From Deltaproteobacteria bacterium (GTDB lineage Bacteria > Myxococcota_A > Polyangia > Fen-1088), in the NCBI GenBank assembly GCA_033763315.1, contig JANRKS010000007.1:1-64000 (forward strand): a stretch of 64,000 nt of DNA, read 5' to 3'. Made by a program: the position numbers and the translations under genes. Under the pieces are notes generated by a model, which was not told where the DNA came from, searched no databases, and saw only the letters and a program-made list of their open reading frames with translations. Positions within the stretch are counted from its first letter, which is position 1. Each line of letters starts with the position of its first letter. Below are positions 1-64,000 of the stretch, piece by piece.

Positions 1-2
1 TG

Positions 3-821
3 GATGAGATTGGTAGCCCGCTTGGCAGCTCTGCGACAGTGACGCTGTTTGTGAGTCCCCCTTGGTGGCGCCACCCGTTAACGCTGGCCGCCGTTGCCTT
101 GCTGCTCTTCGGGCTGGGCATGGGCGTGCTGCAAATACGAATGCATCAGTTCAGATTGCGAGTTACCGCTGTCAACCTCGAACGGCAACGCCTAGCACGC
201 GAGTTGCACGATGGTTTGGCCCAGGGGTTCACATCGGTCAGCATTCACCTGACGGCGATCGAAAACCGCGCCAAGAAAGAGGCGCCGCCACTGGTGGCTG
301 CTCTTGCACAAACCAAGAAAGTGGTCTCTGAGTGTTCAACGCAAGCCCGCAATGCCATTTGGAACCTACGCACGCTATCAGCCAGTATGTCCTTGGCTGA
401 TGCGGTGCGGGCCGCCATTCATCGTGCAGACACCGGACAGACGAAAATCGCTATCACCTGCTCCGGGAAATTGGACAGATCGGCAACAGAATTGCTCTAC
501 GAACTGCCGTTGATCGCCCAAGAGGCCGTGGTCAATGCCATCAAGCATGGCGAGGCCGAACGCATTGAAGTGCGGCTTGCTCAAGACAGCCAGAAGGTCT
601 GCTTGGAGATCGAGGACAATGGGGTCGGCTTTTCCATCGAGCACAACCCGATCCCCCATGACGGTCACGGATTCGGCATCACAGGAATGAAGGAGCGCGT
701 GGCCCGGCTCGGCGGTACGCTCTCACTCACCAGCGAGATCGGGAAGGGGACACAAATCCGGGTCGAGGTGCCCCATCGTGGAGCAACGCCTAGCGACGAG
801 CTTCTGTCGCTTGCCGATTGA
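3..821 (+). CDS. Sensor histidine kinase (HisKA_3/HATPase_c), 5' truncated by the window edge
   Basis: Frame is open from position 3; PPWW followed by a TM helix, H-box ARELHDGLAQ, N-box EAVVNAIKH, G-boxes DNGVGF and GFGITGM. Confidence 0.9.
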   Translation, partial: DEIGSPLGSSATVTLFVSPPWWRHPLTLAAVALLLFGLGMGVLQIRMHQFRLRVTAVNLERQRLARELHDGLAQGFTSVSIHLTAIENRAKKEAPPLVAALAQTKKVVSECSTQARNAIWNLRTLSASMSLADAVRAAIHRADTGQTKIAITCSGKLDRSATELLYELPLIAQEAVVNAIKHGEAERIEVRLAQDSQKVCLEIEDNGVGFSIEHNPIPHDGHGFGITGMKERVARLGGTLSLTSEIGKGTQIRVEVPHRGATPSDELLSLAD

Positions 822-842
822 CCGACACGGGCGCGCGCCCGA

Positions 843-2642
843 TCACGCGCCTGGCAGCACCACGTTGTATTCGGCGCGGCTTTGTCCTGCGTCCGAAAAC
901 GGCACCAACAGCAACGGTATTTTGCGATCAAGCTTGTAAAGCTGGTCTCCTTTCCACCCCCATCGAGGAAGACGTCCCAGCAAATTGATGTCTTCGTCCA
1001 TCGCCAACACCTGCGGGCCGCGCTCCACAACGACGCCAGGCAACAGCCCCCAGGTGTTCGTTCGCAGCGTCATCGGCATCTCTATCTCCACTTCGTCGGC
1101 CAGGCGCCAGGTGCGTTCGATGGCCAGATACTGGCCCGGCACTCCCTCGTAGGTACGCCCGTCCACACGTGCCTTGAAACCAACGGCCCACCCCGGCACT
1201 CGAAGGTTCAAGGAGAAAGTTGCGGCCAGGCGCGGCTGCACCGCAATTCTTACGGTGCCTTGCTGCGGATACGTGGACGTGACGACCAACCTTACCTGTT
1301 GTTGCCCAGCCTCCGTCGCAACTTCCATCGAGTGCACGGCGGGCTCATACATCATCACAGCCGGCTGGCCTTGCAAGGTGCCCGCCATCATTGATGCGAG
1401 CAAGGCAATGCCTCGTGGTTGGCTAGAAGCACAACAGCAAACGTCGGGCGTGATCCCGTGATTCACCTCGCCATAACGCTTGCGACCTGCGAGGGGGCTA
1501 AAGTATGAGATCTGCGCCGTTTCGGGTGACTGGGCACCAATGAGCGCGTTGTAAGCTATACGCTCGATAACATCAGCGTAGCGAGGATCACCGCTGTCCC
1601 GCAACAACTGCCAGTTGAGTTGCAGCCAAGTTACCGTCACGCAGCCCTCGCCTGCCGCCACAAACTTAGCCTCCTCGAACGAGCCTCCGGGCGTAAGAAC
1701 ATTGTCGGCTTGAAAATGCTCCGCCCAACTCGTGGTTCCGATGGGGTAGTGACGACGCTTCACGATGTCGGTCCATGCATTGTTGCAGGCCCCAAGCAGC
1801 ACCGGGTCGCCTGTTGTGCGATGGAGTTCGGCCATCCCAACGATGTTTGAAAGCATTTCGTACGCTTTGGCATTTGCTGTTTTGAACACGTTTCCGTGCG
1901 AAGACAGGCTGCTCAGCAATTTTGGTCCATGTGGCTGCTCCCATGCTGCCACGATGTAGCGACAGAACTCGAGGTAGCGCGGCTCACCGGTAGCACGGTG
2001 CAACAGCACCATAGGTTCGAGCACGCTGGTAGAGGCCATTCCCATGTGGGTGCTGTGCGCCTCGGATACAATGTCGAGTTGGCCCGGCCCGGTGCCAAAA
2101 GTACGACAAAGTAGATCGCCCACCTTGCGACAGACCGCAAGCGCTTGGGCCTTGCCTGTGAGCTCGTGGTACGCAAGCAACCCTAAAATGTTGTACTTGT
2201 GGCTCCATACATCCCAGCTCGTCCAGTGCTTCTTGGTCGAGTAAGTGCCCAGGTAACCGTCGGGCAACTGTGAGGCCATCAACTTTTGAGCTGCGTAATC
2301 TAACCGTTGTTTGAGCTTTGCGTTGGGCGCATGCCGTAGCGACAAGCTTGCCGAGTGAAGGAACTTCCCCACGTGCTCACCCGCCCATTCCTGTGCCCCC
2401 GGTCGGTGGGTGTAGGGGGCCAAGATATCGTCAAGGTTGATCTTGCACAGACGCTCGCCGACACTGAGCCGCATCCGCGCTGTTAGAAAACCTTGGCCAT
2501 TCGGATGCGCCGTTGTCACCGCAGGAACAAAAGCGTCCTTTTTCTTGGCGGCCCCGGCTGCCCCTTGGCTTTTGCCTCGCAGGGCGGTGCCGGCAGCGGC
2601 GCTCGCAACAAAACGCCTGCGCGACATTTGAGGCAAGCTCAT
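843..2642 (-). CDS. GH127 (DUF1680) beta-L-arabinofuranosidase-like protein with a Tat signal
   Basis: SRRRF twin-Arg leader; DGYLGTY, EGCVT and CCC motifs; ATG at 2642 overlaps the upstream TGA (ATGA). Confidence 0.85.
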   Translation of the reverse strand: MSLPQMSRRRFVASAAAGTALRGKSQGAAGAAKKKDAFVPAVTTAHPNGQGFLTARMRLSVGERLCKINLDDILAPYTHRPGAQEWAGEHVGKFLHSASLSLRHAPNAKLKQRLDYAAQKLMASQLPDGYLGTYSTKKHWTSWDVWSHKYNILGLLAYHELTGKAQALAVCRKVGDLLCRTFGTGPGQLDIVSEAHSTHMGMASTSVLEPMVLLHRATGEPRYLEFCRYIVAAWEQPHGPKLLSSLSSHGNVFKTANAKAYEMLSNIVGMAELHRTTGDPVLLGACNNAWTDIVKRRHYPIGTTSWAEHFQADNVLTPGGSFEEAKFVAAGEGCVTVTWLQLNWQLLRDSGDPRYADVIERIAYNALIGAQSPETAQISYFSPLAGRKRYGEVNHGITPDVCCCASSQPRGIALLASMMAGTLQGQPAVMMYEPAVHSMEVATEAGQQQVRLVVTSTYPQQGTVRIAVQPRLAATFSLNLRVPGWAVGFKARVDGRTYEGVPGQYLAIERTWRLADEVEIEMPMTLRTNTWGLLPGVVVERGPQVLAMDEDINLLGRLPRWGWKGDQLYKLDRKIPLLLVPFSDAGQSRAEYNVVLPGA

Positions 2643-3904
2643 TGCGCTTTCCCGTTCGAGTTTGTGAGGGCCTTGGCCTCGTCTAGCAATAAGAACATCT
2701 CTGCGGCATGCCAAGTATGGGGCGTGGCCAACTTCTCTTTCACATAAACGGGATCGATAACAGACATCCCTTCGTAATGCGCTTGGCTCGCATGGGCCTC
2801 CCATGATAGCGGATAGTCTCGGTTGCCCAGCGGCGCACGCGCTGTGCCCAGGTGGTGATCCTCCGCCCACGTCAAGTATGGATAATCAAGCGTCTCCGCT
2901 ACGCTAAAGTGTGCCTTCGGCGTAATGGCCTTGCCACCATCCCACCAAAAAAGCAGAGCGTAGTTGTCGTCAATGGCCGGCACTGTATAGGGATCGGAAA
3001 GCCCCAAAGCGGTAAGGCCCAATTTTGCCCAAAGGGTCTGGTACACCGGATGGCTTGCAAAGTCGCTACGCCCTTGGATGAATGTGGTGCCGTCTGGAGC
3101 CTTGGTCTCGAATCGCTTCAGCGCCGCTTGCAAACGGCCAACAAGAGGATGCTTGCGACCACCGTGATGAGAGATGAGGTACAACGCTTGGCCAGGATTG
3201 TCCGCCTCTTCCTCATTGGCATTGTTGCGATCAAACGGCGTATCGAGGCCTTTTACCCAACGTGAGAGCAGCGCACCGTTGTGGGTTCGCTGCAGCACCA
3301 TCATCATCATGGCGCCGTCGCGGTACCACGGTTTGTCGTAAACAAAGAAGTTGGGCAGCGGCTTGCCATCGACGACGTTGATTAGAATCTCCTGAAGCAG
3401 AACCCGCATGATGCGAGGAAAGCGGTGTGCAGAGAAGCGTGGCAATGAAACCTTCGCGCGCGTGAGCTCCGTCTTGCGGACGCCCTCGAACAGACTGACA
3501 CCACGCTCGTCTTCCACAATCCGAACCAAGCCTGCCTTCGTACGCAACAAAACTGTGAAGGCAGAAGGAACAATCAATTCCTCGGTAACATCGAAATCAC
3601 GGAGCACGGCCTTGCTTCGCGCATCAAAAATTTTGCCATCGCGGTAGACGAGCTTTTTGCGGTCCCCCATCCCAAACAGGAAAAATGAAACTGCCGGCAG
3701 AGCCCTCTGGGTGCCGTGTTCCTGTCGCCAGGCGCGCAACTCATCGTGGTAGCGGCCAAGCTCGTCGGCCGCCTCACGCCACGGCCGGGAAGCCTCGGGT
3801 GAAGCCTCAGGGACGGCGGCTTGGGCAGCTGGGGAACCCACAATTGCCGACAGCAGGAAACCCGCCACACAGGCAGGACCAAGGTTGTGACGAAGGCAAA
3901 GCAT
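2639..3904 (-). CDS. Secreted putative six-hairpin (alpha/alpha) glycosidase, family unassigned
   Basis: Signal peptide ending AQA; PWYRDG and HTWHAAE motifs; translationally coupled to GH127. Confidence 0.55.
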   Translation of the reverse strand: MLCLRHNLGPACVAGFLLSAIVGSPAAQAAVPEASPEASRPWREAADELGRYHDELRAWRQEHGTQRALPAVSFFLFGMGDRKKLVYRDGKIFDARSKAVLRDFDVTEELIVPSAFTVLLRTKAGLVRIVEDERGVSLFEGVRKTELTRAKVSLPRFSAHRFPRIMRVLLQEILINVVDGKPLPNFFVYDKPWYRDGAMMMMVLQRTHNGALLSRWVKGLDTPFDRNNANEEEADNPGQALYLISHHGGRKHPLVGRLQAALKRFETKAPDGTTFIQGRSDFASHPVYQTLWAKLGLTALGLSDPYTVPAIDDNYALLFWWDGGKAITPKAHFSVAETLDYPYLTWAEDHHLGTARAPLGNRDYPLSWEAHASQAHYEGMSVIDPVYVKEKLATPHTWHAAEMFLLLDEAKALTNSNGKAQ

Positions 3905-3913
3905 TTGGCTAGT

Positions 3914-3927
3914 TGTAATCGATTACA
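3914..3927. promoter_or_regulatory. LacI-family-type operator
   Basis: Perfect 14-bp palindrome TGTAATCGATTACA with central CG, 9 nt upstream of the 3904 start codon. Confidence 0.7.
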
Positions 3928-4115
3928 CCACGGCAATTCAACCCATTAGTCATTTATGACGACGCCGTCGCAGTCATTGCCGCCTACATCATCAACCTCA
4001 TCTCATCCCATGGTTGATCGAAAGTGGTGGGGCATAATCGAACGGTGGAGTTGGAGGCGACACTCGAGGGCTTCGCCGCTTCGAAACATTCCCTCGGTGC
4101 CCACGGCTCAGGCCC

Positions 4116-5849
4116 ATGAGCAGAAGGACCGGCCCCATGTATCAATCTTGTAGTTCGGTTGCGTGCATAGTTGCTGTCGCCACCACATTCGCGTTCTCTA
4201 TTGGATGCACGGGCAGCGTTATAGGCCCCGAGGGGGGAGAGCCCGGCGGCGTGGGCGGAACGAGCGCCGGTGGACAAGGCGGCTCAAACGCAGGGACCGC
4301 CGGAGGCTCGGCGGAGGCGTGCAACGCCAACGACGCGTTGGTGCCACTATTGGGCGCGTCACAGCGCCTGACCACAGCACAGTTCAACAATAGTCTGCAC
4401 GCGCTGTTCCCAGCACTTACGATCGAGCCTCAAACGCTGCCCACGGGGGCGTCGAAGACATCGCTGTTTGACAACGACGCGAACGCTCAGGTCGCCGCAC
4501 CTGTTCTGGTCGAGCAGATTCATAAGACGGCTGAATCCGTTTCTGCCTTGGTAGCCGCAAACCGAGACAAAGTTCTTCCGTGCAAGCCATCCAGCGCCGC
4601 CGAGGAATCCGCTTGCGGTAAGACCTTCGTTACGTCCTTCTTGGAGAAGGCCTACCGTCGTCCTGCAACAACGGACGACATCGACGCGGCCACAAGTTTT
4701 TTCGAGTCGATGCGCAAAAGCTACGGATTCGGCGCAGCCGTGGGCTTGATTGTTGAAGGTGTCCTCCAATCCCCGGAGTTTCTTTATCTCGTGACTCCCC
4801 AGGAAAAATCCGGTGTGACCTCGCTTTCCCCGTTCGAGTTGGCGTCTCGTCTTTCGTACTTTCTTTGGGACAGTCCACCGGACGAAGAACTTTTCCAAGC
4901 GGCACAGGATGGCAGCTTGACCGACCACAAGGTTCTTGATCAGCAAGCCCGACGTCTGTTGGCAGATGGGCGAGCCAAAAGCGCCATTGCCAACTTCTAT
5001 CGCCAGTGGTTCCTTCTCGATCTTGTGGACAGGATTCAAAAGGATCCAAACCTATTCCCCACGTTTGTGGATGGCACGGCGGCATCACTGCGTAAGTCGC
5101 TCGACCGGTTCCTGGCCCACTCCATGTGGGAGGCAGACGGCACCGTTGGAGCTTTGTTGACAGATCCTACCGTCTACGTAGATCCCAAAGTGGCACCGCT
5201 CGTGGGTGCACCTATTCCCCCAGGGGCGTCGTGGACTACGTTCAAAGCCGACACCCAGCAGCGAGCGGGGCTTCTCACGCAACCTGCCTTGTTGGCTCGA
5301 CTTGGGCACACCAACTTGGAATCACCCATCTTGCGAGGTGTGTTCGTGCTTGAGAGCCTCCTATGTGCCCCCACCGGCGCGCCCCCCGCGGGCGTGAACA
5401 CCACTTTGCCAGAACCCAAAAGAGGCGATCCACCTTCCACCCTGCGGGCGCGCCTTGAGGAAACTCACAAGGGTGCCGGTTGCACGGGCTGTCACAGCTT
5501 GATCGATGGAATCGGGTTCGGCTTCCAGCACTACGACAGCGTGGGACGATATCGAACCACAGAAAATGGGCAGCCTATCGACGCCACAGGCAAACTAAGC
5601 GCCAGCGACGTGGATGGCAACTTCAACGGAGCCATCGAGCTGTCCAATAAGCTGGCTCAGAGCAAGCAAGTCCAGGCCTGCTTCGCCGAGCACTTTTACG
5701 CTTACGCGCTTTCGCGGGGCTTAGACGACTCCGATACCTGTGCGCTGCAGGCTTTGTCTGACGCCTTTGCCAAGAACGGTGGTGACATGCGCCAATTACT
5801 CATCGATCTCGTCGGAAGTCCGGCATTTCGTTCCTTCCGCGCGCTCTGA
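4116..5849 (+). CDS. DUF1592/1588/1595/1585 (PSD/PSCyt3-type) lipoprotein with a c-type heme motif
   Basis: Lipobox-like IGC, Gly linker, RLTTAQFNN, LQSPEFLY, ELASRLSYFLW, SPILRG and CTGCH. Confidence 0.85.
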   Translation: MSRRTGPMYQSCSSVACIVAVATTFAFSIGCTGSVIGPEGGEPGGVGGTSAGGQGGSNAGTAGGSAEACNANDALVPLLGASQRLTTAQFNNSLHALFPALTIEPQTLPTGASKTSLFDNDANAQVAAPVLVEQIHKTAESVSALVAANRDKVLPCKPSSAAEESACGKTFVTSFLEKAYRRPATTDDIDAATSFFESMRKSYGFGAAVGLIVEGVLQSPEFLYLVTPQEKSGVTSLSPFELASRLSYFLWDSPPDEELFQAAQDGSLTDHKVLDQQARRLLADGRAKSAIANFYRQWFLLDLVDRIQKDPNLFPTFVDGTAASLRKSLDRFLAHSMWEADGTVGALLTDPTVYVDPKVAPLVGAPIPPGASWTTFKADTQQRAGLLTQPALLARLGHTNLESPILRGVFVLESLLCAPTGAPPAGVNTTLPEPKRGDPPSTLRARLEETHKGAGCTGCHSLIDGIGFGFQHYDSVGRYRTTENGQPIDATGKLSASDVDGNFNGAIELSNKLAQSKQVQACFAEHFYAYALSRGLDDSDTCALQALSDAFAKNGGDMRQLLIDLVGSPAFRSFRAL

Positions 5850-5863
5850 AAGGAGAACAGCCG

Positions 5864-7339
5864 ATGACGTTCCATCAAACCCGCCGTCAATTGCTACACA
5901 GACTCGGCCTTACCGCCGGCTCGTCGCTGTTTCCTTCGCTCCTGCCAAAGGGGCAAGCACAGGCGGCAACGGGCGGCATCCCGACCCGCTTACTCATCTA
6001 CATGGCCGGCTACGGCATCCAACGCGATCTGTTTCTGCCCAAGGGAACCGAAACTTCATGGGCGTTGCCTGATGTCTATAGCGCGCTCGCGCCGCACAAG
6101 AGCGACCTCATCTTCCTTGACGGGATGGACATGCTGTCCACAGTTTTCGATCCCAACAACGCAAGTAACGCCCATGCCGCGGGGAACACCCACGCGCTGT
6201 CGGCCAATCTGAGACGCAAGACCTCGCAAGGCACCTGGGATTGGTCAGCGATCTCGATCGATCAGATGATCGCGCGGGAGATCAACAAGCCTGCGCCGGT
6301 GACTAAGTTTCCGTCCCTCGAGCTATCGGTTTCGATCGATGGCAACTCGCCACGCAACGCCGCCTCTGGCACGGGCGACTATCTGCCCGTCGAAGACGAT
6401 CCCGACAAGGCGTTTTCGCGCCTTTTTCCCACACCGACCGGAGGCACGGGGCCTGACATGCGGGCCGCCCAGCGCAAAAGCGCGCTTGAGTTTGCGGTCG
6501 GACGCTTCAACGGGCTCAAGGCAAAAGTGTCCGCTTTGGACAAACAACGCTTTGATGCACACGCGAGCGCCCTCACCGACCTTGAGCGGCGCCTATCCTT
6601 GGGCTCGTCAGGCGAGTCTTGCCGCTCGGAGGTCAGTGCTGTTCAGGCAACTCGCGATTTGAAGGCGAAGGGAGGCGCATGGTGGGCAACAAGGCAATGG
6701 TATGAAACCTCTTACGAATCGCAGATGCGCGTCGCCCAGCTCGCGTTCGCGTGTGACCTGACCCGAGTCATCACGTTGACCGCGTGGGATCCAGAAAAGT
6801 CCATCGACTACACGAGCGGCATGTTGGGCACCAACGATTACCACGACCTCGTTCACAAAACGAGCAATGGGCCAGGGGGCCCGAAAGCTGGCCTACCCGG
6901 CAGTTTGGCAAGCGATGCGACAGCGCTTGAGGTTCGCAAGAAGCACAAACGATTCGAGGCCGCCCGCTTCGCCAAGATGCTTCAGCTTCTGAGGGACATT
7001 CCGACAGCCGACAACAAAACGATGCTCGACCACACGATCGTCTTGTGGGCTAGCCACATTGCATGGGGAGGGCACGACTTGGCCTTCCTTCCCTGGATCT
7101 TGGCGGGGGCCGGTGGCGGCGCCTTCAAGACCGGCCGCTTTATCCAACTGCCCCGGGTGGCCACCGCCAAATCGCGGCCAGACGGTTGGGCTGACGGCAT
7201 TGGCTTCGTGGGCGACACAAAATTCGGCCCCGGCCACGGAGATCTATTCGTTTCCATTGCGAATGCGATGGGGGTGCCCATCACCACCTTTGGTGAACCT
7301 CGTGCGTGCGCCGGACCACTCGTGCAACTCAGAGGTTAG
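5864..7339 (+). CDS. DUF1552 domain protein with a Tat signal
   Basis: TRRQLL leader; SIDQMIA, PSLELSV, LAFACDLTRV, HDLVH and MLDHTIV; SD aaagga; follows DUF1592. Confidence 0.85.
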   Translation: MTFHQTRRQLLHRLGLTAGSSLFPSLLPKGQAQAATGGIPTRLLIYMAGYGIQRDLFLPKGTETSWALPDVYSALAPHKSDLIFLDGMDMLSTVFDPNNASNAHAAGNTHALSANLRRKTSQGTWDWSAISIDQMIAREINKPAPVTKFPSLELSVSIDGNSPRNAASGTGDYLPVEDDPDKAFSRLFPTPTGGTGPDMRAAQRKSALEFAVGRFNGLKAKVSALDKQRFDAHASALTDLERRLSLGSSGESCRSEVSAVQATRDLKAKGGAWWATRQWYETSYESQMRVAQLAFACDLTRVITLTAWDPEKSIDYTSGMLGTNDYHDLVHKTSNGPGGPKAGLPGSLASDATALEVRKKHKRFEAARFAKMLQLLRDIPTADNKTMLDHTIVLWASHIAWGGHDLAFLPWILAGAGGGAFKTGRFIQLPRVATAKSRPDGWADGIGFVGDTKFGPGHGDLFVSIANAMGVPITTFGEPRACAGPLVQLRG

Positions 7340-7407
7340 TTCGGCAGCATGAATTTGATGCGGGAGCAGCCGTTGCCTCCGCCCGATCCCACGTGTCACC
7401 CTTGTTC

Positions 7408-8100
7408 ATGTCCCATGCCTTCCCACAGACGCACTGGTCAAGAATCGTGGCGCTGCAAGGTACGCTGCAGGACGATTCTGAGCGCCACCAGGCGCTTCTA
7501 GAGGAACTAATCTCGGCGTACTGGACTCCGGTTTACCACTACTTCTGCGCCCTTGATCGCAGGCGTTCTCAAGAAGCCGAGGATCTAACGCAACAATTCT
7601 TTGTCATGTTGCTCGATCGCAACGAGTTTCAAAAATTGGCCCAGACCCGAGGCACGTTTCGGGGCTTTTTGAAAACCGCCATCCGCAACTTTCTCATCAG
7701 CCGGCGGCGTTCGGAGATTACGCAGCCCTTGATGTTTCACTTTGCCGAGGCCGATGCGCGTTGGGAAGTGGCAAGTTCACTCGATCCAGAACTGGCCTTT
7801 GACCGAGAATGGATTCACTCGGTGGTCACCCAATCCACTGATGCGCTCGAAGCCGAGCTGGCTCGCGAGGGCAAACGGCGCCTGTTTTCGATCTTCCACG
7901 ACTACTGCCTCAGCGACGACAATTGCGTGAGCTACCAGTCTTTGGCACAAAAATACGAAACCAACGTCGACGAAATTCGCAACGGTCTGCGCTCGGCGCG
8001 GCAGCGCCTCCGGCACCTCATTCGCAAGCGTGTGCAACAATACCTCGGCCCCGACGAAGATCTGGAAGCAGAGCTTGCATTCATCGTGGGGTCAATGTGA
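7408..8100 (+). CDS. ECF sigma factor, kinase-associated FPxTHWS type
   Basis: FPQTHWS N-terminus; YWTPVY, EAEDLTQQFF and RGTFRGFL; sigma4 HTH. Confidence 0.8.
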   Translation: MSHAFPQTHWSRIVALQGTLQDDSERHQALLEELISAYWTPVYHYFCALDRRRSQEAEDLTQQFFVMLLDRNEFQKLAQTRGTFRGFLKTAIRNFLISRRRSEITQPLMFHFAEADARWEVASSLDPELAFDREWIHSVVTQSTDALEAELAREGKRRLFSIFHDYCLSDDNCVSYQSLAQKYETNVDEIRNGLRSARQRLRHLIRKRVQQYLGPDEDLEAELAFIVGSM

Positions 8101-9863
8101 CTACGGCCCGCCTCTTGTCATTTTTGGCCGCGGCCGAACGGGTCGGAAGATATGAGCTTGGCCCCATAGTGGGAGAGGGGGGCATGGGCATCGTCTACGA
8201 GGGATGGGATCCAGCGCTTGAACGCAAAGTGGCGATCAAGGTTTTCAAACATCCAGACCCAGAACACATCCGACGAGAGGCGGCGGCAGCCGCAAGGCTC
8301 AATCACCCTGGCATCGTCGCTGTTCATGAGATCGGCGCGAACTTCATTGTTATGGATCTCGTGGCCGGACACACTTTGGCCGAGGCCTGGAAGGCGCAAG
8401 AGCTGGACGCTAGGGTCTCGCTGCTGTTGCAGGTCGCCGACATTGTTGCCGTAGCGCACACGGCCGGGATCGTTCACCGCGACCTCAAACCCGCAAATGT
8501 GCTGGTGGATCATACTGGCAAGGCATTGCTCACAGACTTTGGCCTCGCGGAGGCCTCCACAGATGTCCGAAAGCGTAGCGGCGTGGCGGGCACGCTCACC
8601 TATATGGCACCCGAGCAGTTGCGAGGTGAAACGGCAACACCACAAGCCGACGTCTGGGCACTTGGCGTCATGCTTTTTGAAGTGTTGATGGGCGAGCGCC
8701 CGTTTCCCACCGACGACCGCGCGGCGATCGAGCGTGCCATCGCCCAGGGGCCACCACCCCTTCCATCCCACCCCCTCAGCCCGGTCATTGCCACTGCACT
8801 GAGCCCAAGCCTTGATCTGCGCTTCGCGGACGCCAGCCATTTCGCGCGCGCGCTTCGTGATGTCGCAAAGCCCAGCACGCGGCGGGGCGGCCCGTTCAAG
8901 CGCACCATCGGACTGTTCGCCGCAGCCGCTGCTGTTGCGTTGGCGGTTTGGCTCGCCCGCGCGACATCTCCTGGGGCGATCGCAAACCTTGGCAAGCCAT
9001 CCATCGGCTTGCCGGCGGACTTAGATCCGCGGGAGCGCAACGACTGGTTCGAGACACAGGATCGCGCGCTCACACAACAGCTCGCGCATGCTCCAACTGA
9101 CAGGCAGGCTCGCTTCCATCGGGGCGTGTTGCGCCTCGTATGGGGAGAAGACGTTCGGGATCGGGGACTGACCCCCATGCCCTTCTGGGAGACTGCGGCG
9201 GCTGATCTCACCCGGGTCGTGTCAGAAGCCGACGGCGCGTTACTGCCCGCTGCGCACCATCAGCGCGGCATCCTGTTCGTCCAACGATGTGTCTACAAAC
9301 GAACAATCAAGATCGATCCAGAGACGGACTGCCGACTCGCGATCGCCGATCTCATGAAGGCAGTCGAGGACATCCCCGAGGCCTACAACTGGCTGGGAAA
9401 CGCCCGCTTCCATCTTGGGGCTTGGCAGCGCGAATCAGGTCGAGATGGCAACGCGACTCTGGCAGAAGCAGAGGCCGATCTGTCTCGGGTGATAACCGCC
9501 GAAACGTTGGGACGAAGAGGCCGCGTTCGGGCGTTTCTGGGCCATTTCGAGGCAGCCGAGCAAGACTTTCGCGATTCGGTGGCCTTAGGTCCTGATGATC
9601 CTTGGATACTCACCTGGTGGGGTGCCGCACTTCACCAGGCTGGCCGTGACGCCCAGGCCGTGGTCGTCCTGACACGAGCACTGAAGGTCGATAACGAGCA
9701 CGCTGAAGCTTTGGCCGAACGAGGTGAAGCATACGCGAGTCTTGGCCATCATGAGGCGGCGGTGGCTGACTTCGAATCCGCCATTCGTCACAACCCTAGC
9801 TGGCAAGCCATTCTGTCCGAACGCCTCGAGCGGGAGCGTTTAGCCGCCAAGGCCCAGGACTAA
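8097..9863 (+). CDS. Membrane Ser/Thr protein kinase with an extracytoplasmic TPR domain
   Basis: GEGGMG, VAIK, HRDLKPAN, DFG, YMAPE and DVWALG; TM helix; TPR-like C-terminus; GTG overlaps the sigma stop (GTGA). Confidence 0.9.
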   Translation: MTTARLLSFLAAAERVGRYELGPIVGEGGMGIVYEGWDPALERKVAIKVFKHPDPEHIRREAAAAARLNHPGIVAVHEIGANFIVMDLVAGHTLAEAWKAQELDARVSLLLQVADIVAVAHTAGIVHRDLKPANVLVDHTGKALLTDFGLAEASTDVRKRSGVAGTLTYMAPEQLRGETATPQADVWALGVMLFEVLMGERPFPTDDRAAIERAIAQGPPPLPSHPLSPVIATALSPSLDLRFADASHFARALRDVAKPSTRRGGPFKRTIGLFAAAAAVALAVWLARATSPGAIANLGKPSIGLPADLDPRERNDWFETQDRALTQQLAHAPTDRQARFHRGVLRLVWGEDVRDRGLTPMPFWETAAADLTRVVSEADGALLPAAHHQRGILFVQRCVYKRTIKIDPETDCRLAIADLMKAVEDIPEAYNWLGNARFHLGAWQRESGRDGNATLAEAEADLSRVITAETLGRRGRVRAFLGHFEAAEQDFRDSVALGPDDPWILTWWGAALHQAGRDAQAVVVLTRALKVDNEHAEALAERGEAYASLGHHEAAVADFESAIRHNPSWQAILSERLERERLAAKAQD

Positions 9864-9934
9864 GCGCCCCAACGCCACGATCAAGCTCCCTGATCCATTT
9901 TGATCGACACAAAACCTTGTGAGACGCGCATTGG

Positions 9935-12373
9935 TTGGTCATGAGACCCAGCGTTTTCACTGCGATCAGGTTCGTGGCGCTTTCATCCCTCATCGCTTGG
10001 GCACCGCTTGCCACGGCCGGTGGCAAGGTGTTCTCTGACGCCGCTCGCGTGCTTGAGTCTCACTGCATTGAGTGCCACAACGCTGACACGGCTAAGGGGG
10101 GATTGAACCTGGTCACGCGACAGGGCTTGCTTGCTGGTGGAGAAAACGGACCCGCTGTGGTGCAAGGTGACGCACACAGCAGCTTGCTCTTCCAGATGGT
10201 CATCCATGAAGAGTCGCCTGGAATGCCCCTGCGACAACCTAAGATGGCCCCCGAGGACATCGCCGCGCTGTCACGCTGGATTTCCGCCGGCACCCCCTAC
10301 GAGCGTCCGTTGGCACCCCCACCCCCACGCCGTCACTGGGCGTTCGAGCCGTTGGCCCACTTCTCCTCGAACGCAACTTTGGACGGTCTGCTCCTAGCGA
10401 AGCTGAAAAAAGCACAGCTTTCCTTCGCGCCATTGCTGGCACCTGGCCAGCGTGTCCGCCGTCTGAGCTTCGACTTGTTGGGCCTGCCTCCGCAGGCGTC
10501 GGTCGTAGACCGCTTCGTTCAGGCGCCGACGCCCGCAGCCTGGCAAAAGCTCGTGGGGCAGATGCTCTCATCACATCACTTTGCCGAGCGCTGGGCGCAA
10601 CACTGGCTCGACGTCGCCCGCTATGCGGACAGCGATGGCTTTGAGCGAGATCTCGACCGGCGAGCAAGCTGGCCCTACCGAGACTTTGTCATTCGTGCGA
10701 TGGACACGGACATGCCATTTGACCGTTTTGTCTTGTGGCAATTGGCAGGAGATGAAGTGGCCCCCGATGTGCCCGAGGCCCGCGCCGCGACCGGATTCCT
10801 CGCTGCGGGCGAGTTCCTGGCCCCCACCGTTACCGATACCGAAGACAACAAACGCATGGTGCGCGCCGATGAGATTCATGATTGGGTCTCCACGGTCGGA
10901 AGTGCATTTTTGGGACTGACCGTAGGCTGTGCTCGTTGCCACGATCACAAGTTCGACCCCATCTCAACCCGCGAGTATTACCAACTCGGCGCTGCATTTG
11001 TCGAAACGCATCGAATCGTGGTGCCGCTTGAGGCGGCCGAACGCGAATTGGAACTGTTTGAGAAGCGGCAGCGTGAAGCATTTCGTGAGGCGAAAATGGA
11101 GGCACTGTCGGTGCCCGAATACGACCGCATGATCTTGCGTTCACCGCGCATGCCCAACAACCCCACGTCCGTTCGAATCCATGCCACTTGGGATAACAAG
11201 CTCGCCGCCCCCGACGCGCTTTTGGCCGCCTGGCTTCCCCCGGCAGCGCGCCAGCAGTGGGACACACTGCGCCGAAATGCCCATGCAGCCGAACTCGCGT
11301 CCTCCTCAACGCCATTGCCACGCGCGCTTACAGTCATGGACGACTCCGCGCGAGCCCAGCCTGCATATCTCTTGCGGCGCGGTGACGCTCGCCATCGGGC
11401 CACAGAGATTTCGTTCGGCTTCCTGAAAGCTTTGGGCGAAGCGACTCCCCAAAAATATCTGCCTGCGATTCATCCGAACTCAACCGGGCGGCGCGCCGCC
11501 CTCGGCCAATGGTTGGTCGATATGGACCACGGTGCCGGGCGGCTGGTGGCTCGCGTGTTGGTCAATCGTTTATGGCAACACCACTTCGGTCGTCCCCTCG
11601 TGGAAACGCCAAACGACTTCGGTTTTCAGACTGAGGCTCCCAGCCAACGTGACGTCCTGGATTTCCTCGCAACAAAGCTTGTTGAGGGCGGTTGGCGGCT
11701 CAAACCCGTCCACAGACTGATCGTGCAAAGCCAGGCCTACCAACAAGGCGTCAGCGTTGACCCCAAAGCAATGACCGTGGATCCACGCAATCAGCTGTGG
11801 TGGCGCCGCGAACCACTGCGACTCGAAGCGGAGGCCGTGCGCGATGCCATTCTCGCCGCCTCCGGCGGGCTCAACGAGCGGTTGTTCGGACCAGCGGTCA
11901 AGCCGCGCATTGATTCGGACGCCATGGCGACACGCTCTCAAGATGCTTATCCCGCCGATGTTGAGGACGGGCCCAACGTCTGGCGGCGATCAATCTACGT
12001 CTTCAACAAGCGTTCGGTTCGCTATCCCCTTTTGGAGGTTTTTGACAAGCCCGCAGCAACCGCCAGTTGTGGCCGACGTTCTATCAGCACGGTGCCAACG
12101 CAAAGCCTGACGCTATTGAATGACGCCTTTGTACGCGCACGCGCGCACGACCTCGCTGTAGAGGCAACGCTTTCGGCCGAGACATCACAAACGCACACGG
12201 TGGAACGCCTCTTCCTTCGGGCCCTGAGCCGCAAGCCGTCGCCCGAGGAGCTTGACGATGCACTCCGGTTCCTCGCTGCGGAGACGTCCACGAACGATGC
12301 CAGTGGCAGCATAGCTCTTACCAACCTGGCTCACACCTTGTTCATCACCAATGAGTTCATCAATGTCGACTGA
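9935..12373 (+). CDS. Planctomycete-type cytochrome c / DUF1549 / DUF1553 protein
   Basis: CIECH and CARCH heme motifs; HWAF, WLDVARYADS, VNRLWQHHFG and RRSIY. Confidence 0.9.
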   Translation: MVMRPSVFTAIRFVALSSLIAWAPLATAGGKVFSDAARVLESHCIECHNADTAKGGLNLVTRQGLLAGGENGPAVVQGDAHSSLLFQMVIHEESPGMPLRQPKMAPEDIAALSRWISAGTPYERPLAPPPPRRHWAFEPLAHFSSNATLDGLLLAKLKKAQLSFAPLLAPGQRVRRLSFDLLGLPPQASVVDRFVQAPTPAAWQKLVGQMLSSHHFAERWAQHWLDVARYADSDGFERDLDRRASWPYRDFVIRAMDTDMPFDRFVLWQLAGDEVAPDVPEARAATGFLAAGEFLAPTVTDTEDNKRMVRADEIHDWVSTVGSAFLGLTVGCARCHDHKFDPISTREYYQLGAAFVETHRIVVPLEAAERELELFEKRQREAFREAKMEALSVPEYDRMILRSPRMPNNPTSVRIHATWDNKLAAPDALLAAWLPPAARQQWDTLRRNAHAAELASSSTPLPRALTVMDDSARAQPAYLLRRGDARHRATEISFGFLKALGEATPQKYLPAIHPNSTGRRAALGQWLVDMDHGAGRLVARVLVNRLWQHHFGRPLVETPNDFGFQTEAPSQRDVLDFLATKLVEGGWRLKPVHRLIVQSQAYQQGVSVDPKAMTVDPRNQLWWRREPLRLEAEAVRDAILAASGGLNERLFGPAVKPRIDSDAMATRSQDAYPADVEDGPNVWRRSIYVFNKRSVRYPLLEVFDKPAATASCGRRSISTVPTQSLTLLNDAFVRARAHDLAVEATLSAETSQTHTVERLFLRALSRKPSPEELDDALRFLAAETSTNDASGSIALTNLAHTLFITNEFINVD

Positions 12374-13748
12374 AAGCCGTTCCTCGATCACCCTATCCCG
12401 TCGCTCATTCATCGGAGGCATGGCAGGCGCGTCGGGGCTATTGGCTCCGAGTTTGCTGTGTACCAGTAAGGCTTCGGCTGCAGCGCCGCTTGGCCTGCAT
12501 CACCCCGCCAAAGCGCGCTCGGTCATCTGGCTCTATATGGAGGGCGGCCCGTCAGCGTGCGACACCTTCGATCCAAAACCGGAGCTAACGAAACACGCGG
12601 GCCAGAAGCCTTCGCAAGAGATTGATGTGTTCTTTGGCTCGCCTGGTCCACTGATGGCGTCGCCATTTGCATTCAAACAACATGGGCAAAGTGGGGCCTG
12701 GGTGTCGGAACTGTTCCCTCACGTGGCAAAACAAATCGATCGGGTTTGCTTTCTGAAGTCCTGTGTCACTGACTCCCCGAACCACGGGCCAGCCATGTAC
12801 CAAATGAACACGGGGTTCCAACGCCCTGGGTTCCCCAGCATGGGCGCATGGGTGCTTTATGGTCGAGGCAGCGACAATAGGGACCTTCCCGGATTCGTGG
12901 TGTTTCCCAATGCCCGGGGCTCAAAAGGAGGACCTGCCAATTGGAGCAACGGCTTCCTTCCTGGAGATCTCCAGGCGACCACGTTCAGATCCGGACCATC
13001 GCCCATCCTGAACCTACGCAGACCTGATGACATGACAGCGCCTGCCCAGCGGGCGATGCTCGATTTGGCAGCGCGCATGAACGCGCGGCACGCAGCAAAC
13101 CACGCACAGCAGGACGAGCGACTGACAGCGGGTGCGAGCAGCCTTGAACTTGCCTACCGCATGCAGACAGCGGGACGCAACGTCGCTGCCCTCAATGACG
13201 AACCGGAACACATTCGAAGACTCTACGGCATGGACAACCCGGTGACGCGACCATTCGCCGAAAAGTGTTTGATGGCGCGACGACTTGTGGAAAAGGGCGT
13301 GCGGTTCGTGCAGGTCTATTGCAACGACGAGTGGGATTCTCACAATGGCCTTCGCAAGCAGCACGGAGATCGGGCTGCGGAAACCGACCAGCCCACCGCG
13401 GCGCTGCTGGCCGATCTCGCTCAGCGGGGTTTGCTTGATCAAACAATTGTCGTGTGGGGCGGTGAGTTTGGCCGCATGCCCGTTTCTGAGCAGTCGGACG
13501 GACGTGACCACAATCCACATGGGTTCCTCGTGTGGATGGCGGGCGGAGGCATCAAGCCAGGGATTAGCTACGGCCAAACAGACGAGATCGGTTTCAAAGC
13601 CGTGGAGAAACCCGTTTCAGTACATGATCTGCATGCCACGTTGATGCATCAACTGGGGTTTGATCACGAGAGGTTGACTTTTCATCACGACGGCCGCGAC
13701 TACCGGCTCACGGATCTATCGGGCCGTGTAATCACCGAAGTGATCTAG
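12351..13748 (+). CDS. DUF1501 domain protein with a Tat signal
   Basis: SRRSF leader; MEGGPS, DTFDPKP, WDSH, GEFGRMP and GRDHNP. Confidence 0.9.
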   Translation: MSSSMSTESRSSITLSRRSFIGGMAGASGLLAPSLLCTSKASAAAPLGLHHPAKARSVIWLYMEGGPSACDTFDPKPELTKHAGQKPSQEIDVFFGSPGPLMASPFAFKQHGQSGAWVSELFPHVAKQIDRVCFLKSCVTDSPNHGPAMYQMNTGFQRPGFPSMGAWVLYGRGSDNRDLPGFVVFPNARGSKGGPANWSNGFLPGDLQATTFRSGPSPILNLRRPDDMTAPAQRAMLDLAARMNARHAANHAQQDERLTAGASSLELAYRMQTAGRNVAALNDEPEHIRRLYGMDNPVTRPFAEKCLMARRLVEKGVRFVQVYCNDEWDSHNGLRKQHGDRAAETDQPTAALLADLAQRGLLDQTIVVWGGEFGRMPVSEQSDGRDHNPHGFLVWMAGGGIKPGISYGQTDEIGFKAVEKPVSVHDLHATLMHQLGFDHERLTFHHDGRDYRLTDLSGRVITEVI

Positions 13749-13867
13749 ACCTTTTCGATGAATGGCAGTGGCTGGTCGGCAAACTCGATCGTCTTCGTCA
13801 AGTGGGCATTGGTGATTCGCCCAGAGCCGTGCGAGGGCCGGAGGAGATGATGAGCATCACGTCGCCG

Positions 13868-15364
13868 CTAGGGCCTAGCGTGAGATTTTTCCCGGAATGC
13901 AGCCTGGCCCGGAGGGGGCAGCCCGGCACGGGAGTCATCTACCACCAGGACCCAGTCGGGCCCCTCTGTCGGAGCGGTCACATCCAGGTATTCGGATTTC
14001 GGGCGCCCCAGGAACAGCTGTTTTGCGCTTCCTTTGCGTGGATCGTACCACCAGGCGTTTACGCTTTGTGCGCGCAGGTCGCTTAGGCGCACACGTACGA
14101 TGGTGTTCGGTGAAGGCACATACACCATCAAGCTGCGCCCGGCACTGTCGCGCAGGGCTTGTGCTTGCGCCGGCGCTTCCGAACCCACGGGTGCCAGCAA
14201 CAAGGTTTGATCGGGAACACGGGTCAAAAACGGCCGGCTCTCGACGAGGGCGCGCAGGTGTCGCATCTGGCTCGCGCCCGGAAATGCCATCGCTTGGTGC
14301 CACGGAACATTTGCCCCTAGTAGCGGCCCTTTGAGAGGCACGCGGGTGGCTAACGGTTCGACGGCAGGTGACCACATCTGCCAAATCTCAGCGGCGCCAT
14401 ACGTATGACCGCAGCCTCCTGCGAACACTGACGCGTAGGCGAGGCGTCGAACATCATCGACGTCAAGTCGATCGCCTTCGTCTTTGAGGTTGTTGGGAAT
14501 GTTCTCGTAGCCGGGCTCTCCGTTCAGCACGGGTTTGCGCGGCAGGCGCTCAAAGTCTTGGCCCAAGAGCACCCAAGGTTTGCTGTTTCTGTCGTGGCCG
14601 CTTTGGACCATGTTGAAGCTCAGCCACGGCTCGGCGTGAAGATGCTGACCCGAACTGGAGCCGCCCGTCGGGTGGTACGTGATTAACTTGTGCACACTGC
14701 CGGGTGTGCTTTCTGCGGCGCCTATGCCTTGCGCCATTGCACGCCACACGGCCTCGTAGCCAACAGGGGACCTGTCGCCGCCCAACACCCAAATGATGTT
14801 GGGCGCAGCTCGATAGCGTGCAGCAAGAAAGTGGCCCCAAGCCCGAGGGATCTCCAGATTGTCGGCTTTAAATAAGTGAAAGTCAGGAAACAGTACGTGT
14901 GTCTCCTTCACTGCGTATGAGCCCCAAGTAGGCAGCAGCGCCACGAACATGCCTCGCCTGTGGGCCTGCACAACCAAAAAGTCGACCAACGCGAAGTACG
15001 CCTCGTTGGGTTGGCGGGGATCCATGTTGTGCAAGGGCAGGTTTCCTTCCATGTTGGGGACGGTGAGATTAAGCTCAGGCAGCACCACAACCTGAACGAC
15101 GTTGAACCCCTTGCTGGCACGATCACTTAAGTAGCGTGTGATGTCAGCACGGCTTAGCCGATGCAGCAGCTCCCACGCGGTGTCGGCCAGATAGAAGAAC
15201 GGCGTTCCGTCACGGTACACAAGCGAGCGTCCATCGGGAGACACCTGCAAGGGGCCGCGACGGAAGGCGGCTGGCGCAGGAAAGCGTGGCGCCGCGGTCG
15301 CCGACACGCCGGCAAAGAGTAAATTGGCCAAGAACACGGCCGCAAGACGAGAGGATGTCTTCAT
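13868..15364 (-). CDS. GH140/DUF4038 apiosidase-like glycoside hydrolase, secreted
   Basis: Signal peptide; GTPFFYLADTAW, GFNVVQ, IIWVLGGD, GEPGYE, GHTYGA; C-terminal WWYDPR and DWVLVV. Confidence 0.85.
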   Translation of the reverse strand: MKTSSRLAAVFLANLLFAGVSATAAPRFPAPAAFRRGPLQVSPDGRSLVYRDGTPFFYLADTAWELLHRLSRADITRYLSDRASKGFNVVQVVVLPELNLTVPNMEGNLPLHNMDPRQPNEAYFALVDFLVVQAHRRGMFVALLPTWGSYAVKETHVLFPDFHLFKADNLEIPRAWGHFLAARYRAAPNIIWVLGGDRSPVGYEAVWRAMAQGIGAAESTPGSVHKLITYHPTGGSSSGQHLHAEPWLSFNMVQSGHDRNSKPWVLLGQDFERLPRKPVLNGEPGYENIPNNLKDEGDRLDVDDVRRLAYASVFAGGCGHTYGAAEIWQMWSPAVEPLATRVPLKGPLLGANVPWHQAMAFPGASQMRHLRALVESRPFLTRVPDQTLLLAPVGSEAPAQAQALRDSAGRSLMVYVPSPNTIVRVRLSDLRAQSVNAWWYDPRKGSAKQLFLGRPKSEYLDVTAPTEGPDWVLVVDDSRAGLPPPGQAAFREKSHARP

Positions 15365-15587
15365 TCGCCGAGGGTAAGGGATTTGAGCCGGTGTTCCCAG
15401 AGGTACTTTGTCCGATGGGGCCCGGTGGCAAGCAGCGGAGATGCGCGCGCGGGCGACGGTGGGCTCGCTGATAGGCACTCGGTTGCAGGCTCTTGCCGGC
15501 GAGACACACACACGATCGAGGGGTTCAGGGCCGTCGCGATCCAGGTCTGGGATCACGACACGCAAGGTGGAAATTCATCCGACCAAC

Positions 15588-15601
15588 CTCAGTTTTCTGA
15601 C
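15588..15601. promoter_or_regulatory. Putative enhancer-binding-protein site (TCAG-N4-CTGA)
   Basis: CTCAGTTTTCTGAC palindrome about 70 bp upstream of a sigma-54 motif; recurs inverted at 22117-22131. Confidence 0.5.
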
Positions 15602-15663
15602 GTGCGAAAGCAGCAAGGTTGCTAGCGGAGGCAAAACGGCCAAGAGTTTCCACCTTTACGCGC

Positions 15664-15679
15664 AGGCATCGCGATTGCA
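15664..15679 (+). promoter_or_regulatory. Putative sigma-54 promoter (-24/-12)
   Basis: AGGCATCGCGATTGCA with exact GG-N10-GC spacing. Confidence 0.6.
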
Positions 15680-15758
15680 TTGGTGGGTGGCGACCATTTA
15701 TGCGAAGGCCATCTCAGCAGTCTCGCGTGACGAGATGCCAATCACCGAAAGGACCGCT

Positions 15759-16853
15759 ATGAAGTTCAAAGCTCGTTCAAGTGTTTGGCTAGCGCTGGTC
15801 GCCGGTATCTTGTCCTGCGGCGGGTGCATGGGCAACGAGGGCCTCGATACCGACGATGGCGGCGGTGGTTCCGGCCAAGGTGGCCAAGGCGCAAAAGGCG
15901 GCGAAGGTGGAGGCGGAGGCAGCAGCACGTGCGGCCCCGTGTGCGCCATCGCTTGCGAATTCGGCAACGTCCTCGACGAAGCCGGCTGTCCAACCTGCGC
16001 TTGCAATCCCCCGCCCAAGCAGTGCGGTCCGAAAGATTGTGCGAACCAGGCAGCACCGGCAATCGCCAAGCTGTGCCCCGATGGTTCAGCCGTGGGATTC
16101 TCTTGCCGGCTCAACACAACCGGCAAGTGTTCCCTGCAACAGGACCAGTGCCCCACAACCTGCAAACCGGTGACGTGCAAGATCGCCTGTCAGTTTGGCT
16201 TCAAAAAGGACGCAGCCGGCTGTGATCTCTGTGCGTGCGCGGACGCTCCCACGTGCAAAAATACCGAATGTGGCCCGGTCCCCCCTGTGGCACCTTGCCC
16301 GGGCGGAACGGGACCGGCCATGTCCTGCGTTCGTAGCGCCACCACAGGCAAATGCGCTTGGAACATTGGTCAATGCAACGTATGCACCGGACCTGTCTGC
16401 GACATCTTCTGCGAGTTTGGCAACAAGGTTGATGCCAACGGGTGCGCGCTTTGCCAGTGCAACCCAGCCCCCGTCGCGTGCACGACGGAGGAGTGCGGTG
16501 TTGCGCCCAAGGTTGCCACGCGCATCTGCGAAGACGGATCCACCGCGGGCCCTGTTTGCAGCCGCACGAATGGCAAATGTGGTTGGCAGATCACGTCTTG
16601 CCCCGCGGCGTGCAGCGAGCTGCGCGACCTGAAGACGTGCGAGCTAAACACCGCCTGCCAATGGCTTGAACCTGGCTGCAGTGGCAACAAGCTTCCCGTC
16701 GCAGGCTGCTTCGCTAAGGCGGCCGTTAACTGCGAAAGCGATCAGGAATGTGTGCCAGGGAAACAATGTGCGACCCGCACCGTCGACCATTGCGCGAACC
16801 GGCCAAACGTCAAGTGCTTCACGTGCGCCTCGCCCATCAACGTGTGCCTGTGA
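15759..16853 (+). CDS. Cys-rich lipoprotein with three antistasin-like repeats
   Basis: SD aaagga; lipobox-like LSC/GGC; repeats CAIACEFGNVLDEAGCPTCAC, CKIACQFGFKKDAAGCDLCAC and CDIFCEFGNKVDANGCALCQC. Confidence 0.75.
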   Translation: MKFKARSSVWLALVAGILSCGGCMGNEGLDTDDGGGGSGQGGQGAKGGEGGGGGSSTCGPVCAIACEFGNVLDEAGCPTCACNPPPKQCGPKDCANQAAPAIAKLCPDGSAVGFSCRLNTTGKCSLQQDQCPTTCKPVTCKIACQFGFKKDAAGCDLCACADAPTCKNTECGPVPPVAPCPGGTGPAMSCVRSATTGKCAWNIGQCNVCTGPVCDIFCEFGNKVDANGCALCQCNPAPVACTTEECGVAPKVATRICEDGSTAGPVCSRTNGKCGWQITSCPAACSELRDLKTCELNTACQWLEPGCSGNKLPVAGCFAKAAVNCESDQECVPGKQCATRTVDHCANRPNVKCFTCASPINVCL

Positions 16854-16903
16854 AGGGATAACGGCGCAGGTTCGTTCTCTGCTTGCGCCGCCCCGAACGG
16901 AAC

Positions 16904-17290
16904 TCAGCCCACATGAATCTGCAGCGCAGAGCAACGGGCGATGTTTGTGAAGTCGCGATCGTGATGAAGAACCGAACATCGTTCACGTAACGCCACAGAA
17001 GCCACAAGACAGTCGTTTAGCGCACGCGGCGTGAAGCCTTGTCGTCGACACTCCCGATACAACTGGGCGGCGCCCTCGAAGTCTACTAAACCCCGAACAG
17101 GCGCGTGCGCGAAACTCAGTAGGAACCGACGAAGTTTTTCGGCTCGTTGCTCATCGCCTGCGCCAGCCAATGGTTCCATTACCACGACGTCCGTCGTGAG
17201 GATCGCTCGCCCGCTCTTAAGCAGCGAACGCACTGAGGTCTCCAACTCCTTAGCCCATTGACTTGCGTCGCCGGCTCCGAAGCTGTACAT
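16904..17290 (-). pseudogene. vapC: PIN/VapC remnant lacking the N-terminal catalytic segment
   Basis: VVVMEPLAGA, AAQLYRECRRQG, DCLVA and LHHDRDF present; no N-terminal xxDT(S/N) motif and no antitoxin. Confidence 0.65.
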
Positions 17291-17298
17291 TCGTTCAG
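17283..17298 (+). promoter_or_regulatory. Myxococcus-type LexA (SOS) box
   Basis: CTGTACATTCGTTCAG matches the M. xanthus consensus CTRHAMRYBYGTTCAG and abuts the ATG. Confidence 0.7.
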
Positions 17299-18384
17299 AT
17301 GTCGTGCGACGATCCTCAGCGGGGGGTGCGGGTGGGTCGAGGCGCCACCAGCGCGCCCGCGCCTCGCTACTTACCGGTGATTCGGGAGGCCATCGACGAT
17401 GGCTGGGGCAGCCTCGACGAGCCGGCACCGCCGCTGCAAACGGTGGTCACCACCGAGCAGACGCGCAGCCCGATCAGCCGCAACGAATCACCGGACGTCC
17501 CCTTTTCGGTCTCGCTCAACCCTTACAAGGGCTGCGAACACGGCTGCATCTATTGCTTCGCGCGGCCGACCCACGCCTATTTAGATCTTTCACCCGGCAT
17601 CGATTTTGAGAGTCGCCTCGTGGCCAAACCGGAATTGCCTGCGGCCTTGCGGGCGATGTTCATGAAGCCTTCGTGGCAGCCTGAAGTCATCGCCGTAGGC
17701 GCCAACACCGATCCGTATCAACCCATTGAGCGGCAATGGCAGATCACACGCCAGGCTCTGCAAGTGTTCGCTGATTTTCGCAACCCGTGCGGCATCATTA
17801 CTAAGAACAATCTTGTGCTGCGCGATCTGGATCTGCTGGCACCCATGGCGGCTCAAGGCTTGGTGCACGTGTTTGTTTCGGTGACTTCGCTTGATCGGAA
17901 GCTGGCGCGCACGATGGAGCCACGGGCCGCCTCGCCGCAGAAGCGATTGGAGGCGATCGAAGGCTTAGCGAAGGCGGGCGTGCCCGTGGGTGTGATGGCC
18001 GCGCCGATGATTCCGGGCCTCAACGACGCCGAGCTTGAGCACATATTGCAAGCGGCACGCAACGCGGGCGCAAGCACAGCCTCGTACATCATGGTGCGCC
18101 TGCCACTGGAGATAAAAGAGTTGTTCGAAGGCTGGCTGCAGGCGCATTTCCCCAACCGCAAAGACAAAGTGCTGAACCTCATCCGGCAAGCACGCGGCGG
18201 CAAACTTTACGACGCCCACTTTGGCAGCCGCATGCGCGGCGAAGGCCCGTACGCGGATTTGCTGCAACGACGTCATGCAGCGGCGTGTGCGCGACTTGCC
18301 TTCCCCGGCATGACACCGCTGCGCACCGATCTGTTTTCTCGGCCCGGCAAACCGTCCCCGCAGTTGAACCTGTTTGGCGGCTAA
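17299..18384 (+). CDS. PA0069/Rv2578c-family radical SAM protein (spore photoproduct lyase-like)
   Basis: NPYKGCEHGCIYCFARPTH, NTDPYQP and C-terminal QLNLF. Confidence 0.9.
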   Translation: MSCDDPQRGVRVGRGATSAPAPRYLPVIREAIDDGWGSLDEPAPPLQTVVTTEQTRSPISRNESPDVPFSVSLNPYKGCEHGCIYCFARPTHAYLDLSPGIDFESRLVAKPELPAALRAMFMKPSWQPEVIAVGANTDPYQPIERQWQITRQALQVFADFRNPCGIITKNNLVLRDLDLLAPMAAQGLVHVFVSVTSLDRKLARTMEPRAASPQKRLEAIEGLAKAGVPVGVMAAPMIPGLNDAELEHILQAARNAGASTASYIMVRLPLEIKELFEGWLQAHFPNRKDKVLNLIRQARGGKLYDAHFGSRMRGEGPYADLLQRRHAAACARLAFPGMTPLRTDLFSRPGKPSPQLNLFGG

Positions 18385-18397
18385 GGCGAACAGCGCA

Positions 18398-19240
18398 CTA
18401 AGGCACGTGCGGCTCGCGGTAGCCGGCGTCGCGCGCATAGCGGCCCAAAATGCCCTTGACCGTCACATCTAGTTGGCTGCCTTCGCGGTAATCGGCGGGC
18501 GCCACAAAGTGCACGCGGTCTTCGGCCACCAAGCGATACACCTTGTTTTGAAACGATTCTTCGTGGAATTTCTCCGGATCGAAAACGGCCACAGAGTGCC
18601 CGCCTTGGTGGCGCACCATCTTCATCGAAGGGATGTCGGTTTCACCGTCGCCGATGAAGATCATGCGCGTAAACGGAATGGGTCGTTCCGGCAGCGGCAT
18701 CCACTGGTTGACGCGTTCGTTGTCCCAAAAGTTATGCACGCCCTTGTTGATGCGAAAGAGGTACTGCGTTTTCGTGGTGTAATTGATGCTCACGCCCGGC
18801 CACACGGCCTCACCGCGTTCGTTGTAAACAAAGCGCGACGCATAGACCATGCGAAAGTATGGAAAAATCGAGCAGCCCTTGATGATCTCGTAGTTGCCCG
18901 ATGAAACGACGTAATGCTCTAGATCAAGGTTGCGCCCCTGCGCAAACGCATTGATGCGATCAAACCACGTCGCCACGCCCTGAAAATAGGGCACGGCGCG
19001 GCCATGGGATTCCAGCACCTCTTTGGTGATCGGCAGGTTGCTGGCCTTGGCCGCCTCCAACATGCGCCACATGTAGATCAAGATCTCGTCAGCGTCATTT
19101 AAACGCGCGCGTGCTTTGACATCTGCCCAAAACCCCTCGATCTGCTGGCCTAAGCCAGGAAGAAAGCCGTGCTCCTGGATGTTTCCTTTGGCCAACGTGC
19201 CATCAAAGTCATAGACGATCGCTGTGCGCGCGCGGTTCAT
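18398..19240 (-). CDS. HAD-family hydrolase
   Basis: YDFDGTL, VVSSG and IGDGETD motifs. Confidence 0.85.
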   Translation of the reverse strand: MNRARTAIVYDFDGTLAKGNIQEHGFLPGLGQQIEGFWADVKARARLNDADEILIYMWRMLEAAKASNLPITKEVLESHGRAVPYFQGVATWFDRINAFAQGRNLDLEHYVVSSGNYEIIKGCSIFPYFRMVYASRFVYNERGEAVWPGVSINYTTKTQYLFRINKGVHNFWDNERVNQWMPLPERPIPFTRMIFIGDGETDIPSMKMVRHQGGHSVAVFDPEKFHEESFQNKVYRLVAEDRVHFVAPADYREGSQLDVTVKGILGRYARDAGYREPHVP

Positions 19241-19345
19241 CGCGGCCCAGCTTAGCAACGGCGCTGTGGACGGCCACAATCGTATACGCAAACGAAACAC
19301 ACCAACCCGTGCAAGCGCGGAGAAATTGTGCTGAGCTTTGCGGCG

Positions 19346-20080
19346 ATGAATGCCGTCGTACTTACACACGTGGCGATGGAAGGCCCGGCCCGGTTAACCT
19401 TGGCCGCCGAGCGCGCGGGTTTGGCCGTGCATACCGTTAAGCTGTTCGCGGGGGAGCCCGTGCCGCAGGTCGCGCTTGATGACGTTTTGGTGGTAATGGG
19501 CGGCCCCATGGGTGTGGCGGACATCGGCGATGCCCGGTACCCGTTCCTGGCAAGCGAAGTGGCTTTGCTCGCCGAACGCATCAATACCAACGCGCCCACC
19601 TTGGGCGTGTGTTTGGGCGCGCAGCTCTTGGCACACGCTGCAGGCGCGCGCGTTTATCCCAACACGCGCATGGTCAACGGTCAGCCCGTGCCCCTCTTGG
19701 AGGTCGGATGGGCCCCCGTGCGTTTCGCAAGCCTTGAAAACGAGCCTGTTTTGCAGGGTCTGCCTGAACAGCAAACGGTGTTGCACTGGCACGGCGATAC
19801 ATTCGACTTGCCGGCGCGCGGCGTGGCCTTGGCTTCAACGCCGCTCTGCCGCAACCAAGCGTTTCGACTCGGCACGCGCCTGTTCGGGCTGCAATTTCAC
19901 TGTGAGGCCGATCCACAGACCGTGCACGTGTGGACGGAAGAAGATGCCGCGTTCGTGCACAAGGCGCTGGGCCCACAAGGGCCGGCCGAAGTGCTCGCAC
20001 AAACCGCGGCTCTCTCAAAGGCTGATCGTGAACACAACGATCGCTTGCTCGACAACTTGCTCCGCTGCATGCTGGCGTGA
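19346..20080 (+). CDS. Class I glutamine amidotransferase-like protein
   Basis: MGGPM, LGVCLGAQL, HWHGD and QFHCE. Confidence 0.85.
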   Translation: MNAVVLTHVAMEGPARLTLAAERAGLAVHTVKLFAGEPVPQVALDDVLVVMGGPMGVADIGDARYPFLASEVALLAERINTNAPTLGVCLGAQLLAHAAGARVYPNTRMVNGQPVPLLEVGWAPVRFASLENEPVLQGLPEQQTVLHWHGDTFDLPARGVALASTPLCRNQAFRLGTRLFGLQFHCEADPQTVHVWTEEDAAFVHKALGPQGPAEVLAQTAALSKADREHNDRLLDNLLRCMLA

Positions 20081-20111
20081 CGGCCGCCGCGCCAACATGC
20101 ATTCGCACACG

Positions 20112-21074
20112 TTAGAGCGCCAGCGTGTGAATCTCGACCACGTTCTTTTGAAACAACGGTACGATCACGCGGTTGCGTCCGCCGTCGTAACCGATGTCTG
20201 CGGGTGACGGCACATCCGTGATCACAGCCTCAAAGGCTGCGTTGCTGCCAGGCTTGCCGTGATAGATGCTGCTTGAAGCCCAACTGGTCACAAGAAACGA
20301 ACCATCGCGCAACATCACCACGCCATCCAGCTGGCCTTCTGGCATCTCGACAGCGCCACTTAGTTTGCCGTCCATGCCCACCATTTGCAGTGTTTTGCCA
20401 CCAAAGTTCACCACCCACAACATATCGCCGTGGGTAACCAACCCATTGGGGCCAGCGAGCGACTTGTTCTTGAGAAGCGGTTTGGCCTTGCCGTCTTTGA
20501 TCATGTGAATCGCGTCGCTGCCCGAAGGCTTAAAGCCTGGCTTGAGCCCAGAGTCCGATACGAAAACCGTTTCATCCATCACGGCGATGTCGTTCAAGAA
20601 CGTGGCGCCTTTGATCTTCACTTCGCCTTTGGCTTTGCCCGTGGTGCGATCGAACATGCGAACGGTATCGATGTCAGCCACGTACAAGGTGTCGCCTGCG
20701 ATGGCTAAACCTTTGGGGGCGTTCAAAGTCACGTCCTTGGCCGCGCCGTCGATGAACTTCAATTGCTTTACAACCCCATCAGGTGAAAGCATCGAGATGA
20801 ACCCGTTGTCGTCCTTGCCAAACGGATCGCCGCCGATGTTGCTCACCAGGTACACGTCAGACAGACCATCGTGCAAGGCGGATTCGGGCGTGTCGAAGCC
20901 AACGTCACCAATGCGGATGGGGCCCAGGGGACGGGTGTCAGGCACCTCCGCGTCGGGGGGCGCGGGCTCGGCCACGACGGGCGCTGGCGGAGGCGGAGTC
21001 GCTTCTTGTTTGCACGCCGCCCACCCCCAAAGACCCACGACAAGAAAAACGTTTCGCGTCTGTTTGTTAAACAT
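20112..21074 (-). CDS. SMP-30/gluconolactonase-like beta-propeller lipoprotein
   Basis: Lipobox AAC, Pro linker; TPES, LNDI, PNGL, LDGV and PADI. Confidence 0.75.
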   Translation of the reverse strand: MFNKQTRNVFLVVGLWGWAACKQEATPPPPAPVVAEPAPPDAEVPDTRPLGPIRIGDVGFDTPESALHDGLSDVYLVSNIGGDPFGKDDNGFISMLSPDGVVKQLKFIDGAAKDVTLNAPKGLAIAGDTLYVADIDTVRMFDRTTGKAKGEVKIKGATFLNDIAVMDETVFVSDSGLKPGFKPSGSDAIHMIKDGKAKPLLKNKSLAGPNGLVTHGDMLWVVNFGGKTLQMVGMDGKLSGAVEMPEGQLDGVVMLRDGSFLVTSWASSSIYHGKPGSNAAFEAVITDVPSPADIGYDGGRNRVIVPLFQKNVVEIHTLAL

Positions 21075-21168
21075 AGGTCGTAACGTACCGCATGGCCGCG
21101 GGGCCCGCCAAATCGCCGAGGCGGGCCAGTGCAAGGCGTGCCACACACCTGCTATAGCGACTGCACAC

Positions 21169-22068
21169 ATGACGAAAATTCTTGTGGCGGCGCTTTACAA
21201 GTTCGCGCGCGTGCCCGAACCGCAAGCGCTGGCGGAACAGCTGCGCACGCACGGTGCCGAGCTGGGCGTGTTGGGCACTTTGCTCGTCGCCCGCGAAGGC
21301 ATCAACGGCACCATCGCAGCCGCAAAAGACGCCATCGGCGCTATGCTTGAGGGCATTCGCGCGCAGCCCGCTTTGGCCGCGCTCGAAGCAAAGTTTTCGT
21401 GGGTGGACGAAACACCCTTTCGCCGGCTGAAAGTCCACGTAAAACCAGAAATCGTTACGATGGGCGTGCCCGACGTGGATCCGACCACCCGCGTGGGCAC
21501 ATATCTGACGCCTGCGCAGTGGAACCAGCTGCTGCAGAACGAAGACGTGGTGCTCCTGGACACGCGCAATGACTACGAAGTGCAGATGGGAACATTCAAA
21601 GGGGCTCTTAACCCGAAGACCACCACCTTTCGCGAGTTTCCCACGTTCGTGAGGCAGAACCTGGATCCCGCCACACACAAGAAGGTGGCGATGTTTTGCA
21701 CCGGCGGCATCCGTTGCGAAAAGGCGTCGAGCTTCATGTTGGGCGAAGGCTTCGAAGAGGTGTACCACCTGCAGGGCGGCATCTTGAAGTATCTGGAGAC
21801 GATGCCCCAAGAGCAAAGCCTGTGGCAGGGCGATTGCTTCGTGTTTGATCGACGAGTGGCCGTGGATCACACGTTGGCGCCCGGCGAGCATACGATCTGC
21901 GATCAGTGCCAGCGCCCCCTTTGCGCGTCTGATCGTGCCGCGCCCACGTTCGAGCAAGACGTGTCGTGCCCCCACTGTTTTGCCGAGACGACCGACGAGC
22001 AAAAGCGGGCGCTGCGTGCGCGGGCGAAGATCCTGCGTCCAATTCCGGCGCCTCTGCGCGCGCGGTGA
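21169..22068 (+). CDS. trhO: tRNA uridine(34) hydroxylase (rhodanese domain, YceA)
   Basis: LYKF, EGINGT, DTRNDYE, FCTGGIRCEKAS, GGILKY and CFVFDRR. Confidence 0.92.
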   Translation: MTKILVAALYKFARVPEPQALAEQLRTHGAELGVLGTLLVAREGINGTIAAAKDAIGAMLEGIRAQPALAALEAKFSWVDETPFRRLKVHVKPEIVTMGVPDVDPTTRVGTYLTPAQWNQLLQNEDVVLLDTRNDYEVQMGTFKGALNPKTTTFREFPTFVRQNLDPATHKKVAMFCTGGIRCEKASSFMLGEGFEEVYHLQGGILKYLETMPQEQSLWQGDCFVFDRRVAVDHTLAPGEHTICDQCQRPLCASDRAAPTFEQDVSCPHCFAETTDEQKRALRARAKILRPIPAPLRAR

Positions 22069-22116
22069 TCCGCACCTGACCCCCGGTACGAACCGCGGCA
22101 CCCGGTGCCCCTGCCT

Positions 22117-22130
22117 CTCAGAAAACTGAG
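22117..22130. promoter_or_regulatory. Putative enhancer-binding-protein site (CTCAG-N4-CTGAG)
   Basis: CTCAGAAAACTGAG inverted repeat about 83 bp upstream of a sigma-54 motif. Confidence 0.5.
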
Positions 22131-22204
22131 GGCAACCTTGACGCTGAGAGCCAATTACCTTGGCGTTGCAGCGCAATTTTGCCCGCCCGTGTACGTTGCC
22201 GTCA

Positions 22205-22220
22205 TGGAACAGACTTTGCT
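22205..22220 (+). promoter_or_regulatory. Putative sigma-54 promoter (-24/-12)
   Basis: TGGAACAGACTTTGCT with GG-N10-GC spacing. Confidence 0.7.
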
Positions 22221-22241
22221 GAGGTACGCTCTGAGGATCTC

Positions 22242-23633
22242 ATGCAGGACCCACTCAAGGTTTCGTTCGCTTGTTTACTCGGCATCGTTTCTTCGGCTTG
22301 CAGCAACGGGGGCGCGGCAGACGACGTCAGTTGTGACCCGGCGTTCCAAGATTGCGACGGGTTCGGCGGCGAAGGCGGATTTGCGATGCCAGACGCCGGC
22401 GTGCCCATCGGAGCGGGCGGTGCTTTCCCCATCTTCGACGGTGGTTTTCCAGGCACGGGAGGCGCCACGGGTTTTAGCTGCGCCTCAAGTTCAGCCTGCG
22501 GCGCGGGCGCTTTTTGTGACTTTAAGGACAACACCTGCGGCGCGGTGGCGTTCTTGGTGGCCGCGGGCGGCAGCACCGGCACCGGCGGGGGAAGTGGATC
22601 CTCATCTGGCGCGGCGCTTCCCGCTCCGCCGCCGATGCGCGGCGGCGTATGCACCAACAAGCCCAAAGAATGCGTGGCCCTGTTCTCCCCGGTTTGTGGT
22701 TGCGACAACAAAACCTATGCCAACGACTGCGAGCGTCGGGCGGCCGGCGTCTCTAAGGCGTTCGACGGCGCTTGCGACAAGGCCGTTGTCACCGTGGGTG
22801 AAGGCAGCGCGTGTGGCGCATTCGATGGAAAAAATACGTTCAAATGCAGCAGCGGGTTGTTCTGTGAGTTCGATGCAAAAGTGTGTGGCATGGCAAGCGC
22901 GCGGGGCACGTGCCACGCGATCCCACAACAGTGCGTGGGGGTGAACTCACCTGTGTGCGCCTGCGACGGCAAGACGTACCAGAACGATTGTGTTCGCCGT
23001 CAAGCGGGTCAATCGCTCGTGAGCCCTGGCACCTGTGCCCCCACGGGCGCACAACTTGGGCAAGCCTGCGGGGCAGCGCTTGGGATCAACTGCGACAAAA
23101 CCTTGGTGTGCGATCCCGAGCCAAATCAATGCACGAATGCGAAGTTTGTGGGCACGTGCCGCGCGCAAACCTCGGGAGCATGTTCAAAGGAACTTGTCCC
23201 CGTGTGTGGCTGCGATGGCCGCACATACAACAACGACTGCTTGCGCTTGGCTTCCGGTGTAACCAAGGATCACGACGGCGAATGCAAAACGGTGGCCCGG
23301 TTTGTGCGCTCCGGGCTTTGGGGTGGTGAACATGTGGAACTCACCGCTAAAGATCCGATGACCGGCGGCTCACTTCGATTTGATTGCGGTCGCGCCACCA
23401 TTTTGTCCCCCCTGGAAGTGGACGCAAACGGCAACTTCATGTGGAAAGCGCAGTACTTCTTGGACGGCGGGGCTGTGATGCCCGGCGGTGTGCCGCGCGA
23501 CGCTCTGATCACGGGCTCACTTGGCAGCGATGGCCGCGTGATGAAATTCAGCTTTCAAATCGTGGGGGCAATGTCGGCGCCCACCTTTGGTCTGACGTTG
23601 AATTCAAGCGGCAAGTTCAGTTTGTGCCTCTGA
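22242..23633 (+). CDS. Cys-rich lipoprotein with three Kazal-type domains
   Basis: Lipobox SAC; SPVCGCDNKTYANDC, SPVCACDGKTYQNDC and VPVCGCDGRTYNNDC. Confidence 0.8.
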   Translation: MQDPLKVSFACLLGIVSSACSNGGAADDVSCDPAFQDCDGFGGEGGFAMPDAGVPIGAGGAFPIFDGGFPGTGGATGFSCASSSACGAGAFCDFKDNTCGAVAFLVAAGGSTGTGGGSGSSSGAALPAPPPMRGGVCTNKPKECVALFSPVCGCDNKTYANDCERRAAGVSKAFDGACDKAVVTVGEGSACGAFDGKNTFKCSSGLFCEFDAKVCGMASARGTCHAIPQQCVGVNSPVCACDGKTYQNDCVRRQAGQSLVSPGTCAPTGAQLGQACGAALGINCDKTLVCDPEPNQCTNAKFVGTCRAQTSGACSKELVPVCGCDGRTYNNDCLRLASGVTKDHDGECKTVARFVRSGLWGGEHVELTAKDPMTGGSLRFDCGRATILSPLEVDANGNFMWKAQYFLDGGAVMPGGVPRDALITGSLGSDGRVMKFSFQIVGAMSAPTFGLTLNSSGKFSLCL

Positions 23634-23646
23634 GCTTTTTGCATCA

Positions 23647-26600
23647 ATGACACACCCGCGCCCACCGCGAACGCTGCCTTGGCTTGGCGTTTGTGCGTGG
23701 GCGTTTGCATGCGTGGGTTGCGCCCAAAAAGAAGCCACGCCGTTCGCCACGAATGCGCCTTTGCTGATTACCGAGATCGTCGCCAACAACGATGGCGTCT
23801 GGGTGGATGAGCTTGGCGAAGCCGACGACTTCATCGAACTTCTCAATCAAAGCGGTGCGCCTTTGTCGCTCGGTGACTTTGCTGTGAGCGACAAAGCCAG
23901 CAACGCAGCGGCACTGCCAGCCCGCACGCTGGCGCCGGGAGAGACGATCTTGATATGGGCCGATGGTTCACCACAGCAGGGGGCGGCTCACCTGCCGTTC
24001 AAGTTGAGCGGCGATGGTGAAACCCTGTTTCTGTGGGATAAAGGTGGCACCATGGTGGGGCAAGTGCCCTTCCCCGCCTTGTCGGCCAACATCAGTTTTG
24101 CGCGGCGGATCGAAGCAGGAAAGCCGCTGCCCAAATTTGACGTGTGCCGCTACCCGACCCCGCTGCAACCCAACGGCAGTTGCACGCCTCCTGCACAACC
24201 AGAATTGCCCGACGACGTCGCCTTCGCTCCCTATGTGTGGCCGACGGGCGGGCCCGCCGCAAGCACGCCGCTTTCGTTAAGTGAGTTGGCGTTGCGCCCT
24301 GCCGTTGGCAGCGAAGCGTTCGTTGAACTGGTGAACACCGGAGCCGCAAGCGTGGCATTGCAAGAGTTCTCCTTGCGGGTTGCGCCGACCAAGCCCGGGC
24401 AGCCTTTGCCCACGAGTGCGCAAGGAGGCAGCGTGCCCTTGCCCGCAATGGTGCAGGTGCCGCCCTTGGGCCGCGTGGTCATTCCCGTGCCGGCCGAAGC
24501 CCTGCAGGCATTGGCAGAAGATCCGCTTTTTGAAGGCGTCGTCACTTTGTTCAGCGGGGATGGCAGCGTTGTTGACCGCACCGACTTTATGCGCTGGCCC
24601 GTCGGCGCAACGTTGGCACGTCCACCGGGAAATAGCGGCGCGGACTTTCGCTTTTGCCAACACACGTCTGCGGGGCAAGACAATGTCGATTGCGATCCTC
24701 TGCCCTCTCGTGACGTGGGCGATCGCGTGCGTCACCTCCGCACGCCCGGTGATTTCGCCGCACTCGCCAACGGGGGCACGGCGCTGTCTGAACAAGCGGT
24801 GAAGATTGTGGTCGACATCGCGCGCGGCAACGTCGTGCACCTGTTGAGCACCCGTGGCTGGCCGCTGCACTATAGTTTTGTTCGCGAGCTGATTGATCAG
24901 CAGCCTCGTCTGGATCTGTGCGATGCCACGCAAAACGCTTTGTTTCACGCGGGATGGGTGGAGTTCAGCCAAAAAGAATATTTCGCGGTCGAGGGTCGCC
25001 ATTACCTGCTGGGCACGCTCGTCAAGCACGCGGGCACTTCGCTGCAGACACTGGAGTTTGCCGTGGGCGATGCGATCAGCGGCGCACAAATGCAGCAAGC
25101 CTTCTTCGCGACTATGCGCAGCGTGCCCGATCCGGTGATGTGGACCATGCGTCCGCAAACACCGGGGCAAGTGCAGACGGCGCGTGCGGTAGAAGGGCAA
25201 GTGCCGTTGGTGGGACCAAACGCACCGTTTCGCGGGCTGACCTATCAACCGCTTACGGCGGCCGTCGGATTCGGCGTGCTGCGGTTTGTGGCCAGCGCCG
25301 ATCTGGCAACGGCCACAATGGATCCACGCACGATCTTGATCACCGACGACGTGCCCAACGACATCGACCTGGTGGGCGGCCTCATCACGGAGGCGTTTCA
25401 AGCACCTTTGGCGCACGTGAATGTGTTGTCCAAAGGCCGTGGCACACCCAACATGGGATTGCGAAGCGCCCGCCAAAACCCACGCCTGACGGCACTGCTC
25501 GGCAAACCGGTGCGTTTGCAAGTCCGCGCTGAAGATTTCGACATCCGCGAAGCGACGGCGCAAGAGCTTAACGAACACTGGTCGAAGATCTTGGGCGGCG
25601 GCAAATCGTTGCAGGCCCGCCTCGACACCACGGCGCGCAGGCTGCTGTCGCTCACCGAACTTGGCATCCAGGATCTGCCCCGCGTGGGTGCCAAGGCCGC
25701 ACAACTGGCAGAGCTCACGCACGTCACGAGCCAGGAGCCTGCTTGCCCAGGGGACATGGGGGTGCCCGCAAAAGCGTTCGCTGTGCCGCTGGTGCATTCC
25801 ATCGAGCACACAGTGAACAGTGGGGCGCAAGCGCTGATAACGCAGCTGTTGAACACGCCTGGCCTGCGGCAGGACGTGGAGAAGCGTGCAAGCAAACTCG
25901 CCCAAATTCGGGCGGCCATTTTGCGCGCCAACGTTTCACCACCACTGCTGCGTGCGGTGGAATCGGAAATCAAAGCGCGCTTCGGCATGAAGAAGGTGCG
26001 TATGCGTAGCAGCAGCAACACCGAAGATCTGCCCGAATTCAACGGCGCTGGCATCTACCAATCCACCAGCGCGGCGCAGGGCGATCCGGAACAAACGGTG
26101 GCCGATGGCTTGCGCTTGGTTTGGGCCAGCCTGTGGGGGGCGCGGGCGTTTGCCGAACGAGAGCTTGGGGGCATCGATCACACCACCATCGGCATGGGCG
26201 TGTTGGTTCACGAAGCGTTCTTGTCTGAACTTGCCAATGGCGTCGCGGTCAGCCGCAGTTTGTCCGATCCCAATGATGGCGACATCTATTTCGTCAACGC
26301 ACAATTTGGCGAGGCTTCGGTCACCAACCCGGCGCCAGGCATCGCGACAGAACAGGCGCTTTACCGATGGTTTCGCGACCCACCGCTCGTCTATCAAAGC
26401 CGCAGTACGTTCTCACCGACCGCGCCGGTGCTGGCGTTGGCTGACGTTGAACAATTGGTGTGCCGATTGAGTGTGATCGCGAAACACTTTCGGCCCCTGC
26501 TTGATCCTGAACGCAAGCAGCCGTGGTTCGCCATGGAGGTCGAATTCAAATTTATGCGTGAGGGTGACGGCGGCCAACGTTTGGTGATCAAACAAACGCG

Positions 26601-26655
26601 ACCGTATAGCTTCGGGCGTGCTGACATCCCCGCGGACTGCCGCGAGCGGCTCTAG
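23647..26655 (+). CDS. Lipoprotein with lamin-tail domain(s), a phospho-His-like domain and a PPDK/PEP-synthase ATP-grasp domain
   Basis: Lipobox VGC; ITEIVANN..DFIELLN..FKLSGDGE (LTD); LAHVNVLSKGRGTP; VGAKAA, RSSSNTED, AGIYQS, VWASLW and KQTRP. Confidence 0.75.
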   Translation: MTHPRPPRTLPWLGVCAWAFACVGCAQKEATPFATNAPLLITEIVANNDGVWVDELGEADDFIELLNQSGAPLSLGDFAVSDKASNAAALPARTLAPGETILIWADGSPQQGAAHLPFKLSGDGETLFLWDKGGTMVGQVPFPALSANISFARRIEAGKPLPKFDVCRYPTPLQPNGSCTPPAQPELPDDVAFAPYVWPTGGPAASTPLSLSELALRPAVGSEAFVELVNTGAASVALQEFSLRVAPTKPGQPLPTSAQGGSVPLPAMVQVPPLGRVVIPVPAEALQALAEDPLFEGVVTLFSGDGSVVDRTDFMRWPVGATLARPPGNSGADFRFCQHTSAGQDNVDCDPLPSRDVGDRVRHLRTPGDFAALANGGTALSEQAVKIVVDIARGNVVHLLSTRGWPLHYSFVRELIDQQPRLDLCDATQNALFHAGWVEFSQKEYFAVEGRHYLLGTLVKHAGTSLQTLEFAVGDAISGAQMQQAFFATMRSVPDPVMWTMRPQTPGQVQTARAVEGQVPLVGPNAPFRGLTYQPLTAAVGFGVLRFVASADLATATMDPRTILITDDVPNDIDLVGGLITEAFQAPLAHVNVLSKGRGTPNMGLRSARQNPRLTALLGKPVRLQVRAEDFDIREATAQELNEHWSKILGGGKSLQARLDTTARRLLSLTELGIQDLPRVGAKAAQLAELTHVTSQEPACPGDMGVPAKAFAVPLVHSIEHTVNSGAQALITQLLNTPGLRQDVEKRASKLAQIRAAILRANVSPPLLRAVESEIKARFGMKKVRMRSSSNTEDLPEFNGAGIYQSTSAAQGDPEQTVADGLRLVWASLWGARAFAERELGGIDHTTIGMGVLVHEAFLSELANGVAVSRSLSDPNDGDIYFVNAQFGEASVTNPAPGIATEQALYRWFRDPPLVYQSRSTFSPTAPVLALADVEQLVCRLSVIAKHFRPLLDPERKQPWFAMEVEFKFMREGDGGQRLVIKQTRPYSFGRADIPADCRERL

Positions 26656-26656
26656 C

Positions 26657-27352
26657 TTAGGCAAGCCCGGGGTAGATCGTTTGTACGTCGTCGTCATCGT
26701 CCAGCGCGGCCAGGAAGGCTTCCACTTCGGCGAGCTTCTCACCCTCAAGCGAAACGGGATTCTTGGGTTTCCATCCAAGCGACGCAGAGCTGACGGTCCA
26801 GCCGCGTGATGTCAGGGCGCGGCTTACAACATCAACGTCTGTTGGATCCGTAAAGAATCGACTGCCACCCTCATCGTCGATTTCCACATCCTGGGCGCCC
26901 GCCTCAATGGCGGCCTCTTCGGCGTCGGCACCTGCGGGGCCGTTGGCCTCAATGATGCCCACGTGCTTAAAGTCCCACGACACGGCGCCCGAGGTTGCCA
27001 ACTGGCCTTTGCGAAACAGCACGCGCACGTTCGTGGCTGTGCGGTTCTTGTTCTCGGTAAGGCATTCAACGATCACCGGCACTTGGTGAGGCGCAAAGCC
27101 TTCATAAGTCACGGTTTCGTAGTTGACGTTTTCTTCGAGCAGCCCGGCGCCCTTTTTGATGGCACGCTCAAGCGTGTCACGTGGCATTGAAGCTTTCTTC
27201 GCGGCTTCCACGGCCATGCGCAGCCGCGGGTTCATGTCGGGATCGGCACCGCCGCGCGCGGCCACCATGATTTCCTTCGACAGCTTGGTAAAGATTCGAC
27301 CTTTGGCGTCGGCCGCAGCGGCGCGGCCTTTCGCTTTCCATTGAGCGCCCAT
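26657..27352 (-). CDS. yebC: YebC/PmpR-family protein
   Basis: [23 protein letters not shown] and DDDDDVQ. Confidence 0.9.
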
Positions 27353-27411
27353 AAGGCCATTCGTACCGCAGGCTGGGACCGAGGGGAAGCCCCGAAGACG
27401 CCAGGCCGCCT

Positions 27412-28719
27412 TTAAACCAGCGGCAACGCCCCCGTGCTGTCACCAAATTGCGTGGCGTTGACGCCCATTCGCTGGCCCAAGGCAAGCAACAGATTGCATA
27501 GCGGTGTCTTCTCACGCAGGTGCAGATGCCGCCCCGAACGGATGGTGCCAGCGCCTCCCCCGGCCAGCACCACGGGCAAGGGGTAGTGTTCATGGTTGTC
27601 GCCATCGGCGATGCTGGCGCCGTAAAGCACCATGCTGTTGTCGAGCAGCGTATGCGAGCCTTCTTTCACGGCGGCCATGCGCTCCATCATGCGTGCGAGC
27701 AGCGACACATGGTACTGGTCGATCTTCGCCACTTTTTCTTGGCGTTCGGAGCGGTGCTGGTGATGCGACATATCGTGGTGACCGTCCGTGATGCCGATCC
27801 ATGGATAGGGGCGGTTGCTGTTTTCGTTGGCCACCATGAAGGAGGCCACACGCGTGATGTCAGCAGTGAACGCCAACACCATCAGATCCATCATCAGCTC
27901 GACGTGAGGCACGAATTCATCAGGCACCTCGTCGGGCGGCACAAGCGGCGGGCGCGCAAGCGGACCAAAGGATTCAAGCCGCGCCAAGCGTTGCTCAATT
28001 TCGCGCACGCCTGTGAAATACTCATCAAGCCTCACGGCGTCGCTGGCGCTCACCTTGCCCGAAAGCTGTTGGATTTCGGCGCCGACGAAGTCAAGGATGC
28101 TGCGTCGCAAACGATCGCGCGCAGGATCCATGCCCACGTTGAACAACCGATCGAACACAGCCTTCGGATCGCGCTCGCGGGGCAGTGGCAGCTCAGAGTT
28201 CTTCCAAGACAGGTTCATATACGCGCACGGATACGAGTCGCAGTTCTGCCCCCCGCGGTTCGGATCGATCGCCAGCTCAAGCGACGGCAGACGCGTTTTT
28301 TCACCCACGGTTTGAGCGATCAGTTGATCAAGCGAAACGCCCGCTTTGATCACATCAAAACGCTGCTGCACATGCACACCCGTCAGATACGAGCATAACC
28401 CTCGGCTGTGATCGCCATCGCGATCTTCAGGCCGGCGGGCGTTTTCGTGGCCAAGCCCGGAAAACACCAAGGTGTGGCGCTTCCACTTCGATAGGGGGCT
28501 GAGGCTCGGGGAAAGCTGAAGCTCGTCACGCATCGGAGCCGACGGAAACCATTGCGACATGTTCACGCCGTTGGGCGTATAGACCACCGCAAAACGGTTT
28601 GGCCGCGTCATGGCGGCACCCCGCTTTTGTGCGGCCATCACATCAAGCGCGGGCAAAGCCAACGCCACACCCGCGCCACGCAATAAGGCGCGCCGGTTGA
28701 TCATCCAGGACCGCTTCAT
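27412..28719 (-). CDS. DUF1552 domain protein
   Basis: RRALLRG leader; [23 protein letters not shown] and TLLDNS. Confidence 0.9.
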
Positions 28720-30617
28720 GGCGCCACCCCCACAACGTTGGCCGCATTCGGCTCGGCCCGCCGTTTCATGAACGGTTCACTCAGCACCACAGCTTGTACC
28801 AGGGCGCCGAAACGATCATGGTCGGCCTCGGTGGCCTTGGCGATGTTCTGCACAAACACACGATCCGCAAGCGTTACCCGGCGGCGCAAGGCATACGTCA
28901 GCAAGCGCTCCGACAGGTTACGCCGAAATTCAGGCAGGTGCTTCAGCAGCACCGTTCGCAGTTCTGCGGGGCCATTGAATTTCGCACCGTCTGGCAATTC
29001 GCCGCGCGCGTCGATGGGCTTGCCGCGATCATCAGCCCGGTGACTCCCGATCGCGTCGAACACCTCCAAACCAAAACCCAAGGGATCCATGCGGCGGTGG
29101 CACGAAGCACACGCCGGATCCGCGCGGTGACGTTCAATCTGTTCGCGCAACGAAAGCGGGTTGTCGCGCCGGCGCTCAAGCTGGGGCGTGTTCGGTGGTG
29201 GCGGAGGCGGCGGTGATCCCAGGATCTGTTCCAAGATCCACAGGCCGCGCTTAACGGGTGATGTGCGGTTCGGATTCGAGGTGACGGTCAGCATGCTTGC
29301 TTGGGTCACAAGGCCCCCTCGCCGCTCGGGTGACGTGATGGCGACCTTCCTCCACCCATCGCCTTGCACACCAGGCACACCGTAGTGCTTCGCGAGCCGC
29401 TCGTTCAGGTAAGTGAAATCGGCGTCAATGAAGGTGCGGATGGGCAGGTTTTCGCGCACCACCGCGTCCACAAACAGGCGTGTCTCTGTCAGCATGTCTG
29501 ACGCCAAGGCGGGCTCAAAATTGGGAAACTGGCGTTTGAACCGGGGCGCGCGCAGCACCGGCCGCGTTTGCAACCACAGCATGCCGAAATCCTGCGACAG
29601 CGATTGCGCACGCGGGTCGGCCAACATGCGCGTGACTTCAAGGCGAAGCACTTTGGGGTCGTGCAAACGATGCTCACGGGCCAGCGCAAACAAGCGTTCG
29701 TCGGGCATGCTGCGCCACAGAAAATACGAGAGCCGCGAGGCCAACGCGTGATCGTCAAGCGCTTGCACGGCTCCTTCCGCCGTGGCCTGGCGTTCGATGC
29801 GCAAAAGAAAATGCGGCGACACCAGCATGGCGGTCAAAGCGTCCCGCAAAGCGCCGCGCACGTCTTTGCCGGCCTGCAACGCGGCCTTGCCAAAAGCCAC
29901 CAGCCGGTCCACTTCATCTTGCGTGACGGGCCGGCGGTAGGCGCGCGGCACGAGCTCGTGCAACACATCTTCCACCACGCGTGCGTTGTCGCCCGCGGCT
30001 GGCAGCGGGATGGAGCAAGGGCCCTGCGGCGGCACCGCCGCCTGCGCCACAACTTCCGCAGCCGCGAGGTACCGCTCAACCAGAAGCGGCGGCATCGTTA
30101 AAACATCACCTTGGTTGTCAAAGCCCTCGCCCGTGGGATCGTCGGGGAAACGTTCCGTGGCGGCACGGGGCAGCTTCAGAGCGAACAGATCACGAATGGT
30201 GTTTTCATAATCCACTTTGGAAAGGCGGTGTGCCAACACGCGCCCCGGATCGGCAGCGGTGAACGCGCGCGACAACGAGGCTTCCACCCAGGCCAAGATC
30301 TTTTCGCGTTCGTCAGCCGTGGGTTGAGGTTCTGACGGGGGCGGCATTTCCCCAGCCTTGAGGCGGGTGGCCACGTCTTGCCACATCTGCAAAGCGGCCG
30401 CGTTCGGCAGGGGATCACCATCAATGTGAGAAACGAGATCGAGGTCACCTTTGGTTTCATGACCGCCATGACAGCCGCCACACAAACGCATGAGACTGCC
30501 CGCGACGTCTTGGCGAAAATCCAGCACGGCAGGGGCCGCGTGGGCCGACAATGAGGGAACTCCCACGGCCACAGCACCAACAAGTGCGCTTAGCAAAATG
30601 GTTTTGGTGGGGTCCAT
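28716..30617 (-). CDS. DUF1592-family protein with an N-terminal planctomycete cytochrome c domain (start uncertain)
   Basis: CGGCH..MPP, SPHFLLR, LASRLSYFLW, TSPVKRG and CASCH. Confidence 0.85.
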   Translation of the reverse strand: MDPTKTILLSALVGAVAVGVPSLSAHAAPAVLDFRQDVAGSLMRLCGGCHGGHETKGDLDLVSHIDGDPLPNAAALQMWQDVATRLKAGEMPPPSEPQPTADEREKILAWVEASLSRAFTAADPGRVLAHRLSKVDYENTIRDLFALKLPRAATERFPDDPTGEGFDNQGDVLTMPPLLVERYLAAAEVVAQAAVPPQGPCSIPLPAAGDNARVVEDVLHELVPRAYRRPVTQDEVDRLVAFGKAALQAGKDVRGALRDALTAMLVSPHFLLRIERQATAEGAVQALDDHALASRLSYFLWRSMPDERLFALAREHRLHDPKVLRLEVTRMLADPRAQSLSQDFGMLWLQTRPVLRAPRFKRQFPNFEPALASDMLTETRLFVDAVVRENLPIRTFIDADFTYLNERLAKHYGVPGVQGDGWRKVAITSPERRGGLVTQASMLTVTSNPNRTSPVKRGLWILEQILGSPPPPPPPNTPQLERRRDNPLSLREQIERHRADPACASCHRRMDPLGFGLEVFDAIGSHRADDRGKPIDARGELPDGAKFNGPAELRTVLLKHLPEFRRNLSERLLTYALRRRVTLADRVFVQNIAKATEADHDRFGALVQAVVLSEPFMKRRAEPNAANVVGVAP

Positions 30618-30790
30618 TGCACTGATAGCCATGGCGAACGCAATTGTGGCGTTGATTGCCCGCGTCTGTATGAACAATCGGCGGCGGCACCCAGCGGATT
30701 TACATCTCCTTGACTCTAAAGGTGCGTTGTCACACACCAAGCCGAGCGCCCCTCGTTTACGAGGCATAACCACGGCTATGCTCCGACGCA

Positions 30791-31900
30791 ATGCTGGCTC
30801 TCACGCTCCTCGTTTCAACCTTTGCGGCTTCCGCTTCGCCCGTGGTGGTTTGTGGACTGGCACGCACACACGTGGGGCAGGTGCCTGCAAGCGCGCGCCT
30901 GGTGGCCTGGGGCCGTTTTTTGACCGGCGAAAGCCGCACGCTCGCGTGGCTTGACGCCAAAGCCAAGGTGTTCGTTTTTGATGGCGGCAGCCGACGCGCC
31001 TCTGCTGTCTCACAGGTGGACGCCCCCACCGCCGCGTGGGCATGGGACGACATCGACCGCGATACGCGCGATGACCTGGTGGTGGGAGGTCCTGCGTGGT
31101 TGGAAAGCCCGGGCCCGGGCGGAGCGCAAACGTGGGAAGCGCACACCCAAGCCAAGGCCGCCTTGCGAGCGATAAAGGTCGTGGACCTCGACGCGGATGG
31201 GAAGTTGGATCTTGTGGTTGGCACGACGGAAGGCGCGATCGTTGTGTGGAGACAAGTGCGCAAACAACAGTGGGACGCGCACGAAGTCGTTCACCAAGGC
31301 GGGGGCGGATGGACCACCGCGGATATGAACGCCGATGGTCGCAGCGATCTTGTTTTTGCTGACGGCTGGTATGAAACACCAGTGGACGTGATCACAGGCG
31401 AATGGAAACACCACGCCTTGCTGCTGCCGCGCACCCACAAAGACGCCACCGTCTTCGCGTTCGACGTGAACGCGGATAAACGCATTGATGTTGTGGTGGC
31501 GTCCCCGCAAGCCGAAGGCCCAGCCAGGGTCACGTGGTACCAAGCGCCCGAGAATCCAAACGCGCCATGGCAGCCACACGTGGTCTTTGTTTCGACGAAC
31601 AACACCCCGCTGCAGGTGTTGCCGCATGTGAGCGCCCGGGGCACGAGCCTCATCATTGGCGATCAACAGGGACACCTGACGCAAGCCGAGCTGAGCAACG
31701 TTGGGGGATTACGCAGCGAGTGCGTCTTGTCGCGTTCGTTTCGCGGCGATCTTCACAAGGTGGCAAGCACCGCGGATGAGACCAACTCTTTCATCGCCAC
31801 CGAAACAAACGCGCAAGGCCGAGTGCTGGTGGTGCGTTGGCAAACGCCCGCCGCTAAGCCAGATCAAACACCAACACCTCAGCCGAAGACAAGGCCTTGA
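30791..31900 (+). CDS. Secreted FG-GAP/VCBS repeat protein
   Basis: Four DxDxDG-type repeats: DIDRDTRDDL, DLDADGKLDL, DMNADGRSDL and DVNADKRIDV. Confidence 0.75.
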   Translation: MLALTLLVSTFAASASPVVVCGLARTHVGQVPASARLVAWGRFLTGESRTLAWLDAKAKVFVFDGGSRRASAVSQVDAPTAAWAWDDIDRDTRDDLVVGGPAWLESPGPGGAQTWEAHTQAKAALRAIKVVDLDADGKLDLVVGTTEGAIVVWRQVRKQQWDAHEVVHQGGGGWTTADMNADGRSDLVFADGWYETPVDVITGEWKHHALLLPRTHKDATVFAFDVNADKRIDVVVASPQAEGPARVTWYQAPENPNAPWQPHVVFVSTNNTPLQVLPHVSARGTSLIIGDQQGHLTQAELSNVGGLRSECVLSRSFRGDLHKVASTADETNSFIATETNAQGRVLVVRWQTPAAKPDQTPTPQPKTRP

Positions 31901-32549
31901 TGGTCAACGTGGCCTCATCCGTGATGGCCACACCGTCGCCTTGCTGCAGCGTTTGGCCATTGAGCTCTACGCTGCCATTGGCAACCTGCAGCCAGCCGTA
32001 TTTGTAGGTGCCTGGTTGATGCGTCACCTGCACGCCCGGCTCCAGCACGGTGGCCCAAAGCCGCATGTCCTGCGCCACCTTCAGTGATCCCGCATCGCCA
32101 CCGCGAGACGCCACCAAACACAGCTGGTTCTTGCGCGCGTCGCCGAAAGCTTTCTGGTCGTAATTGGGAGGCAAATTCTTGGCCTCTGGGACGATCCAAA
32201 TTTGCAAGAAGCGCGCGCCCTCGGTTTTCGAGTTATTGAACTCACTGTGGGTCACGCCCGTGCCCGCGCTCATCTTCTGCACGTCGCCCGGCCGGATCAC
32301 CGATCCCGTGCCCATGCTGTCTCGGTGGGCCAACGCCCCCTCCAACACGTAGGAAATGATCTCCATATCCCGGTGACCGTGGGTGGGAAACCCTGCAGCT
32401 GGGGTGATGCGATCTTCATTGATCACTCGTAACGCGCGAAACCCCATGTGTTCCGGATCGTAGTAATCCGAAAACGAAAACGTGTGTTTCGTGTCGAGCC
32501 ACCCGTGGTTGCCGCCGCCCCGCTCTTCTGCTTTGCGAATCTTTAACAT
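31854..32549 (-). CDS. Pirin family protein (YhhW-like)
   Basis: HGWLDTKHTFSF, LRVINED, HGHRDMEI, SAGTGVTHSE and LQIW. Confidence 0.92.
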   Translation of the reverse strand: MLKIRKAEERGGGNHGWLDTKHTFSFSDYYDPEHMGFRALRVINEDRITPAAGFPTHGHRDMEIISYVLEGALAHRDSMGTGSVIRPGDVQKMSAGTGVTHSEFNNSKTEGARFLQIWIVPEAKNLPPNYDQKAFGDARKNQLCLVASRGGDAGSLKVAQDMRLWATVLEPGVQVTHQPGTYKYGWLQVANGSVELNGQTLQQGDGVAITDEATLTIKALSSAEVLVFDLA

Positions 32550-32580
32550 GATGACAACAGTTTGAATCCCGGATGTGAAA

Positions 32581-32626
32581 GAAACAATAGTTTCAATTGG
32601 CGACTGACTGTTTCTATAATGGAAAC
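32581..32626. promoter_or_regulatory. LysR binding region and divergent promoter
   Basis: Inverted repeats GAAAC-AATA-GTTTC (32581-32594) and GTTTC-N7-GAAAC (32610-32626), the latter enclosing TATAAT. Confidence 0.6.
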
Positions 32627-32630
32627 AATT

Positions 32631-33575
32631 ATGCCTCGCGCTTCGCGTCCCCGCCTGCCCCTGCCCGCTTTGCACGCTTTCGTCACGTTGGCCGACCTTA
32701 TTGCGGGCGGCGGCGGTGGCTTCTCTGCCACCGCAAACCAGTTGGGGCTGACAAAGGCCACCATCAGCAAACGCATTGCGGAGCTTGAGGCCACCTTGGG
32801 GGCGCGGTTGCTTCATCGCACCACGCGCTCGGTCCGCTTGTCGGAGGCGGGCGAAGCGTTTTACCAGCGTTGCGCCAAAATCCTCGAAGCCGTGGAGGAG
32901 GCTCAGGCAGAAGTGGGTGCCTTGTCGGGCCAGGTGATCGGCCGGCTGCGCTTTTCCACGCCGGTATCGCTTGGGCAGGCGTATTTGCTGGCGCCTGTCA
33001 CTGCTTTTGCGGCGGCAAACCCCAAGCTAGAGCTCGATTGGGATCTCGACGATCGGATGGTGGACGTGGTGACGGATGGTTATGACGTGGCCATCCGGGT
33101 GGGCCAACTCCCGGATTCGAGTTTGGTGGCCCGCAAGCTGTTCGACAGCCGGTTTGTTGTGGTGGCGTCACCCGCCTATCTCAAAGCCCACGGCACGCCA
33201 CGCGTGCCAGCTGACCTTGAACGCCACGAATGCCTTCGCTATCGCTACCAACAGGCGCCAGACGTTTGGGCCTTTTCAGGTCCAAAACCCGTTTCTGTGC
33301 GCGTGAAAGGCCGTTTCCGCGCGAATCACGGCGATGTTCTCAAGGAAGCGGCCGTTGCTGGACTGGGCATTGCGATGCTGCCCGACTTTGTGGTGTTCAC
33401 AGCCGTAAAAGCTGGCCTCCTGCAGGTGGTGCTGGATCGAAACTGCCGCAGCACCATTCCCGTTTCGGCTGTTTTCCCTTCAAGTGGTGCGCGCGCGGCG
33501 AAGGTGGACACCTTTGTTCACATGTTGGCCAAGGACTGCAAGCCTGTTTCCCTTCCGATCGCAAGATTGAGGTAA
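32631..33575 (+). CDS. LysR-family transcriptional regulator (CrgA/DmlR type)
   Basis: HTH FSATANQLG..ISKRIAELE..RTTR; GYDVAIRVG; divergent from pirin; alternative start at 32619. Confidence 0.92.
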   Translation: MPRASRPRLPLPALHAFVTLADLIAGGGGGFSATANQLGLTKATISKRIAELEATLGARLLHRTTRSVRLSEAGEAFYQRCAKILEAVEEAQAEVGALSGQVIGRLRFSTPVSLGQAYLLAPVTAFAAANPKLELDWDLDDRMVDVVTDGYDVAIRVGQLPDSSLVARKLFDSRFVVVASPAYLKAHGTPRVPADLERHECLRYRYQQAPDVWAFSGPKPVSVRVKGRFRANHGDVLKEAAVAGLGIAMLPDFVVFTAVKAGLLQVVLDRNCRSTIPVSAVFPSSGARAAKVDTFVHMLAKDCKPVSLPIARLR

Positions 33576-33584
33576 AATGTTTGA

Positions 33585-34952
33585 ATGACTTATTCTCGCT
33601 TTGGCTTAATCGCCTTCATCGTTGCGGCGTTGGCGGCCCAAGCTCCGACCGCGTTTGCGATCGACGAAACGATCACTGACATCAAGATTCGCGAAAACAA
33701 CCGCACAAGCGAAGACACCATTCGCGCCATGGCGGGCGCCGACATTGGCGACGACCTAGAGAGCGACACGCTCGAGTCGATACGCGAGCGGCTTAACAAC
33801 AGCGGCATGTTCGCCGACGTTGACGTGTTCTGGGAGCCCTACAAGGGCGGCGCGCGCGTGGTGATCACGGTGCGCGAGAAGTTCCCCTGGGCGCCGGTGC
33901 CCACGTTCTCGCTTTCGCCAGGCAACATTTCATTTGGTGCCGTCCTCGTTCACGGCAACCTGTGGGGCCGCGGCAAACAAGGTGTTATCGGTGGCCGCAT
34001 CTCGAACGTCAACTCGGGTGCGGTGCTGGGCTACCGCGATCCGGCGTTGCTTGGGACGTGGATGTACTGGGAGTTTCAAGGCGTCTTCAAGGACCAAACG
34101 ATTCCGGAATTCGCAACGGGTGGCATCTACTCGAATTACGCTCTTCGTGAAAACGACCTGCGCTCGTTCGGTGTCGTCACACGGTTCGGTGTGTTTTGGT
34201 GGCGTCGCGTCCGCACCGAAGTGGGTTGGGATTTCACGGATTGGAAGTACCGTGACCACCGCTACTATGACGGCGATACGAAAGCAGGCGCGCCCCCTGC
34301 CCTGGGCGTGGATCCAGGTCCAGGGGCCGAAAGCGCGACGGTGGGCGAAGGTGTGGCCGCCCTGCGCTTCGATTACCGTGCGCGTGAGCACGCCATCGTG
34401 ACCGGCAACTCCTTCGGCGTGGGTTTACGTTTGGGCTCGCCCCAGTGGGGCTCCGACAAAAAGATCGATTACTGGAAGCTGGGCGGTGAATACATGCACG
34501 GCTTGCGAATTCTGCGGCGAATCAACTGGATCAACACCGCCGGGTTCAACGTGGGCGAACGGTTGCCGCTGTGGTCCGAAAACTGGGCGGGCGGAGCCAA
34601 CCTGCGCGGTTACCAATACATGCGGTTCCGTGGCGACACCCACGCCTACTTCGAGAGTGAGTTTCACTTCCCCCTGTTCTCGATCTCGCAACTGGACGTT
34701 CGGGCGCTGGGATTTTACGACCTGCATTCAGTGTGGTGGCGCAACCAAGACTCGCTGCGAACCGATGGCCGCCGCTTCCTGGGCGAGGTCTACCAACCCA
34801 CGGGGTTCAAGCTGACACGCGACATTCACCACGGCGTGGGGGGCGGTTTGCGGTTTTACCTTCGCACGGTGGCGGTTCCTCTTGTGGGCGTCGATTATGG
34901 GTACGGTATTGAAGATGGGGTGTGGCGCTTGGTGCTGGTGGTGGGCGCGTAG
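33585..34952 (+). CDS. Omp85/TamA-like outer-membrane barrel with a single POTRA domain
   Basis: Signal peptide; ITDIKIRENNRT..FADV..VITVRE POTRA; NLWGRG, GGANLRGY and GVGGGLRF. Confidence 0.75.
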   Translation: MTYSRFGLIAFIVAALAAQAPTAFAIDETITDIKIRENNRTSEDTIRAMAGADIGDDLESDTLESIRERLNNSGMFADVDVFWEPYKGGARVVITVREKFPWAPVPTFSLSPGNISFGAVLVHGNLWGRGKQGVIGGRISNVNSGAVLGYRDPALLGTWMYWEFQGVFKDQTIPEFATGGIYSNYALRENDLRSFGVVTRFGVFWWRRVRTEVGWDFTDWKYRDHRYYDGDTKAGAPPALGVDPGPGAESATVGEGVAALRFDYRAREHAIVTGNSFGVGLRLGSPQWGSDKKIDYWKLGGEYMHGLRILRRINWINTAGFNVGERLPLWSENWAGGANLRGYQYMRFRGDTHAYFESEFHFPLFSISQLDVRALGFYDLHSVWWRNQDSLRTDGRRFLGEVYQPTGFKLTRDIHHGVGGGLRFYLRTVAVPLVGVDYGYGIEDGVWRLVLVVGA

Positions 34953-34957
34953 GCCGG

Positions 34958-35833
34958 ATGCGCAAGTATGTGCGGTGGTTGCCGCTCGCCTTTCTTGCCT
35001 TCGCCCTTGCGAAGCTCAAACCCTGGAAAACTGAGTTTGCGAATGTGAACGCCTGGCCGCTGCTGCTGGGCTTGCTCATAAACTTCTGTGTGTACTTGCC
35101 ACTGCGGACGCTGCGGTGGCGCACAACCTTGTCGTCTCCCCCGCGATTTATGCGGCTTTACTGGGCGCAGATCGAGGGCATCGCCGTGGGCGGAGCCGTG
35201 GGTTTTGGCGCGCAAGACGTGGTGCGGGCCGCGCGCGTGCGCAACGACATGAGCCGCTTCTCAGACGACTTCGGCGCCACGCTGGCCGAACGCTTGGCAG
35301 AGACGCAGGCGCTGGCGTTGATGTTGGCGGGCGCCACAGCTTTGAAGCTTGTGCCCTCGTGGGGTTGGCTGCCCTCGCTGGGTGCGGGCCTGGGATTGGT
35401 CGCCATTGCAAAGCTGGGCCCGCGGCTATCACTTGTGTTTGCGCGTTGGCCAAAGATTGCCCGTGCTTTGATTGCGGTGTCGGGCGCACTAACGGTGGCC
35501 AAGGTGGCAAAGGTGGTGGCTTTTTCGTTGCTGGGATGGGCCACCGAGGTGGTGATTCTTGTGCTGAACTTCTTGGCATTTTCGTTGCCGGCGTTGTTCA
35601 GCAACGCAGTGTTGGTGGTGATCGGCATCAACGTGGCGATCACTTTCCCTGGCCCGCCCGCCAGCGTGGGCACCTTCGAGGCTGGTGTGGCCGGGACGTT
35701 GGCTTGGCGGGGCATAGCGGCAGATAAGGCGCTAGCATTTGCCCTCGCTTATCACGTGATCATGGCTTTGCCGGTCTATGCTGTGGGAGCGGGCATCGTT
35801 GTGGCGCGCGCCTACCGGCGCAAGCCTGCGTGA
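34958..35833 (+). CDS. UPF0104/lysylphosphatidylglycerol synthase TM-like flippase
   Basis: Multiple TMs; LRTLRW, ERLAE and PASVGTFE. Confidence 0.75.
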   Translation: MRKYVRWLPLAFLAFALAKLKPWKTEFANVNAWPLLLGLLINFCVYLPLRTLRWRTTLSSPPRFMRLYWAQIEGIAVGGAVGFGAQDVVRAARVRNDMSRFSDDFGATLAERLAETQALALMLAGATALKLVPSWGWLPSLGAGLGLVAIAKLGPRLSLVFARWPKIARALIAVSGALTVAKVAKVVAFSLLGWATEVVILVLNFLAFSLPALFSNAVLVVIGINVAITFPGPPASVGTFEAGVAGTLAWRGIAADKALAFALAYHVIMALPVYAVGAGIVVARAYRRKPA

Positions 35834-37002
35834 GTTTCACACGTCTTGGGAAAGTTCACAGCCAAAGCTGTTGAGGGCCAACCGAGCACGCGTTCATAAA
35901 CGCCCAAAACCTTCCCGCACACCGCGGACCAATCGAAGGCCTGCACGATTTCTCTTCCCTGACGCACGCGTTCACTCGCGCCGTCTCGCTTGGCCTCAGC
36001 AATGGCGGGCACCAACGCACGCACAAGTGATTCCGTGGAGATGTCATCCGAAAGCGTCACCGTGGCCCAGTGCTTGTCTTTGCGGCACGCCTGCACGAAC
36101 GGGGTCGCCACCACAGGCTTGCCGGCGGCGAGCGCCTCAAGCAAGATGATCGAGAAGGTCCCAGCGCGGGCGGGCAAAACGCAAAGGTCGGCGGTGGCAT
36201 ACACGTCGGGGCGCTCCTCAAAAACCGAACCCAAGAACACGACGTTGTCGCGCGCCGCCTGCGGCACCATGGCTTTATGTCGTTCTGTGCCTGAAGGCTT
36301 CTCTTCGCCGGCAACCAACAGGCGCACATCGGGATGCACTTTGAGGATCTCGGGCAGCGCATTGAACATGAGATCAGGTCCATTGCGCGGCTCTAAGCGG
36401 CCCAACATGAGAATGTTGAACTTGCCATCGCGGTAGCGTTGCATCGGCTTGCCCGAGGACATGGCGCGCACGTCAACGCCGTTGGGTATCACCTCGCTAT
36501 CGAAGGTGACGAGCTTTCCCATCGCCAACCGCGCCGCTTCTGAAACGGCGATCACAGCTTGATGCCGTGCCATCGACCAACGATAAAAACCACGAAACAG
36601 GCGGCGGACGCGCGCCATGTCGTTCATCGGCGAGTGAAGGGTCGCAATGGTGGGCAAGTTCGACAGAAGATAAAGCAGCACAGGCAAGCCCACGTCGCTT
36701 GGGCCGTGCACGTGAACGAGATCAAACCGTTCACGTGCCAAGGTCTTGTGCAAATTCCAGGCGACTCGCGGCCCAAATGTACTGGCGCTGGCGGTTCCCA
36801 GAGCGCCATAGCGGGTTCCACTGCCAACGCGCAACACCCAATCCTCATCACGCGGACCGCGCCACTGCTTAACGCGAGGCAAGCCTGTAATGACCTTTGC
36901 ATCCACGCCCACGCGACGCAACCCTTGCGCCAAGTGATACACGTGCTCTTGGATCCCACCCAGGGTTGGGTAGTAGTTCTCACACAACAGCGCGACCTTC
37001 AT
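35812..37002 (-). CDS. GT4 glycosyltransferase (PimA-like)
   Basis: YYPTLGGIQEHV, IPNGVD, LGRLEPRNG and FSIILLEALAAG. Confidence 0.85.
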   Translation of the reverse strand: MKVALLCENYYPTLGGIQEHVYHLAQGLRRVGVDAKVITGLPRVKQWRGPRDEDWVLRVGSGTRYGALGTASASTFGPRVAWNLHKTLARERFDLVHVHGPSDVGLPVLLYLLSNLPTIATLHSPMNDMARVRRLFRGFYRWSMARHQAVIAVSEAARLAMGKLVTFDSEVIPNGVDVRAMSSGKPMQRYRDGKFNILMLGRLEPRNGPDLMFNALPEILKVHPDVRLLVAGEEKPSGTERHKAMVPQAARDNVVFLGSVFEERPDVYATADLCVLPARAGTFSIILLEALAAGKPVVATPFVQACRKDKHWATVTLSDDISTESLVRALVPAIAEAKRDGASERVRQGREIVQAFDWSAVCGKVLGVYERVLGWPSTALAVNFPKTCETHAGLRR

Positions 37003-37115
37003 GGGAAACTGCCCGCCTCGTTTATCGTAGAATGCAGCGAAGAACAATGCCCCTGAAGGGCGAAGCGGTTGGTCCGCCCCGGGTGCGTAGAAAATGACCC
37101 GCTCGTCCATCCGAC

Positions 37116-39041
37116 GTGGGCGCCCTTAATGCAAAAATGCAGCGCGCCCAGTACTCTCCCGGCGTGTTGCGTGCGCCTGCAGCGAAAACCTGGCTGATTC
37201 TACCCGCGATCTTTTTGATCGCGCGGTGCCTTTCCACCGTGGCGCTCTATGCCTTCGTGACGCCCAACGGCGGGCACGTGACTGAAATCCCCTGGCGCTT
37301 TGGCCATGTGGCGTGGCTGTCTGAAACGGGCACCTTCTTGGTCCTGGCCGCCCTCGTGGGATATGCCACGCAGCGCGCAGGCAGCCGAACAAAGCACGCG
37401 CGTTGGTACCTTTGCTTTGCCTTGCTGTTCGGCTACGCGGTGGTCGCCGAAATCGACGTGCATCTGCGGCGCTGGTTGGGATTGCGGCTGAACCTGGTGT
37501 TTTTGCGCCACTTGCTTCATTCCGCGAGCCAAGGCGGCTTCTGGGAGACGCTGTCGCACTTCCTGGCGCAGGATTGGCAAGCCATCGCGCTGTCGGTGGT
37601 GCTTTTGGCGGCGCCGGCTTTTGCGGTGTGGCGCGTGGGCGCGAAAACCGCTGACCCACAATCACGCTGGACCTACCCTGCGATGGTTGTCGTGGGTGGC
37701 GTGGCCTTGGCGGCCAGCGCTCAACTGGGGATCGCGGTGCGCAAATGGCGCATGATTAGCCCTTGGCCTTACGGCATGAGCATGGACTTGGCGCGTGCCT
37801 TCGCCGAAGGGGACAAGCCGCCCACGTCGCAGCAGATCGCTCAACTTCAATCCTTGGTCGGTGACCCGCGGGCGCGAAACCCTGCATACCCCCTGTGGCA
37901 CTCTGGCGCGTCCAAGGCCGACGCACACAAAAACTTCGATGTCTTTCTTATCGCCGTGGAATCGATGCGCGGTTGGGCAAGTGACTTGCGCGCAGCGGAC
38001 GCGCGCCGCCGCCTGCCGAACCTGCACCGCTTGTTTGCCGAGGAGGGTGTGTTCTTCCCGCACGCTCACAGCAACGGCTATCCCTCAGGCGAGGGCAACG
38101 TGCACCTTCACCTCGGCGTGTGGAGCCATCCCGCGCGTGCCCTTGCGGCCGAACACGTTGGCATCGCTTCCCGCTCACTGCCCGAAATCTTGCGCGACAA
38201 AGGCTACGTCACACGCTGGTTTGCCGGCAACGATCCCAGCTTCGACAACCTGCAGCACTTCATGGGCCGCTGGTTTCACAAATGGGAAGTGATTGAAGGC
38301 GGCGATGTGGCGCTGGCCCAGCACGCCGTGAAGGTGTACGACGAACTTGGCGACAAGCAGCCACGCTTCATCTCCGTCTACACGGCGTCAACCCACCCTT
38401 TTTACGAGTTGCCCGCAAGCGAAGGCCCCAAGCCGCCCGATCCTGAACAGGCCTATTTAAAAGCATTAACGTTCGCCGATCGTTCGTTAGGGGTGATCTT
38501 CGATCATGTGCGTGCCCGAGGGCGTTTGGACAAGACGCTGTTTGTGATCACTGGTGACCACGCGCAACCAAATCATTGGCAGCTTGAACATGATGCCGAG
38601 GTGGGCCTGCCCAACGCCGGTCGCACCTGGACCAGCCTTGTGATTGCCGGCCCCGGCATTGCCGCCGGCCAGGTGCGCGAAGACGCTTCGTCACACGTTG
38701 ACGTGCCGCCAACGGTGCTGGGATACCTGGGCATCGGCGCCGACAACCATTTCTTCGGCCGCGACTTGCTGGCCGACACAAAGCCCCGCCCGATCGTTGC
38801 CACCTTTGGTGGAGGCGCCTCAGTCATTCTGGGTGACACAATGCTGATCGGCGATCTCTCGGGGCCCGAGCGCTCGAAATACCGTTACGACCAACAAAAC
38901 AACGAAAACCCAGCCGCGTACCAACACGGTGAAAAGATCCCATTGGCCCCCGGTGATGCGCAGCGATTCGAAAGCGTGGTTGGCGCGTTAAAGGCGTTTG
39001 CATGGCTGGCGGATCACGATCGGTTGCGGCCAGCGGAGTAG
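37116..39041 (+). CDS. LTA-synthase/sulfatase-superfamily membrane protein (start uncertain)
   Basis: About 5 N-terminal TMs; IAVESMR, THPF, ITGDH and SHVDVPPT. Confidence 0.75.
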   Translation: MGALNAKMQRAQYSPGVLRAPAAKTWLILPAIFLIARCLSTVALYAFVTPNGGHVTEIPWRFGHVAWLSETGTFLVLAALVGYATQRAGSRTKHARWYLCFALLFGYAVVAEIDVHLRRWLGLRLNLVFLRHLLHSASQGGFWETLSHFLAQDWQAIALSVVLLAAPAFAVWRVGAKTADPQSRWTYPAMVVVGGVALAASAQLGIAVRKWRMISPWPYGMSMDLARAFAEGDKPPTSQQIAQLQSLVGDPRARNPAYPLWHSGASKADAHKNFDVFLIAVESMRGWASDLRAADARRRLPNLHRLFAEEGVFFPHAHSNGYPSGEGNVHLHLGVWSHPARALAAEHVGIASRSLPEILRDKGYVTRWFAGNDPSFDNLQHFMGRWFHKWEVIEGGDVALAQHAVKVYDELGDKQPRFISVYTASTHPFYELPASEGPKPPDPEQAYLKALTFADRSLGVIFDHVRARGRLDKTLFVITGDHAQPNHWQLEHDAEVGLPNAGRTWTSLVIAGPGIAAGQVREDASSHVDVPPTVLGYLGIGADNHFFGRDLLADTKPRPIVATFGGGASVILGDTMLIGDLSGPERSKYRYDQQNNENPAAYQHGEKIPLAPGDAQRFESVVGALKAFAWLADHDRLRPAE

Positions 39042-39057
39042 AGGGTGGGCTCCTCCG

Positions 39058-40749
39058 CTATTGCAAGTCTTTCACGAAAATGGCGTTGCCGCTCACGATG
39101 GCGATGCGCTTGCCATCGGGACTTGGCGCCACCTCACCAGGAACACGGGCGCTCGCGACAACGCGACGTTCACCTGTGAGCGGTGACACCATAAGAAGTT
39201 CGCTGTGGCAATAGGTCTCGAAAAGGCCTTTGCACTTGCTGACCCACACAAAGGCTCTGGGGTTTACAGGATCGTCTACGGTGCGAATGAATTGAGGGAG
39301 CAGGCGGCCTTCGTTGGTGGCAATCACGTTACCGACGAGAGGTTGATCCTCGGGCGAAATCAACGAAAGGCCCAAGTCGATGTTTGACATGAAGATCTTG
39401 AGGCCCGCAGCCGTGATGACCGGAAAGGCGGGAAACTGAACATGGGTAGGAAAGGCTCCCAGAACTTCTTCAGTTCCTCTACTTGTAAGTTTTCTAAACT
39501 CCCAGTTCGTTCTGCCATTGATGGTGCCGTTGCCCTCTAGGCCGCTGAACTGCACTTTGGTTAATACGCCGGTGTTATCGCTCGTCCATCGCAACAAACC
39601 TGGCTGCCCTTGCGCCAGCTTCTGGCCTGTTTCTAAGGAAAAGATCTGCGTGCCCTTGCCCCCGAAAACCTCGCGCGCAACCATCGAGCCATCAGGGGAT
39701 ACAAGCCCGCCGGGTGCAGGCAAGGAACGCAAGACGGGGCCGTGATCGGAAGTGAACAAGACTTCGGCCAGAACATCATCGGCAGCCAGGTCGTGTGCAG
39801 TCACTGCCGCTGTCACAAAAACCTTTTGACCTGAAGGATCCCAGCTCAGCGGTGGCTTGAAGGAGCCGGAGGACAACGTCAGAGGCGCTGATCCATCCGT
39901 GGCCACACGTCGGATTGAAGAGGGAAGCGCGGGCGTTGGCCGAAGCGTGAGCGACCAAATCTTGGGTTGAGAATCTGGAAAGTAGACCAACGCCGAGCTA
40001 TCAGGATTCCAGGCGAGGTTCAATCCGCCTTCATCGGCAATCTTCATGCCCAAATCATCGGGCTGCTGCGGGTATTGGCAGCCGCGAAGAAACTCAAGCT
40101 CCGTTCCGGAAGGGTCGAGCGGATCTCGCTCGGCGACGTCGTTGTTGATTTTAAAGAGTTCAATCACTGTCTCGTTGGGAACAGGAACGAGCTTGATCGC
40201 TCTTTCACCGCATGTCCTCTGCCATAAGCTGAGACCGCTAGGAACCAACACGTCCTCCCCGTCGACCCCAAATGGTTTCTGCAACGTTGAAGACTGCGCG
40301 GCGCCAACTAGGAAGGGGCTCCCAAATGAAGTGACGCGTCCATTCTCCTGTGGAGGACCGTCGAAGCTTGGCCGCAAGAACCCGTAGACATCGATGCGTT
40401 GGAAGACGGACCCTTCGATGATTTGAAACGGCGGATTCTCAACGCTTGCCCGCGCAACCTGGATCACGGGCAGGTCGCAAACTTGGTTCGCGCAAGGAGA
40501 ATAGAATGACCTCAGACCGCCATAATCCGCGGATGTCTTATCGTAGCCAGGAAAGCCTGGGCGCCCCCTGGTTGTAGCCGCTACGACACTACCGCTGAAG
40601 TCCATCGGCCCTTGTTCCGACGCTTCAGAAGGAATCCGTAAAGCGAATGTGCCCACGACCTCGCTGCCGAGGTGAAGCCCAAGCGCCCCGTCTCCACACG
40701 ACGACATTAGAACGTTGAGAAGACAGACGCAGACGTGTCTCTTTGTCAT
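39058..40749 (-). CDS. Putative lipoprotein with a C-terminal TolB/WD40-like beta-propeller
   Basis: Lipobox-like SSC; WNPDS, WDPSG, VSPDG and PSPDGKRIA repeats. Confidence 0.6.
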   Translation of the reverse strand: MTKRHVCVCLLNVLMSSCGDGALGLHLGSEVVGTFALRIPSEASEQGPMDFSGSVVAATTRGRPGFPGYDKTSADYGGLRSFYSPCANQVCDLPVIQVARASVENPPFQIIEGSVFQRIDVYGFLRPSFDGPPQENGRVTSFGSPFLVGAAQSSTLQKPFGVDGEDVLVPSGLSLWQRTCGERAIKLVPVPNETVIELFKINNDVAERDPLDPSGTELEFLRGCQYPQQPDDLGMKIADEGGLNLAWNPDSSALVYFPDSQPKIWSLTLRPTPALPSSIRRVATDGSAPLTLSSGSFKPPLSWDPSGQKVFVTAAVTAHDLAADDVLAEVLFTSDHGPVLRSLPAPGGLVSPDGSMVAREVFGGKGTQIFSLETGQKLAQGQPGLLRWTSDNTGVLTKVQFSGLEGNGTINGRTNWEFRKLTSRGTEEVLGAFPTHVQFPAFPVITAAGLKIFMSNIDLGLSLISPEDQPLVGNVIATNEGRLLPQFIRTVDDPVNPRAFVWVSKCKGLFETYCHSELLMVSPLTGERRVVASARVPGEVAPSPDGKRIAIVSGNAIFVKDLQ

Positions 40750-40757
40750 ACAGGCCC

Positions 40758-42389
40758 TCAAAAAAAGATGCCCACAGAAACTGTTCCTCGCCAAGACGTC
40801 TGTACCTTTAACGCCGGGGAGATAGACGCGGTGTCGTAAGCCTTAAGCAGGTGGAACGGTCTGGCGCCCTCAAACCTTAGGTAAGCACGAAATCGAAAAG
40901 GGACATCAAGCTGTAAAATGGGGCTCAACTCACCTCCAAGTGAACTCTTTAAGCCCTCTGATGGCGACCTAAAGTAGACAAACGAAGGATGAATTTGCGC
41001 ATTTGTGTACTCAATCAGAGCAATACTTCTTTGTTCGAGTCTGAAAACCCCAGCCTCAATACCGGCGGACAATGTTACGTACTCAAAGTCTTTGGGGTAA
41101 AGCAGCAAGGCGGAAAGATCCCACTGCTCTTGTTCTCGGATGTACGATTCCTTGTGACCCGAAGTCTTGCTTCCAGCGATCCGAGCCTCAAGCGCGAAAC
41201 GACGCCGGTCTTGGCGGTAGGATAAGGTTGTCACCCACGCTGAAATTCCTATCATTGGATCTGTCCGATAGCCCCCGCCGAGCGACGCGCTATGCACGGT
41301 CCGCGGTGCATCTCCCTTTCTCACCATGCGCGCGTAAGTGAGGTGTTTCATCTCGTCGCTGGCCACGATCTCCGTAAGCCCCGCCCGAACCTTGTAGTCG
41401 CCAGCGAGCATGTGGTTGCTTCCTCTCTTCGTCACTTCGTAGCGGCCAGACTCAAGCGCAACCATCGCACCACCTGCGTGCGATGCAATCTCGGCCACAG
41501 GCAAGTTCAAGCCCGCGTCGCCATCGAGCCGGGTCACCGTGTAGCCGCCAGCATCGATGAACTGCAAAGCACCGATGGTTCCGTCTAAGCGGCGAGGGCG
41601 CGTCAACGCCAAGTCCTCGCGGCCGCCCCAGTTCATTCGGAACGTGGGATGTTGAGGGCCAGCCTCCGTGCGCAATGTGGCCGACATGGTCTCGCGGGAC
41701 GAGAAGTCGAACGCCTCCGAGACCGTGACAACCCCATCGCCGTTGGCGTCGCCAGCGCCGCGCATCGCAGACACGAAGAAGTGCGAGAAGAACGATGCTT
41801 TAAGAGACTCGGCTTCTTGTGAATCTTCGTGTGCAGCGCTTGAGGTTAAGATTGCAAAGCCTTTCGGCAACGGTTGAGCCTGCAAAGCCACCTCGAAAGC
41901 CGGCGTCGGGCGGCCTCCCTTCACGCGCGTGGCGGTGCCGGACCGGCAGGAATCAATAACAAGCACCCTGGTTGCCGCTGATGATCCCTCAACGAGCAGG
42001 CGCATTTCTTCCACATGAAGTTGTGTGCCCGCCATTTTGAGATGGTTGCCGTCGGCGTGTCCCGAGTAGTACACAAACAACACAGCCTCATCGGCGCGCT
42101 CGCGAATACGTGCGTTCAACCTGTGCAGAGTGTCTCGCACATCTGCAGCGCGCACGCCGTTCAAAAGCAACACTTGATCAGGCGGAAAGTCGCCCACGTC
42201 TCGCAAGGTCTGCGCCACATTTTGAGCGTCACGTTCAGCGTACCGCAGACGCGGCTCCGTTCCGTCACCGATATTTGCACCGACAACCACCGCAAAGCGC
42301 GCCGCATGGCGATCTTCAGCGCCGCTCGCCAGCGAGGCGTGGCAAGCCAGCGACGCCACCACCACAACGCCTAAAGGGTTGCCAAGCAT
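40758..42389 (-). CDS. Exported caspase-family (C14) protease with a putative C-terminal outer-membrane beta-barrel
   Basis: Signal peptide; FAVVVGAN, LRYAERDA, YYSGHAD (His) and IDSCRSG (Cys); amphipathic strands ending VSVGIFF. Confidence 0.8.
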   Translation of the reverse strand: MLGNPLGVVVVASLACHASLASGAEDRHAARFAVVVGANIGDGTEPRLRYAERDAQNVAQTLRDVGDFPPDQVLLLNGVRAADVRDTLHRLNARIRERADEAVLFVYYSGHADGNHLKMAGTQLHVEEMRLLVEGSSAATRVLVIDSCRSGTATRVKGGRPTPAFEVALQAQPLPKGFAILTSSAAHEDSQEAESLKASFFSHFFVSAMRGAGDANGDGVVTVSEAFDFSSRETMSATLRTEAGPQHPTFRMNWGGREDLALTRPRRLDGTIGALQFIDAGGYTVTRLDGDAGLNLPVAEIASHAGGAMVALESGRYEVTKRGSNHMLAGDYKVRAGLTEIVASDEMKHLTYARMVRKGDAPRTVHSASLGGGYRTDPMIGISAWVTTLSYRQDRRRFALEARIAGSKTSGHKESYIREQEQWDLSALLLYPKDFEYVTLSAGIEAGVFRLEQRSIALIEYTNAQIHPSFVYFRSPSEGLKSSLGGELSPILQLDVPFRFRAYLRFEGARPFHLLKAYDTASISPALKVQTSWRGTVSVGIFF

Positions 42390-43120
42390 CACAAGCCAAC
42401 TCGTTTGTTGAAGTTCACACGAGTCGTGCGGCAACCAAACGGCGCGACGTCGAGGTTGCGGCGCAAGGCAACTGTCAGCGTTTCGATCTCTTGTCTTTCT
42501 TCGCAGAGAAACAGAAGGAGGCTTTCAGCACCTGCGGCATTGTCTAAAACGACCGCATCAGGCAGCAGAATCTTGTCCGACGTTGTTAGTGCGTACAACC
42601 AGCCCTTCGGAGGAGCCAACGCGGACACGGTGCCTGTACCGTCGATGCCGATTACCCCCACGAATCCCGGCGCCGGAGAAGACACTTCAAAACGCAAGCG
42701 ATCCCCCGCTGCAAGTTCATCGCCCTCCAGTAAACGCTCAACCGGTTTGGTACCGCCCTTAACAAGCACGTCGAGGTGCAGACCAGAAGCCTTGCGACGA
42801 ACGTTTTGTACCGACGAGAACGGCAATGCATCACGCACCGGCGTCGGGGTCGGGACAAATAGCAACCCCACCACCGCCGCGACCGCAAGCAACGACAACG
42901 CTGTGGCCCTGCGCGCGCCTGCCGGCCGCAGAGGCTTCACCACCTCCCAAGCTGGAGCGGGAACGCGTGCCTGCCTAACGAAGGCCGCACAGCCTTCGCA
43001 TCCCTGCAGATGCTTCGCCACGAATATGGCACGCGAGTCATCGGTGAGTTCTCCTTGCGTGTATCGATCCAAAAGGTATTCCGAAGGGCACGAGCGCCTT
43101 GTTGAGCTGTCAGCGGTCAT
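42389..43120 (-). CDS. Zinc-binding anti-sigma (zf-HC2) with a TM helix and a DUF4384-like periplasmic domain
   Basis: HLQGCEGC; TM helix; VRRKASG; GDRLRFEV..GFVGVIGIDGTG; TGATG coupling on both sides. Confidence 0.75.
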   Translation of the reverse strand: MTADSSTRRSCPSEYLLDRYTQGELTDDSRAIFVAKHLQGCEGCAAFVRQARVPAPAWEVVKPLRPAGARRATALSLLAVAAVVGLLFVPTPTPVRDALPFSSVQNVRRKASGLHLDVLVKGGTKPVERLLEGDELAAGDRLRFEVSSPAPGFVGVIGIDGTGTVSALAPPKGWLYALTTSDKILLPDAVVLDNAAGAESLLLFLCEERQEIETLTVALRRNLDVAPFGCRTTRVNFNKRVGL

Positions 43121-43620
43121 CAGTTCTTCCCTCGGCTTTGGCAGGCGTGGCTGGGCTCGTCAGCCCACAAACAAGCAAGAACGATCTTGAGATCAGCGAT
43201 GCGGCTGCACACGGTTCTTTGTGACACCCCGAGCAACTCTGCGATTTCTTCCTGCGTCATCTCGTCGACGTAGTAGTGCAAGGCCAACGTTTGCAAGTCG
43301 GGAGGCACACCGCGGAGCAGTACACCCAACGGCGGTCCACTTGGCTGCACCGGCGATTGCAACGTCTGCAGCAACATTGAATGCTTGCCCGCGTCCCTTA
43401 GAAGATTAAGGCAATGGTTCGTTGTGACGCGGTAGAACCACCCCACGTTCACTTCATAGAGGCTGTCGGCCCGCCCCATCAACGCCAGGAACACCTCGTG
43501 GCAAACGTCCCTCGCGAGGGCGTCGTTGCGCAATAGTTTACGGGCCCTTCGATACACGAGGTTGCCGTATCTATCGTAAAGCGCGGCCAGCTTGAGCCGT
43601 CGGTCGTCCTCTAACGCCAT
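43120..43620 (-). CDS. ECF sigma factor
   Basis: LYDRYG..VYRRA, ARDVCHEVF, WFYRVTTNHCLN and MTQEEIAELLGVS. Confidence 0.88.
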   Translation of the reverse strand: MALEDDRRLKLAALYDRYGNLVYRRARKLLRNDALARDVCHEVFLALMGRADSLYEVNVGWFYRVTTNHCLNLLRDAGKHSMLLQTLQSPVQPSGPPLGVLLRGVPPDLQTLALHYYVDEMTQEEIAELLGVSQRTVCSRIADLKIVLACLWADEPSHACQSRGKN

Positions 43621-43760
43621 TTTCAGAGGAGTAAAACACCTAGGACGAACATTTTTAGAAGCCGAAAGACGTTTTTCTTTTCTGAGCCTGCAAACAGCAG
43701 GAGGCCCGCCAAGCAAGCCTGGGCCAGGCGACGGCCATCGGTCATAATGCCCGGCTGCAC

Positions 43761-45290
43761 GTGAGCCAGTCCCCCTCCCCCACTTCCGCAACGGCCTCCA
43801 AGCATGGCGCCAGCGACGCGCGCTACGCCTTTCGCGGCGGGCTTGTGCAGTTGCTCGGAATCTTGGGGCAAGCCTTCATGACTCTGCAGGGAGTCATCGT
43901 GCCGCGTCTATTTGGGCCCACGGCCTATGGACTTTACAGCGGTCTGCGCGATCTGGTTGAGATTCTGGCGCGGGCGGCCTGCCTCGGCACCGACAAGGGC
44001 CTTTACCGGTTCGTGGCAGGCCACTGCGCTGCCGGCGAGCCGGAGCGAGCCGCAGATGCGACCGCGGTTGCATTGCGCATCACAGCCGTCACGGGTGTGG
44101 TGCTAGCGGGCGTGGCAGCTGTGGCGGCGCCTTTCATTGCAAAAGTGTTTCATCGTCCCGAGGTCGCGGGGCTGTTGCCATTCATCGCGCCCGCGATCTT
44201 TGGCCTTTCTATGACATTCACGGCTGTGGCTGCGTCGCTTGGCTACAAGCGTCCCAAGGCACAATTGCACGTGCGCGGCATCGCAGAGCCCTTGCTTTTG
44301 GTGGGCGCAACCGCCGTGGCAGGCGTTGTGCTTCCCAGGATCACAACTTTGGCCGTGATTCATGGGGCTGTCTATTTCGTCATTGCGTGGTTCGCCGTGA
44401 GCCGCCTGCCACGAGATGTGTACGCGAGTCTGTGGTCTCGCCTTCGCCACGCTCGCTATCCGGGCTTGCTCGCCTTTTCACTACCTGTGGCGGCACTTGA
44501 GTTGACCAACATCGTCCGGCACCGCGTGGACGGCATGGTTGTGTTTGCGATGTTTCCACCCAAGACGGCCGCGCTATACTTCGCTAGTGAAACGATTGGC
44601 CGCATCGCTGCCAATATCCGCTACGCGTTTGACGGGATTGTGGCGCCGATGTTCTCAGAAGCCATTCACACCCACGATCGGCTCCGTCTGCAGAACTCCT
44701 ACCGCGTTCTCACGCGCATGGTTGCCACGTTGTCGTTTCCGCTTGCCATGTCGCTGATCAGTTTGCGGGAGCGGCTGGTGTTGCTTTCCGGCGATGCGTT
44801 TGCCTCGGCGGCCATGCTTGTGCCGTTTCATGTCAGCGGACATCTGGCGAATGGCGTGCTTGGCCTCGCGGGCCACGTTCTCATGATGGCGGGGCGAACT
44901 CGCTGGCTTTTGATCAATCAATTGATCGCTGCCGGCGTCAACATACTCGCTTGCGTGCTCCTCATCCCTCGCTTCGGCCTGCTGGGCGCCGCTTATGCTT
45001 TTCTTCTGGGTTGGGCGGTGTCGCTCGGCACCACGCTGGTTGAGGTCGCCATCGTTGAACGCGTTCAGCCGTTTGGCGCAGGGCTATTTAAGCCGGGCGC
45101 TGCCGCCGTGCTCATGTATCTGGCGCAGCGGCAGGCCCAGCACATAGACAATGTGTTCATCAATGTCGGTGTAACTTTACTTGGCGGTCTCGCTGTTTAT
45201 GCGACGTCCTTGGTTGCCCTCGGCCTTGACCCCACCGAGAAGGCTGCCGTGGCAAAACAATGGCAACGGCTCCGGCGGAGGTCCGAATGA
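43761..45290 (+). CDS. Oligosaccharide flippase (Wzx/MOP family)
   Basis: About 12-14 TMs; RLFGPTAYGLY and LLIPRFGLLGAA. Confidence 0.8.
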   Translation: MSQSPSPTSATASKHGASDARYAFRGGLVQLLGILGQAFMTLQGVIVPRLFGPTAYGLYSGLRDLVEILARAACLGTDKGLYRFVAGHCAAGEPERAADATAVALRITAVTGVVLAGVAAVAAPFIAKVFHRPEVAGLLPFIAPAIFGLSMTFTAVAASLGYKRPKAQLHVRGIAEPLLLVGATAVAGVVLPRITTLAVIHGAVYFVIAWFAVSRLPRDVYASLWSRLRHARYPGLLAFSLPVAALELTNIVRHRVDGMVVFAMFPPKTAALYFASETIGRIAANIRYAFDGIVAPMFSEAIHTHDRLRLQNSYRVLTRMVATLSFPLAMSLISLRERLVLLSGDAFASAAMLVPFHVSGHLANGVLGLAGHVLMMAGRTRWLLINQLIAAGVNILACVLLIPRFGLLGAAYAFLLGWAVSLGTTLVEVAIVERVQPFGAGLFKPGAAAVLMYLAQRQAQHIDNVFINVGVTLLGGLAVYATSLVALGLDPTEKAAVAKQWQRLRRRSE

Positions 45291-46363
45291 CGACGGCGTT
45301 AACGCGAACCACCCCACCTCGCGTGTTGTTTTTCCTGCAAGGGCAAAACGTGCCGTCGAGCCGGTTTCGCGTCGCCCAATTCATCCCGCATTTCGAGAGC
45401 CACGGCATTGCCTGCACAGTTCGTGCTCCCTATCCAAGTTTGCAAGGAGACGTCAAAGCGCGGTTCTTCCATGGCTGGCGGCGTCAGTTCACGCGGCCGT
45501 TAAGTGTGGGCGTGCGGCTTAGCCAAATGAAAGGCATAAGGAATCACGATCTCGTGTACTTGCAGCGACCTCTGCTGAGTTACTACACAACGGCGCTCGA
45601 AGAAGTTGTGTGCCGCCTTCGACCGGCGATCTTCGATATAGACGATGCGATCTTTCACAACTTCTTTGGCTGGGAGCGCTTCAAGATCAAACGCATCGTG
45701 AAGCTTTGCCGGCATCTGGTGGCGGGCAATCAATACTTGGCCGATTTTTTCGAGGCGCCCCACAAGACAACCATCATACCCACTGTGGTTGATGCAGAGC
45801 GATTCGTCGTTCGACCTGAACCGCCGGAGGACCAACCCTTCACGATTGTGTGGACAGGGCTGTCATCAAATCTAAAGGAACTGGCGCCGGTGCTGCCTGG
45901 AATCAAGGCCGCGCTCGACGAGACCCGCGGGCGGCTTGTGGTCGTCGCCGATCGGCTCGACGAAGATGTTGTGCGCGGCTTGCCCGTTGACTTTGTCAAA
46001 TGGTCTCCCGAAACCGAGGTGCAAGCCTTGGGTCGTGCGCACGTGGGCATCATGCCCCTGCGGGATACACCCTATAACCGAGGCAAGTGCGGCTTTAAGC
46101 TGATCCAGTACATGGCGCGAGGCATGTGCGTGGTGGCTGCGCCGGTGGGCGCCAACGTAGAGATCGTGCGCGCTCACAAAGATGGTCTGCTTGCCAACAG
46201 CTCCGATGATTGGGCCGACGCGCTCGTCAGCTTGGCTCGCGATCGGGATATGCGCCATCGCATGGGCCAATCGGGCCGAGAACGCGTTGAACAACGTTAC
46301 AGCATCAAAGCCGTGCTTCCGCAGTTTCTCGATTTGTTCGCACGCTTCGGTGCAGGCGCGTAA
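45287..46363 (+). CDS. GT4 glycosyltransferase
   Basis: PSSRFRV, FDIDDAIF and GKCGFKLIQYMA; ATGA overlap with the flippase. Confidence 0.85.
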   Translation: MTTALTRTTPPRVLFFLQGQNVPSSRFRVAQFIPHFESHGIACTVRAPYPSLQGDVKARFFHGWRRQFTRPLSVGVRLSQMKGIRNHDLVYLQRPLLSYYTTALEEVVCRLRPAIFDIDDAIFHNFFGWERFKIKRIVKLCRHLVAGNQYLADFFEAPHKTTIIPTVVDAERFVVRPEPPEDQPFTIVWTGLSSNLKELAPVLPGIKAALDETRGRLVVVADRLDEDVVRGLPVDFVKWSPETEVQALGRAHVGIMPLRDTPYNRGKCGFKLIQYMARGMCVVAAPVGANVEIVRAHKDGLLANSSDDWADALVSLARDRDMRHRMGQSGRERVEQRYSIKAVLPQFLDLFARFGAGA

Positions 46364-47870
46364 CAATGCGCTCACTCACGCGCAGAGCGTTGGCTGCAAT
46401 CGTGAGGCTGGGATTCACGCCGGCCGCCGTGGGCATCACGCTGCCGTCCGTGACGAAGACATTCGGTACACCGTGAAGGGCGCAATCGACGTCCAACACA
46501 GACTTCTTGGGATCAACGCCCATGCGTGCGGTGCCCACCGCATGTGAGAAGCTATCCACAAGGTTGACCTTGCCCACCAAGCCTCCGGCCTTCCGCAAGA
46601 TCTTGCGCGCGGCTTTGATCAGTTGGTGCCGCCGCCTCAGATCGTTTTCAGAATAGCTATGCTCGATGCTTGTGACCGGCAGGCCTAAGTCATCCAAACG
46701 TTCTGACAAGAAAACGCGGTTGTTGACCTGTGGATCGTCTTCCGCGATGCATATCAGCGTTTGAATGTGATTCGCCACCGTGTGTGCAGCGACGCGAAAG
46801 CCCTTCGGCGCTAAAACGCGCACAACCTCGGGCGGCGGCATCATCATATCCTGGATGACCCCCACGGCGCGCCCTGTGGCCGCGCGTTCGAATTCATACA
46901 AGTCGCTGATGCAGACTTGTTTGTGGTTGAGCTTTTGCGGATTGGTCGCGAAGGGAAACACATACCCCACCATCGCGTTGCAATGCCGCATGAGGTTGCG
47001 CCCCAGAAGGTTCGAGCGGTCGGTGGACTGCAAGCCGGAGCGCAAGAGTACGGCCGGTGTTTGCACGGCGCCAGCAGCCACCACGACAGCATCTGCCGTG
47101 ACTGTGTATTGTTTACCGGTGTGTTTGTCGTGAACCAACACGCCGCGTGCAAGGTGTCCCTCGGTGAGAATGCGCAACACCGTAGCGCCGGCGACGATTG
47201 TTAAGAAATTGTGATCCGCGTTCGCAAGAAACGTCATCGCGACGTCGTTTTTCGCGCTCACTTTGCACGGGAAGCCATCGCACGTTGAGCACCGCATGCA
47301 AGCCGTGCCGCGGCTGCCTTGAAAGTCAATCGCTGTCGGCACCGAGAACGGGTGAAAGCCAGCAGCTTTCGCCGCTTTGAAGATACGTTCGGCGGGCGGC
47401 GTCAGTGGCTGCGCTGGCAGTGGGTAAGGGGCGGACCGCGGCGGCTCGGTGGGATCCTCGCCGGCGTTGCCGTGCACCCCCAACAACCGCTCCGCCCGGG
47501 CGTAAAACGGTTCGAGATCCGCATAACGCAAAGGCCACTCGGCGAAATCAGTTTCGCGTAAGCGTAGGGCAGCGCCACCGAAGAAGACTGAATTGCCACC
47601 CACAACAGCGTTGAGCACAACGTCTTTCGCCGCGCGGTCATATTGCGCAATGCTGACAGGAGAGTCCGCCCTGTATCGCCCCTCCAGCAAGATCTTGCTG
47701 CCACTCCAATCGTCGTCGTCGCGCAACGGCCAGGGGCCGCGCTCAAGCAGCAGCGTCTTAACACCGGCTCGCGATAAGTCGTAAGCTGCGGCACCGCCGC
47801 CGAAGCCCGAACCCACGATGACAACATCGTAGTGTTCATCCAAAGGTTTGCTGCGCCCCTCCTGCCCCAT
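46305..47870 (-). CDS. GMC-family oxidoreductase
   Basis: GSGFGG, VGGNS, CMRCSTCDGFPC, HAVGTARMG and NPSLTI. Confidence 0.88.
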   Translation of the reverse strand: MGQEGRSKPLDEHYDVVIVGSGFGGGAAAYDLSRAGVKTLLLERGPWPLRDDDDWSGSKILLEGRYRADSPVSIAQYDRAAKDVVLNAVVGGNSVFFGGAALRLRETDFAEWPLRYADLEPFYARAERLLGVHGNAGEDPTEPPRSAPYPLPAQPLTPPAERIFKAAKAAGFHPFSVPTAIDFQGSRGTACMRCSTCDGFPCKVSAKNDVAMTFLANADHNFLTIVAGATVLRILTEGHLARGVLVHDKHTGKQYTVTADAVVVAAGAVQTPAVLLRSGLQSTDRSNLLGRNLMRHCNAMVGYVFPFATNPQKLNHKQVCISDLYEFERAATGRAVGVIQDMMMPPPEVVRVLAPKGFRVAAHTVANHIQTLICIAEDDPQVNNRVFLSERLDDLGLPVTSIEHSYSENDLRRRHQLIKAARKILRKAGGLVGKVNLVDSFSHAVGTARMGVDPKKSVLDVDCALHGVPNVFVTDGSVMPTAAGVNPSLTIAANALRVSERIVTRLHRSVRTNRETAEARL

Positions 47871-47880
47871 GTGCCTTCGA

Positions 47881-49044
47881 TTATAGAAGATCATGCTCTT
47901 CGCGCCGCCCGTGGCGCCGCAAAAGCTCGTCGTAGATGGCAACAGTTTGGTCAACGACGTGTAGCGGCGTCGGCGCAAAACGCGCGCGCATATGCTGGGC
48001 CGCGGCAGCGCCTCGGGAAATCAGGTCTACGCGAGGCATCGTAAAAACATCCGCCAACGCCTCCACAAGAGGCGCCTGTTTGAACGTTGGAACTTCCCAT
48101 CCACTGGTTCCGGGTTCGACTATCCCGTCCACGTTAGCCGCATGCGACAGAACGGCCGGTAAACCGCAGGCGCAGCCCTCAAGAGCCGCATTCGCCAGTC
48201 CCTCATACAAAGACGGCATCACCAGAACATCTGAAGCCCAATAAAGTGATCGCATGTCCTTTTGCGCGCCCAACAATCGCACGTGCGGCTTCAGCTCGGG
48301 CGACTGAGCCAACGACGCAACCCACCGCGATGCGATGGGATCGCGATTTCGTCCGGCGAGGAGGAGCACAATGTTGCTTGGAAGACGCCGCTGCTTTGCC
48401 AAGGACCGCAAAGCGCGCAGGAGCCCAATCTGATGCTTTTGCACCCCAACCCTTCCCGGCAGCAGCAGCACCAGATCGCCATCGCTCACGTTCCACCGAA
48501 CGCGCGCTTCGGCTTTCTCGCCCGGTGTGGGTGGCCGAAAGAAGTTCACGTCGAGAATGTTGTGTATGACGCGAATCTTTGCGGCTGGCACCCGGGCATA
48601 GCGAGTGAGCTCATACTTCACGCCTTCAGAATTCGTTAAAATGACCTGGGTGCCGCGTGACATCCACTTCTCGATAAGGAGGTACCGAAGCTGCATCATG
48701 CGGTTGCGGCAAGATGTGATCAGAACGCGCACGCCCGCACGCCGGGCCGCAAGCCGCATCCAGAAGTTCGCTTTGTCGCGGTAGGAGTGAACGATGTCAG
48801 GCTGTTCCGCCTTCAAGATCTCCGTCAGTTTCCGCAACGCCGAGATCCCCATGCGCTTGACGCCCAAACTGTGCCGCGGTTGCCCCGGCAGCAGACGATC
48901 GTCGAAGAAGATCCCCTCGTCGTTGTAGACGCACAGAATGGGCTCGAACCGTTCGGGCAGATTCCTGATCATTTCGAGGATCTGTCGCTCGGGTCCCCCT
49001 TGCTGTAGGTTGGGGATGAAATAGAGGATTTTGGTACGACGCAT
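47881..49044 (-). CDS. GT4 glycosyltransferase
   Basis: QGGPERQ, PDIVH and PSLYEGLANAALEG. Confidence 0.88.
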   Translation of the reverse strand: MRRTKILYFIPNLQQGGPERQILEMIRNLPERFEPILCVYNDEGIFFDDRLLPGQPRHSLGVKRMGISALRKLTEILKAEQPDIVHSYRDKANFWMRLAARRAGVRVLITSCRNRMMQLRYLLIEKWMSRGTQVILTNSEGVKYELTRYARVPAAKIRVIHNILDVNFFRPPTPGEKAEARVRWNVSDGDLVLLLPGRVGVQKHQIGLLRALRSLAKQRRLPSNIVLLLAGRNRDPIASRWVASLAQSPELKPHVRLLGAQKDMRSLYWASDVLVMPSLYEGLANAALEGCACGLPAVLSHAANVDGIVEPGTSGWEVPTFKQAPLVEALADVFTMPRVDLISRGAAAAQHMRARFAPTPLHVVDQTVAIYDELLRRHGRREEHDLL

Positions 49045-50077
49045 GGAAGCAGGATCTCAGTTCAGCGTATGTTTCTTGGGTTGTGGGCAGATCAACCTAC
49101 GACACATCAAGATTCTGCGGAAACTCAAGCCAAACGCAACGGTGGCCGTGGCCAGCCGCTCCGCCGACGTGGCGAAAGACTATGCGAGCAAAGTCGCCGC
49201 GCACACTTTCTTTGGCTCGTATGAGGAGGCAGTGGCGGCGGGGCATGACCTTTACGTTGTCGGCACGATCCCTAGCAGCCACTTCTCATTGGTAAAGGCG
49301 ATCGTGCAAGGCGGGCACCATTGTTTGGTGGAAAAGCCCGCGTTTAACAGCCTTGCCGAATTTCAAACACTCTGGCCGTCCCTCTTGGCAAGCCGCGGCG
49401 TGTTCATGGTCGCGGAGAACCTTCACTTCGCACCCTTTCAGCACAAGCTGAAGCGCCTACTTGGAGATTCGGAGTTAGGCCAGCCATTGTTTTTGGATCT
49501 CGTGCGGCTAGGCCGATCCAAACCGAAAGGCTGGCGCATAGATCCGGTAGAGATGCCGTTGGGGGCCCTTCACGAAGGCGGCGTGCACTGGATACGTCGC
49601 TTGCTGGATTTGGCCTCAGTGTTCGAGCCCGACGGCAGCGCAGGCATCGTAGACGTCACAGCGTTTGCACCACCTAAGCCGCTGACAGCGACGCCACACG
49701 AAGACACGATGATGGTGGTCACGCGGCACAAGTCAGGCCTTACATCTCGCCTCCTTCACACGTGGGCCCTGCCGTGGCGCTTTTTGCCTTTCGATGTATC
49801 AAAGCTTCACGCGGAACACGGCGCGGTCTACTTCGACGCGCGGGGCATTTATGGTCGCAAGTATGGCCCCCGTGGCAAACAACTGATCTTACCGAACATC
49901 ACCGATGCGGGAGGATACGAAGCCATGTGGCGCAATCTGCTGAATGCCATCGCCACCGGCACGCAGCCCGCCCTTTCTTTGCAAACGATCTACCAGGACT
50001 TTGCATTCATGGATGCGGCATACAGATCGAAGACGTCGGGGCGCCCTGAACGTTTGCTGCCAGCCGTGGCTTCTTAG
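49043..50077 (+). CDS. Gfo/Idh/MocA oxidoreductase
   Basis: LGCGQI, CLVEKP and GALHEGGVHW. Confidence 0.85.
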   Translation: MEAGSQFSVCFLGCGQINLRHIKILRKLKPNATVAVASRSADVAKDYASKVAAHTFFGSYEEAVAAGHDLYVVGTIPSSHFSLVKAIVQGGHHCLVEKPAFNSLAEFQTLWPSLLASRGVFMVAENLHFAPFQHKLKRLLGDSELGQPLFLDLVRLGRSKPKGWRIDPVEMPLGALHEGGVHWIRRLLDLASVFEPDGSAGIVDVTAFAPPKPLTATPHEDTMMVVTRHKSGLTSRLLHTWALPWRFLPFDVSKLHAEHGAVYFDARGIYGRKYGPRGKQLILPNITDAGGYEAMWRNLLNAIATGTQPALSLQTIYQDFAFMDAAYRSKTSGRPERLLPAVAS

Positions 50078-50134
50078 AACGAGCGTCATCGCCACTTTTT
50101 CTGCCGAGCCTCGTATGCGGCCGCCAAGCAGCGA

Positions 50135-50632
50135 CTAGAAGGGAGCGTCTCCTTTGCATACAACAGCGCTTGTCGACGGCACGGTGATTCGAAGCTCCTG
50201 CGTCCCATGACGAAACAGCACGGGTCCTGCAGGCAGCGGCGGCGATTCACATGTCGCATCCAGAAAGCCGCAGTCTGTGGAACACGCGTCCGTCGCCTTG
50301 CTTACGAACGATCCCTCGCTCGAGATCTCGAACTCGCCGTTGGGCAGCTTACGTACCAAGCACGTGGCCTTGCGGTCCACATCGCAAGAGGCGCTAAGGC
50401 ACGTCGGCATTCGCACGGTCACTGTGACAGAGCGCCCCTCCTGGTAGGACATCAACTCATTGGACTCCGGAAGCGAGTTTTGCCGGGACGCCCAGATACA
50501 GGCCTTTCCCTCGTCTTTAAACTTTTGCGTTTGGTCCGTAAGGCCACACCCAAGCGAGCCCAAAATGGAGACGAAGACTGCGGAGAAAGAAAGACGAAAA
50601 AAGAAGGTACGCAGACAAAATCGTGAGTTCAT
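50135..50632 (-). CDS. Small Cys-containing lipoprotein of unknown function
   Basis: Lipobox LGC; CLSASC and ACSTDC; purine-rich GGAGGAG upstream. Confidence 0.65.
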   Translation of the reverse strand: MNSRFCLRTFFFRLSFSAVFVSILGSLGCGLTDQTQKFKDEGKACIWASRQNSLPESNELMSYQEGRSVTVTVRMPTCLSASCDVDRKATCLVRKLPNGEFEISSEGSFVSKATDACSTDCGFLDATCESPPLPAGPVLFRHGTQELRITVPSTSAVVCKGDAPF

Positions 50633-50644
50633 GCTCCTCCACTC

Positions 50645-50660
50645 TGCAAGAGGAGTGCCC
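50645..50660 (-). promoter_or_regulatory. Putative sigma-54 promoter
   Basis: GGGCACTCCTCTTGCA on the minus strand (GG-N10-GC); palindrome GACAAATTTGTC upstream at 50715-50726. Confidence 0.6.
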
Positions 50661-50849
50661 ACGTTTTTTTGGTTAAAGGGGGCATGAAAGCCGCCCGGGC
50701 GTGACCGATGCCCCGACAAATTTGTCCGAGATCTGTCCTCTCGGCCACTCCGAGGCAGGTGGTTGGAACTCAGTATTTATCTTGTGCTCAGCTCTATGAC
50801 GAGTTAACGACAGGGAATTGGTGGCGCTCGCAGCGGGCAGGCGGGCCCT

Positions 50850-51848
50850 CTACTCGCCCGGCACCCATCCGATGGACAAGTCATCCACGCCATTGGTTTT
50901 CGGTGAATACACCGACTTCCACGTTTTGCCGTCGGTGGCCGTTTGAATGCTGCCGCCGATCTCGCGGACCCATAGGCCTTGCACCCAGAAGCCAGCGTTG
51001 TACTTATCGCCGTAGCAAACGCGGTTGGTTTGGAACTGGCCCGCACAGAACGCAACAACGTCGGGCACGGGCGACTTCTGCCATTTCGTTCCATCAGGTG
51101 ATGTGACCGTTTGACCGGGATCACCGGAGACCGCAAACAGACCGTTGCCGAAGACGACCCGCGAGTGTTTGCCGGTGCCCGCGTTGCCCAGGCTTGTCCA
51201 CGCCAGACCATCGCTGCTGCGCAGGATGACACCGTCGATCGTGCTGGCGATGAACATGTTGTTGCCGTAAGCCAAGCCCTGAATGATGCCAAAGTTGTGC
51301 ATGCGCAGGGTCCACGTGGCGCCATCAGGGCTCGTCCACCACTTACTCCAACCGCCGGCCACCCAAAGCTTATTGCCATACGCCACGGAGCGCAGCAGAT
51401 CGCCGTCATCGCCTCCGCCTTGGCGCACCTCGCCCGTCTTTGTCCACGTTTTGCCGCCGTCACGCGAGAGAATGCGGATGCCACCGTAGCCAACGCCGAC
51501 GGCACCTCGGACATAGCCTGCAGGAGGCTCTTCGATCGGCGAGGCGATACCACCGGCACCACTGGCACCGCCGTTCGCAGCACCACCTGCGTTGCTGCCA
51601 CCTGTGCCTTGGCCGGCCGATCCGCCCACGCCAATCACACCAGCACTGCCGCCAGCGGAAACGTCTCCAGAGCCCCCCGCGCCACGTGTGGCTTCACCGG
51701 GAGCGCCCGCTACGTTCGCCTCGTCATCTCCGCCGGCGCCGCCTTGTGGCTCGTCCTGCACTTCGCTACCCACGCTGCCGCCGCAGCCACTCGCGACAAC
51801 AATCGACGTGGTGATGGCGAGAAGCCACGGAATCCTGTTGAACTTCAT
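50850..51848 (-). CDS. Lipoprotein with a Gly linker and BNR/Asp-box-like repeats
   Basis: Lipobox SGC; SRDGGKTW, SPDGATW, SSDGLAW, SPDGTKW and TDGKTW. Confidence 0.75.
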   Translation of the reverse strand: MKFNRIPWLLAITTSIVVASGCGGSVGSEVQDEPQGGAGGDDEANVAGAPGEATRGAGGSGDVSAGGSAGVIGVGGSAGQGTGGSNAGGAANGGASGAGGIASPIEEPPAGYVRGAVGVGYGGIRILSRDGGKTWTKTGEVRQGGGDDGDLLRSVAYGNKLWVAGGWSKWWTSPDGATWTLRMHNFGIIQGLAYGNNMFIASTIDGVILRSSDGLAWTSLGNAGTGKHSRVVFGNGLFAVSGDPGQTVTSPDGTKWQKSPVPDVVAFCAGQFQTNRVCYGDKYNAGFWVQGLWVREIGGSIQTATDGKTWKSVYSPKTNGVDDLSIGWVPGE

Positions 51849-52131
51849 AGGATGCCTTCCTGCACGCGCTACCAATGCGCTGCCACACAAAGAAGCCTTG
51901 AAGATAACATCTGCACACGTCGGTGGCGTTACAGAGTGCTAGGCAAATACACCTACGAGCACGTCGCGCGCTCACAAAAGCAGAGACGCTAAGTCAAAGT
52001 GCCTAGGAGCTATCCCACGTGATTGGACGCGGATAGCAAACGCGAGTACATGACTCGTAGCTTCACCACATTTACGAGTTACCACCTCGTTTTTGTTGAC
52101 ACCTCTGCCCACCCCTCTAGGTAGCGGGTAC

Positions 52132-52431
52132 CTAAGCTTCCCAGCTCTCGACCCGTAAGCTGGGCACACGCCGGAACTCGGATTCGTTCGCCGTGACAAC
52201 GGTGGCGTCATGGGCCAGCGCGATGGACGCGATCAACATATCGTTCGGCCCGATGAGGGAGCCAAGGCGCGACAAGGTGGCTCGAACGACTCCGTAATGT
52301 TCTGCGCACTGGTCGTCAAAGGGAAGGCATCGAAAACGCGCAAAAAACTTCGTAAAAAGCCCAAGGTTCGCATCCACACGTTCACTCCTGCGGGCCCCAA
52401 ACAGCAGCTCGGCCTTCACTACGGAACATAG
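52132..52431 (-). pseudogene. vapC: VapC toxin fragment with its N-terminus deleted
   Basis: Homology starts at LCSVVKAELLFGA; IGPNDMLIASIA and TANESEFRRV; no LDTN motif. Confidence 0.7.
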
Positions 52432-52643
52432 CCACGGTGCTCGTAGTCGGGTTCGATCGGGCGGACCAAAGGGGCTCCCTGCCAGCCACCTACGACGTCC
52501 TCAAAAAAAACCTTCGGCCACCCCGATGTCAGGTCGCGCTTTGGGAGCTCAGCCACGTAGCGGGACACGCTCTGCCCCTTAGGCGCGGCGCGTGTCTTCA
52601 GCGCTTCCGCGAGGTGATCCGGAAGGTAGAAATGAAGCCGCAC
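52419..52643 (-). CDS. RHH/CopG-like antitoxin
   Basis: LHFYLPD..SVSRYVAEL..GWP..GGWQG; TATCTT 7 nt before the GTG. Confidence 0.6.
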   Translation of the reverse strand: MRLHFYLPDHLAEALKTRAAPKGQSVSRYVAELPKRDLTSGWPKVFFEDVVGGWQGAPLVRPIEPDYEHRGYVP

Positions 52644-52694
52644 AAAGGGAAAGATACCCCCATGCATGTGGCATCTGTGCCCTACGTGCGCCAC

Positions 52695-54089
52695 CTAAAG
52701 AACGAAGCCCAAGACCAGCAGCAACAGCGCGCTTGCCCCGAACACCGCGCGGTGGTTCCACAACAGCTGGCGAACCGGCTGCACTCCGGCGGCCTCGTGG
52801 AACCACATCTGTCGCAGCATCTGAAAGTAATAGAAGAACGACACAAGCGTGGTGACGAAAGCGGCGCCCAGAACACCGAGGTACCAGGAAGGCAGTTCAG
52901 TGCCATGGCGCAGAAGTTCAGTGGCCGCGGCCAGCTTCGCAAAGAAACCGGCCGTGGGTGGCACCCCCGCGTAGCTCAACAGCAACACCGTGATGCCCAC
53001 CGCCACAAGCGGATGTTTGGCTGCGAGACCCGATAGATCTTTCAACTCATCGGCATCGGCGTGGTCCGTTCCCACGGCCATTATGGCCGCCCACAAACCG
53101 GTGGTCATCACACCGTATGTTGTTAGATAAAGCGCAAAAGCGCCGGGGGCGTCCGCCACGATGGTTAGCAAGATAAACGACGCGTTCACCACGCCCGAAT
53201 AGGCAAACAGGCGTTTGATTTGGCTCTGCGAAATCGCCTGCACGTTGCCGATCAAAACGCCCGCGCCGGCACACAGCAACAACGCGGGCTTCCACACGTT
53301 GGCCAAAGCCACGAAGGGACCGTTGCAAAGCGCGAACAACAAACCAAACACCGCCAGCTTCACAGGTGAAGCGATGATGGTGAGCGCCGCCAAGGACGAG
53401 CCTTGGTAAACGTCAGCCAGCCAGAAGTGAAACGGTGCCACAGCGGTCTTGAAGAATAGCGCTGACAAGATCAGCATCAGCGCGATATGCGCGAGCTGCA
53501 GTTGCCCACCCTCGGCGCTGGCCAACTTGCCCGCAATCTCTTGCAAGTGCATCTCGCCGGTGGCGCCGTAGAGAAACGAAAGGCCCATCAAGAACACGGC
53601 GCTGGCCACGGCGCCCAACAACAAATACTTGATGCCCGCTTCGTTCGATCGCGGATCACGTTGCGAGAAACCGGCCAACACGTAGGACGGGATCGAAACC
53701 ATCTCGAACGAGATGAACACCGTGGCCAGATCACCCGCAAACGACAGCGACACCATGCCCAGCGCAGACGCCATCGCCACAAGCTTCCAATCAGCTTGTT
53801 GAGCACGCACTTTCTCAAGGTAGCCATTGGTCAACACAACCGCGCCGGCCACGAGGTAAAGGCACAGGCAAGCGATTTGTTTGCCCAACACCGAGATGAC
53901 GTAGGCGCCGCCAAAGTAGGTTTCTCCCGTAGGGACGCGGTACTGTAGCAGCAAGGCGGTTGCCCCAAGCGCGGCCACGCTGATCGCCGTGGAAAGCAAG
54001 GCGCGTGGTTTTGCACGCAGAGACGCCACAACCAGCAGGGCCATGAAGCCCAAGATCAAGGGAAGCTGTGCAATCAAAATCGCGTTCAT
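52695..54089 (-). CDS. nuoN: NADH-quinone oxidoreductase subunit N
   Basis: EAGIKYLL, FKTAVAPFHFW and KRLFAYS; operon position. Confidence 0.92.
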   Translation of the reverse strand: MNAILIAQLPLILGFMALLVVASLRAKPRALLSTAISVAALGATALLLQYRVPTGETYFGGAYVISVLGKQIACLCLYLVAGAVVLTNGYLEKVRAQQADWKLVAMASALGMVSLSFAGDLATVFISFEMVSIPSYVLAGFSQRDPRSNEAGIKYLLLGAVASAVFLMGLSFLYGATGEMHLQEIAGKLASAEGGQLQLAHIALMLILSALFFKTAVAPFHFWLADVYQGSSLAALTIIASPVKLAVFGLLFALCNGPFVALANVWKPALLLCAGAGVLIGNVQAISQSQIKRLFAYSGVVNASFILLTIVADAPGAFALYLTTYGVMTTGLWAAIMAVGTDHADADELKDLSGLAAKHPLVAVGITVLLLSYAGVPPTAGFFAKLAAATELLRHGTELPSWYLGVLGAAFVTTLVSFFYYFQMLRQMWFHEAAGVQPVRQLLWNHRAVFGASALLLLVLGFVL

Positions 54090-55579
54090 GGAACGACTCC
54101 TGCCACCACGGTGGCGAAGGCTCTCTCAACGGGCCCCACAAACAACATCGGGTAAAGGCCTAACACCAACCACACCGACACAACGGCCAAACCTAACGCC
54201 ACCTCGGGGATCCGAAGGTCAGCGGCTTGCACCACATTGCCACGTCGGGCGCCGAAGAACAGATGGTGAAAGATGCGGATCATCGCAGCCGCGGTGATAA
54301 GCGCGCCCGCGCCCGCAGCGAACGTGTACCAGGGGGATACGCGAAAGGCGGCAAAGTACACCAAGATCTCACCGGCGAAATTGCTGAGGCCGGGCAAGCT
54401 GGCGGCGGCAAACATGGCCACCAACATGAGCGCTGTGAGGCGCCCCTGCCCTGCGCGAAGACCGCCCACTTCCGACATCAGGATCCCGCGGCCGTCGACC
54501 GAAATGCGGTCATCGAGCGCAAACAAGAAAGCCATGATCAAGCCGTGGTTGAAGACCTGGAAAATTCCAGCGGTGATCGCGGAAGAGTCGGAAGCGTCTC
54601 CGCGCGTGCCTGCAAAGGCAGCCAAGGCCACCAAGCTCAAGTGTGCAAGCGAGGAGTAAGCCAGCACATCCGTTAAACGATCGCGCCCAAGGCAAACGAC
54701 GCCACCATAAATGGCGCCAGCCGCGGCCACGGCCATCAAGGTGGGCCCCCATGTCCCGAACTCGCTACCGAACGCCGGCACCAACACGATCAGCAAACCA
54801 TAGGCGCCCATCTTCGACATGATGGCCGAAAGCAGCGCACGGCACGCGGGCGGCGCCACCGCGTAAGTGTCACGCAACCAGCCGTGCAGGCCCACAAGCG
54901 GCAGCTTGACGCCGAACCCCAGTAAGAAACCCCAAAACGCGAGGCCACGCAATTCGGGCGACAAGATCGAGATGGAGCGCCCAAGGTCGGCCAGGGCCAC
55001 ATCCCCCGAGGGCAGTATTACGATGGCGATCGCCATCAGCATCGGCAAGCTGCCGAACAGCGTGATGAGAACGAAGCGCATAAGCGCTGTGTAAAGCGCA
55101 GGCGTGTCTTCGCGACGTTGGCCGTGCAAGCCGATCCAGAAGTACGCGCCCAGCAGCGCCATTTCCCAGAACAAATAGAACAGCAACAAGCTGTTGGCGA
55201 TGAACACACCCAGCAGGCTGCCGATCAAGATGTTGGCCGAGATGTAATAAGACGGCTTCACTTCCGTGCGCGGGCGGATGAACACAAAAATGATCGGCAA
55301 ACACAGACCGAGCAGCAGCACAAAGGCGCTGTTGCGCGCGTCGAGGTAAAGCGCCGTTTTGAACACCGTGCCAGAGCCGGTGATCATCATCGAGAAACCA
55401 TCGACCGCCACACGTGGGGCGTCCGACACGAAGCTTGGCAGCGCCAGTGCGGCCAAGAACAAACCAAACAAGCTTTGCGTCCAGGCCGCGAGTTTCGCGT
55501 GCCCTTGGCGGGTGAACATGTGCAACGCGATCAGCCCCAGCGGGATGAACGGTGCGACGCTAAGCAGGGTACCGCGCAT
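54086..55579 (-). CDS. nuoM: NADH-quinone oxidoreductase subunit M
   Basis: FYLFWE, VKLPLVGLHGWL, KMGAYG and LPGLSNFAGE. Confidence 0.92.
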   Translation of the reverse strand: MRGTLLSVAPFIPLGLIALHMFTRQGHAKLAAWTQSLFGLFLAALALPSFVSDAPRVAVDGFSMMITGSGTVFKTALYLDARNSAFVLLLGLCLPIIFVFIRPRTEVKPSYYISANILIGSLLGVFIANSLLLFYLFWEMALLGAYFWIGLHGQRREDTPALYTALMRFVLITLFGSLPMLMAIAIVILPSGDVALADLGRSISILSPELRGLAFWGFLLGFGVKLPLVGLHGWLRDTYAVAPPACRALLSAIMSKMGAYGLLIVLVPAFGSEFGTWGPTLMAVAAAGAIYGGVVCLGRDRLTDVLAYSSLAHLSLVALAAFAGTRGDASDSSAITAGIFQVFNHGLIMAFLFALDDRISVDGRGILMSEVGGLRAGQGRLTALMLVAMFAAASLPGLSNFAGEILVYFAAFRVSPWYTFAAGAGALITAAAMIRIFHHLFFGARRGNVVQAADLRIPEVALGLAVVSVWLVLGLYPMLFVGPVERAFATVVAGVVP

Positions 55580-55590
55580 AAGATTCGTCC

Positions 55591-57510
55591 TTATCGCCCC
55601 GGAAGGAGCAGCAACATTAAGAAGACCGCGGCCAACAACAGCGCTGCGTAGTTTTGAAATCTTCCGCTCATCAAGCGGCGCAACATACCGGAGCCCGTTT
55701 CGCCGGCGCCGCCCATGAGTTCAAAGCCGCCCAACGCCACAGACTCAACAATCGCGCTGCAAAACCGGCCTAAGGCCCGCAGAGGCGTGAACACAGCCGA
55801 CTCGTACAGCGCATCGAAATAAAACTTCTGTGCCAAGAGGCCGCGGGTTTGGTTGCGGCCTTCGTACTTGGCGCGCTTTCCTGCGTTGGCAAACACGCTA
55901 AACGTGAGCGCCGCCACGATCAAGGAAACCACGAGCGCCGGCAGGGCGTGCAGGAAGCTCGGGCCTTCAGGCATCTCAGCGCCAGCGTTGGCGAGCGCGT
56001 AGAAACCCTTGCCCATGCCGCCGAATGAAGGCGGCGCGCTGACGAAGCCGAAGCCTAAGCCCACGACACACAAGATGCCGAGCACCAACTTCACAGTGAC
56101 GCTCGTTTCATGCGGTGCATGGCCGTGGTGGCCCTTGGCCGCTTCGCCTGGGACCTTGGATTCGAGGTAGCCGAGCAAGCGAAACATGTACACCGCCGAG
56201 AGAAGTTCGACGCCCATGATGATCCACGAGAGCGCTTTGCCCGAGACGACCAACGAGCCGAGCGTCAGCTGGCTTTCGGCCACTGATTCAAGCACCATTT
56301 CCTTGCTGAAGAAGCCCGCAGCCAGGAAGGGAATCAGGCCAACGCCGCCAAGGCAACCAATCCAAAACGAGGCGCGTGTGATGGGCAAGTGCTTGAGCAC
56401 GCCCGCCAGTTTGCGGACATCTTGTTCATGGTGGGCTGCCAAGATCACGCTGCCCGCCGCCAAAAACAACAATGCCTTGAAGGCCGCGTGACCGAACAAG
56501 TGCAAGCGCGCGGCACCCGGGCTATCCGCCGCCAGAGCCAAGAACATCAGGCCCAAGTTGGACAGCGTGGAGTACGCCAAAATCTTCTTGATGTCGAATT
56601 GGACCACCGCCAACACGGCGCCGATCACCAAGGTCACAAGCGCGCAGATGTAGATGAAGCCACGAATCTGCGGGAACAACGCATAGATCGGTGACAATCG
56701 GGCCACAAGGTAAACGCCAGCGGTCACCATCGTGGCGGCGTGGATCAAGGCGCTGACGGGCGTGGGTCCGGCCATCGCGTCGGGCAGCCAGACGTGAAAA
56801 GGCGCTTGCGCAGACTTGGCGAACGCGCCGCCCAACACCAGTAAGGCGCCCCAAGCGGCGAGGCTGTTGCCATCGATGGAATCGGCCGAAAGCGCGTCCG
56901 CTTTGGCGGCCAAGCCACTCAGATCAAAGGTGCCAAAGTGGGCGTACAAAAACGCCACGCCGAGCACGAACAACAGATCGCCCACACGGTTTGTGAAGAA
57001 CGCGCGGTAGGCGGCGAGCGGCACGCCCGCGTCTTTCCAATAGTGGCCGATCAATAGGTACGAGCACACCCCCACGCCTTCCCATCCCAAGAAGATGAGC
57101 AGCAGGTTGTCGGCCAATACCAGGATCAGCATCGAGGCGACGAATAGATTCAAGCTGGCAAAAAACCGCGCGGGCTCCTTGTCGTCATGCATGTAACCCA
57201 CGGAGTAGAGCGTGATCAAAAAGCCAAAGCCGCTGACCAGCATAACCATGGCAAAAGCCACGCTATCGAGCCGGAAACCCAGATTTGCGCTCAACACGTT
57301 TGTGGCCAACCAAGGGCCAAACGAAAACGACGCCTCAGCGCCACCACTAACGGTGGAGGCAAAACCAACGCCGACCAAGAAGGACAACGCCACGCCCAAA
57401 CAAGCGATGGTGCCGATCAGCTTCACGTTCAAACGGCGACCAAACAGGGCCAGAAGTAAGGCTGTGGCGGCCGGAAACACCGGCAGCGAGGCCAAGGCGT
57501 ATGGGGGCAT
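55591..57510 (-). CDS. nuoL: NADH-quinone oxidoreductase subunit L
   Basis: GWEGVG, KSAQAPFHVWLPDAMAGPTPVSALIHAATMV and KKILAYST. Confidence 0.95.
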   Translation of the reverse strand: MPPYALASLPVFPAATALLLALFGRRLNVKLIGTIACLGVALSFLVGVGFASTVSGGAEASFSFGPWLATNVLSANLGFRLDSVAFAMVMLVSGFGFLITLYSVGYMHDDKEPARFFASLNLFVASMLILVLADNLLLIFLGWEGVGVCSYLLIGHYWKDAGVPLAAYRAFFTNRVGDLLFVLGVAFLYAHFGTFDLSGLAAKADALSADSIDGNSLAAWGALLVLGGAFAKSAQAPFHVWLPDAMAGPTPVSALIHAATMVTAGVYLVARLSPIYALFPQIRGFIYICALVTLVIGAVLAVVQFDIKKILAYSTLSNLGLMFLALAADSPGAARLHLFGHAAFKALLFLAAGSVILAAHHEQDVRKLAGVLKHLPITRASFWIGCLGGVGLIPFLAAGFFSKEMVLESVAESQLTLGSLVVSGKALSWIIMGVELLSAVYMFRLLGYLESKVPGEAAKGHHGHAPHETSVTVKLVLGILCVVGLGFGFVSAPPSFGGMGKGFYALANAGAEMPEGPSFLHALPALVVSLIVAALTFSVFANAGKRAKYEGRNQTRGLLAQKFYFDALYESAVFTPLRALGRFCSAIVESVALGGFELMGGAGETGSGMLRRLMSGRFQNYAALLLAAVFLMLLLLPGR

Positions 57511-57833
57511 TAGAGTTCTCCCTCGCTCAGACGAGACGCGCGCTCACGACTGATGTCGCGGTAGTTGCGGAAAAACACAATCGTCATGCCCAAACCGATG
57601 GCGGCTTCGGCCGCGGCCACACCAATCGAGAGCATGTAGAGGTAATGGCCAAATTCGTGGGTGCCCCATAAGAAGTGGTTGAACGCGATGAGTGTGAAGT
57701 TGACGCCGTTGAGCATCACTTCCACCGAAAGCAGAATCATCACCAAGCTGCGGCGTGTGAGCAGGCCATAACAGCCCGTCAGGAACACGATGACGGCCAG
57801 CGTGAGGCAATTGGCGAGGTTGAAGTCGAGCAT
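57510..57833 (-). CDS. nuoK: NADH-quinone oxidoreductase subunit K
   Basis: SVEVMLN and VAAAEAAIGL. Confidence 0.95.
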   Translation of the reverse strand: MLDFNLANCLTLAVIVFLTGCYGLLTRRSLVMILLSVEVMLNGVNFTLIAFNHFLWGTHEFGHYLYMLSIGVAAAEAAIGLGMTIVFFRNYRDISRERASRLSEGEL

Positions 57834-58409
57834 TTATGGCGTTCCCTTCTTCTGCGAGGGATCGCGACGTGAAAAGTTAATGGCGGCGATGATGCCCACC
57901 AAAACCAAAAACGAGATCAACTCGAACGACACCGTGAGTGGGTTCTCCATCGGGTTCTCGAAGATCATGCGCGAGATGGACGACAACTCGCCAAATTCGG
58001 CGGGATGTTCCGCGCCCACCGGCAAGCTTTCAGCCGCCTTCCGCACCAAGGTCACCAGAACCACGCCCGCCACGGCGAGGGCGCCCAGCACATTCCAATG
58101 TACGAGGCGTGTGCCCACAGGATCGGCGCCGCGCAGATGCCCGAGCTCGCCCTCTTCAGGACGGGGGTTGACCATCATCACCACGAACGTAAAGAGCATC
58201 ATGATGGCGCCCGCGTAAACGAGGACCTGCAAGATGCCCACAAACGGCGCTTTGAGCATCACGTAAACAAGCGACGTGGGCAGGAACGACATAATCAACA
58301 GCAGCGTTGATCGCACAGGGTTCCGGGCCAGAACAACCATGAGCGAGAACACAACGATGAGGATCGCGCAGGCCGAAAACAGGCCGTTGTAGAGATCTAC
58401 CTCAGACAT
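57834..58409 (-). CDS. nuoJ: NADH-quinone oxidoreductase subunit J
   Basis: NPVRS, QVLVYAGAIMMLF and FELISF. Confidence 0.95.
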   Translation of the reverse strand: MSEVDLYNGLFSACAILIVVFSLMVVLARNPVRSTLLLIMSFLPTSLVYVMLKAPFVGILQVLVYAGAIMMLFTFVVMMVNPRPEEGELGHLRGADPVGTRLVHWNVLGALAVAGVVLVTLVRKAAESLPVGAEHPAEFGELSSISRMIFENPMENPLTVSFELISFLVLVGIIAAINFSRRDPSQKKGTP

Positions 58410-58508
58410 GACGGTGCCGTTCTTCTTGCCCGATCAAAGGCAAGGCGTGGCGGGTTTGGTTCGGCAACATGGGATTCTTGGGGGTGAAGGCGGAAGAGAA
58501 GTGGAAGC

Positions 58509-59030
58509 CTATTTCTTCGGGGCGGGCGGATCGGGCTGATCGTTGTAGAGCAGCTTTTGCATTCCGTAGATGAAATCCTTTCGGTCCGTATAGACCTTCG
58601 GGATCTTGTTCGTCATCGCGATGGCATCCTTGGGGCACGCTTCCACGCAGTAGCCACAATAGATGCACTTGAGCATGTCGATCTCGAACACCGCCGGCAC
58701 CTTGTCGCGGCCTTCCCAGCCGGGGCCTTGCGGCGCCGGTTCGGCCTCGATGTGAATGCAGTTGGCGGGGCATGCGGTGGCGCACATGTAACACGCCACG
58801 CACTTCATGTGTTCGTGTTCGTCTCGCTTGAGGTAGTGCTCGCCCCGAAAGCGCTCGTTGATCACGGCCTTCTGCTCGGGGTACTGAATCGTCACCGACT
58901 TCTTGAAGAATTGCTTGATCGAGACCGTCAAGCCGCGAACCAAGGCCGGAATATAAACGTTCACCCACCAAGGACGGCGCGCGGCCACCTTCTTGAGCAG
59001 GGCATTTGTGGGAACATGAACTTGGTCCAT
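58509..59030 (-). CDS. nuoI: NADH-quinone oxidoreductase subunit I
   Basis: TIQYPE, CVACYMCATACP and CIYCGYCVEACP. Confidence 0.95.
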   Translation of the reverse strand: MDQVHVPTNALLKKVAARRPWWVNVYIPALVRGLTVSIKQFFKKSVTIQYPEQKAVINERFRGEHYLKRDEHEHMKCVACYMCATACPANCIHIEAEPAPQGPGWEGRDKVPAVFEIDMLKCIYCGYCVEACPKDAIAMTNKIPKVYTDRKDFIYGMQKLLYNDQPDPPAPKK

Positions 59031-59045
59031 CTAGACCTCCTCGAA

Positions 59046-60098
59046 CTATCGAAACAGGCCGCCGTACTCCATGGCCAAAGCCAAGATGATCAGGTTGCCT
59101 AAAGCAATGGGGATCAGCCGTGTCCAGCTGAGCTTCATCAATTGGTCCCAGCGCATACGCGGCAGGGTCCAGCGCATCCACATGAAGAAAAAGATCAGCG
59201 CCAATACCTTCACGATGAACACGCCGAAGCCCACGAGGGCAAACAGCCATTCGTCGTGAATCAAGCGGCCCATGCCGGGGAAGTGCCAGCCACCCAAGAA
59301 CAGCGCCGTGATGATGCTGCACATGGTCCACAGGCCCGCGTATTCGCCGAACATGAACCAAGCGTAACGAAGGCCGGTGTATTCCGTGTGGTAACCGCCC
59401 ACCAACTCTTGTTCAGCTTCGGGGTTGTCGAACGGGGCGCGGCTGGTTTCAGCAAACGCCGCCAGCAAGAACAAGAAAAAGCAAGGCGGCCACATGAACA
59501 AGTTCCAGCGCGGAATGAAGCCAAACACCACGCCGCTTTGCTGCTGGACGATTTCCCCCAGACTCAAGCTGCCAGTTTTGAGCAGCAACGCCACGACGGA
59601 AAGGCCCATCACGATTTCGTAGCTGATGAGCTGCGCAGAGGAGCGAATGCCTCCCAACAAGGAGTACTGGTTGTTGGACGACCAGCCTGCGAACGCGATA
59701 CCGTAGCCCGCCAGCGACGAAATGGCGAGCATCACCAACAGACCCATATTGATGTCGGTCAGACCCAGCAACTGGCCGCTGCGCGTGGCCGTCACTGACA
59801 CCAGGCCGAACGAGATCACGCCCGGCATGAAGGTCAGAATGGGCGCCAACAGGAATACAGCTTTATCGGTGTTCTTCGGGAAATAATCTTCTTTGAAGAT
59901 CAACTTCACGGCGTCAGCCACCGACTGCAGCAAGCCAAACGGCCCCACGCGGTTCGGACCCTCGCGGCGTTGAAAGCGCGCCGCTGATTTGCGCTCCATC
60001 CACACCAGCATCGGAACGGCTGCCAAGACGATGGCAAACGAAACCACCAGCTTGATGGCCGTGAACAAAATGGGATTATTGAGGACTTCTTCCAACAT
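59046..60098 (-). CDS. nuoH: NADH-quinone oxidoreductase subunit H
   Basis: ERK, GPNRVG, AQLISYE and RAPFD.PEAEQEL. Confidence 0.95.
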   Translation of the reverse strand: MLEEVLNNPILFTAIKLVVSFAIVLAAVPMLVWMERKSAARFQRREGPNRVGPFGLLQSVADAVKLIFKEDYFPKNTDKAVFLLAPILTFMPGVISFGLVSVTATRSGQLLGLTDINMGLLVMLAISSLAGYGIAFAGWSSNNQYSLLGGIRSSAQLISYEIVMGLSVVALLLKTGSLSLGEIVQQQSGVVFGFIPRWNLFMWPPCFFLFLLAAFAETSRAPFDNPEAEQELVGGYHTEYTGLRYAWFMFGEYAGLWTMCSIITALFLGGWHFPGMGRLIHDEWLFALVGFGVFIVKVLALIFFFMWMRWTLPRMRWDQLMKLSWTRLIPIALGNLIILALAMEYGGLFR

Positions 60099-60104
60099 CG
60101 TGAC

Positions 60105-61583
60105 TTACGCGCGCAGCGCCTTATCCGCGGGTTTGGCATGCGCCGGGGCAAGCGCGTGGCTTAGGTCTCGCAACACTTCTTGGGCTGTGCGCCCCGCCGT
60201 CGTGGGATCCAGTACGGGTGAGAAGGACTGCGACAGGCCTTTGCCGTTGATGTACGAGCCTGTGCTTTCGAAGTGCGTTAGTGTGGCCAACACCACCGCA
60301 ACGTTCGCGGCTTTGGTCAACGCGCTTTCGGCGAAGTCCAGCACCACCACAGCCTTGGCCGCGTCCAAAACTTTTTGCAGAGCTGGGGGCACGGGTGCGT
60401 TGGGAATGTTGTTCACCAGCACCACAGTGTCGGCGCCTTCGGCCGCCATGGCTGCCAAGGAAGCGTCGGCGTCGGCGATGGACAAGATCTTCGTGAGCCC
60501 CGAACGGTTCGGATTGCGATCGCCCGAGATCGTGAAGCCAGGAAACACTTGATCGTCGCGAGCAGGAGCTCCATAGCCAAAAAGACGTGCGCCTGTGGCC
60601 TTGGCTAAACGCCCCGCCTCTTCCATCGCTTCGCTCGTGGCCCAAGCGCTCACGCCGATGGCCACGCGGCCACCTTTGCGGATGGTCTCAGCGGCGGCCG
60701 TCATGGCCTGTGACCACGTGCTGCCCTGCCCTTTGACAAGCGGCTTTTGCAGCCGGTCCTTGGTGACGTAAGGGAAGCTCAAGCGGCCCTCGTCGCACAT
60801 CCAGGTCTTGTTTACGAGGTCGTTCTTCCGCGGCACGATGCGCTTGATGACGTTCTTCTTGTCGACGTCGACGCGGGTGTTGCAGCCGATGGAACAATCG
60901 GGGCACATCGATTCTTTGGCTTCGAGGTACCACACGCGTGATTGGTAAAGAAAATCCGCAGAAACCAGGGCGCCCACGGGGCACACATCCACGGTGTTCA
61001 TCGACAACGGGTTGTCGAGTTGTTTGCCTGGGAACACGGCAATTTCGCTGCGGTCGCCGCGGTAGATCACGCCCAACTCTTGGGTGCCGCTGACTTCTTC
61101 GGTGAAGCGTACGCAACGCGTGCACACGATGCAGCGCGACCCCCAGTACTTGACGTGGGGACCCATGGTGGCCTTTGACTTAACCACCTTCTCTTCTTCG
61201 AAACGGCCTTTGTCGCGGCCGTAGGTGTAGCTGTAGTTTTGCAGGCGGCATTCACCGGCTTGATCGCACTCGGGGCAATCGAGCGGGTGGTTGATCAGCA
61301 AGAACTCCATCACGCCTTTGCGGGCGTCATCAACGTCTTTGCTACGCGTGGTGACTTCCATGCCTTCGGCCACCGGCGTGCCGCAAGCCACCGCCAACTT
61401 CGGTTGGCCTTTGATCGCCACCAAGCAGATGCGACAGTTGGCCGCCACGCTCAAATTCTCGTGGTAGCAGTAGTGCGGAACGTCGATGCCGTTGTCGTGA
61501 CAAGCCTTGATGACGCTTGTGCCTGCAGGAACTTGCAGGTCGCGTCCATCGACTTTGAGATTGAGAAGTTTCTGTTCAGCCAT
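60105..61583 (-). CDS. nuoG: NADH-quinone oxidoreductase subunit G (short form)
   Basis: CYH..NCRIC, NHPLDCPECDQAGEC, CIVCTRC and N7 motif CPDCSIGC..C. Confidence 0.92.
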   Translation of the reverse strand: MAEQKLLNLKVDGRDLQVPAGTSVIKACHDNGIDVPHYCYHENLSVAANCRICLVAIKGQPKLAVACGTPVAEGMEVTTRSKDVDDARKGVMEFLLINHPLDCPECDQAGECRLQNYSYTYGRDKGRFEEEKVVKSKATMGPHVKYWGSRCIVCTRCVRFTEEVSGTQELGVIYRGDRSEIAVFPGKQLDNPLSMNTVDVCPVGALVSADFLYQSRVWYLEAKESMCPDCSIGCNTRVDVDKKNVIKRIVPRKNDLVNKTWMCDEGRLSFPYVTKDRLQKPLVKGQGSTWSQAMTAAAETIRKGGRVAIGVSAWATSEAMEEAGRLAKATGARLFGYGAPARDDQVFPGFTISGDRNPNRSGLTKILSIADADASLAAMAAEGADTVVLVNNIPNAPVPPALQKVLDAAKAVVVLDFAESALTKAANVAVVLATLTHFESTGSYINGKGLSQSFSPVLDPTTAGRTAQEVLRDLSHALAPAHAKPADKALRA

Positions 61584-61595
61584 GGTCGTCCTGGG

Positions 61596-62993
61596 TCAAT
61601 CCTGACATTTGGCTTCGAATTCTTCTGGGAACATGCCCAGGTAACTCTGCATCGGCATCACAGCCGCATCGGCAAGCACGCAGATCGTCTTGCCTTGCAT
61701 GTTGCGCGTGATCTCCCAAATGAGCGGGATATCGGATTTGTGGCCATGGCCGTGGTGGAACCGGTGCATCAGCTTTTCAAGCCAGCCCGTGCCTTCGCGG
61801 CAGGGGGTGCACTGGCCACACGATTCGTGGTGATAAAAGCGCATCAAGTTGTAGATGGCGCTCACCACGTCGCGAGTCTCATTCAAAACGGTGATGGCGC
61901 CCGAACCCAACATGGTTTTGTTGGCGGCCAAACATTCATAGTCCATCGTGATATCCGCCACCTTGTCGCCCTTGATCAGCGGGGATGACGAACCACCGGG
62001 GATAACGGCCTTAACGCTTTTGCCTTTGACCCCGCCACCGTAGTGGTCGATCACCTTCGACAGCGGCGTGGCCAATGGCACTTCCATGAGGCCCGGCTTG
62101 TTCACGTCGCCCGACAGGCAAAACAGCTTGAAGCCCGGGCTCTTCTCGGTGCCCCATTGGCGGAACCATGTGGGGCCGTTCTTCATGATGTGAACAACGC
62201 TGCAAATCGTCTCAACGTTGTTGACGATCGTGGGGCAACCAAACACGCCCGAAACGGCGGGGAACGGGGGCTTGACCTTGGGGTAACCGCGGCCGCCTTC
62301 GATCGACGACAACATGCCCGTCTCTTCGCCGCAGATATAGGCACCCGCGCCGCGCACGATCGTGATCTTGAGATCGTAGCCTTTGCCGAAGATGTTCTGG
62401 CCCACGTAGCCCTTGGCTTTGGCCTCGTTGAGCGCGCCCAACAAACGTTCGTAGCCAACGATGAATTCGCCGCGCAGGTAGATAAACGCGTGGTGGCAGT
62501 CAATCGCGTACGATGAGATGATCACGCCCTCGATCAATTGGTGCGGATCGAACTCGAGAATGTAGCGATCCTTGAACGTGCCAGGCTCGCTTTCATCGCC
62601 GTTGACGGCCAGGTAGGAAGGTTTGCCCGTGCCCTTCGCCAAGAAGCCCCACTTCATACCGGTGGGAAAACCAGCGCCACCGCGGCCGCGCAATCCACTG
62701 TCTTTGACGGTTTGAACGATCTCGGCTTGCGGGGTGCCAATGAACTTGCGCGCAGTGTCGTAACCGCCGTGGCCTTCGTAGTAAGCGATGGTGTGCGAAT
62801 TAGGTTTGCCGAAGTGCGCGCTCACCACCGGTTCAAAAGGAACCTGGTTGATGGGTGCGGCGGGTGCGGGAGGCGCCGCAGCTGGCGGTGGGCCGGCGAC
62901 AGGCGAAGGCGACACGGGGCCCGCAGACACTGGCGTCTGTGCAACCGGGTTCGAAGGCGACGCGGCAGGAGGGGTAGCGGTGGTTTCAGCCAT
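61596..62993 (-). CDS. nuoF: NADH-quinone oxidoreductase subunit F
   Basis: LRGRGGAGF, DESEPGTFKDR, YICGEET and ESCGQCTPCREG. Confidence 0.96.
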   Translation of the reverse strand: MAETTATPPAASPSNPVAQTPVSAGPVSPSPVAGPPPAAAPPAPAAPINQVPFEPVVSAHFGKPNSHTIAYYEGHGGYDTARKFIGTPQAEIVQTVKDSGLRGRGGAGFPTGMKWGFLAKGTGKPSYLAVNGDESEPGTFKDRYILEFDPHQLIEGVIISSYAIDCHHAFIYLRGEFIVGYERLLGALNEAKAKGYVGQNIFGKGYDLKITIVRGAGAYICGEETGMLSSIEGGRGYPKVKPPFPAVSGVFGCPTIVNNVETICSVVHIMKNGPTWFRQWGTEKSPGFKLFCLSGDVNKPGLMEVPLATPLSKVIDHYGGGVKGKSVKAVIPGGSSSPLIKGDKVADITMDYECLAANKTMLGSGAITVLNETRDVVSAIYNLMRFYHHESCGQCTPCREGTGWLEKLMHRFHHGHGHKSDIPLIWEITRNMQGKTICVLADAAVMPMQSYLGMFPEEFEAKCQD

Positions 62994-63012
62994 AGACTTT
63001 TCTTTGAAGCGT

Positions 63013-63624
63013 TTAAGCTCCAGAGCCTCCCGCAGGCCCGGGGCCCACGCGCAATTGGTGAAGCGTTGGTTGCACGGGTTGCACAGGCACCCGTGCGTTC
63101 ATCACCACGCCGGCTTTGCCCTTGTAGTCCGCACTCGTTTTGCCTTCGGCGGCCAGAGCGCTGTCGAGGAACTTCTCAAGCGCTTCGCCCTCGAAGCACG
63201 TGCGGTGATCGAAGTTCACCTGCACGACCGGTGGAAGGTGGCAATCAGCCAAACATTCCACTTTTTCGACCGAGAACAAGCCATCTGCCGAACGCTCACC
63301 AGCCCTCAGACCAAGCCGCGCTTCAATTTGTTGCAATGCCCGATCGGAGTGACCGCCCATCGCGCACATCAACGTTGCACACACCATCAAGCGGTGCTTG
63401 CCGTGGTAAGGCCGTTTGAAGTGCGTGTAGAACGTCACGGCGCCCTGCACGTGAGCCACGCTGACTTCGCAGTAACGCGCGGCCAATTCCATGCCGGCAT
63501 CATCGATGAAGCCAAATTGGCGTTCAACCAAACGCAACATCATCAGCAAGGCTGACTTCTTGTTTGGAAAGTCGGCCAGCAGCGCTTCGGCTTCGGTCTT
63601 TATTTCAGGGGCGAAATCGGTCAC
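63013..63624 (-). CDS. nuoE: NADH-quinone oxidoreductase subunit E
   Basis: TFYT, VCATLMC and VECLADC. Confidence 0.92.
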   Translation of the reverse strand: MTDFAPEIKTEAEALLADFPNKKSALLMMLRLVERQFGFIDDAGMELAARYCEVSVAHVQGAVTFYTHFKRPYHGKHRLMVCATLMCAMGGHSDRALQQIEARLGLRAGERSADGLFSVEKVECLADCHLPPVVQVNFDHRTCFEGEALEKFLDSALAAEGKTSADYKGKAGVVMNARVPVQPVQPTLHQLRVGPGPAGGSGA

Positions 63625-64000
63625 CGATCCAGCTCTCCAGCAATGATGTTCATGGAGCCCAAGATCGCAACCAGGTCAGACACCATGTGTCCAGGCAGAA
63701 TCTTGGTCAGCACTTGGTAGTTGTAAAACGACGGCGAACGCACCCGCATGCGATAGGCGTTGTGATGCCCATCTGAAACGATGAAGAAGCCGAGTTCGCC
63801 GTTCGGCACCTCAGTGGATGAATAGAGTTCACCGACCGGAGGATGAATGCCGTGATCAGAACCGGGCATCGTGACCTTGAAGTGGTGAATCAACGACTCC
63901 ATGTCGTTGTAGGTTTCCTTCTTCACAGGCAACACGTACTTCGAGTTCGGCACGTTGATGGGGCCGGGCTCAAGCAAATCCAAAGCCTGGCGCACCATCG
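63621..64000 (-). CDS. nuoD: NADH-quinone oxidoreductase subunit D, partial (3' end)
   Basis: MESLIHHFK, EVPNGELG, RVRSPS and GELDR. Confidence 0.95.
   Translation of the reverse strand, partial: MVRQALDLLEPGPINVPNSKYVLPVKKETYNDMESLIHHFKVTMPGSDHGIHPPVGELYSSTEVPNGELGFFIVSDGHHNAYRMRVRSPSFYNYQVLTKILPGHMVSDLVAILGSMNIIAGELDR

Follow-up and report, generated by a model that had tools for sequence, protein, structure and literature searches.

In the sigmaE–RseA system of E. coli, which monitors the outer membrane (OM), a dedicated site-1 protease cuts the periplasmic juxtamembrane region of a single-pass anti-sigma factor, leaving the site-2 protease a short stub. The single-pass anti-sigma and the juxtamembrane site-1 cut make sigmaE–RseA–DegS/RseP (with RseB) similar to the module that we propose here. 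However, DegS, whose activators are unassembled porin C-termini, is a serine protease of trypsin-PDZ type anchored in the inner membrane, unlike the caspase of the module, and RseA lacks the zinc motif and the DUF4384 of the module's anti-sigma; profile search gave no RseA, DegS or PDZ matches in the module's proteins. In FecA–FecR–FecI, as in the module, the genes for an OM barrel protein, an anti-sigma of the inner membrane and an ECF sigma are grouped. The module differs in that it lacks a TonB-dependent transducer and a FecR domain (no FecR-type domain was found in its anti-sigma by profile search), and its predicted 8-stranded OmpA-like barrel bears a protease. In the Rcs system the OM lipoprotein RcsF and OM barrels are kept apart from the inner-membrane protein IgaA, and contact after envelope damage is the signal. 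This parallel is conceptual only, as there is no homology and Rcs has no protease or sigma factor.

Within the same phylum, the available sections of PMC11506125 propose the periplasmic caspase-family domain of M. xanthus DdvA as a site-1 protease, followed by RseP, and self-cleavage of DdvA in trans is likewise a proposal there. DdvA/DdvS, as described in these sections, and the module both have an N-terminal anti-sigma domain of zinc type, a single TM helix and a juxtamembrane linker that is flexible, and in both a His/Cys protease of the caspase clan is assigned to the periplasm. However, the protease-like domain of DdvA lies inside the anti-sigma itself, is a TPR-CHAT region of ~900 aa and has an incomplete active site, whereas in the module the C14 metacaspase-like protease is a protein of its own with an OM barrel, the anti-sigma ectodomain is small and of DUF4384 type, and profile search gave no match to TPR or CHAT. 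DdvS controls a CBASS/CRISPR island according to the same sections; we found no defence genes linked to the module.

In the type III-E Craspase, Csx29 (TPR-CHAT) cleaves Csx30, which together with Csx31 holds the ECF-type sigma RpoE. There, as in the proposed module, a caspase-clan protease cuts a sigma-sequestering protein in the linker between the sigma-binding part and the C-terminal domain. Some Csx30 proteins form a group with DUF4384 in this C-terminal position, according to the accessible part of bioRxiv 10.1101/2022.08.17.504292, by which DUF4384 is also often fused to protease domains; DUF4384 is further reported in cyanobacterial orthocaspases in the part of PMC7475262 at hand. However, Craspase is cytoplasmic, RNA-guided and of CHAT type, and its reported cut sites follow Met or Leu (cited in the available sections of PMC11506125), whereas the module is assigned to the periplasm and to family C14, with a predicted basic P1 and no Cas genes found at the locus.

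Two further families are related in part. The EACC2-caspase systems (Kaur et al. 2021, eLife, PMC8195603), as far as the main text describes them, also couple a caspase domain genomically to an ECF sigma, together with a DUF1822 TPR protein, and autoproteolytic activation is proposed. Unlike the module, they are conflict systems with an EACC2 module and variable C-terminal sensors, and their main text contains no anti-sigma term. In the module's proteins no EACC or DUF1822 match was found, and the NCBIfam EACC1-type caspase model reaches 65.5 bits, below its cut-off of 140. Like the module's anti-sigma, ECF25-type anti-sigmas, e.g. the partner of Nostoc SigG, combine a zinc-binding domain and DUF4384 with a single TM helix (PMC7826278, supplementary file 1), and this supplement mentions no caspase neighbour for ECF25 in the part available. 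Our literature search found no published description of the module.

Results

Organization and conservation of the locus

The window is the whole analysed stretch of 64,000 nucleotides. ORF inspection gives four co-oriented genes on its minus strand (43620..39058): sigma, anti-sigma, caspase-barrel and propeller lipoprotein. The first (43120..43620, ATG at 43620) encodes an ECF (group 4) sigma-70 factor of 166 aa, with profile matches to Sigma70_r2 (3.9e-11), Sigma70_r4_2 (1.3e-07) and TIGR02937 (68.9 bits, cut-off 42.9). The anti-sigma gene (42389..43120, 243 aa) starts within the sigma stop, and the same TGATG arrangement, with one base in common, is present at the junction with the caspase gene (40758..42389, ATG at 42389, 543 aa). 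An 8-bp gap (40757..40750) separates the latter from the lipoprotein gene (39058..40749, ATG at 40749, 563 aa). Gene content, order and coupling are thus as given in the preliminary description. The intergenic stretch 43621..43760, common to a divergent polysaccharide flippase gene (43761..45290, plus strand), is the presumed promoter region; no convincing promoter was found in it.

Conservation was assessed in 80 caspase loci that were retrieved independently from genomes of Myxococcota. A sigma homologue adjoins the caspase in 77 of them, and an anti-sigma homologue likewise in 77/80. The conserved core is therefore sigma, anti-sigma and caspase-barrel, and this triad is seen in two deeply separated clades. 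Among 74 loci, the sigma/anti-sigma junction is a 4-nt overlap in 46 and a 1-nt overlap in 6; the anti-sigma/caspase junction is a 4-nt overlap in 49 and a 1-nt overlap in 6, i.e. 55/74 across deep clades. The genes flanking the module differ between loci, so no other obvious output is linked to it.

Caspase-barrel protein

The third gene encodes a predicted exported C14 caspase-family protease with a beta-sandwich and a C-terminal OM barrel, for which 929 homologues were found. A putative signal peptide (~residues 1-24, MLGNPLGVVVVASLACHASLASGA; 42318..42389, minus strand, as all features below) is recognized by its hydrophobicity, and hydrophobic N-termini with small residues at the end align across 25 homologues. 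The caspase (p20/p10-like) domain (residues 31-265; 41595..42299) matches Peptidase_C14 at 3.1e-15, with SGH at 109-111 and DSCRSG at 146-151. The AF2 model of the protein (pLDDT 82.7, pTM 0.75) matches caspase-6/-7/-3 and MALT1 in Foldseek (E ~1e-8). His111 (42057..42059), Cys148 (41946..41948), Asp54 (42228..42230) and Asp146 are all invariant in the caspase alignment A1, and every locus examined keeps the His/Cys dyad. Judged by these residues, the caspase looks active.

The solved structures matching the caspase family profile are metacaspases only (7qp0 at 1.8e-5, 6w8s, 4f6o, 8a53). In this comparison D54 aligns with the Asp of the metacaspase ‘ND’, and D146 with the Asp of DSCHSG, the latter in a sub-threshold second stretch (score -4.3). 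We take these two aspartates to be the S1 residues giving Arg/Lys specificity. As both are invariant, cleavage after Lys/Arg is predicted.

The beta-sandwich (residues 272-350; 41340..41576) is delimited by DSSP strands of the AF2 model and has no Pfam match. It is followed by long antiparallel strands over residues 365-542, modelled as an 8-stranded OmpA/Ail-like OM beta-barrel (residues 365-543, ending ...GIFF; 40761..41297). In the Atlas structure search, residues 352-543 match OmpA_membrane, OMP_b-brl and Ail/PagC (Ail_Lom) barrels with TM scores of 0.64-0.77, normalised by hit, so that the barrel guessed at in the preliminary description is recovered. In 71 of 73 sequences the last residue is F/Y/W/L. 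Within the family alignment, variability is highest in the longest barrel loop (residues 462-480). Between sandwich and barrel lies a hinge with VRKG (residues 356-359; 41313..41324; family motif YARLVRKGG), a candidate release site: R357, K358 and G359 are invariant in A1, and RKG is present in 72/73 full-length homologues. Signal peptide and barrel together agree with the export claimed before, and the protein is predicted to be periplasmic and tethered in the OM by its barrel.

Anti-sigma factor

The second gene encodes a single-pass zinc-type anti-sigma with a periplasmic DUF4384-type ectodomain. In the window protein both Pfam matches fall below the cut-offs, zf-HC2 just so (20.4 bits, 5.7e-4; cut-off 22.2) and DUF4384 at 18.5 bits (2.1e-3; cut-off 27; residues 136-172, 42605..42715), while among 59 family members zf-HC2 matches 28 and DUF4384 matches 35. 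The zinc motif HLQGCEGC (H37-x3-C41-x2-C44; 42989..43012) has invariant H37, C41 and C44 in the alignment A2 of these 59 sequences, where C11 (43088..43090) is at least 90% conserved; HxxxCxxC is present in 75/76 anti-sigmas. The TM helix (residues 72-90; 42851..42907) is a hydrophobic segment conserved in A2, and a hydropathy window >1.8 occurs in 72/76 family members. The ectodomain (residues 113-243; 42392..42784) has two invariant cysteines, C206 and C230, and is predicted to share the periplasm with the caspase.

Lipoproteins

The fourth gene is lineage-specific and encodes a PD40-type beta-propeller lipoprotein with a lipoprotein signal peptide (MTKRHVCVCLLNVLMSSC; 40696..40749) and lipobox Cys18, at least 90% conserved in 45 propeller lipoprotein sequences. 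PD40 is weak in the window protein (1e-3) and matches 22/45 family members. The AF2 model (pLDDT 81.7, pTM 0.83) matches WD40, TolB and tricorn propellers in Foldseek, in line with the fold proposed before. The source annotation gives a 369-aa gene call (P0121), which was set aside for the 563-aa lipobox-bearing form; resemblance to the L001 homologue begins at residue 146, which makes the long form the better call.

Co-occurrence across Myxococcota, named as a check in the preliminary description, thus holds for sigma, anti-sigma and caspase and fails for the propeller, whose homologue follows the caspase in only 2/80 loci. A small lipoprotein “X”, unrelated to the propeller and absent from the window, takes its place in most relatives (65/80). 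Altogether a lipoprotein gene adjoins the module in 69/80 loci, X in 65 and a propeller in 4. The propeller is not part of the conserved system, and sensing of a ligand by the lipoprotein cannot be generalised from the window's gene.

A Lys-Gly motif common to caspase and anti-sigma

Caspases carry an intersubunit cleavage site in the region after the catalytic Cys. In the window protein the loop just past this Cys contains TRVKGG (residues 154-159; 41913..41930), a candidate self-processing site, and AF2 pLDDT is <50 at residues 150-160. The family motif T-R-x-K-G-G stands 6-11 residues past the Cys; after D.C[RH]SG, T is found in 77/77 caspases, R in 70/77, K in 77/77 and the two glycines in 77/77 and 74/77. 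TRxKGG is also kept in the other 3 loci, hence K-G is present in all 80 caspases.

A similar motif, [T/E]-R-x-K-G, is found in the anti-sigma: RxKG is present in 72/76 family members, 5-30 (median 12) residues past the TM helix. Its window copy is VRRKAS (residues 107-112; 42785..42802), a candidate site-1 cleavage site with Ala after Lys, versus Gly in the family. The basic VRRKASG linker singled out in the preliminary description thus belongs to a near-invariant motif of the family, and the basic specificity assumed there for the C14 protease fits both the metacaspase-like S1 aspartates and its own TRxKG at the expected self-processing loop. In the controls R.KG occurs in 0/75 sigmas, 1/65 X proteins and 50/1520 shuffled anti-sigmas, and Lys makes up only 1.4-1.9% of residues. 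The single local profile-profile alignment of the caspase and anti-sigma families falls on both motifs, and is not significant. No covariation was found at P3 R between caspase and anti-sigma motifs (RR 65, QR 5, RQ 2, QQ 1, n=73). At the level of sequence, the common motif supports a protease-substrate link.

Discussion

Hence, we suggest that the cassette's own anti-sigma receives its site-1 cut from the caspase, a reading whose chances we put at about even. In the resting state the zinc-type single-pass anti-sigma would hold the ECF sigma at the inner membrane, with a short linker and then the DUF4384-type domain as its periplasmic part. The product of the next gene would be a Lys/Arg-specific, metacaspase-like C14 protease, periplasmic and tethered to the OM via the 8-stranded barrel. 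TRVKGG in the post-Cys loop and R-K-G in the hinge indicate that activation probably involves self-processing at the former and possibly release from the OM anchor at the latter. The activated protease would cut the juxtamembrane linker at R-x-K|G (VRRK|A in the window) and this site-1 cut would take off the ectodomain. The remainder would then be destroyed by a site-2 protease of RseP type together with cytoplasmic proteases, which would set the sigma free. The adjacent lipoprotein may be an exchangeable accessory, perhaps the input, a PD40 propeller here and X in most relatives. The analysis establishes which genes are present, how they are coupled and conserved, their motifs, and what folds and localisation are predicted, whereas every proteolytic step, the lipoprotein role, the signal and the regulon are inferred.

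Several points speak against site-1 cleavage by the caspase. TRxKGG could be a mere structural part of the active-site loop, and RxKG of the anti-sigma might mark the border of the folded ectodomain. The missing P3 covariation, the Ala after Lys and the sub-cut-off DUF4384 and zf-HC2 matches of the window anti-sigma also count against it. The geometry is awkward: the candidate site lies ~17 residues from the inner membrane and the caspase-barrel hinge is ~10 residues, so the site should be out of reach of a tethered enzyme, unless the enzyme has been released or still awaits insertion. This weakens the OM-tethered protease of the preliminary description, whose interpretation is partly supported overall.

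If the protease were a mere regulon member, co-transcription would be expected just as much. The caspase-barrel might be the output, a sigma-controlled periplasmic or OM protease acting on other envelope or foreign proteins, with DUF4384 sensing an unrelated signal and another protease making the site-1 cut. Effector genes are common in ECF operons, co-transcription alone gives no direction, and the lack of covariation, the distant OM tether and the variable genes beyond the module, with no other obvious output linked, all fit. However, a plain regulon member is not expected to keep 4- or 1-nt overlaps with the anti-sigma in 55/74 loci or to have a rare Lys-Gly motif in common with it, and DUF4384 is independently tied to protease domains in the literature available in part. 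On balance we consider the output role rather unlikely.

Alternatively, the ectodomain may dock on the caspase as a partner or pseudo-substrate, restraining it or restrained by it, with binding or release as the signal, as in RseB–RseA and RcsF–IgaA. The resemblance of the anti-sigma motif to the enzyme's own loop would suit this, and the DUF4384–caspase fusions, as partially documented, suggest an intramolecular regulatory or binding role. However, every locus examined keeps the catalytic dyad and the S1 aspartates, which indicates that caspase catalysis is under selection, and docking alone seems improbable to us.

We give a similarly low probability to a relay resembling surface signalling, the version in the preliminary description, where an external ligand binds to the barrel's surface loops or to the lipoprotein, a conformational change reaches the anti-sigma and the caspase need not leave the OM. 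The variable loop 462-480 and the lipoprotein gene next to the module in 69/80 loci would be in agreement with it. However, an OmpA-like barrel of eight strands does not count as a TonB-dependent transducer, the anti-sigma lacks a FecR-type domain, the propeller is found in just 2/80 loci, and the ectodomain (~150 aa) with the hinge is presumably short for spanning the periplasm. Lastly, that these are neighbours without common function whose motifs agree by coincidence is very hard to believe, for even though the motif match is short and was noticed post hoc, the triad is present in 77/80 loci, with overlapping stop and start codons and in two deeply separated clades.

On the favoured reading the cassette represents, in this genome, a conserved module for envelope signalling in Myxococcota. 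A stress sigma, its membrane inhibitor and a caspase-like protease with a predicted OM anchor form a conserved gene set in a myxobacterial genome of soil type. That the three travel together suggests that the protease cuts the inhibitor and so would turn genes on.

Organization and surroundings of the module

The ECF sigma factor gene (43620..43120, minus strand, 166 aa) is followed on the same strand by the anti-sigma gene (43120..42389, 243 aa), whose start shares one base with the sigma stop in a TGATG at 43120, by the caspase gene (42389..40758, 543 aa), which starts in a second TGATG at the end of the anti-sigma gene, and by the propeller lipoprotein gene (40749..39058, 563 aa), which starts 8 bases past the caspase gene. 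The measured ORF coordinates and junctions therefore agree exactly with the geometry claimed in the preliminary description, that is, two TGATG junctions and an 8-base gap between co-oriented genes. A longer sigma ORF starting at 43791 was rejected: it adds no further sigma-like sequence and would overlap the divergent flippase gene.

The flanking genes are ordinary chromosomal ones by Pfam, with a polysaccharide cluster near the cassette and the nuo operon further out. The near flanks encode GT4 and GT1 transferases, an Omp85 protein and a Polysacc_synt_3 flippase divergent from the sigma gene, and the gene for a sulfatase-family enzyme is convergent with the lipoprotein gene. The G+C content of the cassette region (0.54-0.59) is slightly below that of the flanks (~0.61), and besides this no signs of mobility are seen at the cassette. 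Defence-system libraries searched with the cassette gave no meaningful match. The cassette is enclosed in a polysaccharide or envelope biosynthesis cluster at 33585-50077 (Omp85/POTRA, LPG_synthase_TM, GT4, sulfatase-family enzyme, Polysacc_synt_3 flippase, GT1, GMC oxidoreductase, GT4 and GFO/IDH/MocA), a context not common to the other loci. Elsewhere in the window a stretch of 31 kb contains three ‘planctomycete’-type PSD/PSCyt gene pairs (4116-7339, 9935-13748 and 27412-30791), in which DUF1592/1588/1585/1595/1587 goes with DUF1552 and DUF1549/1553 with DUF1501. The stretch 22179-26655 encodes a 484-aa protein with Kazal-type protease-inhibitor domains and then a 1002-aa lamin-tail and PPDK_N ATP-binding protein, and two minus-strand ORFs of 194 and 346 aa (50135-50719 and 50850-51890) match no Pfam family at E <= 1e-3.

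Conservation of the module

Relatives of the caspase-barrel protein number 929 at E <= 1e-3 among 7999 candidates, the closest having 53% identity, and the names given by the source are all myxobacterial. In a scan of one genome per species of Myxococcota, 591 pattern matches were obtained and 548 were confirmed by tblastn. Our locus counts rest on the best 80 of these 548 stretches, with ORFs called mechanically from six frames and starts set by alignment to the window proteins. The cultivable Sorangium cellulosum So ce56 (L055) and Archangium gephyra (L049) are among the sources of these loci. When the window's four proteins are compared with the six-frame ORFs of these 80 loci, the sigma factor and the anti-sigma each find a homologue at 77 and the propeller lipoprotein at 2 (L001 and L017). 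Co-occurrence of the genes in other genomes, expected earlier for all four, thus holds for the sigma and anti-sigma genes and fails for the lipoprotein gene.

The exceptions are few. At L001 and L026 neither the sigma nor the anti-sigma is found, and the contig ends just upstream. At L017 (a MAG contig), one 429-aa ORF (5704-6993) joins a sigma fragment (residues 3-151) to a caspase fragment (model positions 49-355), without anti-sigma and without barrel, and a PD40 lipoprotein gene comes after it; this fused ORF is a deletion or a misassembly. At L043 the anti-sigma is present and the sigma is not matched. In the same locus (Sorangium sp. So ce388, 4354-5917) an ORF matching X, a small lipoprotein that adjoins the module in most relatives, extends across the expected position of the sigma gene, possibly by a frameshift or fusion. 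At L011 and L018 the sigma and anti-sigma genes together diverge from the caspase gene, and the sigma lies 3.5 kb away at L037, where ~3.5 kb of other sequence separates X and sigma from anti-sigma and caspase (338-5069).

Among the 74 loci with all three genes co-oriented, a 4-nt overlap joins the anti-sigma and caspase genes in 49 and a 1-nt overlap in 6; for the sigma and anti-sigma genes the numbers are 46 and 6, respectively. A conserved fourth gene 3′ of the caspase was also considered and rejected, as both its strand (39 minus, 32 plus) and its family vary among the 71 loci with enough sequence. With the triad present in most loci and the gene after the caspase variable, the conserved core therefore consists of three genes: sigma, anti-sigma and caspase-barrel.

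A quick FastTree of 74 caspase proteins (the window and those of at least 480 aa from 73 of the 80 loci) separates a sigma-first clade of 16 (support 100) from a clade of 58 with X upstream. The sigma-first clade includes the loci with X downstream and the window, which pairs with L001 at support 99. Five assemblies hold two copies each within the best 80 (L019 and L065, both on NZ_CP150359.1; L013 and L018; L040 and L051; L016 and L074; L029 and L053), hence the module has expanded paralogously within genomes. One 4.4-kb contig with a typical myxobacterial module (L027, DATGOH010000058.1) is binned under the Bacillota genus Fredinandcohnia, probably by a binning error.

Sigma factor, candidate promoter and anti-sigma

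The sigma factor is an ECF (group 4) sigma-70 factor, with Sigma70_r2 at residues 14-78 and r4_2 at residues 101-141 (Pfam). TIGR02937 reaches 68.9 bits (cut-off 42.9), and the NCBIfam subfamily and equivalog models all stay far below their cut-offs.

Upstream of the sigma gene, neither crude counts of bipartite k-mers nor classical ECF patterns revealed anything, and a scan of 38800-44000 for sigma-70 promoters and terminators stayed at chance level. In 9 of 14 sigma-first loci (L002, L003, L004, L005, L006, L008, L010, L012 and L013) a bipartite motif, TGCC[CG]-N16-18-GT[CT]NA[AG], defined post hoc, is found 31-43 nt 5′ of the start of the sigma gene, with none on the reverse strand and a mean of 0.14 in shuffles. 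We regard it as a candidate autoregulated ECF promoter of the sigma-first loci. The window carries only a degenerate version at 43621-43700 (TTTCGG-N15-GTCCTA), and across the window the motif has 6 matches with 8.9 expected, that is, at or below chance, so no regulon can be read from it.

In the anti-sigma, C11 and H37-x3-C41-x2-C44 precede a TM helix (residues 72-90), which is followed by a periplasmic part of 153 residues. On the window protein zf-HC2 (PF13490) scores 20.4 bits, just under its cut-off of 22.2, and DUF4384 (PF14326), whose cut-off is 27, reaches 18.5 bits, its profile positions 2-38 of 81 aligning to residues 136-172. In the family the two domains are found at E <= 0.01 in 28 (best 1.2e-6) and 35 (best 1.5e-9) of 59 aligned anti-sigmas, respectively. 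This alignment comprises the window protein and homologues from 58 of the 77 loci having one; nearly identical copies from Sorangium and Polyangium were omitted, as were three ORFs of unusual length. H37, C41 and C44 are invariant in the 59 sequences, as are the periplasmic C206 and C230, and C11 is kept in at least 90%; the H-x3-C-x2-C motif is present in 75 of 76 anti-sigmas. With C11 as the putative fourth ligand upstream, this is the N-terminal signature of zinc-binding anti-sigma factors (ZAS). From gene adjacency and this motif we infer that the protein binds zinc and that it binds and inhibits its cognate sigma factor. A search for the anti-sigma ectodomain fused within longer proteins, of a kind rated as weak evidence, found none.

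The caspase-barrel protein is a predicted outer-membrane protease

The caspase has a hydrophobic N-terminus (putative signal peptide) and matches Peptidase_C14 (PF00656) at 3.1e-15, with 56.9 bits against a cut-off of 21.4. Its dyad is formed by SGH(111) and DSC(148)RSG, and both H111 and C148 are invariant in the family alignment. The AlphaFold2 model (25 homologues; pLDDT 82.7, pTM 0.75) consists of a caspase domain (residues 31-265), a beta-sandwich (residues 272-350) and long antiparallel strands forming a barrel (residues 365-542). We read the latter as eight predicted strands, which are linked by short turns on one side and include a single long variable loop (462-480). In a Foldseek search of the PDB the N-terminal domain matches caspase-6/-7/-3 and MALT1 (E 7e-9 to 2e-7). 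By its caspase-hemoglobinase fold and His-Cys dyad the protein belongs to peptidase family C14. For residues 352-543 the Atlas structure search returns the 8-stranded OmpA_membrane, OMP_b-brl and Ail_Lom/PagC barrels with hit-normalised TM of 0.64-0.77, and the last residue is F, Y, W or L in 71 of 73 full-length homologues. No sequence-profile match of the C-terminus to any OMP family was found in Pfam. By its strands, turns and C-terminal aromatic residue this region is a predicted OmpA/OmpX/Ail-like 8-stranded outer-membrane barrel. A type Va autotransporter (12-stranded, PF03797) was dismissed, since Pfam gives no match to it and the barrel resembles the 8-stranded OmpA-like models. Even-stranded barrels usually have a topology that puts the N-terminal domain on the periplasmic side; therefore, the predicted location of the protease domain is the periplasm and not the cell surface.

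Searched against solved structures, the profile of the caspase family finds metacaspases only (7qp0 at 1.8e-5, 6w8s, 4f6o and 8a53). Invariant D54 aligns with the Asp of the metacaspase ‘ND’, and invariant D146 with the Asp of DSCHSG, the latter solely in a second stretch of this match that scores below threshold. The catalytic Cys is followed by CRSG-type residues in our family, versus CHSG in metacaspases. The positions of D54 and D146 are those that, from metacaspase and MALT1 structures, we take to be the acidic S1 pocket giving Arg/Lys specificity.

Lipoproteins next to the module

The signal peptide of the propeller lipoprotein ends in a lipobox, MTKRHVCVCLLNVLMSS-C18 (…LMSS-C18), so that lipidation is predicted; C18 is conserved in at least 90% of 45 sequences. 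The family is small, with 87 representatives at E <= 1e-3 in an exhaustive search. PD40 scores 19.4 bits on the window protein against a cut-off of 20.9, and PD40 repeats are found in 22 of the 45 aligned members (best 2.6e-10). The AlphaFold2 model (pLDDT 81.7, pTM 0.83) matches in Foldseek the WD40 protein WDR5 (TM ~0.6 by target), TolB (7mx5_B and 4pwz_A) and tricorn propellers, and hence the lipoprotein is a predicted PD40 / TolB-like beta-propeller. The gene call of the source (P0121, starting MIELF...) covers 369 aa only, versus 563 aa for the ORF. The L001 homologue is similar from residue 146 of the 563-aa ORF onwards, which favours the long form; the deposited call is probably truncated and has lost the lipobox.

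The propeller lipoprotein is confined to the immediate lineage of the window. In most other loci the neighbour is X, a lipoprotein of ~230-300 aa with an invariant lipobox Cys and the start C-D-P-x-V-x-x-D-Y-x-G-E, for which no Pfam or NCBIfam family was found and which the Atlas knows only as Myxococcota hypothetical clusters. The X profile matches 65 of the 80 loci (e.g. L014:3947-4753, L048:3893-4606, L055:3608-4621 and L006:7499-8350) and nothing in the window. X lies directly upstream of sigma and co-oriented with it in 51 loci, directly downstream of the caspase in 8 and nearby in other positions in 6; it is absent from 6 loci with >1.2 kb of flank on both sides and from 9 with short flanks. 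Two loci lacking X have other propeller-type lipoproteins directly after the caspase, FG-GAP at L018:7032-9230 and Beta_propel (PF09826) at L021:4216-7143, and the PD40 type occurs in the window, L001 and L017. The slot is thus nearly always occupied by a lipoprotein whose identity is swapped, which suggests non-homologous replacement. Homology between the propeller lipoprotein and X was rejected: hhalign gives 94%, but over 56 columns only (signal peptide, lipobox and ~35 further residues).

A Lys-Gly motif shared by caspase and anti-sigma

After the catalytic Cys the caspase family reads D-[AS]-C-R-S-G-x-x-T-R-x-K-G-G, where T, K and the first G are present in 77/77, R in 70/77 and the last G in 74/77 sequences; three loci beyond the 77 likewise retain TRxKGG. 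The motif lies in the sole low-confidence loop of the caspase domain (pLDDT <50, residues 150-160), at the position where caspases have their intersubunit processing site. The anti-sigmas carry [T/E]-R-x-K-G in 72 of 76 cases, 5-30 (median 12) residues past the TM helix, immediately ahead of the folded ectodomain, and K-G is retained in 3 of the 4 lacking the full RxKG motif. The VRRKASG stretch, singled out in the preliminary description as a possible cleavage site, proves to be the window copy (V-R-R-K-A-S) of this family motif. A third basic site, Y-A-R-L-V-R-K-G-G, occupies the sandwich-barrel hinge in 72 of 73 caspases.

Lys is scarce in these proteins (1.4-1.9% of residues). R.KG is found in 0/75 sigmas, 1/65 X proteins and 3.3% of shuffled anti-sigmas, and TR.KG in 0.6% of shuffled caspases; the comparison of the caspase and anti-sigma motifs was made post hoc. 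Profile-profile comparison of the two families gave no significant match, its sole local hit (E 0.1) falling on the TRxKG motifs, and the idea that the caspase beta-sandwich is DUF4384-like thus found no support. No covariation was seen at the R/Q position between caspase TRxKG and anti-sigma RxKG. Complex prediction with caspase residues 24-360 and anti-sigma ectodomain residues 91-243, using both family alignments, gave a score of 0.01 (mark 0.32), which is evidence neither way.

Proposed mechanism

We suggest, with about even confidence for and against, that the anti-sigma has the caspase as its dedicated site-1 protease, all proteolytic steps below being putative. After a cut at RxK↓G some 20 residues of the anti-sigma would remain as a periplasmic stub, and the remainder bearing this stub would be passed to an RseP-type protease. 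The geometry of such a stub resembles that of RseA after DegS. The predicted site is very near the inner membrane and the enzyme is on a short outer-membrane tether, so we infer that the active protease species is released or not yet inserted. The K-G sites in the caspase loop and in the hinge fit with release. In M. xanthus, DdvA without its ectodomain was shown to be degraded by an RseP-type protease (PMC11506125). In our mechanism the trigger, the regulon and the function of the lipoprotein are putative as well.

The main rival to anti-sigma cleavage by the caspase is that the caspase is just an output of the sigma factor, which we consider unlikely. A further possibility, also unlikely in our view, is that the module works as an outer-membrane reporter by means of a spatially gated switch, in which the inserted barrel restrains the protease and the freed protease cuts the anti-sigma. 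Insertion of the 8-stranded barrel would then normally hold the Lys-specific, metacaspase-like protease off the inner membrane. The protease would be freed either when barrel assembly fails or when a signal read by the lipoprotein (X or propeller) makes the enzyme cut itself in both the TRxK↓G loop and the R-K↓G hinge. Once freed, it would cut the matching RxK↓G ~12-17 residues above the inner membrane, and regulated intramembrane proteolysis would start.

Relation to known systems and significance

Three links of caspases to sigma factors have been published. In DdvA a caspase-clan TPR-CHAT is fused to the anti-sigma, with self-cleavage proposed and unproven (PMC11506125); in Craspase the cytoplasmic Csx29 cuts Csx30 (bioRxiv 10.1101/2022.08.17.504292); and in the EACC2-caspase systems an ECF sigma lies nearby (PMC8195603). 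The ECF25 group has anti-sigmas with a zinc finger and DUF4384, and the portion of the supplement covered does not mention a caspase context (PMC7826278). Unlike our module, none of these four has a C14 protease that is a protein of its own, is exported and sits on an outer-membrane barrel.

The differences also extend to the components. The DdvA anti-sigma is a periplasmic TPR-CHAT fusion, whereas that of the window has 243 aa and no TPR or CHAT match. FecIRA uses a TonB-dependent transducer and FecR, whereas the window's four proteins have no TonB_dep_Rec, Plug, STN or FecR match. Of the type III-E Craspase, Cas7-11, Csx29, Csx30 and Csx31 are matched neither in the cassette (PADLOC) nor in the flanking genes (Pfam). 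As the defining parts were looked for and not found, the module lies outside the DdvA, Craspase, FecIRA and RseA/DegS families. Full-text literature searches, covering the ECF-classification supplement in part, retrieved no account of a module that unites an ECF sigma, an anti-sigma and a C14-barrel protein.

To our knowledge, caspase-family proteases are abundant in multicellular-type bacteria and almost none has a known substrate. In the module a protease and an anti-sigma form a defined candidate pair, the scissile motif is predicted (RxK↓G) and sigma activity can serve as a simple readout, so that the role of bacterial C14 proteases becomes directly testable. If cleavage is confirmed, a caspase-clan enzyme would be a trans-acting site-1 protease in ECF signalling, which would bridge the unproven self-cleavage model of DdvA and the cytoplasmic Craspase-Csx30 mechanism, and the orphan DUF4384 would become a protease-addressed module. 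If the gated switch is true, it would be the first trans-acting periplasmic site-1 protease of the caspase family and a new logic of envelope surveillance in Myxococcota. Last, the module is spread over hundreds of genomes, frequently with more than one copy, and from the 548 confirmed stretches and the several genomes with two copies it is therefore probably a major, so far unrecognised signalling route in this phylum.
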